This document shows, piece by piece, positions 1 to 32,000 of a DNA stretch of 32,000 nucleotides. Every line of letters begins with the position of its first letter. Position 1 is the first letter of the stretch. The notes beneath the pieces are model-generated. The model was not told the DNA's origin. It saw nothing but the letters and a program-made list of their open reading frames with translations, and searched no databases. The stretch spans positions 3,690,001 through 3,722,000 of the forward strand of contig NZ_RSDW01000001.1 of NCBI RefSeq assembly GCF_003945235.1. The letters are read 5' to 3'. Source of the DNA: Edaphobacter aggregans. Lineage in GTDB: Bacteria > Acidobacteriota > Terriglobia > Terriglobales > Acidobacteriaceae. Made by a program: the position numbers and the translations under genes.

Positions 1-1807
1 TGTCGATTGCTTTTGCGGGGTCTCCATGGCTGAGAGTTGCACGGGTGTAGACCATCAAAGCGGCACCGTTGTTTGGATTGAGCTGCATCGCCTTTTGGGC
101 CGAGGCTGTGCCCGCGTTTATGTCACCGGTCTGAAGCTGCAGCTCAGCGAGCATGGTGTACATATCTGCGTTCTGCGGGACTTTGGCGATCTGCTGCTGA
201 ATACGATCAATGGCCTTGGCTGGCTGCTTCTCAACCAGCATGGTGTAGACAAGCAGGCGCATGGCGCGAGCGGAGTTTGGGTCGTTGGTGAGTGCCTGCT
301 CGAGGAGAGCCTTGGCTTCGGGAATATTCTTCTGAGTCAAACGAAGCTCTGCCAGGGACAAGGGAGCGAGAGCGTTTTTGGGGTCGAGTTTCATGGCCTG
401 CTTGAAATCGGCCTCTGTCTTGTCGTACTGTTTCTGATTCCCTTCTGACATCCCTCTCCAAATGTAAGGATTCGCGAGCTGCGGGTTGATGGCGATGGCG
501 GCCTCCGCAGCCTGTGCTAGAAGCCCGAAGTCGCGGGCATCGAGGGCGGCCTGAGCGAGACCCTCCTGGGCCTGGAAGTTTCTCGGGTTGAGCTTTACAG
601 CGTCGCGAAAGCTCTGAAGGGCAACGGTCTGATCGCCCTTCATGCGAGCGGCGCGGCCCAGCCAAATCTTGACCTGAACGTTCTCGGGGTTGTTCTTCGC
701 AGACTTCTGCAGGAGGTTGAAGGCTTCAGTTGCCTTGTTATCGTTCAAGAGGAGCATGGCGTTGAGAACTGCAACGTCGGGGTCGCCCGCGTCGGTTTTT
801 TCAAGATCGTCAGCGATGGGCTTGGCCTTCGCCACGTCCTTTTTCATGAGCAGGATGCGGGCATAGGCCAGCTTGAGTTGCGTGCTCTTAGGATGTTTGG
901 CGACAAGATCAGCGTAGGCCGGCTCGGCACGATCCAGCTGCTGGGTGCTGATGTAGTAGCTCTCAAGAAGGTTAGCCCCGACCGGTGAGTCGCTGAGATC
1001 GTCGGCTGTTTGCCGGAAGGTCTCTTCGGCCTTGGCCTTGTCACCTTGGCGGAGATATATATGGCCGAGGTTGGCGCGTGCGCTGACATTTTTGGGGTCG
1101 GCTGTGACGGCGGCTTGCATCGCTTGCAAGGCTCCGGACAGGTCACCCTTTCTCTCGAGCAATGCGGCGAGCGCTATGTGAGAAGTGGCGTTCTTCGGAT
1201 CGAGTGAGACGGCCTTGTTGAGTTGCTCTTCGGCAGCAGGTTCTGTGGCGGGATCAGAGGCCTGGAGAAGGCCAAGCGCGGTGTGAAAGTTGGCCCGGTT
1301 CGGGTCGATGGAGAGGGCGTGTTGAATCTGGGAGAGGGCTTCGGCGCGATCTCCCTTGGTGGCGGCTATGCTCGAGAGAAGGGCATAGGCGTCGGCGTTG
1401 TTGCTGTCGATCGCCAGTACAGCCTTTGCCTGTTCGGCTGCACGGTCAGGCTGGCGGCCGGCCAAAAGCATGTTGCCGAGGTCGATCCGAGCCTGGGTAT
1501 TGCTGGACTGCAGGTCGACTGTGCGGAGAAGCTCGGCGTAGGCGGGCAGCATATTGCCCTGTTTGACATAAACTTTGGCCAACTCATAGTGGGCCGCAGC
1601 GAAGTTATGATCGACCCTGAGAGCGTTGGAGAACTGGATGGCCGCTTCCTTCAACTTATTGTCGGCAGCGTACCGTTTGCCGCTCTCAAGATACTTCTGT
1701 TTTTGCTTGTTGGGGTCGCGCGAACAACCAACGGTAAGCCCCAAGGCGATCGAGACAGCAAGTACCGCAGAAACCCGGAACCATCGTGGAGCTAATTGCA
1801 TTTTCAT
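1..1807 (-). CDS. prsT: TPR-repeat lipoprotein associated with the exosortase/PEP-CTERM system (PrsT-like); C-terminal part runs off the window
   Basis: Absent from the ORF track because the frame has no stop inside the window. My minus-strand translation from ATG at 1807 (SD-like GAGGAAAG just upstream) reads MKMQLAPRWFRVSAVLAVSIALGLTVGCSRDPNKQKQKYLESGKRYAADNKLKEAAIQFSNALRVDHNFAAAHYELAKVY... This is a signal peptide plus lipobox-like LTVGC, then continuous TPR-like repeats. The frame spot-checked open down to base 1 (...AQKAMQLNPNNGAA...). It lies immediately downstream of exosortase-epsI, as PrsT (TIGR02917-type) does in XrtA loci. Confidence 0.7.
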   Translation of the reverse strand, partial: MKMQLAPRWFRVSAVLAVSIALGLTVGCSRDPNKQKQKYLESGKRYAADNKLKEAAIQFSNALRVDHNFAAAHYELAKVYVKQGNMLPAYAELLRTVDLQSSNTQARIDLGNMLLAGRQPDRAAEQAKAVLAIDSNNADAYALLSSIAATKGDRAEALSQIQHALSIDPNRANFHTALGLLQASDPATEPAAEEQLNKAVSLDPKNATSHIALAALLERKGDLSGALQAMQAAVTADPKNVSARANLGHIYLRQGDKAKAEETFRQTADDLSDSPVGANLLESYYISTQQLDRAEPAYADLVAKHPKSTQLKLAYARILLMKKDVAKAKPIADDLEKTDAGDPDVAVLNAMLLLNDNKATEAFNLLQKSAKNNPENVQVKIWLGRAARMKGDQTVALQSFRDAVKLNPRNFQAQEGLAQAALDARDFGLLAQAAEAAIAINPQLANPYIWRGMSEGNQKQYDKTEADFKQAMKLDPKNALAPLSLAELRLTQKNIPEAKALLEQALTNDPNSARAMRLLVYTMLVEKQPAKAIDRIQQQIAKVPQNADMYTMLAELQLQTGDINAGTASAQKAMQLNPNNGAALMVYTRATLSHGDPAKAID

Positions 1808-1907
1808 CGAGCTTTCCTCTTCAGATAAGAACTTGTACTACGTAGATGTTTACTCCGTTACAGACCCATCTGGCACGATGCAGTATTTTCGCAACGGTTG
1901 CCGAGCT

Positions 1908-2597
1908 TCAGTCGGGAATAAACTGCGGCAGAAGTGGTGCTAACTCACCGGCGAAAAGTAGAGCGCGGTCCCGGGCGCTGGAGATTGGCTCGGACGGCAG
2001 GACGCTGGTGATGACGCGGACCAGGGCGCCGTCAGTACGGTTTGTGCGTATCGCATCCTTGACCATGTAGAGCTTGGCTTTGTATTCATTGGCAATGCTC
2101 CGGCCATGCGCCTGATACCAATAAATAACGAATTGTCTACTCTCGCCGTTGCTAATAACGTATTCGCCAACGTTATAGAGCTTTCCGTTGATATCGGGCA
2201 TGTTGACGTATCGGGAGGTCTCAAAAGTCCAGCCGGCTCCTGGGAGACAGTGCTGGGGCGAATGAATGGTCTGGCCGGTGCGCTGAGTAGGGAAATAGCC
2301 GATGAACAGGCTGACTGGAGCTGACGGATTGACCGCAGAGTGCGACTGGGCCTGAGCACCCGGCTGATGAAGTACGGAGGCGCCATAGATACGGTTGAGG
2401 AAATCGCCTTGGCCGAGTACGTCGAGAGTGTCCTGATCGAGAGGGATGTCTTGCAAGGTTGTCCAGGCTCCGATGGTGTTCGGCATCTGGCTCAAGGATT
2501 GACGAGGAGGAACATAGTCTTTGTCTCCACGGGTGTGGAGGAGAATGGCAGTTGCCGTGAGGAGGACTATGACAGTCCAAAATCGTGGAGATTTCAT
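1908..2597 (-). CDS. epsI: EpsI-family exosortase-associated protein
   Basis: Track ORF is 1908..2684. I prefer Met30 (MKSPRFWTVIVLLTATAILL, an N-terminal anchor). Its ATG (2597-2595) overlaps the exosortase TGA (2596-2594) as ATGA, indicating translational coupling. The body (FIGYFPTQRTGQTIHSPQHCLPGAGW...VIYWYQ) matches my memory of the EpsI/DUF3485 family. Its position directly after an exosortase is canonical. Confidence 0.8.
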   Translation of the reverse strand: MKSPRFWTVIVLLTATAILLHTRGDKDYVPPRQSLSQMPNTIGAWTTLQDIPLDQDTLDVLGQGDFLNRIYGASVLHQPGAQAQSHSAVNPSAPVSLFIGYFPTQRTGQTIHSPQHCLPGAGWTFETSRYVNMPDINGKLYNVGEYVISNGESRQFVIYWYQAHGRSIANEYKAKLYMVKDAIRTNRTDGALVRVITSVLPSEPISSARDRALLFAGELAPLLPQFIPD

Positions 2598-3544
2598 ATC
2601 GTCTTGCTCTTGACTGGTGAAATGAGGCGCATGACACGGTGGACCAGATACAGGCAGCACAGCGAAATGACAAACATCACCCACCCTGAAAATTCGTGGA
2701 AGAAGCCGAGAGCCTTAACCGGATCCCAGTATTGGACGAAGAGACCAGTGCCAACGATTCTTACGACGTTGGCAGCCACAGCGATGGGAATGCTGGCTAA
2801 GGCAAGAATCACGCGGCGTTTGGTGGTCTTTTCAAGAAAGTAACCATAGAAGACCGCCAGGGTGAACAGGCTCATCAGAGAACGGATACCGCTGCAGGCT
2901 TCGGCCACTTCCAGCTTCATGACCGGAAGTTCAATGACATTGCCATCTTGCAGGACTGGAACGCCGAATAGGGGCAGGATGATGCTGGCAACTCGGGAAG
3001 CGAGGAGTTGTAGCGGAAAGGTGATTTGGTTGAAGACGATGGCGGGAAAAGGGATTGCCAGCACTAGAACAAAGAGGGGAAAGAGAAGGCGATTAAGCAT
3101 GGGGCGACCGAAGAAAGTCCAGATGAGACCGCCCAGCAGAAAGACGAACGATATTCGTGAGGTGAAGAGCTCAACACCATAGACGCCGAGTATGAGAATG
3201 ACGAGTGCGAAGACGATCAGGCCAATTCCGGCCCAGGAAGGCCGAACAGGGGTGGCGCGGATCGCATCTCGATTGTCCCAGACAAGAAAGAGAGCAAAGA
3301 GAGGGACGAGGAAGCCGTGGGAATAGTCTGGGATGTTGTACCAGTCGGCTACCAGCTTGATAGCGATGCGAAAGTAAATCGCGACAAGGAGAGCGATAAT
3401 GGCAACCCAAGGAGCCCATCGTTCCGGGGATAGTCGCCCCGACCGTTTCTTGTCGGAAAAGGCTTCCTCGCTCGGGGTGAACGGTGGAGGAAGTGGTTCT
3501 GTTTGCATGCTGCCCACCGTTGTTGGTAAGACGTTATACTTCAC
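2594..3544 (-). CDS. xrtA: Exosortase (XrtA-type by locus synteny)
   Basis: Polytopic membrane ORF containing the exosortase active-site context EACSGIRSL. It is followed by epsI and prsT and faces the XrtA-associated EPS export genes. The true start is probably Met13 (ATG at 3508, MQTEPLPPPF). A sigma54-type promoter at 3557-3572 would place the transcript start at about 3546, too close to the 3544 ATG. Confidence 0.85.
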   Translation of the reverse strand: MKYNVLPTTVGSMQTEPLPPPFTPSEEAFSDKKRSGRLSPERWAPWVAIIALLVAIYFRIAIKLVADWYNIPDYSHGFLVPLFALFLVWDNRDAIRATPVRPSWAGIGLIVFALVILILGVYGVELFTSRISFVFLLGGLIWTFFGRPMLNRLLFPLFVLVLAIPFPAIVFNQITFPLQLLASRVASIILPLFGVPVLQDGNVIELPVMKLEVAEACSGIRSLMSLFTLAVFYGYFLEKTTKRRVILALASIPIAVAANVVRIVGTGLFVQYWDPVKALGFFHEFSGWVMFVISLCCLYLVHRVMRLISPVKSKTI

Positions 3545-3556
3545 ATATCACCTGCA

Positions 3557-3572
3557 AGCAATTCGAATGCCG
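3557..3572 (-). promoter_or_regulatory. Candidate sigma54 (-24/-12) promoter for xrtA-epsI-prsT
   Basis: The minus strand reads CGGCATTCGAATTGCT. GGCA and TTGCT have the exact GG-N10-GC spacing of the TGGCACG-N4-TTGCW consensus. It lies 13-50 nt upstream of the two possible exosortase start codons. Two sigma54 activators are encoded nearby. Confidence 0.5.
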
Positions 3573-3638
3573 TGTACCGGAACCGGTTTCTCTTTATTAC
3601 ACGCCTATGTCTATCAAAGTGGAAGATTACCGTCTACA

Positions 3639-3664
3639 AAAAAGGGAAAAACATTTCCCTTTTT
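3639..3664. promoter_or_regulatory. Perfect 11-bp inverted repeat AAAAAGGGAAA-N4-TTTCCCTTTTT between the two divergent sigma54-type promoters (candidate activator/bending site)
   Basis: Read directly: A39-A49 and T54-T64 are exact reverse complements with spacer AACA. The centre is about 80 bp from the minus-strand promoter and about 163 bp from the plus-strand promoter, a typical UAS distance range. Confidence 0.35.
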
Positions 3665-3813
3665 GACTGCCAATCTGCACACTGAGGGAGTACCCTAAAG
3701 TGGGGTAAAAGACTGATCTTCTGTCCAGAGATTCATCGGTCAGTTGTTGCAAAATGGCTTACATGTACCCGCGAGCGGAATTCTTTAGGAAAAATCGCCT
3801 CAGGGTAATGATT

Positions 3814-3829
3814 TGGCCCTTGTGGTGCA
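3814..3829 (+). promoter_or_regulatory. Candidate sigma54 (-24/-12) promoter for the EPS export operon
   Basis: TGGCCCTTGTGGTGCA contains TGGC...TGCA with GG-N10-GC spacing. It is about 175 nt upstream of the ATG at 4005. Confidence 0.45.
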
Positions 3830-4004
3830 GGAAGATTTGTCAGGTTTAGTGACGCCCTAGAGGTCTTCATGGCGTGCGGTTTAATGTGGATCCGTAACGC
3901 AAGCTGCATCAATAGTAAATGGAAATAAACGAGAACCGAACCTGATGAGTCAATAAAAGGGATGAGTCAATCCCTTGTCTTTACGAAAGGATGGGAGCTA
4001 CTCG

Positions 4005-4706
4005 ATGAAGTGTTTTGATGTGGTCTTGATTGGAGTGCTGTCTGTGGGACCGGCGGTCGCTGGCATGGCCCAGGCGGCACAAACGAAGCCGGTACCACCC
4101 GTTACGCCTCCAGTGTCTACGGCTGCACCTGCGACTGGGACGGACGGAGTGGTTGCGACACCAGCTCCGGCCAACCCTGACGGAGCCCCTTCCCCATCGA
4201 AATCATCCGACGCGGGGGTAGCAAATACGCCACATTACATTATTGGACCTGAGGACAACCTGCAAATCTCGGTCTGGAAGGAGCCGTCGCTCTCGGGCAC
4301 GATTCCGGTACGACCTGACGGTATGATCTCGCTGGCCCTGGTGGGCGATTTGCCCGCGTCAGGACGGACGCCGATGCAACTGGCGAACGACATCACAGTG
4401 CGACTAAAGAAGTATGTCCAGGACCCCAACGTCTCTGTTGTCGTACTAGCAGTGAACAGCCAGAAGATCTATATGGTTGGCGAGGTAGGACATGTTGGAC
4501 CGATCCCCCTGGCAGCAGGGATGACGCCATTGCAGGCAATTGCTACTGCAGGTGGGCTGGGTCCGTTTGCGAACTCGAAGAAGATTTATATTATGCGGAC
4601 AGTGGCGGGTAAGGAACAGAAGATCCCATTCAATTACAAGGTGGCGCTGAAGGGAGGAGATCAGGGAGTCACGCTGCAGTCTGGAGATACGATCGTCGTC
4701 CCATGA
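4005..4706 (+). CDS. Polysaccharide export protein (Wza-like; Poly_export + SLBB), XrtA/PEP-CTERM-system type
   Basis: The track ORF starts at TTG 3975. I prefer ATG 4005 (MKCFDVVLIGVLSVGPAVAGMAQA signal peptide, AGGA upstream). Poly_export-like segment: YIIGPEDNLQISVWKEP...VRPDGMISLALVGDLPASGRTPMQLANDI. SLBB-like segment: KIYMVGEV...MTPLQAIATAGG...GDTIVVP. A roughly 50-aa Pro/Ala/Thr-rich linker follows the signal peptide. Confidence 0.85.
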   Translation: MKCFDVVLIGVLSVGPAVAGMAQAAQTKPVPPVTPPVSTAAPATGTDGVVATPAPANPDGAPSPSKSSDAGVANTPHYIIGPEDNLQISVWKEPSLSGTIPVRPDGMISLALVGDLPASGRTPMQLANDITVRLKKYVQDPNVSVVVLAVNSQKIYMVGEVGHVGPIPLAAGMTPLQAIATAGGLGPFANSKKIYIMRTVAGKEQKIPFNYKVALKGGDQGVTLQSGDTIVVP

Positions 4707-6055
4707 GATGCCCTATGAAGATATGGCTGCCAATCTCGATGATGCTTCTGGCGCTGAGCGCTGTCTCGCCAGGACAGGCTGTTCCAACAGCCGTCGTCTC
4801 CAATACCAGCTCAGGATGGGGGATGCCGGCGCTCGATGGGACTGTCCACTACGCTTTGACCGCTTCGCAGCTGGTGCAACTGGGAGCCAACGGTTCGGGC
4901 GATACGACGCACTCGACTACATTGTCGGGAAACGTCTCCTATGCGAACACAAGCGAAGCACTACCGTTCTCAATGCTTTATTCGGGCGGCGTTCTTTTCG
5001 GAAACCTGTCGGGACAGGGAACGACGACCTTCCAGAATATTACCGTTTCGCAGGGACTTATTAGAGGAAAATGGGTGCTGGGTGTTTCTAATTCGTTCAG
5101 CTATCTACCGCAATCGCCAACTACGGGCTTGTCTGGAGTTCCGGGCGTGGGGGATCTTGGGACACAGCCGATTCAGGTACCGGGAGAGCCTCCAGTTGGA
5201 GGTGTGCTGACCTACTCAGGAAACCGCTACTCCAATACCTTGAGCGGCAACATTGAACGACGTCTTACCGGTAAGACCTCTTTGAGTGGAATGGGTTCCT
5301 GGTCAGTGCTACGGTTTCTGGATAACAACGGGCTGGATACGACGCAGATCTCGGGATCCGTGAGCGCTAATCATAGGATTGATGCCCGGAATACAATTAG
5401 CGCAAGTGCCATCTATTCCACATATACGACGAATGGGACTCTTCAGGAAGTCAATCTGCTGAATCCTCTTTACGCAACCGATTTCCAAACGCGCGGTTTG
5501 AATGTGGGGTATACGCGTTTGATGACTCGGGCACTCACCCTGAACGCCTCGGCAGGACCGCAGTGGGTGAACAGTTCCAGTGGGGTTCTGATTCCGTCGC
5601 GTGTGAATCTGGCTGCGGACGTGGGCCTTACCTATAGTCGGAAGATCATCGGTGCAAACGTGAATTATTCCCGGGGAGTCAACGGGGGGGGCGGAGTACA
5701 GCCGGGTGGGCTGTCTGACATCATTTCAGGTTCCGTGAGCCGCAGTCTTAGTCGTGTCTGGACGACCTCAGCTCAGGCGGTTTATTCACGTACTTCGGGG
5801 CTGCTCGCTGCAGCACCTGTTACGGCACAAACAACAACTCCAGCGAGCGTCAACGGAGTGACTGAAACGTTCTATTGCGGGGCGCAACTGTCGCGTGGAT
5901 TCGGCAGGTATTGGTCAGGCTGGGTGAGTTACGGGGCCCAGAACCAATCCATCAATAATTCAATTGTGTCGCAGAATGCTTTTAGCGGGTTCTCGCAGAC
6001 GTTTGCAGTAGGAATTACATTCGCGCCGAGGGCAACACGTCTCGGTCAGTTTTAA
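4703..6055 (+). CDS. Putative outer-membrane beta-barrel protein of the EPS locus (EpsL-like position)
   Basis: Its ATG overlaps the upstream TGA (ATGA at 4703-4706). It has a signal peptide (MKIWLPISMMLLALSAVSPGQA), Ser/Thr/Gly/Asn-rich alternating beta-strand-like composition, and a C-terminal aromatic residue (..RLGQF) typical of OMPs. The family assignment rests on context only. Confidence 0.55.
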   Translation: MRCPMKIWLPISMMLLALSAVSPGQAVPTAVVSNTSSGWGMPALDGTVHYALTASQLVQLGANGSGDTTHSTTLSGNVSYANTSEALPFSMLYSGGVLFGNLSGQGTTTFQNITVSQGLIRGKWVLGVSNSFSYLPQSPTTGLSGVPGVGDLGTQPIQVPGEPPVGGVLTYSGNRYSNTLSGNIERRLTGKTSLSGMGSWSVLRFLDNNGLDTTQISGSVSANHRIDARNTISASAIYSTYTTNGTLQEVNLLNPLYATDFQTRGLNVGYTRLMTRALTLNASAGPQWVNSSSGVLIPSRVNLAADVGLTYSRKIIGANVNYSRGVNGGGGVQPGGLSDIISGSVSRSLSRVWTTSAQAVYSRTSGLLAAAPVTAQTTTPASVNGVTETFYCGAQLSRGFGRYWSGWVSYGAQNQSINNSIVSQNAFSGFSQTFAVGITFAPRATRLGQF

Positions 6056-6064
6056 GGAGTCATC

Positions 6065-7597
6065 ATGCTTGGTCATCGTGCACTGACGTTTGAAGATTAT
6101 GGTGCCATCCTAAAAAGACGGTGGTGGATGGTTGCTATTCCTGCGGCGATCCTACCGGTGATTGCATTTGCGAGCAGCTATTTAGTGCAACCGCAGTACT
6201 TGTCGCAGACGTTGGTGTTGGTGGAGCAGCAGAAGGTTCCCGAAGATTACGTAAGGCCAGTAGTGTCGGAAGATCTGACTGGCCGGCTGGCTTCGATGAG
6301 GGAGCAGATTCTGAGCCGTGCGCGGTTGATGCCAATCATTGAACGGTTCAACCTCTACGGCAGCGGTAAGATGTCGATGGACGACCGGATTGATCTAACG
6401 CGGAAGAACATCGATATCAAGCCAATTCACTCAGAGATGGCACGTACTGGCGGGCTGCCGGGCTTCTTCATTTCGTTTACGGCCTCCGATGCACGTACAG
6501 CGCAGCAGGTGGCTGGCGAGATTACGTCGTTGTTCGTGAATGAGAACCTGAGATCCCGCGCGAGTTCTGTGGAAGGCACACAAGAGTTTCTGCAAGGCCA
6601 ACTCGCAGACGCCAAACGGAACCTGGACGACCAGGATGCGAAGATGGCGGCGTTCGAGCAGAAGTATATGGGCAAGCTACCGGGCGAAGAGGCTCCCAAC
6701 ATGAACATGATTTCGAGCCTAAATACGCAGTTAGATGCTACGACTCAGGCTCTGGCACGAATGGAGCAGGATAGAAGTTATGAAGAAGCAATGCTGACTC
6801 AACAGCAGTCCGTGGCCCAGACGATAGATCGTGGCGGTCCGGCACCCCAGGCACAGCAGGCGGAACTGCAGTCGCTTTTGAATGAAGAGGCGGACCTGAC
6901 CAAGCGGTACACCGACGATTACCCGGATGTGGTTGCTGTTCGGCGGAAGATCAAAGATTTGCGCGCTGAGATGGCAAGCGCACCACCACCAGCGCCGGTC
7001 CCACCTGTCTCCGCGCCAAATCGTGGCGATTCACCGGCGGTGTTGCAGCTTCGCGCTCAGATTCGCTCTCTCGACCAGGGGATCGCGCAGAAAAGGCATG
7101 AACAGGGGCAGATCTCTAGCCAACTTAAAATTTATCAGGATCGCATCTCATCGAGCCCCATGGTGCAGGAAGAATATAAGAACCTCACGCGGGATTACAC
7201 AACGGCGCAGGCGTTCTACGACAGTCTCCTGAAGAATGTGAACCAATCGAAAATGGCGACTGACCTGGAAAAACGTCAACAAGGGGAGCAGTTCAAAGTG
7301 ATGGATGAGCCTAATCTTCCAGACGAGCCCTCCTCGCCAAAGCGCAGTGTGTTTCTCGCAGGCGGTTTGGCGGCCGGGCTAGGGCTTGGACTATTACTGG
7401 TTGCGTGGATTGAGTATCGCGACACAGCACTACGCAGCGAGAGGGACATATGGGCGTTTACGAAGCTGCCGACGCTAGCTGTCATATCGCTGACCGGAGA
7501 GATGCAGCCGGTGGCAACCAAGCAAAAATGGACGTTTGGCCGACGCAAACCGAAGATCGCAGCGGCGGGTAAACCGCTGATGAATGCGGGCGGGTGA
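6065..7597 (+). CDS. Polysaccharide chain-length determinant (Wzz/GumC-like, PEP-CTERM locus subfamily)
   Basis: AAGGAG SD lies 5 nt upstream. There is an N-terminal TM (WWMVAIPAAILPVIAFASSYLV), a long coiled-coil periplasmic region, and a C-terminal TM (VFLAGGLAAGLGLGLLLVAWI). This is the Wzz/PCP topology. Confidence 0.8.
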   Translation: MLGHRALTFEDYGAILKRRWWMVAIPAAILPVIAFASSYLVQPQYLSQTLVLVEQQKVPEDYVRPVVSEDLTGRLASMREQILSRARLMPIIERFNLYGSGKMSMDDRIDLTRKNIDIKPIHSEMARTGGLPGFFISFTASDARTAQQVAGEITSLFVNENLRSRASSVEGTQEFLQGQLADAKRNLDDQDAKMAAFEQKYMGKLPGEEAPNMNMISSLNTQLDATTQALARMEQDRSYEEAMLTQQQSVAQTIDRGGPAPQAQQAELQSLLNEEADLTKRYTDDYPDVVAVRRKIKDLRAEMASAPPPAPVPPVSAPNRGDSPAVLQLRAQIRSLDQGIAQKRHEQGQISSQLKIYQDRISSSPMVQEEYKNLTRDYTTAQAFYDSLLKNVNQSKMATDLEKRQQGEQFKVMDEPNLPDEPSSPKRSVFLAGGLAAGLGLGLLLVAWIEYRDTALRSERDIWAFTKLPTLAVISLTGEMQPVATKQKWTFGRRKPKIAAAGKPLMNAGG

Positions 7598-7599
7598 CG

Positions 7600-8535
7600 A
7601 TGTATAAGAGCTTCTTCAAACTGCAGAGCAGTCCTTTTGGGACCAGTCCTGATCCGCGGTTTCTGTACATGATGCCGCATACTCGGGAGGCGCTGGCCTG
7701 CCTTGAGTACGGCATCTCGGCACGGAAGGGATTTACGGTGCTCACGGGTGAAGTTGGCACTGGTAAGACGACACTGTTGAGAAGGGCACTTGCATCGTTT
7801 CATAGCCGGAGGGTATCGACAGCGTTCGTCTTCAATCCACGGCTTGATGTTCTGGATTTTCTTGAATTTGTGCTCACCGACTTCGGTATTGCGCCGGCGA
7901 CGCGTACCAAATCTGGCATGCTGCTGCAGCTTAATCGATGGCTGATTGAGCGGTTTCGCATGGAAGAGACCTGTGTCGTGGTGGTCGATGAGGCCCAGAA
8001 TCTTTCCTGGGAGTTGCTGGAAGAGATTCGGTTGTTGACGAACCTAGAAACATCGTCTGAGAAGCTATTGCAGATCGTGCTCTCGGGGCAGCCCGAGCTT
8101 GAAGAGAAGCTGCGGCATCCGAGCGTTCGACAATTGAGGCAGAGAGTTTCGCTGTGGTGCCGTACGCAGTCACTAACCGAGAGTCAGACGCATGCCTATG
8201 TTGCCGAACGACTTCGAATCGCCGGCGCTACCTGGCCATTGTTTTCGCTGGATGCTCTCGATCTGGTGCATCGCTACGGCCGAGGAATTCCGCGCATCAT
8301 CAATTTGTTGTGTGAGCACTCGCTGATTGTTGCGTATGTCGAACAGGTGCAGCAGGTGACAGGGGCGATGGTAGAGGGAGTGGCGGTCGAATTGGAATTA
8401 GAGACGCAACCGTTCCTCATATCGTCTGCCGCCATGAGTGGCGGAAGCGGGCAGCCATCACGGGCCTTTAGCTCCGATGGTCCCAACCTGATAACGAGTT
8501 TCAACGGAGAAATACCGGGAAGGCAAGATCGATGA
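7600..8535 (+). CDS. ExeA-like AAA ATPase (XrtA/PEP-CTERM system-associated ATPase type)
   Basis: The track start is GTG 7594 (overlapping the TGA at 7595-7597). ATG 7600 gives MYKSFFKLQSSPFG, the typical ExeA-family N-terminus. Walker A is GEVGTGKTT and Walker B is VVVVDEAQ. Confidence 0.8.
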   Translation: MYKSFFKLQSSPFGTSPDPRFLYMMPHTREALACLEYGISARKGFTVLTGEVGTGKTTLLRRALASFHSRRVSTAFVFNPRLDVLDFLEFVLTDFGIAPATRTKSGMLLQLNRWLIERFRMEETCVVVVDEAQNLSWELLEEIRLLTNLETSSEKLLQIVLSGQPELEEKLRHPSVRQLRQRVSLWCRTQSLTESQTHAYVAERLRIAGATWPLFSLDALDLVHRYGRGIPRIINLLCEHSLIVAYVEQVQQVTGAMVEGVAVELELETQPFLISSAAMSGGSGQPSRAFSSDGPNLITSFNGEIPGRQDR

Positions 8536-9500
8536 GCCGCATATACGAAGCACTGCAAAAGGCAGAATCGGAGCGGAAGTTGGAGCGGCACGAACGCGAA
8601 TCATTCGCGCCGGAACAGGTGGCCGATGATAGTCCTATTCCTGCGCGAACTGCGTCCGCTGTTGCCGAAGAGTACGATTCTGCTTCGATGCAAACGATGA
8701 CGAGCCGTCTCGCCGAGACGTTCGAACCATCGCCGTTGACGCATGACCGTGCGTCGGGACTCAATGTAGATAAGATTGCCCGGCAGCCGTGGTCTCCAGT
8801 CTTGTCTCAATTACCGGCTCTGCTGGATCGTGGTCCTTCCGTAGAACAGTTTCGGAGCCTGCGTTCACGGATTTACGAGCTCCGCGACATTAGTCCGCTG
8901 AAGTCGATTCTAGTGAGCAGCGGTCTGCCGCAGGAGGGAAAAAGCTTCATCTCGGCGAATCTTGCTATTAGCCTGGCGCGTCACAAGAACAGCAAAGTGC
9001 TTCTGATCGATGGTGATATGCGTCGTTATACTGCACATGAGATATTGGGCTGTGAGTCGCAACCGGGATTAGCGGAGTATCTGGCTGGAAAGGCAAGCAT
9101 CGAAGAAGTGATGCAGAGGGCAGATGCGGCGGATGCAAATGGATCAGCTAAGTTTCATCTGACGAACCTTACCTTTATCCCGGGCGGCAATGGCGGCGAT
9201 AAGGCGGCCGATCTTTCCGGAAATCCACGTTTCGGCGAATTGATCAAATTAGCGGAACCACATTTTGACTGGATTATTGTAGATTCTTCACCGGTGCTCC
9301 CTGTGTCGGATGCAGTGAATCTGGCGCGGTCCTGCGACGGTGTGCTGCTGGTTGCTCGTGGAGGGGTGACCAAGTTTCCTGTGGCACAGCGCGCGGCAAG
9401 CGAGTTGAAGGCCTCGAACATTCTTGGCTTTGTGCTTAATGCCGTAGAGGACAAACCCCAGGTTGGCGATTATTACGGGTACAACGCCAACAAGGAGTAA
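8532..9500 (+). CDS. BY-kinase-type tyrosine autokinase / chain-length regulator ATPase (EpsG-like)
   Basis: ATGA overlap with the upstream stop. Walker A is GLPQEGKS, Walker A' is VLLIDGDMRR, Walker B is DWIIVDSSP. The C-terminal Tyr cluster is DYYGYNANKE. Confidence 0.8.
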   Translation: MSRIYEALQKAESERKLERHERESFAPEQVADDSPIPARTASAVAEEYDSASMQTMTSRLAETFEPSPLTHDRASGLNVDKIARQPWSPVLSQLPALLDRGPSVEQFRSLRSRIYELRDISPLKSILVSSGLPQEGKSFISANLAISLARHKNSKVLLIDGDMRRYTAHEILGCESQPGLAEYLAGKASIEEVMQRADAADANGSAKFHLTNLTFIPGGNGGDKAADLSGNPRFGELIKLAEPHFDWIIVDSSPVLPVSDAVNLARSCDGVLLVARGGVTKFPVAQRAASELKASNILGFVLNAVEDKPQVGDYYGYNANKE

Positions 9501-9518
9501 CAGGGAGCAATTGACGCG

Positions 9519-10895
9519 ATGATCCGGCTGTTCAATGTGTATTACCCAACACGTACCATTGTCCTGCTGCTGTGCGAGACTCTGATAGTAAGTGGTTCAT
9601 TCCTGTTGGCGACGGCGATGATGCTCGGGCCAGATACCTATCTGGTCCTCAACTACGAATACGGCGCGCTGAAGATCGCGGGTCTTACAGTGCTTACTCT
9701 GCTTTGCTCCTATTACTTTGATTTATATGAGCCTCAGCGTATCTCCGCACGCTGGGAGATCTACTTTCGCCTACTGCTTGTTCTCGGATTGCTGTCCTTT
9801 TTACTTTCGGCGGTGATCTATTTTTTTCCGGGTGCTGATATTGCCCACTACGTTCTGTTGCTGGGGCTGATATTTCTGACATTGTCGTTGGTCGCTTGGC
9901 GTAGTGCGTATGAGTGGATCATCGGGAGAAAGATGTTTCGTGAGCGCGTGTATGTGCTCGGCGCCGGTGAACGTGCACGGACAGTTGTTGAATTGCTTCA
10001 AACTCGCAAGGATGCAGGTATGGAGGTCGTTGGTTCCGATTCACGTTCGCTCGACAAAGCTGAACGGAAAGAGGCCTTTACAACGGCGCTTGAAGCTTTT
10101 CACGGTCCCGATCCAGGGATCGATCGCGTAATTATTGCCCTCGAAGATCGCCGCGGAGAACTTCCATTACGCGAGTTGCTGAAACTGCGATTCAACGGTG
10201 TGGTGATTGAAGAGGCTGGGACGTTGCTGGAGAGGCTTACGGGCAAATTGTATCTGGATGGACTGCGCCCGAGCAGCTTCATCTACGGAGAAGGATTTCG
10301 CGTGAGGCCGTCGCAGCAGATCGCAAGGCGCATTGTTTCTACGTTGACAGCAGCCACAGGTCTGCTTTTATTTCTACCTTTTTTCCCATTTGTGGTGCTG
10401 ATGGTTCGTTTGTCTTCGCCTGGACCAATCTTTTTCCGTCAGACCCGTGTTGGACTTGGCGGACGCAACTTTACCGTTTATAAGTTTCGTTCGATGGGGA
10501 CGGACGCTGAGGCTGCCGGGGCCAAATGGGCGACAAAGAACGATCCCCGTGTTACGCACGTGGGCATGTTCATGCGGAAGACGCGATTGGATGAGGTTCC
10601 GCAATTGTGGAATGTGCTACGTGGTGATATGGGATTTGTAGGGCCTCGACCAGAAAGACCTGAGTTTGTGCCGTGGCTGTCGGAACAGATCCCGTATTTC
10701 GATTTGCGCCACATGATTCGTCCGGGCCTGACGGGATGGGCGCAGGTACGCTATGGCTATGGCTCGACACTGGCAGAGACTCGCGAGAAGCTTGAGTACG
10801 ATTTGTATTACATCAAGCACATGTCTCTAGGGCTGGACTTATTGATCATGTTCGAGACAGTGAAGACGATTCTACGGCGACGGGGAGCGCAATAA
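9519..10895 (+). CDS. Polyprenyl-phosphate sugar phosphotransferase (Bac_transf family; PEP-CTERM-system EpsB/TIGR03013-like priming enzyme)
   Basis: N-terminal TM bundle, a central Rossmann-like segment ([17 protein letters not shown]), and a C-terminal bacterial sugar transferase domain ([26 protein letters not shown]...[21 protein letters not shown]...GLTGWAQV). Confidence 0.9.
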
Positions 10896-10918
10896 ATCTG
10901 CTTTGATGCCGCAGTGCC

Positions 10919-10944
10919 CCATCCTACAAATACTTGCAGGATGG
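10919..10944. terminator. Hairpin between convergent genes (possible bidirectional terminator, no U-tract)
   Basis: CCATCCTACAA-ATAC-TTGCAGGATGG forms an 11-bp stem with one A/C mismatch and a 4-nt loop. It lies between the sugar transferase stop (10895) and the EBP stop (10979). Confidence 0.3.
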
Positions 10945-10978
10945 ACGCGATTATGGCATCTTCCCCACTCGGGTTGAA

Positions 10979-12130
10979 TCAATAGATCCTGGGGCGTGAT
11001 GAAAGTGTGGGTTTTAGGGAACGTTCCCCACTTTTTTTTACCAAACGAGGCATACGCAGGGGGCGGGGTGGGACCTCGGGCATGCCAACCTCGCTCAACT
11101 TATAGAGGAGGGAGCGGTAGCTGATTTGAAGCCACTTAGCGGTCTTCTGGCGGTTCCAGCTGTTGGCTTGCAGGACTTTGAGGATGATCTGACGCTCAAG
11201 GTCATGCGTAGCCTGCTTGGTGATGTTTTTGAGTGAGATGGGTTCGCTGAGGTCGATGTCGGTGGTGATGCCGCCACGGGCCGGCTCGGGCATCATCTCA
11301 GCGACCAAGGCTTCTTCACTTCCAATCAGGACGTAGCTACGGATGAGGTTCTCGAGCTGGCGGATGTTTCCCGGCCAGTGATAGTTTTGCATCAGACGGA
11401 TGGCACTCTTTGAGAGAAGTTCCGGTGTATGGTGGAAAACTTTTGCATAGTGCTCGATGAAATAGTCGATGAGGATGGGCAGGTCTGCGATGCGCTGGCG
11501 CAGAGGGGGAAGGTTGATGGTCACTGCGTTGATGCGGAAGAGGAAGTCAAGGCGAAAAGTGCCGTCTTCGACCTGGCTGCGGAGGTCGGTGTTAGAGGCC
11601 GAGACGAGGCGAGTGGTGATGGTACGGGCCTCGTGGCCACCGACGCGGACGAAGGTGCCATCCTGCAGAACCTGGAGGAGCTTGGATTGGACGCCGAGAT
11701 CGAGGCTGCCTACTTCGTCGAGGAAGAGGGTGCCCATGTGTGCCTGCTCGACGCGGCCGAGTTTGGTGCTCATCGCGCCGGTAAACGCTCCCTTTTCATA
11801 GCCGAAAAGCTCGGTTTCGAGCAGGGTGTGCGGGATGGCCGGACAACTCACTTTGACAAGAGAGCCGCGTGCACGCATCGAGAGGGAATGCAGCAAGCGG
11901 ACAGCTAGCTCTTTGCCGGTGCCGCTTTCTCCTTGAATAAGAACGGGAACGTCTGTCTCGGCCACTCGTTCGAGCTTGTTGCGGACGGCCTGCATAGATG
12001 CTGTTTTGCCGAAGATGATATCCAACGGTGGGAGATCGAGTGCGGCAGCGGATTCGGCGTTGTGAACCAAGGTCTTTTTCCTATTAACTGGATGGGTAGG
12101 GCATGACAGCAACTCTGCAATTCCCTTCAC
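10979..12130 (-). CDS. Sigma54-dependent transcriptional activator lacking any N-terminal sensory/receiver domain (AAA+ plus Fis-type HTH only)
   Basis: Walker A GESGTGKE, sigma54-contact loop GAFTGA (EKGAFTGAM), Walker B TLFLDEV, C-terminal HTH (NRQKTAKWLQISYRSLLYKL). Only about 45 residues precede the AAA+ core even with the longest (GTG) start. The exact start is uncertain because there is no clear SD. Confidence 0.85.
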   Translation of the reverse strand: MKGIAELLSCPTHPVNRKKTLVHNAESAAALDLPPLDIIFGKTASMQAVRNKLERVAETDVPVLIQGESGTGKELAVRLLHSLSMRARGSLVKVSCPAIPHTLLETELFGYEKGAFTGAMSTKLGRVEQAHMGTLFLDEVGSLDLGVQSKLLQVLQDGTFVRVGGHEARTITTRLVSASNTDLRSQVEDGTFRLDFLFRINAVTINLPPLRQRIADLPILIDYFIEHYAKVFHHTPELLSKSAIRLMQNYHWPGNIRQLENLIRSYVLIGSEEALVAEMMPEPARGGITTDIDLSEPISLKNITKQATHDLERQIILKVLQANSWNRQKTAKWLQISYRSLLYKLSEVGMPEVPPRPLRMPRLVKKSGERSLKPTLSSRPRIY

Positions 12131-12460
12131 AGTGCACGTGAGTCGCCAATCATTTGAATGTCGCTGTGATTTAAAGACTCAAACATCATGAAAAAGACAT
12201 GGTGGTTTTGATCTCCGACATCAGATCGGATCGTAAGCAGCTATCTATCGGTAGAAAACGAGGTCATAGCAAGAAAGCTTACTAAAGTAACCCTAGCCAA
12301 AAATAACCTTTTTTTTGACTCTTTTGAAGCGGTTAACATGTAATCTAAGCCTACTTGGAGAGAAATAAGGGAAAACCTTTATCTCTTTTGTCAGCAAAAT
12401 TATTAACATTTTTCTGTCGCAGGTTTCTCAAACGGTCTAAAATTCGCTCAGCAAAACGCC

Positions 12461-12477
12461 GTGGGGAGTCTCCCCAC
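12461..12477. promoter_or_regulatory. Perfect 17-bp palindrome GTGGGGAG-T-CTCCCCAC in the divergent EBP-EBP intergenic region
   Basis: Read directly: 8-bp arms are exact reverse complements around a central T. It lies about 120 bp upstream of the 12596 start codon. Confidence 0.3.
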
Positions 12478-12595
12478 CTCTGCGGCCGGGAAAGAATCAA
12501 TAAGGTAGTGCGGATCCAGTAAAAAGAGAGACATGGGTCCAAGAGTCTTGCAAGGTTTGGACGTTAGATTCCAAACCGGCCTATAGGGGTGTTGT

Positions 12596-14023
12596 ATGTC
12601 CGCTTCGTTGTCGTATCCGATCTCTGCTTTTAAGTCCAGTTCTAAGGCCCGCGCCCAGATACTAATTCTGGAGCCAGACATTGCAGTTCTCGACTATCTT
12701 CGGTTGACCCTTGGTGACCAGTATGCGCTTAGCCTCTTCTCGGAAGAGCAATCGCTGCTGGACCGCCTTGATCAAAAGGAGGCCGACTTGCTGTTACTGG
12801 CATTGCACGCGAACCGGGATCCGATTCCGCTACTGACGCATATCCGATGCACGAAGCCGAATCTGCCGGTAATTGTGCTGTCATGCTCGGCGGAACTGCG
12901 GGATCTGGAGATGGTGATCCGGCTCGGCGTGCGGGCGATCGTGATGAAGCCGTTTACCGGCAGCGACGTGGAACAGGCGATCGAAGAGCATTTGGCAACG
13001 GCGGAGAAGAAGATTTCGCCGGCCGACTCCCCGCGGGAGATTCCTCTGAATGAGACGCATTCGTTCGTGCGGTCAAGCAAGCGGATGCGGGATCTTGAAG
13101 CGCAGGCTGCTCTGGTTGCCCGGGCGGATATTCCGCTTCTGATCCTAGGAGAGAGCGGGACGGGCAAGGAGATTCTTGCGCTATATACACACATGATGTC
13201 TGCGCGGAGCCAGCGCATCTTCCTTAAGGTGAATTGCGCAGCAGTGCCGGCAGATCTGCTGGAAAGCGAACTGTTCGGCTATGAACAGGGCGCGTTCACC
13301 GGTGCGGTGAAGACGAAGCCGGGTAAGTTCGAAATATGCTCGGGTGGAACGATCTTCCTGGACGAGATTGGCGAAATGCCTGCGATTTTGCAGGCAAAGC
13401 TGCTGCAAGTGCTGCAGGACGGGACTTTTTCGCGGCTGGGCAGCCGATCGCCGATGAAGGTGGATGTGCGGGTGATCGCAGCGACGAACATCAATATGAA
13501 AGAAGCAATGGCGAACAAGACGTTCCGCGAGGATCTGTACTACCGGCTAAACGGATTCACGTTGAGCATTCCGCCGTTGCGGGAGAGACGTGAGGAGATT
13601 CCGGTGTTCGCTGAGTATTTTATGCGGAAGAGCGCCAAGAAATACGGTCGCGAGCCGTTGCACTTCTCGCAGACTTTGGTGAATACGCTGACGGAACACT
13701 CGTGGCCAGGAAACTTGCGTGAGTTGGAGAATGTGGTGAATCGCTATCTTGTGCTGGGCGATGAGAAGGCGATCGTTGACGAGCTTTCTCCGTCGAACGC
13801 TTATCAGGGCGCTTCGGCTGCGGCGGCAGAGGCGCCGACCGGTGCTGGCCTGAAGGCTATGGTGAAGAGTCTAAAGGGTGGTGCTGAGGCCAGCGCGATC
13901 GCTCAGGTGCTGGAAGGTGTTGGTTGGAACAGGAAGGCAGCGGCAAATGATCTTCAGATCAGTTACAAGGCGCTGCTGTACAAGATCAAGCAATATGACC
14001 TTTCTCCGCAGGATCGCGCATAA
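12596..14023 (+). CDS. NtrC-family sigma54-dependent regulator with a degenerate (Asp-less) receiver domain; PrsR-like by position
   Basis: Receiver-like N-terminus (ILILEPD...ADLLLLALHAN...VIVLSCS...MKPF), AAA+ core (GESGTGKE, EQGAFTGAV, TIFLDEI), and Fis HTH (NRKAAANDLQISYKALLYKI). The residue aligned to the phospho-acceptor Asp is Ala. Confidence 0.85.
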   Translation: MSASLSYPISAFKSSSKARAQILILEPDIAVLDYLRLTLGDQYALSLFSEEQSLLDRLDQKEADLLLLALHANRDPIPLLTHIRCTKPNLPVIVLSCSAELRDLEMVIRLGVRAIVMKPFTGSDVEQAIEEHLATAEKKISPADSPREIPLNETHSFVRSSKRMRDLEAQAALVARADIPLLILGESGTGKEILALYTHMMSARSQRIFLKVNCAAVPADLLESELFGYEQGAFTGAVKTKPGKFEICSGGTIFLDEIGEMPAILQAKLLQVLQDGTFSRLGSRSPMKVDVRVIAATNINMKEAMANKTFREDLYYRLNGFTLSIPPLRERREEIPVFAEYFMRKSAKKYGREPLHFSQTLVNTLTEHSWPGNLRELENVVNRYLVLGDEKAIVDELSPSNAYQGASAAAAEAPTGAGLKAMVKSLKGGAEASAIAQVLEGVGWNRKAAANDLQISYKALLYKIKQYDLSPQDRA

Positions 14024-14518
14024 GTGAAAAAGATGGCCGAGACAGAGACCACGGGAACGTACCGGGTTGTCGTACGCTATGAAGACCGTGCGGTTCGTGG
14101 GTTCGTGGAGGAGAGCGAACTGGGGTCGATCGAGCAGCTTTTGCGGAACGATCCGCAGTATCCTCTTGATTCCATTCGTTTAAGGCTCCTCGATTCTGAA
14201 GAGGTCGAAGAGGTTCCTACTAAGGACGCTAAGGCAGTTTTTTTTGTTAAGACGTTCGATGGTGATTTGCGGCATCGGGCGCTGCATTTCCATGAAAATG
14301 CGCCAATTGTGCCGGGACTCTGGGTGCGGGTGTATTTTTACGATGGCGAGATGATCGAGGGGATCATCAGCAATACGCGGGACTTTGTGTTGGAGGATGG
14401 GTTTTTTATGAGGCCCACGGATCCTAATGGAAACAATAGACTTGTCTATATTTTGAAAGGCGGGTTGAAGGATTTTCACGTGCTGGGGATGAGGAATCCT
14501 TCGAAGAATCCGGCTTAG
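14024..14518 (+). CDS. Hypothetical 164-aa soluble protein, co-transcribed with the pseudo-receiver EBP
   Basis: The GTG start is immediately adjacent to the upstream TAA (14021-14023). It is followed by a clear rho-independent terminator. Two similar beta-rich halves are visible (YRVVVRYEDRAVRGFVEE...AVFFVKTFDGD and LWVRVYFYDGEMIEGIISN...LVYILKGGLKDF). I do not recognise a family with confidence. Confidence 0.6.
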   Translation: MKKMAETETTGTYRVVVRYEDRAVRGFVEESELGSIEQLLRNDPQYPLDSIRLRLLDSEEVEEVPTKDAKAVFFVKTFDGDLRHRALHFHENAPIVPGLWVRVYFYDGEMIEGIISNTRDFVLEDGFFMRPTDPNGNNRLVYILKGGLKDFHVLGMRNPSKNPA

Positions 14519-14522
14519 GTTT

Positions 14523-14549
14523 GCGCGGTGGGTGCCGCGTTTTTTTATT
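14523..14549 (+). terminator. Rho-independent terminator of the EBP-164aa operon
   Basis: CGCGG-TGGGTG-CCGCG stem-loop (14524-14539) followed by TTTTTTTATT. Confidence 0.6.
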
Positions 14550-14850
14550 ACTGATTCGGTTTGTAGGCCCACGTGCGCGATGACGCTGGATGGGGCGTTG
14601 GCGTGTGGTTTCTGGTGGGCAGCTAACGGAAAAAAGTGTGGCAAGTGTGGTTTGCTGACGGCCGTTTTTTGGCCTTCGCGGAAGTTGCCCTTCGCAGGGT
14701 GACCTTGTCATTTGCATATCAGAACGGAGGACTTGGCCAATCTCATACGAGGTTGTTGCGCGGAACTCGTCGGTGCCGAGTTCCGCCTCGTCGGTGCTGA
14801 TCCCTGAGACCGCTGTGTTTAAGACGAACACCTCTTCACTGCTCGAAATT

Positions 14851-16056
14851 TCAGACAGCCATCTTCAGCCTCTCTCGAACGGCCCAATCCTGGAGAAGCT
14901 TAAGCGATTTTCCGGAAGCTGTACGATTCGCTCGGCCACGAGCCTGAACGACAGTACGTCTCTTCGGATCAACCTCGACGGTCAAAACGTGCTGAACCCT
15001 CTCACCCTGCCACACGCGCAGTGACCAAATGCTGGAAACGCCACGGTAGCAGCGATCAGCATAGCTTGCGACACAATGATGCAGTGCGGCACCCTCGCTC
15101 CGGAGCTGTGCACTATTGGTAAGCTCCAACATTAGCCACCGTCTCGGCATCTCTGGATGATCCCGGCTGGGCTCTGCTACCTGAAACGGTTCAAACGGCG
15201 ACCGTGTCCACGAGTAAGCAGCACCGCCCGCACCGAGACTTCGGTGCCAGGTGTGCACCAACCGTAGCATCGACTGTACCGTTCGACCTTTCATAGAGAA
15301 CGCTGGTTGTGGGGGATCAAGTCTGACTGTTCCGTCCGGCGTGTCTATCGTGATTCGCTCGTGTCGAACTGCCTGAATGTAGTCGATCATGGGCCCGACG
15401 TGCACGGGATCTACATCACCCGCATTGTCGATCAAAAACATCCAAACAGTACGCCAGAACTTCCCATGACGTAAGTCTGTGGTCAATCGAGTAGATAGAA
15501 TCGCCCTCATCAACTCGGAAGGTGCTCCCAGAGCGAGCAGCTCCGCTCTACGAATGGCGTGCTCGATGGGTAGGTGATCCTGCGATGCGAGGAAGATATG
15601 TTCCATCTTCCGGGTCATCACAACCGGTAGGTCGAGAGATCGAAAGCTGACCCCGTTGGAGTGTGCGATAAACCACTCACGTTTCCTGTCTGCAGCCGAG
15701 TCAGTCGCATACCAGCAGGACGCGAGAAACACCGGAACTCTGTATTCGCAGATGAGGTGGCGTGCCAACGACGATACTGCGGGCCGCCAAGATGATGATG
15801 AGCCAGCCCAGTCACTCGCTGGCCGGATATGGGCGCCTCGGAAACGAGACAGGTTGACGAGCGTGTCTACACCAGAGTGACGCCCATTGACGATGGGTGC
15901 CTCGAACAAGCGCGCTGCTCGCTTCCGAGCACAATGCAACAGTTCACAGAATTTCTCTAAGACGGATGTATCGAAGGACAGTTCGGCGTATGCATGGTGG
16001 ATAGCGCAGTCCGTTCGCCGCCTGTGATCCCGAACGAAACGTTCAGACCAAGACAT
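14851..16056 (-). CDS. PcfJ-like domain protein (function unknown)
   Basis: 401-aa ORF. The C-terminal block LRSEGAALHHCVASYADRCYRGVSSIWSLRV...LTVEVDPKRRTVVQARGRANR matches my recollection of the PcfJ-like signature (HCV..Y...C..G...I.SLR...T.E....I.Q.RG..N). The gene is monocistronic, with large non-coding flanks (332 and about 400 bp). Confidence 0.55.
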   Translation of the reverse strand: MSWSERFVRDHRRRTDCAIHHAYAELSFDTSVLEKFCELLHCARKRAARLFEAPIVNGRHSGVDTLVNLSRFRGAHIRPASDWAGSSSSWRPAVSSLARHLICEYRVPVFLASCWYATDSAADRKREWFIAHSNGVSFRSLDLPVVMTRKMEHIFLASQDHLPIEHAIRRAELLALGAPSELMRAILSTRLTTDLRHGKFWRTVWMFLIDNAGDVDPVHVGPMIDYIQAVRHERITIDTPDGTVRLDPPQPAFSMKGRTVQSMLRLVHTWHRSLGAGGAAYSWTRSPFEPFQVAEPSRDHPEMPRRWLMLELTNSAQLRSEGAALHHCVASYADRCYRGVSSIWSLRVWQGERVQHVLTVEVDPKRRTVVQARGRANRTASGKSLKLLQDWAVRERLKMAV

Positions 16057-16457
16057 AACTTCTCCTATTTTCTAAACCGTTGAGCGAGTGGCGCGAATGT
16101 GCGCCCCCGACGTCACATACAAAAACAACGCGGCTTCAGACTGCCGGTGCGTGGCACGCCTGTGTTTTTGTCGGGTTTAGATAACAGAGAAGAACATCAC
16201 GAATTGATGATAGATCATTCGATAATGCATTCGTCAATCACCATCACGACCTACCCCTTCAATCTGAGATGATCGAGGTTCCTCCGTTTGCAATATCTCT
16301 TGGGAGAGATGGCCAAGAAGACCCGCGTTGGGTTGGTACTTAGAAACGCGCTTATCTTTACTAAGCGGCTTCTTCCAACTATCTAGTGTTGCCGGGGTGA
16401 GAAGCTTCTTGTCAGCCTCCCGTTGGTATCATTTTCGTGACTTTCTTTCGAGGCGAG

Positions 16458-17708
16458 ATGAGGTCCTTTCCAGACCGGGTGGTCTATCGTTCGTTCCTGC
16501 GCGCCGGCGGGTTCTTTCTCGCAGCCGTATTCTGGGTTCTTCCGGCGCAGGCGCTTCCTGCGAAAGGCACGCCGGCTCCCTCCCTCACGACGATTCAGTT
16601 ACTGCAAGCTCCAACAAGCGGGCGAAGAGATTGGGATAGTCTGCGAGGAAAAGTGGTGGTGCTGGAGTTTTGGGCTACGTGGTGCGCGCCGTGCATCGCC
16701 AGCCTGCCTCACCTGAACCAACTCGTGGAGGCGCTCGATCCAGCTCGATTTCAATTCATCTCCATCGATGACGAAGACCCGAAGGTGGTGCAAGCATTTC
16801 TCGCGAAGAAGAAGATTGGGGGTTGGGTGGGTGTGGATCGCTCAGGCAGCGTCTTTGCGCGGTATGGCGTGAAGTCGAGGCCGACCACCATTGTTGTGGA
16901 CACGCGGGGAAAGATTGTGGCGGCAACGGAGATGGACAATCTGAATGCTGCTGACCTGGAGGCAGTGGCCGAAGGGAAGAGCGTCGCTTTCAAACCAGCA
17001 ATGGAGATCGTTACGCAGAGTGCTGCCGTTTTGCCGGCAGCCGCGGCTCATCCTTTGTTTTCTGTTTCGTTCAGCAAGGCCGCTCCGGGTTCGAAATTTT
17101 CCATGGTGAAGCATCCGCCGAGCGGAACGGACTTTCTTGGAGTCGACGCAGGAACTCTTTTGACCTACATCTACGATCCGATCGGCGAGCGGACAGTCGT
17201 CGGGAGCCCGTTGCCAGAAGGACTTTACAACTTGCGGGTGGAGTTGGCCGGGGTGCCGGATGCCGAGGCGTCGTCCATTGTCCGAACAGCGGTTTTCTGC
17301 GGATTGCATTTGCAGGTGCAGCCGAAGACGATCACCAAGCGCGAATACATTCTCAGAGCCACGGATGCGAGCCAGCAGCTCTTAAGCCCATCCGCTTCGA
17401 ACGGAAAGGCGATGCGAGGCTACTGGAATGGGAGGCTCGTGATCTCGAAGGGAACGATGGACGATCTCGCCTTTGCGTTGGAAACGGGACTCCAGAATCC
17501 GGTGGTGAACCAAACCGGTATCGAAGGCAAGTTCGATGCGCGCTTCAATTTCAAACCAGAAGATATTGACAGTGCGAATGCCGTGATCAAAAAGACTCTT
17601 GGTCTTGAACTGGTGCCAGGTACTGAGGAGCGGACGGTAACGCTGCTCGAGCTGGTCAAACAGGACGAGGGCCAATTGTGTGCAGCAGAGCCGAAGCAAG
17701 ACAAGTAG
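16458..17708 (+). CDS. Secreted thioredoxin-fold (TlpA/redoxin-like, CxxC) protein fused to a TIGR03435-type (DUF3738) C-terminal domain
   Basis: The track start is GTG 16437. ATG 16458 gives MRSFPDRVVYRSFLRAGGFFLAAVFWVLPAQA (signal peptide). Thioredoxin motif: VVLEFWATWCAPC. The C-terminal half aligns by eye to the TIGR03435 pattern (..GTMDDLAFALETGLQNPVVNQTGIEGKFDARFNF..., ...KKTLGLELVPGTEERTVTLLELV). Confidence 0.75.
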   Translation: MRSFPDRVVYRSFLRAGGFFLAAVFWVLPAQALPAKGTPAPSLTTIQLLQAPTSGRRDWDSLRGKVVVLEFWATWCAPCIASLPHLNQLVEALDPARFQFISIDDEDPKVVQAFLAKKKIGGWVGVDRSGSVFARYGVKSRPTTIVVDTRGKIVAATEMDNLNAADLEAVAEGKSVAFKPAMEIVTQSAAVLPAAAAHPLFSVSFSKAAPGSKFSMVKHPPSGTDFLGVDAGTLLTYIYDPIGERTVVGSPLPEGLYNLRVELAGVPDAEASSIVRTAVFCGLHLQVQPKTITKREYILRATDASQQLLSPSASNGKAMRGYWNGRLVISKGTMDDLAFALETGLQNPVVNQTGIEGKFDARFNFKPEDIDSANAVIKKTLGLELVPGTEERTVTLLELVKQDEGQLCAAEPKQDK

Positions 17709-18084
17709 GCTCGTTCCATAACAGGCTCTCAGAGCGGTTGGCTGATGTAGGTGCAGACCAAGACTGCACTGTAAGCACACGCGATTGCCACATCATGTTG
17801 CTCCCGAGCGTGACGTCTTCTGAGAAAAAGAAGCGGACGATGTGAGTTGTGCGCGGTGGTCTATAGATACCAGTAATTCGGCGTGTTGCTGATTTTGTCA
17901 CTGCGAAAGTTTTTCGAATAACGCGAAAACACCAAGTAATTCACTTGTTTTTGAAGCGTGGCGTTGCTGCGCATCATCGTGTGCCAAACCTAGTGCTCGA
18001 TAAGTTTCGAAAGGTGCAACTTTCGAGTAATAGGTGAGCTAAGCGGGGGACGTTACCGTTGCTTACGAAAGTCATATTGCAGTA

Positions 18085-21000
18085 ATGCCACACCTTGAGG
18101 AACTTATGACAATTACGTCTCCCCGTTCCCTGCAGTCCCTTGTTCCTTCGCTTCTACGGAACCGCAGATCGAAGTTTTTCTTAGTGCTGTTGATGACACT
18201 TGTCACCAGCGTGGCTTACGCGACTCAGGCGCCAACGACGACGGCATTGGCCATCTCGGGAAATACGATTGTCTATCAGCGGCCAGTGATTCTGGCAGCG
18301 ACTGTCACTTCCGGCGGATCGCCTGTCAGCGCTGGGTTGGTGATGTTCTGCGATGCGAGTGCGAAGTATTGCGAGAGCAACACTGCGCTTGCGATGGTTC
18401 AGCTGAATGCGTCCAACGGAGTCGCTATTGTGAAGCTGGGCAGCGGTCCGCTGGGATCGCACAGCTACAAGGCGGTGTATCGCGCGAATAATTCCTATGC
18501 CTCGAGCACGTCGAACACACAGACGTATACGGTCGTGGGAACGTATGGCTCCACGATGGGCCTCACTTCCACGGGTACGGTCGGCGCCTATACGCTCAAG
18601 GGCTCCGTAACAGGAATCGGATCGCTTGTTGCCGGACCGACCGGCACCGTCTCATTTCTGGATACGAGCGTCGGCAATAATTCGCTGGGAACCGAGCCTC
18701 TGGGGACGGCTACGCTCACGAGCGCCTTTGCTCAAGCACCAAACTCGCCGTTTCTGATCGGCAATGACCCTACGAACAAGAGAGATTCTGTCGCGGTCGC
18801 TTCTGCGTATCTCAACTATTTCGACAACAACCTGGATGTGGTGACGGGCGATTCGAACAATGTCATCTCAGTCCTGCTTGGCAATGGCGATGGGTCGTTT
18901 CAGCCGAAGGTGAACTATCCGGGGTGCCCGACTGCGTCGCCGGTTGCGATCAAGATCCTTTTGGCAGATTTCAATCGGGACGGGCTGACGGACATCGCGC
19001 TGGGCTGCTCCGACGGGAGCACGGTGGGCGGACTATCGATCCTTCTCGGCAACAGCGATGGGAGTTTTCAGCCTCCAGTTTCGTACTCCACCGGCGATGC
19101 CGCCGGGCTCGCTTTGGGCGATTTCAATAACGATGGAATATTAGACATTATCCTGACGAATCGCGCGCAGCAGAACGTGACAGTCTTTATCGGAAACGGC
19201 GACGGGACCTTCCAGGCGGCAAATATCGTTCTTGCGACTCCGCAGAAGGTCCATGACATTGTGGTTGCGGACTTCAATGGAGACGGTAACGACGATATTG
19301 CTTACGCGGTGAGCACAACGGGGCTGTCGACTGTATATTTTGCAGCCGGTAACGGTGATGGCACGTTTCAAACGCCGGTGGTCGCTGCAACGAATGTTGG
19401 CGAATTTTTGACCATGGGCGATTTGAACGCCGACAACAAACAGGACATTGTGTCCGCCACGATTACCCAGCCGAGTGGACACTATGTTGGCTACAGCATG
19501 TATGTCCTGATGGGTAATGGCGATGGAACCTTTAAGCCGGCGGTGTCTTATCTTGCCGACTATCCTTCTGATCCGCATATTGCGGACGTAAACGGGGACG
19601 GGAAGCCGGACGTGATAGCAGGAGGAAGCTTCGGCGCGCTGGTGTTTCTAGGCAACGGCGACGGAACATTCCAGAACTATACAGAGCCAGTCATCGGCGG
19701 CTTTGGGCTGACCTATGCCGTGAATGCTGGAGACTTCAACAACGACGGCAATGCAGATTTGATTGGAACGGATGCGCAATCACCTCATGCCGCAGTGGCT
19801 CTTAGCCAGGTGCAGCAGGGAGCGAGCGCCGCCGCACTTGCAGGCGTTGCCGTTTTCCCGCTGGGCAGCGGTACTCACAACGTTGATGCGAGTTACTCGG
19901 GCGACGGGATCTATAGCCCCAATGTCTCATCAACGATTCCGCTTCTGGCTGCACCGACGCCAACGACACTGACGCTCGCTGTGCAGCCGGCCTCGGCAAC
20001 GGTGCCCGGACAGTCGGTGACTCTGACGGCTACGTTGAGCCCCTATACGGTTGGGCCTCCGACGACGACGACGGATGGCGAGACGGTGAAGTTCTATAAC
20101 GGCAATGCGCTGCTGGGATCGGGCACGCTGAGCGGCGGTGTCGCTACGTATACGACAACAGCATTGCCGGCCGGTACCGATACGCTGAAGGCTATCTATC
20201 CTGCGACCGGGGATAAGAATTATCTGTCCAGCACATCGAACACGGTGAACATGACGGTGACGGGAATAGTTGTGTCGTCTTCCGTGAATCCGTCCACGTA
20301 TTTGCAGAACGTGACGTTTACGGCGACGGTGGCGACAGGCGACACGGGCAACGTGATGTTCATGGATGGCACGACGTCGCTTGGTACGCAGGCAATCTCG
20401 GGGACGACGGCGACTTTGAGTTTGAGTACGCTTTCGGTTAATTCGCACAATATTACCGGTGTTTACAACGGGGATGGCAGTCATAGTCCTGCGACTTCGC
20501 CGGTGCTTGTGCAGGTGGTGAATAAGGCGACGCCGACGGTGACGGTCTCGACCAGCGGGGCGAGCTCTTATGGCGACTCGGTGACGATCACTGCGACGAT
20601 TGTGGCAGGAGCCACGGGTACGGTGACGTTCACGAGCGGCGGGGTAACGCTGGGTTCCGCGTCGCTGAATGGATCGGGTGTGGCTTCGATCACGACGAGT
20701 GTGTTGCCGGTCGGGAGCGATTCGATTACGGCGAGCTATCCGGGTGATGGCAATTACACCCAGGCTAATGGCTCGGTGACGCAGACGGTTGGGCAGAAGG
20801 CTGTGAGTCCAACGCTGACGTCGTCCGCGAATCCGTCGAAACAGGGAAGCTCTGTCACGTTTACGGATACGCTGCCGACAGGGGCGACGGGTACGGTTGC
20901 GTTTTCGAGCAATGGAACGTCGCTGGGCACGATTGCTGTGAACAATGGCGTGGCGACGGTATCGACGTCGACGCTTCCGGTCGGTAGTGACGCTATTGTC

Positions 21001-24000
21001 GCGGTCTATAGCGGTGATACGAACTACAGCACGGCTACTTCGAATCTGCCCCAGACGGTTAACAAGGCGACGCCTTCGATGACGGCAACGACCTCGGGAG
21101 CGAGTACGTATGGAGCGTCGGTTACGCTGACCGCGACTCTGACGGGTGGTGCGGGCGCCGGTGTTACGGGTTCGGTGGCTTTCACGGATGGCGCATTGGC
21201 GCTGGGCACGGGAACTGTGAGTGCTGCGGGTATTGCGACGATCTCAACTACGGCGTTGCCGACGGGAAGCTCTACGATCACCGCGACGTACAGCGGTGAT
21301 GCGAATAATGCCGGAACGACAGCCACTGTAGCCCAGGTGGTGTCGACGGCGACGACGACGGTGAATGTTGCGGCGACCGGTGCGGGTGCTTACGGCGCTA
21401 CGGTCACCATTACAGCGACCCTGCCGACGGGGCCGACTGGGAATGTGACGTTTACTAGCGGCGGAGTGACTCTGGGCACTGCGGCTGTTGGGTCAACTGG
21501 TACGGCAACGATAACGACGACTGTGCTGCCCGTGGGTACCGATACGATTACGGCGAACTACGGCGGCGATACGAACTACGGCTCGGCGAGTGGGACGACG
21601 TCGGTGACGATGACGAAGATTTCGCCGACGATGACGCTTGGGTCTTCGCTGAATCCGAGTATCTATGGCCAGTCTGTGACCTTCACTGCAACACTGCCAA
21701 CGAGTACGACTGGCACGGTTACATTTGCGAGCGGCGGCACGACGTTCGGCACGGGGACAGTGGTGAATGGTGTTGCGACGGCGTCAACGACGAGCTTGAC
21801 GGTTCCGAGCGACGTGATTAACGCGACCTACAACGGAGATGGGAACAATAGCACGGCTACGGCGACGCTGACGCAGACGGTGAACAAAGCTACGCCTGCG
21901 GTGACTGTGTCGACTCCGGGGCCAACCACGTATGGCAGTTCGGTAACGATTACGGCCTCCGTACCGGCGGGTGTGACGGGAACGATCACGATCACTAGCG
22001 GTGGTGCAAACCTGGGCACGGGAACTGTGAGCGCCGCGGGGGCGGTGACGGTGACGACTACGGCGCTGCCTGTTGGAAGCGATACGATCACGGCCGACTA
22101 TAGCGGAGACGCGAACAACAATTCGAATTCGGGATCGACGACGCAGGTGGTGTCGGCGGCGACAGCTACGGTGAATGTGTCGACCTCGGGGCCGAGCAAC
22201 TATGGCGATCCGGTGACGATTACGGCCACCGTTCCCACTGGGGAGACGGGCACCATAACGATCACGAGTAATGGCGTGACACTCGGAATGGGCACTGCAA
22301 CCGCAACCGCGGGGACGGTGACGGTGACGACGTCGACGCTTCCTGTAGGCAGCGATCCGATTACTGCGACCTATGGCGGAGATAGCAACCATAGTTCGGC
22401 TACGGCAACAACGACTCAGGTTGTGTCGAAGAAGGCGCCGACGGTGGGGATTGCGTCATCGCTGAATCCGTCTACGGTGAATCAGTCTGTGACGTTTACA
22501 GCGACTGTGTCGAACAACGCGACAGGGACGGTTACATTTTTGGATGGTGCTACTTCTTTGGGCACCGGGACGCTGGCTGGGGGCACTGCGACGTTTGCTA
22601 CATCAACGTTGTCAGCGGGTTCGCACACGATCACGGCGTCTTATGGCGGGGATACGAATAATGGCTCCGCTACTTCGGCGGCTCTGACGCAGACGGTGAA
22701 CAAGCAGGATCCAACGCTGCCGGCTCCGACTGTGTCGTCGACTACCATTACGCTGGGTGGGTCGGAGACTATCACTGAGACGGTGCCGACTGGGGTGTCC
22801 GGGCCGGTTACATTCTCTGAGGGTGGGACCGTTATCGGTACGGCGCCGGTTGTGGGTGGAGTCGCGAGTATTACGGTGACGACGCTGCCGGTTGGTTCTG
22901 ATCCGATTACGGCGAGCACGCCTGGCGATGCGAACAACAATCCGGCTACTTCGCCTGCAACGATTGTTACGGTCAACAAAGGGACGCCGACTATCGGGCT
23001 TAGCTCTTCGCTGAATCCCTCGGCGTCCAATCAGCCGGTGACGTTCACCGCGACCGCGCCAACGGGAGCGACGGGGACGATCAACTTCCTGGATGGCTCG
23101 ACTCCTCTCGGGACGGGGACGTTGGCGAATGGTCAGGCGAGCGTCACTGTCCCAACGATGACGGCTGGGACGCACACTATCACGGCGAGCTATGCAGGTG
23201 ATTCGTCGTACACCGCTGCGACGTCTGCGCCTCTGATACAGACGGTCAACAAAGGAACGCCCGTGTTGACGGGGCCGGTTGTCTCGTCGCCGACGATACC
23301 CTACGGTGGCACGGAGACGATCACGGAGACAGTGCCTCCGGGAGTGTCTGGACCGGTTACGTTCACTGATGGCGGGACGGTGATCGGAACGGCGCCAATC
23401 GTAGGTGGGGTCGCGACGATTACTGTGACGACGCTGCCGATTGGAAGCGATCCGATTACGGCGAGCACGCCTGGCGACGCGAACAATAATCCGGCGACTT
23501 CGCCAGCGACGACGGTGACGGTGACGAAGCTGACGCCGGTGCTGCCGCCGCCGACGGTGTCGTCGACCACGCCTCCGCCGAATACTCCGGTGACGATTAC
23601 GGAGACAGTGCCGACGGGAGTGACCGGGACGGTTACATTCTCTAACGGTGGGACGGTACTTGGCACGGCTCCGATTGTAAGTGGAGTTGCGACGATCACG
23701 GTGCCTTCGCTGCCGCTGGGTGCGAACCCAATCACGGCAAGCACGCCGGGCGATGCGACCACCAATCCTGCTACTTCACCTGCGACGACGGTGACCGTAG
23801 GGAAGACAACTCCCACGGTGACGTTGACTTCGTCGTCGAGTTCGTCGAACGTCAACCAGTCGGTTACGTTTACGGCGACGCTTCCTGCTGGTGCTAGTGG
23901 CACGGTGACCTTCCTTGATGGGACGACGGTTCTTGGAACGGGTACTGTGAGCGCTGCCGGTGTCGCGACGTTCAGCACCGCTAACCTGACGACCGGAACG

Positions 24001-24912
24001 CACACGATCACTGCTTCCTATGGGGGGAATGACAGCTATACGGCGGCGACGTCCGCTCCGTTGACTCTGGTCGTGGGCAAGGCGGTGACGACAATTACGC
24101 TGACGCAGAGCCAGCCTACGGAGCTGCTAGGCACCTCGGTGACGTTCACGGCCACGGTGGCTGCGGGAACGCCTACTCCTACGGGGACGGTCTCGTTCCT
24201 TGATGGGACGACGGTTCTCGGGACGGCTCCGCTGAGTACGAATGGCACTGTGGTCTCGTTCGTGCTGTCGGGTAATGCGAACTATGCGACGAGCACGCTG
24301 ACGACGGGAACGCACACGATCACGGCGACGTATTCGGGCGATACCGGCTTCGGGACCAGCACATCGGCACCTGTTACGAACATCGTGCAGGACTTCACGT
24401 ATACGGTGACCGGTACGAAGACGCAGAACATCTTCCCCGGTGATACGACGAGCTTTACGTTCAGCGTGACACCGGTGGGTTCGACGACCTTCATGAGCGA
24501 TTTGACGATGGATATCGATGGCCTGCCGAAGGGTACTACTTACACCTTCTCGCCGGCGAAGATTGCTGCCGGGAGCGGTACGACGACCGTTACGCTCAAC
24601 GTTACGACGAGCAGCACGCTGACTGCAGCGAACCGGGTCCCGGCGGGAACGCCAACGCCTCGACGGGGCGCTCCGATTGCTCTTGGAGTGCTTGGGCTGC
24701 TTGGTCTGGGTGCTGTCCGCAGGCATGGGCGCAAGATGCCACGCATGCTGATGGTGCTTCTGTTGTTCCTTGGCACGCTGCTGCCGGTTGCTGCGCTGAG
24801 TGGTTGCGCTGGCGGTTATTTCACGCTGACTCCGACGACCTATTCGGTTACTGCTACGGGTACCGAGGGGACGATTCAACATTCCGCAACCGCGACTCTG
24901 GTCGTGCAGTAG
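18085..24912 (+). CDS. Giant secreted surface protein: 2 Ig-like domains, FG-GAP/VCBS beta-propeller, about 17 tandem Ig-like (Big_3-type) domains, unusual double-helix C-terminal module
   Basis: Single 2275-aa ORF. The likely start is ATG 18106 (GAGGA 5 nt upstream). Signal peptide: RNRRSKFFLVLLMTLVTSVAYA. See the sub-features and findings. Confidence 0.9.
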   Translation: MPHLEELMTITSPRSLQSLVPSLLRNRRSKFFLVLLMTLVTSVAYATQAPTTTALAISGNTIVYQRPVILAATVTSGGSPVSAGLVMFCDASAKYCESNTALAMVQLNASNGVAIVKLGSGPLGSHSYKAVYRANNSYASSTSNTQTYTVVGTYGSTMGLTSTGTVGAYTLKGSVTGIGSLVAGPTGTVSFLDTSVGNNSLGTEPLGTATLTSAFAQAPNSPFLIGNDPTNKRDSVAVASAYLNYFDNNLDVVTGDSNNVISVLLGNGDGSFQPKVNYPGCPTASPVAIKILLADFNRDGLTDIALGCSDGSTVGGLSILLGNSDGSFQPPVSYSTGDAAGLALGDFNNDGILDIILTNRAQQNVTVFIGNGDGTFQAANIVLATPQKVHDIVVADFNGDGNDDIAYAVSTTGLSTVYFAAGNGDGTFQTPVVAATNVGEFLTMGDLNADNKQDIVSATITQPSGHYVGYSMYVLMGNGDGTFKPAVSYLADYPSDPHIADVNGDGKPDVIAGGSFGALVFLGNGDGTFQNYTEPVIGGFGLTYAVNAGDFNNDGNADLIGTDAQSPHAAVALSQVQQGASAAALAGVAVFPLGSGTHNVDASYSGDGIYSPNVSSTIPLLAAPTPTTLTLAVQPASATVPGQSVTLTATLSPYTVGPPTTTTDGETVKFYNGNALLGSGTLSGGVATYTTTALPAGTDTLKAIYPATGDKNYLSSTSNTVNMTVTGIVVSSSVNPSTYLQNVTFTATVATGDTGNVMFMDGTTSLGTQAISGTTATLSLSTLSVNSHNITGVYNGDGSHSPATSPVLVQVVNKATPTVTVSTSGASSYGDSVTITATIVAGATGTVTFTSGGVTLGSASLNGSGVASITTSVLPVGSDSITASYPGDGNYTQANGSVTQTVGQKAVSPTLTSSANPSKQGSSVTFTDTLPTGATGTVAFSSNGTSLGTIAVNNGVATVSTSTLPVGSDAIVAVYSGDTNYSTATSNLPQTVNKATPSMTATTSGASTYGASVTLTATLTGGAGAGVTGSVAFTDGALALGTGTVSAAGIATISTTALPTGSSTITATYSGDANNAGTTATVAQVVSTATTTVNVAATGAGAYGATVTITATLPTGPTGNVTFTSGGVTLGTAAVGSTGTATITTTVLPVGTDTITANYGGDTNYGSASGTTSVTMTKISPTMTLGSSLNPSIYGQSVTFTATLPTSTTGTVTFASGGTTFGTGTVVNGVATASTTSLTVPSDVINATYNGDGNNSTATATLTQTVNKATPAVTVSTPGPTTYGSSVTITASVPAGVTGTITITSGGANLGTGTVSAAGAVTVTTTALPVGSDTITADYSGDANNNSNSGSTTQVVSAATATVNVSTSGPSNYGDPVTITATVPTGETGTITITSNGVTLGMGTATATAGTVTVTTSTLPVGSDPITATYGGDSNHSSATATTTQVVSKKAPTVGIASSLNPSTVNQSVTFTATVSNNATGTVTFLDGATSLGTGTLAGGTATFATSTLSAGSHTITASYGGDTNNGSATSAALTQTVNKQDPTLPAPTVSSTTITLGGSETITETVPTGVSGPVTFSEGGTVIGTAPVVGGVASITVTTLPVGSDPITASTPGDANNNPATSPATIVTVNKGTPTIGLSSSLNPSASNQPVTFTATAPTGATGTINFLDGSTPLGTGTLANGQASVTVPTMTAGTHTITASYAGDSSYTAATSAPLIQTVNKGTPVLTGPVVSSPTIPYGGTETITETVPPGVSGPVTFTDGGTVIGTAPIVGGVATITVTTLPIGSDPITASTPGDANNNPATSPATTVTVTKLTPVLPPPTVSSTTPPPNTPVTITETVPTGVTGTVTFSNGGTVLGTAPIVSGVATITVPSLPLGANPITASTPGDATTNPATSPATTVTVGKTTPTVTLTSSSSSSNVNQSVTFTATLPAGASGTVTFLDGTTVLGTGTVSAAGVATFSTANLTTGTHTITASYGGNDSYTAATSAPLTLVVGKAVTTITLTQSQPTELLGTSVTFTATVAAGTPTPTGTVSFLDGTTVLGTAPLSTNGTVVSFVLSGNANYATSTLTTGTHTITATYSGDTGFGTSTSAPVTNIVQDFTYTVTGTKTQNIFPGDTTSFTFSVTPVGSTTFMSDLTMDIDGLPKGTTYTFSPAKIAAGSGTTTVTLNVTTSSTLTAANRVPAGTPTPRRGAPIALGVLGLLGLGAVRRHGRKMPRMLMVLLLFLGTLLPVAALSGCAGGYFTLTPTTYSVTATGTEGTIQHSATATLVVQ
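18790..19800 (+). other. FG-GAP/VCBS repeat region (integrin-alpha-like beta-propeller) of the giant protein
   Basis: Six GN(G/S)DG(S/T)F motifs alternate with DxNxDGxxD-type motifs (ADFNRDGLTD, GDFNNDGILD, ADFNGDGNDD, GDLNADNKQD, ADVNGDGKPD, GDFNNDGNAD), plus one degenerate first blade. Confidence 0.8.
19945..24390 (+). repeat. Tandem array of about 17 Ig-like domain repeats (about 90 aa each) inside the giant gene
   Basis: The recurrent pattern is ..V(T/S)(F/L)TAT(L/V)P.G.TGTVTF..G...LGT..L..GVA...T..LP.G.D.ITA.Y.GD.N......T.TV.K. I counted 17 units by the Y/T-x-GD motif. Confidence 0.8.
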
Positions 24913-24923
24913 GAGAGATACCG

Positions 24924-25505
24924 ATGCATCTTGCAAGAATTGCGCTACTCGTCTTTTTGCTCGCTTCACCCTGGGCGCTCCATGCTCAGGGTGGGATGTT
25001 GAGCGGGACAGAAGATATTTCCAGGCTGGAGGCCGGAGGGAACTATAACTATTTTCATGCGAACGCACCTCCGGGACAGTGTGGGTGTTTCGGGATGAAT
25101 GGCGGCAGTGGGACGTTTCTGATGAACGTCACACCAAAGTGGAGCGCGGTTGCCGATATCGCTTACGCGCACGCGAGCAATGTGAATGGTACGGCCCAGA
25201 ACATCACGATCATCAACTACCTGTTTGGGCCTCGCTATACGCGACGCATGAGGAGCCGCTATGTTCCTTATGGACAGGTTCTCTTCGGCGGTGCGAAGGA
25301 GGATGTTAATTTTCAATTCACCATCAATCGGCAATCGTTCGGGCTGCTGGGTGGCGGTGGGGTGACGACCCGGTTGAAGCGGAAGTTCGGATTGACTCTT
25401 ATCGAGGTCGACTACGTTTACACGAGGATTCCGAATGCGACGAACAATACGCAGAACAATCTGCGGATCGTGACCGGTGTGACGTATCACTTCGGTGCGC
25501 GCTAG
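24924..25505 (+). CDS. Small outer-membrane beta-barrel protein (OmpW/OMP_b-brl-like), 12 nt downstream of the giant gene
   Basis: The track ORF starts at 24804, inside the giant gene. I prefer ATG 24924 (GGAGAG SD), giving the signal peptide MHLARIALLVFLLASPWALHAQ. It has alternating beta-strand pattern and a C-terminal ..VTGVTYHFGAR. Its TAG overlaps the stop of convergent hemY (CTAG at 25502-25505). Confidence 0.7.
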   Translation: MHLARIALLVFLLASPWALHAQGGMLSGTEDISRLEAGGNYNYFHANAPPGQCGCFGMNGGSGTFLMNVTPKWSAVADIAYAHASNVNGTAQNITIINYLFGPRYTRRMRSRYVPYGQVLFGGAKEDVNFQFTINRQSFGLLGGGGVTTRLKRKFGLTLIEVDYVYTRIPNATNNTQNNLRIVTGVTYHFGAR

Positions 25506-26884
25506 GTTGCGGCTGATTGAGCTGCTGCGCGGGCGTCACGTATCAGATCGGGCAGGCCTACTCCGCGGTATCCGTTTCCAAGGAGCCATAGGCCTTTCAG
25601 GCTACTGACACGTTCGTCGAGTTCTGCCATGCGCTCGAGGTGTCCTACGGCGTACTGGGGCAGGCTGTTGGGCCAACGGCGTACTACGGTGACTTGCGGC
25701 TCGGGGAGTGGACCGAGGATGCGAGCGAGTTCGAGGCGGGCTATGGCGGCGATCTCGTCGTTGCCGCAGCGCATGAGGCGGTTAGCTGCGGCTCCTCCGA
25801 AGAATGCGCGGAGGATACGGCCTCCGGGTGGGACGCGGTCGGCGAACTTCTGGTCCATGAAGGTGGCGGCCAGAAGAAGGTTGTTTGAGCCAGGGGGGAC
25901 GAGGAAGCCGAATCCGAGTGGAAGGGAGAGGCTGGTGGCGTTGGCGAAGCCAAATCCTACGACTACGGCGGAGCTGGCTTCCATGGACATCAGATCGGCG
26001 GCTTGAGGGGCGATGGGCTCGATGAGCGCGCGGGCTACGTCGACGGGTGCGGCCATCATGACAGCGTCGAAGCGCTCGATCTCTTTGCCGGTGCCGATGA
26101 GCCAGCAATCGTCTTCGCGGGAGAGGTACTGGACGGTGTCTCCGAGGCGAATCCAGTTGGTGGGTATGGCGGCGATCAGGTGGTCGATGAGGGTTCCGAG
26201 ACCGCTGCGCAGAGTGGTGAAGATCGCTGCGGGTTTGCTGTTGGTTGCTGCTCGGGCCCGCGCGGCGGCGATGAGGCTGCCGTGTTCGCGCTCCATTGCT
26301 ACGAACGGGGCCATGACGGCGCGGACGCTGAGCTTGGTTACGTCGCCACCGAAGACTCCGCTGAGAAGGGGCGCTCCGATTTTTTCGAGGACCTCGTCAC
26401 CGAAGTGACGGTGGACAAAGGTGGCTACGCTTTCGTCTTGCTGGGGGGCGGAGGATTTGAGCTCCCCGGCTCGGGTTATCTCATTGTGAAAGGACTGCTT
26501 TGCTTCGGGGCTGAAGAGGTTGGATGTGTCTAGTGCAGCGAGGTCGGTGGGAACCATCATGCGCATGCCGTCGGGCATGGCCTGGAGGTGTCCGTCGATG
26601 AGGACGTAGGTTTTGCGGGTGGCGTCGTTGGAGGGGATGATCTCCTCGGCGAGGCCGAGTTCTTCGACGAGGGTGCGGGCCCAGGGTTTTTCGGTGACCC
26701 AGGCGTCGGGGCCGCACTCGAGGATAAAGCCGCCTTCGCGAACGGTTTCGACGATGCCTCCGAGATGGTGGGTGGATTCGAAGAGGATGGCTTCGACGGG
26801 GTTGCCTGCCTGAACCAGCTTTGCCAGCTCGTAGGCTGCGGTTAGTCCGGCGATGCCTCCCCCTACGATTGCGATCCGCTTCAC
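25502..26884 (-). CDS. hemY: Protoporphyrinogen/coproporphyrinogen III oxidase, FAD-dependent (HemY family)
   Basis: N-terminal dinucleotide-binding motif MKRIAIVGGGIAGLTAAYELA. The length (460 aa) and overall pattern are typical of HemY/PPOX (..GGIVETVREGGFILECGPD.., ..RWPNSLPQYAVGH.., ..LLGNGYRGVGLPD..). Confidence 0.85.
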   Translation of the reverse strand: MKRIAIVGGGIAGLTAAYELAKLVQAGNPVEAILFESTHHLGGIVETVREGGFILECGPDAWVTEKPWARTLVEELGLAEEIIPSNDATRKTYVLIDGHLQAMPDGMRMMVPTDLAALDTSNLFSPEAKQSFHNEITRAGELKSSAPQQDESVATFVHRHFGDEVLEKIGAPLLSGVFGGDVTKLSVRAVMAPFVAMEREHGSLIAAARARAATNSKPAAIFTTLRSGLGTLIDHLIAAIPTNWIRLGDTVQYLSREDDCWLIGTGKEIERFDAVMMAAPVDVARALIEPIAPQAADLMSMEASSAVVVGFGFANATSLSLPLGFGFLVPPGSNNLLLAATFMDQKFADRVPPGGRILRAFFGGAAANRLMRCGNDEIAAIARLELARILGPLPEPQVTVVRRWPNSLPQYAVGHLERMAELDERVSSLKGLWLLGNGYRGVGLPDLIRDARAAAQSAAT

Positions 26885-27392
26885 TGGTTCTCCCTCTGGT
26901 GCGCCTAGAGTATTTTGCCTGTGGGAGACAGGTTTGTGCGGGTGCAGCCTCCCCCCTGGGGGACTAAAAGTACTAAAGTCTTGATTTTATTTATTTTAGG
27001 TTTGGACTTATGGTGTAAAGCACTCCATTCGATTGACTTGTTTATGTGATGCTCTCTTTTTGAAAGAGAAAGCCCCGGCGGGTAGCCAGGGCCTATCTTT
27101 TTGAACTCTATGACCAGTATAGCGGTTTGGGTGGAATTGTCCCGCATGCAAATCTCCTGAATTGGCGCGGGTATTTGCGATTCCGGGGTTGACACGGATT
27201 AAGGCGTAAACGGTGATCCAAAGGATAACGGCGGATAAAAAGCAAAGACGGGGGATAAGGTTTTTTGCACTTGTCGCCCTGGCCCATTATTCTGATCTCC
27301 ACACAACCAAAACTGATACTTTTTTCATACTCACGTTTTTCAATCTGTTGCATCCTACCCCAGTACGTTTTATTCACCGAGGAGAAATTGTC

Positions 27393-27713
27393 ATGGTCAT
27401 CGAGACCCCAGTTATCAACATCAACAACAGCACGCTCATCCTGGGTCTCGACCCGTTTATCGGTTCCTACTCTGAAGAACTTCAGGCCGCCTATCGTATC
27501 GATGATCCGGAAGACGACGATCTGGAGATCGATGAGCCGAAGTATGAAGACGATGAGGACGAGGAAGACGACGACGAGTACGAAGATGACGACGATGAAG
27601 ATGAAGACGACGAGGATGAGGAAGACGACGAGTACGAGGATGATGAGGACGAGTACGACGATGATGAGGATGAAGACGACGATGAGGATGAAGAGTCAGA
27701 GCCCATCGATTGA
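27393..27713 (+). CDS. Hyper-acidic 106-aa protein (36-aa neutral N-terminal segment plus 70-aa D/E/Y tail)
   Basis: ATG 27393 has a strong SD (GAGGAG 8 nt upstream). The track's 166-aa version begins at an upstream GTG in the same frame. The tail has 58 Asp/Glu in 70 residues, one Lys, and four Tyr in (K/E)Y(E/D)DD contexts. Confidence 0.6.
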   Translation: MVIETPVININNSTLILGLDPFIGSYSEELQAAYRIDDPEDDDLEIDEPKYEDDEDEEDDDEYEDDDDEDEDDEDEEDDEYEDDEDEYDDDEDEDDDEDEESEPID

Positions 27714-27761
27714 GGTCGTCGTTTAGGTCGGGAGGGCTGCAGTTGACGGCAGGGGAAATTC

Positions 27762-27785
27762 CAGGCCCATTGGCCTTTATTGCTT
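27762..27785 (+). terminator. Weak stem-loop plus T-rich tract downstream of the acidic-protein gene
   Basis: AGGCC-CATT-GGCCT followed by TTATTGCTTTCTT. Confidence 0.3.
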
Positions 27786-27910
27786 TCTTAGAACATTTCG
27801 ATTCGAGGGGAAAGATGGATCGCGATTGCCCACCTTAGCGACGATAAAACCGTCGCGAAGATGGGGCACCTAGATGGTTGCCCCCAAATAGCGGCCGCAC
27901 CTACGTGAGC

Positions 27911-28882
27911 TTAGTAGCCGTCGTCTGAGACTACGTTTTCGAGGGACTCGCCTGCCAGGTAGCGTTTGACTTGGGCTACTCCGAAGCGGAAGGCGCGGTG
28001 GATGAAGTCGGGTGTCGATCCGGCTACGTGTGGGGTGATGAGGCAGTTGGGCGCGGACCAGAGGGGGTGTCCTTTGGGTAAGGGTTCGGGGTCGGTTACA
28101 TCGAGGGCCGCTCGCAGCTTGTGTTGGTTCAGGGCCTCGACCAGGGCCTCGGTTGAGACTACGGGGCCGCGGGAGGCATTCACGAGGAGTGCTCCGTGCT
28201 TCATGAGCGCGATTTCTTTTGCGGCGATGAGTCCGCGAGTCTGGTCGGTCAAGGGGACCGTGATGGTGATGATGTCCGCTTGCGGGATGAGTTGGTGCAG
28301 ATCATCGATTGCGGAGACTGCGGGGTCGGTCTTTGCTGAGCGGGCTACACGGAGGATCTTGACGCCAAAGGGGGCGAGGCGAGCTTCGATAGCTGCGCCG
28401 ATGGATCCGTAGCCTACGATGAGGACGGTTTTGTCGGCGAGGTCGTCGCCGAGGACTCGGTACTGGCCCATCTGGGGGCCGCTCTCGTTGAGGAAGCCGT
28501 CGAGGACGGATGCCTGACCGATCCATTCCTGACGGAGTTGCGCGTCGCGGTAGAGGGGGAACCGTTTAACGGAGGACATGATGGCTGCGAGGACCCACTC
28601 GGATGTGGAGATGTCGTGGATGCCTCGGCCGTCGCAGAGGGTGACGCCTTTGGGAAGCCAGGGGGTGATCCAGTCGACGCCGGCCATCATGGATTGAATG
28701 ACTTTGACGTCGCGGAGGTGGGAGAAGGTTTCGGCCGCGTCTTTGCGGAAGAAGAGGAGGATCAGGAAGTCGACCGAGATTTCTCCAACGGGGTGGCGGG
28801 GGATGCGTACGATTTCGGCTTCGGGTGGGAAGCCGGTTAGAAGATCGGAGGAGAGGTTTGCGTCGACACCAACTCGTAGCAT
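27911..28882 (-). CDS. D-isomer-specific 2-hydroxyacid dehydrogenase family, NAD-binding
   Basis: Rossmann motif VLIVGYGSIGAAIEARLAPFG. Catalytic-region pattern NASRGPVV...AALDVTDPEPLP..HPLW...LITPHVAGST. Confidence 0.85.
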   Translation of the reverse strand: MLRVGVDANLSSDLLTGFPPEAEIVRIPRHPVGEISVDFLILLFFRKDAAETFSHLRDVKVIQSMMAGVDWITPWLPKGVTLCDGRGIHDISTSEWVLAAIMSSVKRFPLYRDAQLRQEWIGQASVLDGFLNESGPQMGQYRVLGDDLADKTVLIVGYGSIGAAIEARLAPFGVKILRVARSAKTDPAVSAIDDLHQLIPQADIITITVPLTDQTRGLIAAKEIALMKHGALLVNASRGPVVSTEALVEALNQHKLRAALDVTDPEPLPKGHPLWSAPNCLITPHVAGSTPDFIHRAFRFGVAQVKRYLAGESLENVVSDDGY

Positions 28883-29030
28883 GTTGGGAGTTTGCCTGAG
28901 GGGAGGGAGGTTTCACAACATCCGGCTTTGGTGTGAGAAGCTACTCGGGTTGAGTCGGATGGTGTTGACAGCGTTGACTGGGATGGTTAGGGTTAGCGAC
29001 GTTACCGGTTACGAATGGAGGTTTTTGAGG

Positions 29031-29129
29031 ATGGGGCGTGGTGTGAAGGCTGTGGTTACGGATAGTCATTTCTGGGTGCCGTTTGCGGTGCTTTTGGCGG
29101 GGATTGGGCTTTTGGTGGTTCTGCACTAA
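29031..29129 (+). CDS. Possible 32-aa single-TM small protein upstream of the transporter gene
   Basis: ATG 29031 is preceded by GGAGG (9 nt). The product is MGRGVKAVVTDSHFWVPFAVLLAGIGLLVVLH and ends 33 nt before the transporter start. It is below the ORF-track size cutoff except as part of a longer, unlikely 143-aa frame. Confidence 0.3.
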   Translation: MGRGVKAVVTDSHFWVPFAVLLAGIGLLVVLH

Positions 29130-29162
29130 GTCAAAAACGATTGGTAAGAGCTGGAGAGATGG

Positions 29163-30449
29163 ATGGCAACTGTGGTTTCGAAGACGGTAAAGGGTGGTTT
29201 GTCGCTGCATGGGCTGGGTGTGATCTGCGGGTTGACGGCCGGGGTTTGGCTGGGTGCGGCGGAGGCTCCGACGAAGCTGGTGAATGCGGGGTTCTCTCCG
29301 TTTGCGATTTCGTTGTGTATGGTCGCGGGGGTGTTTACGGCTCGGTGGACGTTTCCTACGCTGCTGAAGGGGACGGGGTATGTGTTTGCCGATCTGGGGG
29401 CGAAGAAGCATTTGATTGTGTGGGCTCTGCTGGCGGGGGCGCTTTGGGCGGTGGCGAATACGTTGACGGTGTTTGCTATTCGGGATGTGGGGCTGGCGGT
29501 GGCGTTTCCGATGTGGAATGCGAACTCGCTGATTGGGTTGTTCTGGGGGCGGGTGCTGTTTTGTGAGTTGAAGGGAGCTAACGCGAAGAACATCAGCAAG
29601 GTTGTGGTGGGCGCGGTGTCGATTGTGATTGCGGCGGTGATGCTGGGGTTCAGCACGATTCATGGCGGGGCGATGGGGCAGCATGCTGTGCGAGGGATTA
29701 CGGCCGCTCTGGGCGCGAGCTTGATGTGGGGGACGATGTATGTGCCTTATCGGAAGGCTTATTTGAGCGGGATGAATCCGCTGTCGTTTGTGACGGCATT
29801 TACGGTGGGAGAGCTGGGGACGGTGCTGGCGCTGACGCTGGCTCTGGATGGCGGAGTGCACTCTACGGCGTTTCATCTGTTTCGTATGCCGGGGGTTCTG
29901 TTCTGGCTGTTTCTGGGTGGGTTCGTTTGGGTGATTGGGGATCTGTTTCAGCAGTTTGCGGCGAAGTATCTGGGGATTGGGCGGGGGATTCCGCTGTCGA
30001 ATACGAATCAGTTGTGGGGGTTGGCTTGGGGCGCTCTGGTGTTTGGGGAGTTGGCGGGGGCGGACCGGTCGCATAAGCTGCTGGTGGTTGGCGGGTCGGT
30101 GATGATGATTCTGGGGGCGCTGGCGATTTGTACGGCGGTGGCTTCGGCGAAGGAGATGAGCTCGACCAATGAGGCTGTGTTGCGGGAGTGCGACCGGTAT
30201 GGGATGGATTACAACCGCACGCTGCTGGCTCAGGCGGGCGATGAGTTTGGCGGGGCGGGGGAGAAGCGGCGGTGGTGGGATTATGCGATCGTGCTGGTTG
30301 CTACTGGGGTGTTTGTGACGTTGGGAGTGCGGGCGGTTGTGCCTCCGCTGGAGATGGATTTGAAGTGGGTTGGGGCGCTGGGTGCTGTGTTGGTTGTTAG
30401 TTTGGGGTTGGGGGGATGGAGCCTTTGGCGGCGGACCCGGTTTTCTTAG
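29163..30449 (+). CDS. Polytopic membrane protein, GRP/DMT-superfamily sugar-transporter-like, with a C-terminal extension
   Basis: It has about 10 hydrophobic segments in two halves, resembling GlcU/GRP-type transporters (..LGIGRGIPLSNTNQLWGLAWGALVFGE..). A roughly 100-aa extension adds two more hydrophobic segments. The substrate is unknown. Confidence 0.7.
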   Translation: MATVVSKTVKGGLSLHGLGVICGLTAGVWLGAAEAPTKLVNAGFSPFAISLCMVAGVFTARWTFPTLLKGTGYVFADLGAKKHLIVWALLAGALWAVANTLTVFAIRDVGLAVAFPMWNANSLIGLFWGRVLFCELKGANAKNISKVVVGAVSIVIAAVMLGFSTIHGGAMGQHAVRGITAALGASLMWGTMYVPYRKAYLSGMNPLSFVTAFTVGELGTVLALTLALDGGVHSTAFHLFRMPGVLFWLFLGGFVWVIGDLFQQFAAKYLGIGRGIPLSNTNQLWGLAWGALVFGELAGADRSHKLLVVGGSVMMILGALAICTAVASAKEMSSTNEAVLRECDRYGMDYNRTLLAQAGDEFGGAGEKRRWWDYAIVLVATGVFVTLGVRAVVPPLEMDLKWVGALGAVLVVSLGLGGWSLWRRTRFS

Positions 30450-30514
30450 GGATGTAGTAAGGATTTAGTCGCTACGTCCTTCGGACTTCGCTCCGGCCTT
30501 CGGGAGAGCGGTGG

Positions 30515-30535
30515 GCCGCCTTTGGCGGCGCTTTT
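30515..30535 (+). terminator. Candidate terminator hairpin after the transporter gene
   Basis: GCCGCC-TTT-GGCGGC followed by GCTTTTG. The short loop and short T-run make it weak. Confidence 0.35.
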
Positions 30536-30539
30536 GAGA

Positions 30540-30559
30540 CCCGAGGCTGGAGCCTCGGG
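30540..30559. repeat. 20-bp near-perfect palindrome CCCGAGGCT-GG-AGCCTCGGG (REP-like hairpin)
   Basis: Read directly: 9-bp arms are exact reverse complements. Confidence 0.6.
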
Positions 30560-30599
30560 GTACCTAGAAGCAAGGGCAAAGGCAAAAATAAGAACAAGG

Positions 30600-30635
30600 G
30601 CAACAGCAAGAACAAAAGCAACAGCAAGAACAAAA
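30600..30635. repeat. Perfect 18-bp tandem duplication (GCAACAGCAAGAACAAAA x2) within an A/C-rich tract
   Basis: Read directly: 30600-30617 equals 30618-30635. Confidence 0.85.
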
Positions 30636-30670
30636 GCCAATGCGGGGGTTCTTCGCTTCGCTCAGAATGA

Positions 30671-30710
30671 CAAACAAAAACAAAAACAAAAACAAAAACA
30701 ACGGCAACGG
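30671..30710. repeat. Microsatellites: (CAAAAA)x4 followed by (CAACGG)x2
   Basis: Read directly: CAAAAA units at 30675-30698, then CAACGG units at 30699-30710. The plus strand here is almost free of T. Confidence 0.85.
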
Positions 30711-30784
30711 CAAAAGAGAAATGCAGGGATTTTTCCCCCTTCGACCATGGTCAGGGTCAGAAGGACGGCGTTCCTGTTTTCGAA

Positions 30785-32000
30785 TTATTCGGTGCGGAGG
30801 ATGATGACTGGGTCGGTTTGTAGGGCGTGGATTACGGGTGGGAGTGCGGCTAATACGGCGGCGGCGAGGATTGTCAGCGATGGGAGTATGAGCATTGCTG
30901 GGTCGGTGGCTTTGACTTGGTAGAAGAGGGTCTCGATGTATCGCACGGATGCCATGCCGAGGGTTAGGCCGGCGATGGCTCCGATGAGCACCATGGAGAA
31001 GACGCGGGCGGTTACGAGTCGGGCTATGACGCTGCGCTGTGCGCCGATTGCCATGCGGATGCCGATCTCGCGTTGGCGTTGCAATACTGAGTAGTTGAGG
31101 ACGCCGTAGAGGCCGATGCCTGCGAGTAAGAGTGCGACGGCAGCGAAGAAGAGTCCCAGCATGGCCAGAAGGCGCTCGCGGACGGTTTGGGCGCGGACCA
31201 GTTCGGCCTGGGTGCGGATGTTGCTGACGCGGAAGTCGGCGCGGGCCCGGGGGACTTCCTGACGGAGGACAGGCGCGAGTGCGAGGGGATTTGCGCTGGA
31301 GGTTCGGATGAGGAAGGTACCGCTGGTTGTGAGTATGGGTGCGCCTTTGGCGTCGACCTGGTGGAAGGGGACGTAGGCTGTGGGAAGGATCGGCTCGCGC
31401 AGGCTGCGGTAGGGGGCGTCGCGGACGAGGGCTACAACCTCGTAACGGTTGTTTCCTTTGCCGAAGAATTTTCCGACGGGATTTTCGCCGTTGAAGTAGG
31501 TCTTCGCGAAGGTATCGTTGACGATGGCGGCGCCGGGTGAGGTGTCGGTTATGCGGAGGTCGCGGCCGTCCAGAAAGGGAATCTTCATGGTGCTGGTCCA
31601 GCCGGGGGAGACGGGCAGGAAGTAGGCGAGATCAGGACTTGTGATGACGCCGTTGATTGCGATGAAGCCGTTCCATGAGTTACCTCCGAGCAGAGGCCAG
31701 CCTGAGAGGGCTACTGCTTCGACGCCGGGGACTGAGCGAAGATCGTCGGCTACCTGATCCCAGAAGACTGGTGGTTGTGCGTGGTGGGCCACGGTTTCGA
31801 GGAGGAGAAGGCGGTCGGTGGAGAAACCCATGGGACGGTTAGAAAGACGGTTGAAGGTTGCCACGAAGAGTCCCGCGACGAAGACGACGAGGAAGCAGAA
31901 GGCTACCTGGACGGCGATCATGCTGTGCATGAGACGGCGGCGTGAGTGTGGGTCGTCTCCGCCTTTGAGTGCGCTGACTGGTTTGACCGCTGAGGCTCGC
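30785..32000 (-). CDS. ADOP-family (MacB/FtsX-like) ABC transporter permease, C-terminal half; N-terminus beyond the window
   Basis: C-terminal FtsX domain (..RERLLAMLGLFFAAVALLLAGIGLYGVLNYSVLQRQREIGIRMAIGAQRSVIARLV...). The frame stays open upstream of the track's Met (31930) to base 32000 (RASAVKPVSALKGGDDPHSRRRL-MHSM...), so the gene is truncated by the window edge. Confidence 0.85.
   Translation of the reverse strand, partial: RASAVKPVSALKGGDDPHSRRRLMHSMIAVQVAFCFLVVFVAGLFVATFNRLSNRPMGFSTDRLLLLETVAHHAQPPVFWDQVADDLRSVPGVEAVALSGWPLLGGNSWNGFIAINGVITSPDLAYFLPVSPGWTSTMKIPFLDGRDLRITDTSPGAAIVNDTFAKTYFNGENPVGKFFGKGNNRYEVVALVRDAPYRSLREPILPTAYVPFHQVDAKGAPILTTSGTFLIRTSSANPLALAPVLRQEVPRARADFRVSNIRTQAELVRAQTVRERLLAMLGLFFAAVALLLAGIGLYGVLNYSVLQRQREIGIRMAIGAQRSVIARLVTARVFSMVLIGAIAGLTLGMASVRYIETLFYQVKATDPAMLILPSLTILAAAVLAALPPVIHALQTDPVIILRTE

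Follow-up and report, generated by a model that had tools for sequence, protein, structure and literature searches.

A conserved three-gene, kinase-free sigma-54 module is proposed here for acidobacterial surface-polysaccharide loci, in which a partner-controlled enhancer-binding protein (EBP-2) would act in a cascade on a second, sensor-less one (EBP-1), a reading to which we assign a probability of roughly 45%. The trio consists of EBP-1, the divergently oriented EBP-2 and a gene for a 164-aa DUF6982 protein, and its layout suggests that control is exerted by a partner protein and through a cascade of transcription, replacing the kinase. Protein-protein control, already envisaged in the first-pass annotation of this DNA, is plausible and, by analogy, the most likely mechanism would combine an activator whose pseudo-receiver is governed by a partner, as in FlbD/FliX, with an EBP-to-EBP cascade, as from FleQ to FleR. 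EBP-2 would be the input point, its AAA+ ring being held off or on by the pseudo-receiver; the DUF6982 protein would set the state of EBP-2 by binding to it, with no kinase, and could possibly sense a metabolite or an ion through its conserved polar pocket. Active EBP-2 would then fire the sigma-54 promoter of EBP-1, and EBP-1, alone or with EBP-2, would drive the exosortase/exopolysaccharide (EPS) promoters as well as its own promoter. If this is true, the module would turn on exopolysaccharide and PEP-CTERM export in a self-amplifying way and without a kinase.

The trio, its neighborhood and its conservation

The window, i.e., the whole 32-kb stretch of DNA that was analyzed, belongs to an Edaphobacter-like member of the Acidobacteriaceae, and its relevant features are collected in Table 1. 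The trio is preceded by an EPS cluster with genes for a PrsT-like TPR lipoprotein (cut at the window edge), EpsI, exosortase A, an export protein, a chain-length determinant, an ATPase, a tyrosine kinase and a priming sugar transferase. The exosortase A model TIGR03109 is reached marginally (208.2 vs. a cutoff of 208), TIGR03013 (428 vs. a cutoff of 393) and the EpsI model are passed, and the ATPase, chain-length, export and PrsT models match genes of the cluster below their cutoffs. Exosortase A and the XrtA-associated EPS genes thus give the trio an XrtA/PEP-CTERM genomic context, and this cluster is likely its local target.

Table 1. Positions of the features of the window discussed in the text.
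Feature	Position	Strand	Basis or remark
XrtA/PEP-CTERM-type exopolysaccharide cluster	2..10895		Profile matches
Exosortase (xrtA-epsI-prsT-like) operon, sigma-54 type promoter candidate CGGCATTCGAATTGCT	3557..3572	-	Consensus and conservation
Weaker sigma-54 type candidate TGGCCCTTGTGGTGCA	3814..3829	+	146 nt 5' of the Poly_export gene
EBP-1, sensor-less sigma-54 activator, 363 aa (probable start)	10979..12070	-	AAA+ with GAFTGA, lid, Fis-type HTH
EBP-1 sigma-54 type -24/-12 promoter candidate TGGCGACTCACGTGCA	12133..12148	-	Some 63 nt 5' of the TTG start codon
Block of highest conservation between the divergent genes	12363..12415		Column conservation mostly 0.8-1.0, 77 loci
Inverted repeat GGTTTGG-N10-CCAAACC	12554..12577	+	18 nt upstream of the EBP-2 start codon
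EBP-2, NtrC-family sigma-54 activator with Asp-less pseudo-receiver	12596..14023	+	Receiver, AAA+ with GAFTGA, HTH_8
Ala69 codon of EBP-2	12800-12802	+	Alignment to RssB, NtrX
DUF6982 protein (PF22478), 164 aa	14024..14518	+	Pfam, 134.1 bits
Intrinsic-terminator-like hairpin and seven-T run	14523..14550	+	5 nt past the DUF6982 stop

The three-gene arrangement, for which the first-pass annotation had suggested a synteny survey across Acidobacteriota, is conserved in 76 of 80 Acidobacteriaceae genomes, a recurrence that takes it far beyond chance, and it is also present in distant lineages, where the DUF6982 protein is just 33–41% identical. Co-inheritance of the three genes as a unit is therefore supported. 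Polysaccharide genes always flank the trio; the XrtA cluster adjoins it in 48 of the 76 genomes, and most of the loci without this cluster carry GT4, Wzy_C and MBOAT genes at the flanks, often together with an epimerase gene. The genes 3' of the trio (PcfJ-like and thioredoxin-like) are conserved in none of the 80 loci. As to kinases, none of the large ORFs of the window matches HisKA or HATPase_c (Pfam), a phmmer kinase probe gives no match in the same 32 kb, and a histidine kinase-like ORF occurs within 10 kb of the trio in just 4 of 80 loci; there is no conserved kinase near the trio, and its description as a kinase-less module holds.

The DUF6982 protein and its coupling to EBP genes

The 164-aa protein, described as uncharacterized at first pass, is no orphan and belongs to Pfam DUF6982 (134.1 bits vs. 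a gathering cutoff of 24.5, profile positions 3–134 of 134), a family that also includes members without a neighboring EBP. Its ORF begins with a GTG directly 3' of the TAA of EBP-2, as noticed at first pass, and a tight coupling is found in 93 of 93 pairs, the DUF6982 core starting 20–56 nt past the EBP-2 stop. EBP-2 and DUF6982 form a two-gene unit: the genes abut or overlap and are followed by the terminator-like hairpin, which would close the unit. The predicted fold consists of two small beta-barrels (pLDDT 86.4, pTM 0.81), for which no PDB match is found at E<1e-3, with a weak resemblance to tandem-Tudor and Sm/Hfq folds, the Sm/Hfq likeness being in the C-terminal half. The invariant columns K70, D107, E109, E112, N117, D133, N137, N138 and K145 make up a conserved polar cluster.

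DUF6982 could also be no EBP regulator at all, but a small protein that binds ligands or nucleic acids and has its own envelope or polysaccharide role, merely co-expressed with EBP-2, which would then be constitutively active or set by its amount or by another signal. This reading, which we consider unlikely although it keeps some credit, is in keeping with the DUF6982 paralogs that, at about 64 of the 84 loci sampled by a distant query, have no EBP within 8 kb. These paralogs belong to a large sister group, sitting between a PolyA_pol-type gene and lpxD, and since this group has no EBP nearby, an EBP is not an obligate partner of DUF6982. The polar cluster is common to both subfamilies, the C-terminal half is like Sm/Hfq barrels and intrinsically active dimers are common among pseudo-receivers (PMC12632262), all of which would suit a bystander. 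However, the coupling to an EBP gene (at 20–56 nt, or overlapping) is kept in all 93 pairs, even where DUF6982 identity falls to 33%, and survives a swap of the gene order in two loci (L103 and L109), a persistence not easily accounted for unless the two are functionally linked; moreover, the acidic, Asn-rich conserved surface would be atypical of RNA binding. In the two swapped loci the DUF6982 gene follows the short EBP, and the long EBP has a canonical receiver, so that the partner of DUF6982 could be the AAA+ core or EBP-1 and not the pseudo-receiver.

EBP-1, the candidate promoters and the proposed cascade

The longest ORF of EBP-1 spans 10979..12130(-) and contains Sigma54_activat (residues 39–205), an AAA lid and HTH_8, with no N-terminal domain matched in Pfam, so that EBP-1 is sensor-less in the manner of PspF and HrpRS, as claimed at first pass. 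Conservation sets in at about residue 21 of this long ORF, an annotated Edaphobacter aggregans protein of 363 aa is 100% identical to EBP-1, and translation most probably begins at the TTG at 12070, leaving about 18 residues ahead of the AAA+ core. The short N-terminus initially described is thus retained, while the 383 aa given for the protein and the at most approximately 45 residues given for its N-terminus are probably to be replaced by these values; likewise, the intergenic region between EBP-1 and EBP-2 is indeed AT-rich (42% GC vs. 56% in the window) but measures about 525 bp with the TTG start, not 465 bp.

Both EBPs match PF00158 (203 and 218 bits) and the Fis-type HTH profile PF02954, in agreement with their first-pass reading as sigma-54 activators, and share 41% identity. 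GAFTGA and Walker A are intact in the two proteins, and GAFTGA in every readable Acidobacteriaceae ortholog of both. Their recognition helices, LQISYRSLLYKL and LQISYKALLYKI, are nearly identical, which suggests that the two activators may read related sites. A degenerate loop, GALEGA, is seen in the EBP-1 of one distant lineage.

The sigma-54 promoter calls were made solely by consensus and conservation, and a consensus scan of the whole window allowing up to 2 mismatches shows no enrichment (25 sites found vs. 31 expected). In the EBP-1 candidate, all 77 orthologous intergenic regions keep GG and GC at exactly the same distance, with a variable spacer, and each of the 8 distant loci has a comparable site on the EBP-1-like strand; upstream of EBP-2, no conserved GG-N10-GC site is found in the 77 loci. 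Two further promoters had been proposed between 3557 and 3829, of which that of the exosortase operon is well preserved (GG and TTGC in 5 of 5 orthologous regions), and that of Poly_export is kept in 3 of 5 only. Between the two divergent genes, the block of highest conservation is suggestive of an activator-binding site and/or the EBP-2 promoter. When the EBP and EPS intergenic regions are compared, their best local match also lies in this block, with a score of 27 vs. 20.6 +/- 2.1 in shuffled sequences, a value reached by 6 of 300 shuffles; motif counts for a shared upstream element are inconsistent, and a common element is weakly indicated. Closer to EBP-2, the arms of the inverted repeat are conserved and its loop is variable.

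Having no sensor, EBP-1 would act by amount, like PspF and HrpS, and the conserved sigma-54 promoter upstream of its gene points to a transcriptional cascade or a feedback loop, although we infer, rather than observe, which EBP activates which promoter. This promoter also bears on a different arrangement, the first option of the first-pass annotation, in which EBP-1 and EBP-2 would form a mixed AAA+ hexamer in the manner of HrpR and HrpS; the ring would be regulated solely through the EBP-2 pseudo-receiver, and DUF6982 would act on this mixed ring. The EBP genes are always co-inherited side by side, GAFTGA and the Walker motifs are kept in both products, the near-identical recognition helices imply that both could sit on the same enhancer, and an EBP-1 with a GALEGA loop would be workable only in a mixed ring or as a modulator. 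HrpR and HrpS, however, are close paralogs from one operon, whereas the two EBPs discussed here are merely 41% identical, are encoded divergently and have different promoter types, and the sigma-54 promoter conserved 5' of EBP-1 argues for sequential rather than stoichiometric expression. The mixed hexamer is regarded as distinctly unlikely, and a cascade or feedback fits the EBP-1 promoter at least as well.

The EBP-2 pseudo-receiver and comparison with known systems

EBP-2 matches Sigma54_activat and HTH_8 and, at residues 22–129, Response_reg (PF00072, 34.3 bits vs. a cutoff of 30.2, profile positions 1–110 of 111). In HMMER alignments to RssB (D58) and to the Asp of Brucella NtrX, Ala69 occupies the phospho-acceptor position, the acidic pair is replaced by Glu26-Pro27, and Ser96 and Lys118 are retained, confirming what had been read from the letters at first pass; recognized by the receiver HMM but with the acceptor Asp replaced, this domain is a pseudo-receiver. 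Residues E26, P27, D28, A69, S96 and K118 are invariant across 77 orthologs, in which the receiver shows 82% per-column conservation, and since the acceptor site has Ala in all of them the domain is predicted to be unable to take a phosphoryl group. In distant lineages the acceptor position is Ala, Gln, His or Ser, and since some distant relatives retain the canonical DD/D/S/K set, the loss of the Asp is derived.

The EBPs FleQ, VpsR, Nla24 and BerB bind c-di-GMP, and control of the trio by this second messenger, bound by the EBP(s) or by DUF6982 in place of a kinase input, would be compatible with the partner-controlled cascade. Two lineages unrelated to each other (L085 and L171) have GGDEF genes adjoining the trio, and those EBPs with atypical receivers that control EPS frequently bind c-di-GMP (PMC12632262). 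Nevertheless, we hold this to be quite improbable, as a GGDEF neighbor is missing from the window and from most loci, and neither PilZ, FleQ-N nor other known c-di-GMP-binding domains are found in the trio by Pfam. Read by eye, EBP-2 also has Leu-Tyr at the position of the FleQ post-Walker A motif, which we take to be Arg-Asn. Phosphorylation of EBP-2 at a non-canonical acceptor by an orphan kinase encoded elsewhere is barely credible, for although Asp28, Ser96 and Lys118 are kept and orphan response regulators are no rarity (PMC12632262), all 77 orthologs have Ala at the acceptor position, where other lineages have Gln, His or Ser, one position of the acidic pair is Pro, and no conserved kinase lies within 10 kb in the 80 loci.

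Among the known systems, PrsK/PrsR is described as a proteobacterial feature (PMC1569441), and neither EBP is PrsR (TIGR02915: EBP-1 273.8 and EBP-2 306.5 vs. a cutoff of 502.6), so that the absence of PrsK, expected at first pass as the partner of a PrsR-type regulator, is no anomaly. The locus resembles PrsK/PrsR/PrsT in the sigma-54 activator at an XrtA/PEP-CTERM EPS locus, the -24/-12 promoter candidates and the PrsT-like TPR lipoprotein, but it has no PrsK in the window, no adjacent kinase and no acceptor Asp that would make the receiver phosphorylatable, and its sigma-54 sites precede exosortase and regulator genes instead of PEP-CTERM protein genes. EBPs formed of AAA+ and HTH only, such as PspF and HrpR/S, are regulated by small proteins that bind them in trans, or through their expression level. 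EBP-1 has the same composition; it is not a PspF ortholog (TIGR02974, 252.9 vs. a cutoff of 443.55), and homologs of PspA or HrpV are absent. The HrpR/HrpS pair differs in that its genes are in tandem, whereas the EBPs of the trio are divergent, 41% identical and include a pseudo-receiver.

FleQ/FlrA, in which an Asp-less receiver is joined to AAA+ and HTH and is controlled by a partner protein (FleN) with no kinase, regulates, in the case of FleQ, exopolysaccharide genes (PMC12632262). EBP-2 shares this architecture and the EPS context, but a FleQ-type N-terminal domain is not matched (Pfam), the N-terminus matching PF00072 instead, and the candidate partner is a DUF6982 protein with two predicted barrels rather than a MinD-type ATPase. 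In the cascade from FleQ to FleSR (FlrA to FlrBC), a second sigma-54 activator is switched on from a sigma-54 promoter; here the second activator, EBP-1, has neither receiver nor kinase. The FlbD of Caulobacter crescentus has a receiver without key phosphorylation residues, no cognate kinase and phosphorylation-independent activity, and is directly bound and controlled by FliX, a small (~140-aa) conserved trans-acting protein (PMC3096577). The likeness lies in a divergent-receiver sigma-54 activator without a kinase together with a small partner, whose binding is, in our case, presumed. The differences are that EBP-2 scores 289.7 vs. a cutoff of 750 for NF050807, in the AAA+/HTH part only, that the sole Pfam match of the candidate partner is DUF6982 and not FliX, that flagella are controlled there and probably exopolysaccharide here, and that the trio includes a second, sensor-less EBP. 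More generally, Asp-less receivers are common, and their on/off switching “remains a mystery” (PMC12632262). EBP-2 is like them in matching the receiver HMM without the catalytic residues, with Ser and Lys kept, and is set apart by a dedicated, co-transcribed candidate partner and by related lineages that span the range from canonical to Asp-less.

Gene order and conservation of the EBP-1, EBP-2 and DUF6982 genes

The two divergently encoded sigma-54 activators, EBP-1 and EBP-2, and the 164-aa protein encoded directly after EBP-2 are all found as open reading frames where the first-pass annotation had placed them. When one genome was scanned for each GTDB species, 429 loci encoding relatives came up, and the best 80 of these 429, which all belong to Acidobacteriaceae (Edaphobacter, Tunturiibacter, Granulicella and MAGs), were examined. 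The three-gene arrangement, whose conservation had been left to a synteny survey, is kept in the order EBP-1 (–), EBP-2 (+), DUF6982 (+) in 76 of these best 80 loci; of the four exceptions, three are explained by contig ends, and the remaining one, L010, yielded no intact ORF for EBP-1. The region concerned (L010:6903-8478, between a sugar transferase gene and EBP-2) is the sole amply flanked genome locus of this kind, and its EBP-1 may be frameshifted or a pseudogene. Median identity amounts to 87% for EBP-1, 85% for EBP-2 and 77% for DUF6982, and to 48-68% for several proteins of the exopolysaccharide (EPS) cluster, the regulators being better conserved than the EPS enzymes.

As had been described, the GTG of the DUF6982 ORF follows immediately on the TAA of EBP-2, with an ATG three codons further on. 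In 93/93 pairs from both data sets the conserved core of DUF6982 starts 20-56 nt past the EBP-2 stop, and in 32 of the 93 its start codon must overlap the end of EBP-2; to judge from these sequences, EBP-2 and DUF6982 are a fixed two-gene unit. The module ends after DUF6982, since the genes 3' of it in the window (PcfJ-like and thioredoxin-like) are conserved in 0/80 loci and the DUF6982 stop is followed by a strong, terminator-like hairpin with seven T. The PcfJ-like gene, just downstream of the module, is absent from that position in 80/80 related genomes, which makes the position a variable insertion point, possibly mobile.

Features of the window, with coordinates counted from its start
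Feature	Position	Strand	Remarks
PrsT-like TPR lipoprotein	2-1807	–	directly after epsI; signal sequence ...LTVGC; cut by left window edge
12-mer GTGAAGTATAAC	3533-3544	–	invariant in 5/5 genomes
Exosortase-proximal sigma-54-type site (candidate)	3572 to 3557	–	CGGCATTCGAATTGCT
Most conserved EPS intergenic block	3638-3664		
Poly_export-proximal sigma-54-type site (candidate)	3814-3829	+	
EBP-1 C-terminal tail	10979-11080	–	after HTH; GMPEVPPRPLRMP...SRxRIY, includes PxxPxR-like motif
EBP-1, long ORF	10979..12130	–	AAA+ (sigma-54 interaction) residues 39-205, then lid, Fis-type HTH
TGTGAAG	12122-12128	–	after EBP-1 promoter; related to GTGAAGTATAAC
EBP-1 sigma-54-type promoter (candidate)	12148 to 12133	–	TGGCGACTCACGTGCA; GG and GC at exact spacing in 77/77 loci, spacer variable
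Most conserved EBP intergenic block	12363-12415		
Inverted repeat GGTTTGG-N10-CCAAACC	12554-12577	+	18 nt 5' of EBP-2 start codon
EBP-2	12596..14023	+	receiver-like domain, AAA+, HTH
DUF6982 protein	14024..14518	+	164 aa
PcfJ-like gene (PF14284)	14851-16056	–	
2275-aa protein	18085-24912	+	18 Big_3_5 Ig-like repeats and FG-GAP repeats

The DUF6982 family and the two activators

The 164-aa protein, which had been called uncharacterised, is no orphan: it matches Pfam DUF6982 (PF22478) along the full model with 134 bits. Among 1.84 billion cluster representatives, searched exhaustively, 449 clusters belong to this family, almost all of them stand-alone proteins of 150-200 aa; the literature searched makes no mention of the family, a profile search with a diverse alignment returned close relatives only, with no taxonomic breadth, and a sequence search of the PDB gave chance-level matches only. 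In an alignment of 42 diverse members K70, V75, D107, E109, E112, N117 and N137 are invariant, and the near-invariant positions include W100, G113, P131, D133, N138 and K145. An AlphaFold2 model built on this alignment consists of two beta-barrel halves (pLDDT 86.4, pTM 0.81). Foldseek found no match to it in the PDB at E<1e-3, and the only resemblances are weak ones, of the entire model to tandem-Tudor proteins and of its C-terminal half to Sm/Hfq, from which no function can be transferred. A PilZ-like c-di-GMP motif was also dropped, the RxxxR of the window protein not being conserved across the family.

A survey of distant lineages, by look-ups and a metagenome scan seeded with distant DUF6982 members, recovered two contexts. 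In the EBP-linked one, DUF6982 proteins of 33-45% identity are encoded after an EBP-2 ortholog, usually with a divergent EBP-1 ortholog, and in two loci (L103, L109) the gene order is swapped, with DUF6982 behind a short EBP. In the other, about 64 loci carry paralogs of 28-37% identity that are EBP-free within 8 kb, divergent from a PolyA_pol-head nucleotidyltransferase gene (CCA-adding or poly(A) polymerase-like), upstream of lpxD and near dnaE and a Mur ligase gene; an acyltransferase gene is also near in this subfamily (L104-L168, e.g. L158:7890-8369, L119, L126, L137). By these two contexts DUF6982 is a general small module, one subfamily of which is dedicated to the EBP pair, and the polar cluster conserved in both groups suggests an intrinsic binding function. 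For the lpxD-linked subfamily an RNA- or envelope-precursor-related role is conceivable from the Sm-like C-terminal barrel of the model.

The receiver of EBP-2 scores 34.3 bits against PF00072 (cutoff 30.2) over nearly the full profile. HMMER alignments to solved receivers place its Ala69 on Asp58 of RssB and on the acceptor Asp of Brucella NtrX, with Glu26-Pro27 in place of the acidic pair and with Ser96 and Lys118 retained, in agreement with the Asp-to-Ala change, altered acidic pair and kept Ser/Lys read from the sequence at first. The residues E26, P27, D28, A69, S96 and K118 are invariant in 77/77 full orthologs and per-column conservation over the whole domain is 82%, so that the Asp-less state is fixed and the receiver under selection. 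Among more distant relatives the acceptor residue is Ala (L085), Gln (L090), His (L091), Ser (L106, L110), Asp with an incomplete acidic pair (L092, L114) or Asp within the full canonical DD/D/S/K set (L103, L109). Since the receivers are canonical in L103 and L109, where DUF6982 lies behind the short EBP, the Asp-less receiver is derived and has its origin in a lineage that was already linked to DUF6982. The absence of a histidine kinase from the 32 kb is borne out by domain searches, which found no kinase domain in any large ORF of the window, and by a kinase-core phmmer probe, which had no match there; nor is a kinase co-inherited beside the trio, a kinase-like ORF lying within 10 kb in only 4/80 loci, at no conserved position, by a single-sequence probe that very divergent kinases may escape.

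EBP-1 is sensor-less, as had been noticed, with no domain found N-terminal of the AAA+ core, while its proposed length of 383 aa, with up to 45 residues ahead of that core, probably does not stand. Its true start is most likely the TTG at 12070, because 363 aa is the length given both by the metagenome gene call and by an annotated Edaphobacter aggregans protein of 100% identity, and because conservation among orthologs begins at about residue 21 of the long ORF; an AGGA lies a few bases 5' of this TTG, which leaves about 18 residues ahead of the core. Walker A and GAFTGA are intact in both activators, and their recognition helices are nearly identical (LQISYRSLLYKL and LQISYKALLYKI). The EBP-1 ortholog of the distant locus L085 (2558-3685, –) has GALEGA instead and may no longer contact sigma-54 alone; a pattern search for GAFTGA in the EBP-1-like genes of L106, L109 and L110 gave no match. 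The proline-rich tail of EBP-1 is kept within Acidobacteriaceae and not conserved in the L085 ortholog, and its candidacy as an SH3-type ligand of DUF6982 was dropped on these grounds.

Promoters and polysaccharide context

The region between EBP-1 and EBP-2 is AT-rich, as stated in the first-pass annotation (42% GC vs 56% in the window), and several blocks are conserved in the alignment of its 77 orthologs. In addition to the EBP-1 site listed in the table, 8/8 distant loci have a comparable site just upstream or at the 5' edge of the EBP-1-like ORF, for example TGGCGCAGTACGTGCA in L114 and the near-perfect TGGCACTGCTGTTGCA in L109. Ahead of EBP-2 the 77 regions contain no conserved GG-N10-GC site, and a sigma-70 promoter scan gave no information. 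Four loci anchored on EBP-1 orthologs enabled an alignment of the exosortase/Poly_export intergenic region, where two sigma-54 promoters had been proposed; the exosortase site is conserved in 5/5 and the Poly_export site in only 3/5. Over the whole window a plain consensus scan shows no enrichment (25 found vs 31 expected), and the promoter calls therefore rest on conservation and position, which predict one conserved sigma-54-type promoter for the EBP-1 gene and another for the exosortase operon.

The most conserved block of the EBP intergenic region has its best local match in that of the EPS region, with modest statistics (score reached in 6/300 shuffles), and short-motif counts for a shared upstream site are inconsistent; a common enhancer is only a lead. 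The arms of the inverted repeat ahead of EBP-2 are conserved across 77 loci and its loop is variable; a hairpin in the 5' UTR or an operator bound by a dimer is conceivable. The 12-mer GTGAAGTATAAC is located at or just past the predicted sigma-54 transcription start of the exosortase gene and coincides in the window with the GTG of the longest exosortase ORF, whose mRNA would therefore be nearly leaderless; in L169 it falls in the 5' UTR.

An XrtA-type EPS cluster occupies the left third of the window, with exosortase A (score 208.2, cutoff 208), EpsI, an export protein, a chain-length determinant, an ATPase, a tyrosine kinase and a TIGR03013 priming transferase. Such a cluster adjoins the trio in 48/76 genomes; most of the other 28 have GT4 glycosyltransferases, a Wzy_C protein and an MBOAT acyltransferase at the same position, and 11 of the 28 a sugar epimerase after DUF6982. 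The trio is thus embedded in polysaccharide loci. The same theme returns in the unrelated lineages of L085 and L171, where GGDEF (diguanylate cyclase) genes (L085:8226-9380, L171:5007-6248), with a sugar epimerase gene, adjoin DUF6982 and hint at a c-di-GMP connection. In L005, L006 and L172, which are the closest relatives, homologs of the 2275-aa Ig-repeat protein are encoded beside the trio; L065, L072 and L097 have more distant Ig-repeat proteins, on the side of EBP-1. The 2275-aa protein may be located at the surface and share its regulation with the EPS locus.

Proposed control and comparison with known systems

The reading that we favour, at a rough probability of 45%, is a cascade in which DUF6982 gates EBP-2, EBP-2 acts on EBP-1 and EBP-1 on the exosortase/EPS genes, its weakest link being the DUF6982-EBP contact. 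EBP-2 would be the input point, its gating by DUF6982 being suggested by FlbD, a kinase-free regulator with a divergent receiver, which the small protein FliX controls by binding directly to it (PMC3096577). Active EBP-2 would switch on EBP-1, which, being without a sensor, would act by abundance and drive the exosortase/EPS promoters and possibly its own. A fuller proposal, tentative and somewhat unlikely, is that DUF6982 is a new type of small sensor/adaptor replacing the histidine kinase as NtrC-family input: a metabolite or ion would occupy the pocket of invariant Asp/Glu/Asn/Lys residues, and the protein would bind EBP-2 at its Asp-less receiver or at its AAA+ ring, gating a two-step sigma-54 cascade to exosortase-dependent exopolysaccharide, with the acceptor series from Asp to Ser/His/Gln/Ala reflecting the replacement of phosphorylation by partner binding.

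That DUF6982 is an unrelated co-expressed protein, as its EBP-free paralogs would allow, is rather unlikely against a tight EBP coupling that is universal and survives the gene-order swap. A mixed EBP-1/EBP-2 ring of the HrpR/S kind, in which the one distant EBP-1 with a GALEGA loop would suit a modulatory subunit, is clearly unlikely, strict co-assembly being opposed by divergent transcription, different promoter types and an identity of 41% between the two proteins. Control by c-di-GMP, with occasional GGDEF neighbours as its only hint, is improbable. EBP-2 is, as far as its residues tell, a sigma-54 activator in which phosphorylation at the canonical site is impossible, and residual phosphorylation is hardly credible.

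The DUF6982-gated cascade resembles that of FleQ/FlrA, which activates a second EBP gene (FleR/FlrC). Most known pseudo-receivers are without an obvious dedicated partner. FleQ/FlrA is a master EBP with an Asp-less receiver, partner-modulated and also controlling EPS, and the on/off switching of pseudo-receivers is an acknowledged open question (PMC12632262). The module makes this question testable, as it supplies a candidate partner, a co-transcribed and deeply conserved small protein, and a natural comparative series of related lineages with canonical and degenerate receivers; DUF6982 gains its first functional context. Acidobacteriaceae are dominant and among the most abundant bacterial families in soil, where capsule and EPS shape aggregation and carbon turnover, and for XrtA/PEP-CTERM exopolysaccharide loci outside Proteobacteria the trio is proposed as the first set of candidate regulators.

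Neither activator is the PrsR-type regulator considered in the first-pass annotation (TIGR02915: EBP-1 274 and EBP-2 306 bits, cutoff 502.6). A PrsT-like protein is present (264 bits against TIGR02917 on the truncated protein, cutoff 312), and PrsK and PrsR are absent. The missing PrsK kinase, the partner expected for a PrsR-type regulator, is no anomaly, since PrsK/PrsR/PrsT were described as proteobacterial, with other regulators expected elsewhere (Haft et al., PMC1569441). In the literature searched no publication was found on such a DUF6982/EBP trio or on acidobacterial sigma-54/EPS regulation. The module would not astonish specialists in two-component or sigma-54 systems, and its ingredients are already known: Asp-less receivers (also in EBPs), sensor-less EBPs, partner-controlled EBPs, EBP cascades and sigma-54-controlled PEP-CTERM loci. 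The novelty lies in how these are combined and in the partner: DUF6982 is linked to a pseudo-receiver EBP and accompanied by a sensor-less, sigma-54-driven EBP, the three forming a deeply conserved trio.

Follow-up and report, generated by a model that had tools for sequence, protein, structure and literature searches.

The window (the whole stretch of DNA that was analysed, 32,000 nucleotides of Edaphobacter aggregans, NZ_RSDW01000001.1:3690001-3722000) contains a gene for a giant surface protein and, directly downstream, a small gene for a predicted outer-membrane beta-barrel. The giant protein (2275 aa) is named only "Ig-like domain repeat protein" in RefSeq, and from Met8 onward matches GenBank RSL17574.1 exactly ("VCBS repeat protein [Edaphobacter aggregans]"). 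It is composed of an N-terminal signal peptide, an FG-GAP/VCBS region (FG-GAP_3, E 1e-45), approximately 18 Big_3_5 Ig-like repeats (E 1.4e-269, 18 stretches), and a terminal anchor module. As read from the translation, the N-terminal signal peptide lacks a Cys and hence is not itself a predicted lipoprotein signal. The last 83 residues (residues 2193-2275, 24661-24909) agreed to the base with their description in an earlier note on this DNA. The features of the locus are as follows.

2594-3544, minus strand: exosortase gene, XrtA-type
18085-24912, plus strand: giant surface protein gene, 2275 aa (stop codon 24910-24912)
18085-18222, plus strand: putative Sec (type I) signal peptide, MPHLEELMTITSPRSLQSLVPSLLRNRRSKFFLVLLMTLVTSVAYA with TQ following the predicted cut, read from the translation
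24391-24606, plus strand: first part of the terminal beta-sandwich (DFTYTV...TVTLNVTT), six predicted strands, equal to columns 1-73 of uninterrupted DUF5980-type domains (AF2, hhalign)
24583-24909, plus strand: profile HMM match to NF058595 "invert_tail", profile positions 1-113 of 113
24607-24669, plus strand: linker joining the last strand before the hairpin to helix 1 (SSTLTAANRVPAGTPTPRRG), falling in the hhalign gap between template columns 73 and 74 (AF2 pLDDT 54-79)
24670-24717, plus strand: helix 1 (APIALGVLGLLGLGAV), AF2 helix at model residues 94-111, predicted to run from outside to inside
24718-24744, plus strand: basic loop RRHGRKMPR, predicted cytoplasmic, read from the translation
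24745-24804, plus strand: helix 2 (MLMVLLLFLGTLLPVAALSG), a lipoprotein-type h-region, AF2 helix at model residues 118-138
24805-24807, plus strand: lipobox Cys, conserved in the family, the predicted site of diacylglycerol attachment with predicted cleavage on its N-terminal side
24808-24909, plus strand: whole 34-aa tail after the Cys, read from the translation
24808-24834, plus strand: linker AGGYFTLTP after the Cys (family motif G-G-[YF]-F...P)
24835-24909, plus strand: tail strands TTYSVTATGTEGTIQHSATATLVVQ, supplying the final two beta-strands of the terminal sandwich (hhalign template columns 74-99, AF2 strands)
24911-24917, plus strand: Shine-Dalgarno-like AGGAGAG, overlapping the stop codon of the giant gene (TAGGAGAG) and lying 6 nt before the partner ATG
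24924-25505, plus strand: partner gene, 193 aa, with a signal peptide and a predicted outer-membrane beta-barrel of about 8 strands (synteny, PF13505 in orthologs, motifs)

Substitutions at codon positions 1/2/3 of the module frame were counted in orthologs (3/1/15, 3/1/11, and 15/9/51), and the third-position excess indicates that the module is one plus-strand ORF under selection. Two antisense ORFs (24127-25068 and 24540-24776, minus strand) were considered as coding and rejected, given that substitutions follow the plus-strand codon phase.

Anatomy of the terminal module

The hairpin-deleted family profile was aligned using hhalign to uninterrupted DUF5980-type domains, taken from proteins of which several were flagged as PF19410, and covered 99 of 99 template columns (Prob 99.7%, E 1.4e-26). 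Relative to these domains, approximately 76 residues are inserted in the loop before the last two strands of a DUF5980-like beta-sandwich. The insertion starts with the linker at 24607-24669 and continues with helix 1, the 9-aa Arg/Lys loop, helix 2 with its lipobox L-S-G-C, and a short Gly/aromatic linker; it is a membrane helical hairpin inside the last Ig-like domain. The basic loop serves also as the n-region of the signal peptide after it, and helix 2 ends in lipobox positions -3 to -1 (L-S-G).

An AF2 model of the module plus the terminal domain was built from 49 sequences (mean pLDDT 83.8). Core strands (model residues 2-7, 11-14, 19-28, 38-43, 50-54, and 65-72) had a pLDDT of 94-98, tail strands (149-159 and 162-172) 90-97, and the helices 63-81, with Cys139 placed directly after helix 2. 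Foldseek alignments of this model to Ig/Fn3/CARDB-like domains spanned 165-172 of 173 columns. Together with homology, the pLDDT values and the Foldseek span suggest that the tail packs into the sandwich. The suggestion in the earlier note that the tail completes the preceding partial domain was thus borne out (hhalign 99.7%, tail pLDDT 90-97), as was the anatomy of a helical hairpin with a basic loop, which agrees with the sequence, the AF2 helices, and the family statistics.

The Pfam DUF5980 model (PF19410) scored 14.9 bits (E 0.038) on the spliced window domain, under its gathering score of 27.1 bits, and reached a best E of 0.0021 on spliced relatives. A PDB sequence search with the hairpin-deleted domain returned only chance-level matches, and an hmmsearch of 150 family proteins detected no uninterrupted copy of the terminal domain at an internal position. 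Pfam, run on the tail and on the whole giant protein, gave no match for the terminal module.

Helix 2 had been said to resemble a lipoprotein signal peptide, and this holds: the basic n-region (RRHGRKMPR), the h-region (MLMVLLLFLGTLLPVAA), and a lipobox (LSGC) of the form [LVI][ASTVI][GAS]C are all present. The exception is position, in that the element starts at residue 2212 of 2275 rather than at the N-terminus. The h-region of approximately 20 residues is long for a lipoprotein signal peptide.

Family membership and conservation

The earlier note had regarded the module as possibly undescribed. It is instead already curated, in NCBIfam release 20.0 (June 2026), as NF058595 ("invert_tail", lipo-invert putative C-terminal anchoring domain). 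The last 173 aa matched the full profile at 49.5 bits (E 4.5e-13; curated cutoff 37 bits) and the last 399 aa scored 46.8 bits. All nine of nine diverse relatives scored above the cutoff (54-72 bits, against 47-50 bits for the window protein), and the family recovered by profile search in this analysis corresponds to NF058595. When the whole 2275-aa protein was scanned, NF058595 was not reported and only XAC2610_fam was listed at E ≤ 0.01, probably owing to filtering or bias in so long and repetitive a sequence. The module is an ordinary member of NF058595, a known but uncharacterised family. Literature searches found no published paper on this module, and a 2023 preprint by Haft on Cys-bearing C-terminal signals does not mention lipo-invert.

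A profile search with the module family, as the earlier note had proposed, gave 1778 clusters at 50% identity with the same C-terminal architecture; with the NF058595 match, this places the module far beyond chance. Family proteins range from 71 to 5101 aa, and among the matches listed the module ends at the protein end or a few residues away. The heads of module-bearing proteins vary (FG-GAP, NHL, sedolisin-type peptidase), and minimal family members of 224 aa were observed.

Residue statistics were calculated from 150 listed representatives of the 1778 clusters. The Cys is kept in 150/150, 33-40 aa before the C-terminus, and the tail after it measures 34-37 aa in 135/150. Lipobox position -3 is L, V, I, or M in 144/150 (L113/V12/I11/M8), position -2 is S or T in 128/150 (S87/T41), and position -1 is almost always Gly (G147/A3). 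Asn occupies position -2 in 10/150, which is atypical for a lipobox. The residue after the Cys is G, A, S, or N and never Asp in these representatives. Helix 1 has a median length of 16 and typically opens with xAP, has a Pro inside, and ends in Gly; helix 2 has a median length of 20 aa; and the basic loop has a median of 10 aa with a mean of 5.6 Arg/Lys and 0.03 Asp/Glu. Within the family, the window protein falls in a somewhat divergent subgroup from Acidobacteriaceae (CAGGYF..TGTEG..IQH).

Pairing with a barrel gene

The conserved pairing of the invert tail with a barrel gene was evident at several distances. The barrel gene lies directly 3' of the tail in 51/51 orthologous loci. A scan of 80 distant loci, 75 of them informative, placed it after the tail in 63/75, where it was the sole recurrent downstream family. 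Reciprocal look-ups from divergent barrel homologs likewise recovered an upstream invert-tail gene (3/3). It was absent from the other 12/75 informative distant loci and from two further loci (L052 and L054), so that a partner in cis is not a requirement. The 80-locus scan also overturned the idea, based on two distant members without a barrel gene, that the barrel is restricted to the ortholog group.

Since the Shine-Dalgarno sequence of the partner overlaps the stop codon of the giant gene, the sequence implies that the two genes are co-transcribed. The same layout, with GGAGA 5-8 nt before the partner ATG, was found in three other loci (L135, L141, and L145). Members of the barrel family are approximately 195-210 aa (193 aa in the window) and share an invariant CGCF motif (25080-25091 in the window), with further motifs GPRYT and a C-terminal YHFG. 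The window barrel protein had no match to PF13505 (OMP_b-brl) at E ≤ 10; four of six orthologs scored 30-32 bits (cutoff 28.7), and most database homologs carry a precomputed PF13505 assignment. A curated model for the CGCF-motif barrel family was not found.

Proposed anchoring mechanism and known systems

The reading that we favor, at a probability of roughly 60%, is that the NF058595 module is a lipoprotein-signal C-terminal anchor, comprising the split domain, the predicted topology and processing, and the barrel partner. Once Sec has exported the 2200-aa body, helix 1 would act as a stop-transfer segment and the basic loop would be kept in the cytoplasm. Helix 2 could then re-cross the membrane in the orientation of an N-terminal lipoprotein signal, bringing the Cys to the periplasmic face. 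There, the Cys would receive diacylglycerol through Lgt, after which LspA would cleave the Gly-Cys bond and Lnt would acylate the N-terminus thus exposed. The 34-residue lipopeptide so formed would not be free but would supply the last two strands of the terminal domain. Because it would be part of the fold, the giant protein would be tethered by what amounts to a C-terminal lipid anchor. Such an arrangement would solve the topology problem that bars a normal lipoprotein signal at a C-terminus. The partner barrel most likely would receive or hold the anchor at the outer membrane. Against this reading, a cut of the LspA type would leave the body attached to a remnant of two helices, in which case the lipid alone would not relocate the protein, and no conserved protease gene was found near the module loci.

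A bolder version of this reading is possible but doubtful. It holds that Acidobacteriota have a two-gene system for surface anchoring, not documented before, made up of the invert tail and the CGCF barrel gene after it. In this version an internal lipoprotein signal peptide would split the last beta-sandwich domain, the lipidated two-strand peptide would be held in the fold by strand complementation, and the barrel would dock or expose it at the outer membrane once some protease had removed the helix-1/helix-2 remnant.

The strongest competing explanation, which we consider unlikely, is that the hairpin is a plain two-helix inner-membrane anchor, never lipidated or cut, with its Cys kept for example for a disulfide with the CGC of the barrel. 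Both partners do carry invariant cysteines, literature searches found no precedent for LspA acting on an internal signal peptide such as this one, and cleavage alone would leave the body unfreed. However, conservation extends beyond the Cys to the whole lipobox (Gly at -1 in 147/150, L/V/I/M at -3 in 144/150, S/T at -2 in 128/150), and this lipobox is correctly spaced behind a basic n-region and hydrophobic h-region. Additionally, an OmpA-like reading of the barrel would place the CGC outside the cell, in the first loop (following strand 1), a long way from the inner-membrane face.

A good deal less probable is the exosortase link drawn in the earlier note, under which helix 1 would be a degenerate internal PEP-CTERM-type signal cut by the XrtA exosortase of the window, by analogy with "midcut-by-XrtH" proteins. 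Helix 1 shows the general motif/helix/Arg-cluster layout of C-terminal sorting domains, family members usually open it with xAP (sometimes LEP) and carry a helix-breaking Pro and a Gly, and the body needs some release from helix 1. The window does contain an XrtA-type exosortase with a polysaccharide cluster, and NF033207 (midcut_by_XrtH) gave weak sub-threshold matches in two relatives (14-15 bits, cutoff 45), although none in the window protein. Against this, the generic PEP-CTERM model (TIGR02595) had no match at E ≤ 10 to ten helix-1 segments cut as if C-terminal (the window and nine relatives), and two relatives gave only E 0.9-4 matches (7-9 bits) to PEP-CTERM protein-family models. The PEP motif itself is absent, the family consensus being xAP with LEP in few members. 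As the earlier note had observed, the window has GAP in its place (RRGAP), and the element is not C-terminal, with 55 further residues after the basic cluster. Its observation that no canonical PEP-CTERM substrate is visible in the window also stood in a regular-expression scan of all ORFs of at least 50 aa.

Genomic context argues in the same direction. The exosortase, placed 8 kb away in the earlier note, lies 14.5 kb from the start of the giant gene and 21 kb away from the module. The XrtA-linked polysaccharide cluster comes closer, as its last gene ends at 10895, approximately 7 kb from the giant gene; the genes between this cluster and the giant gene are conserved in the two closest relatives only. 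No xrtA homolog was found in the retrieved flanks (8-10 kb requested) of 131 related loci. The earlier proposal of a processing site therefore divides: the lipobox makes the module a candidate substrate of the lipoprotein machinery, whereas the exosortase part lacks a model match and a conserved linkage. The MYXO-CTERM models TIGR03901 and TIGR03382 scored 12.6 bits (cutoff 20) and 14.1 bits (cutoff 15.85) on the window segment, covering the helix and RRR part only, and the Cys before helix 1 that marks the MYXO-CTERM signature is absent from the window protein.

An artefact in which two genes were run together, the giant ending after helix 1 and its Arg cluster and a separate 58-aa lipoprotein starting at the MPRML ATG (24736), is effectively refuted: an in-frame ATG does precede helix 2 in the window and one MAG (L001/L045) has the tail called as a separate 96-aa gene, but L001 is a nanopore MAG whose split comes from one frameshift ahead of helix 1, no Shine-Dalgarno sequence precedes ATG 24736, the Met codon of MPR is ATG in 24/47 orthologous loci and Ile/Leu/Val in 23/47 (and in 9/27 close relatives), the module reads through as a single ORF in 150/150 listed representatives and most related loci, and the tail belongs to the fold of the preceding domain (hhalign). 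The frameshift or separate gene that the earlier note had named as a danger to its proposal was accordingly not borne out, with the MPR Met replaced in 23/47 loci and one ORF in nearly all relatives.

To our knowledge, few routes have been described by which a Gram-negative bacterium can secure a very large protein to its envelope through the C-terminus. Should the lipoprotein-signal anchor be correct, Acidobacteriota, which are abundant soil bacteria, would reuse the universal lipoprotein machinery for this task by placing a stop-transfer helix ahead of a lipoprotein signal peptide and hiding the lipopeptide in an Ig-like fold. The module itself was already curated; the near-constant partner barrel gene gives a concrete candidate for a second component.

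Several known systems resemble parts of this arrangement. The DUF5980-type (PF19410) Ig-like domains of Acidobacteriota surface proteins are alike over 99 columns once the hairpin is removed, but here a membrane hairpin of about 76 aa interrupts the domain before its last two strands, and the Pfam model is weakly matched. Type II lipoprotein signals (Lgt, LspA, Lnt) share the basic n-region, the h-region, and the lipobox L-[ST]-G-C, and their Nin-Cout orientation would be restored by helix 1. In contrast, the signal here is separated from the N-terminus by about 2200 residues and preceded by a stop-transfer helix, its h-region has about 20 aa, and the "mature" product of the predicted processing would be only 34 residues. 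PEP-CTERM/XrtA signals share the generic layout of helix 1 and Arg cluster, whereas the module has no PEP motif and no conserved exosortase linkage. Midcut-by-XrtH proteins (NF033207) illustrate that a sorting signal need not be C-terminal.

In the RcsF-OmpA/OmpC and LptE-LptD pairs, the function or surface exposure of a lipoprotein depends on a specific outer-membrane barrel. The likeness here is a lipid-anchor module genetically coupled to a small barrel; there is no sequence relationship to those pairs, the CGCF partner is a distinct family, and the pairing seen is one of neighbouring genes.

MYXO-CTERM and its myxosortase MrtX (Myxococcus) are alike in providing a C-terminal anchor signal with an invariant Cys on large Gram-negative surface proteins (PMC11980579). 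For MYXO-CTERM, lipidation of the C-terminal Cys followed by cleavage has been published as a model, in which a C-terminal lipid anchor is left that leads to surface display; Lgt is the leading candidate enzyme, and the authors point to the "inverted topology" as a difficulty for Lgt/LspA (PMC11980579). MYXO-CTERM lacks a lipobox, and its Cys precedes a single helix, whereas lipo-invert has a second helix with a genuine lipobox and its Cys after the helices. MYXO-CTERM also needs a dedicated CPBP protease and the T2SS, whereas the conserved partner of lipo-invert is a small barrel and not a protease. Unlike in MYXO-CTERM, the predicted anchor peptide of lipo-invert is part of a folded domain.

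The C-terminal module and its curated family

The 2275-aa giant protein is the product of an ORF at 18085-24912 on the forward strand, and from Met8 onward has the same sequence as GenBank RSL17574.1 ("VCBS repeat protein [Edaphobacter aggregans]"; RefSeq name "Ig-like domain repeat protein"). Pfam assigned 18 stretches to the Ig-like Big_3_5 family and detected an FG-GAP region, and the N-terminus, judged by eye, reads as a putative Sec signal peptide. The last 83 residues (24661-24909) in the translated ORF exactly matched those read in the earlier note, and comprise the following features (all from translation):

24670-24717, + strand, helix 1, APIALGVLGLLGLGAV
24718-24744, + strand, basic loop, RRHGRKMPR
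24745-24804, + strand, helix 2, MLMVLLLFLGTLLPVAALSG
24805-24807, + strand, lipobox Cys
24808-24909, + strand, tail of 34 aa

When the last 173 aa were compared to NCBIfam, they matched NF058595 "invert_tail" ([quoted passage not shown]) over profile positions 1-113 of 113, with a score of 49.5 bits against a cutoff of 37 and E 4.5e-13. The last 399 aa scored 46.8 bits on this model (cutoff 37), and nine diverse relatives scored 47-72 bits. The module, which the earlier note had suggested could be undescribed, is thus an instance of a curated family. Literature searches returned no paper on the NF058595 family and no experimental or published characterisation. NF058595 was absent from the match list when all 2275 aa, which are repetitive, were scanned against NCBIfam; this may be why the RefSeq name is uninformative, and long repetitive members may be systematically under-annotated.

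A profile built from 13 close tails was searched against 1.84 billion representative proteins. It matched 1778 clusters at E ≤ 1e-3, of which 277 reached E ≤ 1e-10. Among the matches listed, the match ended at the last residue of the protein or a few residues short of it, in proteins of 71-5101 aa. Named members belonged to Edaphobacter, Tunturiibacter, Granulicella, Terracidiphilus, Candidatus Acidoferrum, and unclassified Acidobacteriaceae; no member was seen outside Acidobacteriota among the named matches, most matches being without taxonomy.

A Cys lay 33-40 residues before the C-terminal end in all 150 family representatives, preceded by Gly at position -1 (147/150), Ser/Thr at -2 (128/150), and Leu/Val/Ile/Met at -3 (144/150). 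It was followed by Gly, Ala, Ser, or Asn and never by Asp, and the post-Cys tail was 34-37 aa long in 135 of the 150. Median helix lengths were 16 aa (helix 1) and 20 aa (helix 2), separated by a loop with a median of 10 aa, 5.6 Arg/Lys, and approximately no acidic residues. Helix 1 carried an internal Pro in 107/134 and Gly among its last four residues in 117/134. By its sequence pattern, the family is predicted to form a helical hairpin whose loop is cytoplasmic and whose second arm is a canonical lipoprotein signal peptide; the hairpin and the lipoprotein-signal reading of helix 2 proposed in the earlier note were both borne out.

Three minimal members (database proteins P0292, P0295, and P0301; 224-233 aa) had two parts only, the signal peptide at the N-terminus and the split domain described below. 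Their lipobox is a variant, LQGC, and they have a short additional C-terminal extension (TGSGLNT). These would be handy models for experiments.

A split terminal domain in a single reading frame

Two alignments of the terminal domain were compared, one of 22 family members from which the hairpin had been deleted (A3) and one of ten uninterrupted domains (A4). A database search with A3 recovered hairpin-bearing members as well as uninterrupted domains, several flagged as PF19410 (DUF5980). Profile-profile comparison of A3 to A4 gave a probability of 99.7% (E 1.4e-26) with all 99 template columns covered, columns 1-73 aligning to the pre-hairpin part and columns 74-99 to TTYSVTATGTEGTIQHSATATLVVQ. 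Between columns 73 and 74 lies a pure insertion, made up of the linker, the hairpin, and the second linker.

An AlphaFold2 model from a 49-sequence alignment had a mean pLDDT of 83.8, with values of 94-98 in the sandwich core, 90-97 in the tail strands (149-159 and 162-172), and 63-81 in the helices (94-111 and 118-138), Cys139 immediately following helix 2. Foldseek matched the model to Ig/Fn3/CARDB-like sandwiches, with alignments covering 165-172 of 173 residues. The tail is predicted to pack into the terminal sandwich on indirect measures (pLDDT and Foldseek span) and on homology. The split-domain reading is well supported, and the proposal that the tail completes the preceding domain was borne out by both the A3/A4 comparison and the confident tail strands. 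In family proteins the host domain was confined to the C-terminus.

The tail is not a separate gene, a possibility that the earlier note had tied to a sequencing frameshift. The module was in one ORF with upstream sequence in 150/150 listed family representatives, and of the 49 orthologous genome loci that were scanned, 36 had an ORF reaching 1500 codons or more upstream. Among the shorter ORFs were those of a frameshifted nanopore MAG (L001) and of short contigs. At the Met of MPR in the loop, the codon across 47 loci was ATG in 24, Ile in 17, Leu in five, and GTA in one, and no Shine-Dalgarno sequence was found before this Met. Differences between orthologs fell mainly at third codon positions (positions 1/2/3: 3/1/15 in locus L004, 3/1/11 in L007, and 15/9/51 in L051). 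Overlapping antisense ORFs were ruled out as coding because these differences concentrate at third positions of the plus-strand frame of the giant gene.

Single frameshifts break the giant gene in L001/L045 (about 9990-10015), and also in L015, L030, and L042, all nanopore-derived MAGs. In L001/L045 the frameshift occurs at SLSARN|SVPQ, just upstream of helix 1, such that the tail appears as a separate 96-aa gene. The most likely cause of these frameshifts is assembly error, not biology.

The exosortase locus and other genes of the window

The exosortase gene (2594-3544, - strand) scored 208.2 bits on TIGR03109 (XrtA; cutoff 208). It scored higher on XrtD, at 233.5 bits, yet below that model's cutoff of 400. 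It lies 14.5 kb from the start of the giant gene and 21 kb from the module, instead of the 8 kb stated earlier. The XrtA-linked polysaccharide cluster occupies 3975-10895 (+ strand), and only its last gene is approximately 7 kb from the giant gene. This XrtA/PEP-CTERM-associated cluster is full, with an export protein, chain-length determinant, ATPase, tyrosine kinase, and priming glycosyltransferase.

No PEP-CTERM-like C-terminus was identified in the window when every ORF ≥ 50 aa was scanned by regular expression, in agreement with the earlier note. Helix-1 segments of the window protein and nine relatives were trimmed at the end of the basic loop to mimic a C-terminus, and compared to sorting-signal models. 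None of the ten matched the generic PEP-CTERM model TIGR02595 at E ≤ 10. Segments from two relatives matched PEP-CTERM protein-family models only at E 0.9-4 (7-9 bits), and NF033207 (midcut_by_XrtH) reached 14-15 bits (cutoff 45) only in two relatives. On the helix and RRR part of two MYXO-CTERM models, the segment of the window protein reached 14.1 and 12.6 bits, under their cutoffs. The flanks fetched around 51 genome and 80 metagenome loci (8-10 kb requested) contained no xrtA homolog, and the genes between the XrtA cluster and the giant gene were present in the two closest relatives only. The proposed link to PEP-CTERM sorting and exosortase found no support in these profile searches and local gene contexts.

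Two divergent sigma-54 activators were located within 10979-14518, one at 10979-12130 (- strand) with no receiver domain and one at 12596-14023 with a receiver, the latter resembling PEP_resp_reg under its cutoff. A DUF6982 gene begins at 14024, the base right after the stop of the second activator. Between DUF6982 and the giant gene, 14851-17708 holds a PcfJ-like gene (- strand) and a thioredoxin/TIGR03435-like gene, both missing at this place in L004 and L007, the closest relatives. The region looks like an insertion specific to this lineage, PcfJ being a typical mobile-element gene. An ADOP-family permease ORF at 30785-31930 (- strand) matched the C-terminal half of its model only (418-803/803), and is either split or truncated close to the window end.

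A paired barrel gene and a proposed anchoring route

The next ORF after the giant gene is:

24924-25505, + strand, partner barrel gene, 193 aa with signal peptide

Its ATG is 11 nt past the giant-gene stop codon, which is overlapped by AGGAGAG. A homolog (59-94% identity) was directly downstream in 51/51 orthologous loci, across which the giant gene had no other conserved neighbours. Among 80 diverse metagenome loci fetched using tails of another subfamily, 63 had a homolog (26-39% identity) after the tail and on its strand, or 63 of 75 informative loci because five of the remaining 17 leave < 500 nt of contig. When all downstream ORFs were clustered, the partner was the sole recurrent family (median start 17 nt past the tail). 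Each of three divergent partner homologs, looked up independently, lay 12-15 nt downstream of a large NHL/SBBP/Big_3_5 gene ending in an invert tail.

PF13505 (OMP_b-brl) matched 4/6 partner orthologs at 30-32 bits (cutoff 28.7), NCBIfam gave sub-threshold generic barrel matches alone (15-26 bits; cutoff 60), and at least 1032 database proteins matched the partner at E ≤ 1e-5. Conserved features were an invariant C-G-C-F motif (25080-25091), GPRYT, and a C-terminal YHFG. The partner is a predicted small outer-membrane barrel, conserved beside invert-tail genes across the family, and a concrete second component that is apparently uncurated.

The partner was missing in cis from loci L052 and L054 and from 12 metagenome loci. 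In one locus a second, divergent invert-tail protein was encoded just after the barrel gene, which suggests several invert-tail substrates per genome. In L145, the gene at 2926-5787 (+ strand), 300 nt past the barrel gene, encodes a sedolisin-type peptidase of 953 aa that carries Big_3_5 repeats and has a divergent version of the invert-tail architecture at its end (...ARRSRKLRAVLALCLFGVLGLALSGCSDKG...TNFTLTID). This locus shows multiple invert-tail substrates with differing "heads" clustered within one genome.

The architecture is observed and conserved, the terminal domain is split, the reading frame is single, and the two genes are paired; beyond these observations, the following route is proposed. 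Helix 1 would act as a stop-transfer segment, leaving the basic loop cytoplasmic, and helix 2 would re-export the chain in the orientation required by Lgt and LspA. The Cys would be diacylglycerated, LspA would cleave before it, and Lnt would acylate it. The resulting 34-aa lipopeptide would be kept as two strands of the terminal sandwich, and the protein would therefore have an effective C-terminal lipid anchor. By the rule that applies in E. coli, the lack of Asp after the Cys would permit transport by Lol. For docking at the outer membrane, the obvious candidate partner is the co-encoded barrel.

The nearest published parallel to this proposed C-terminal Cys lipidation and cleavage is MYXO-CTERM, for which the proposal is that lipidation of a C-terminal Cys, most likely by Lgt, precedes cleavage (PMC11980579). 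Its authors noted that an "inverted topology" sets MYXO-CTERM apart from lipoprotein signal peptides (PMC11980579). In the invert tail, the second helix would do away with this difficulty, which fits the family name "lipo-invert".
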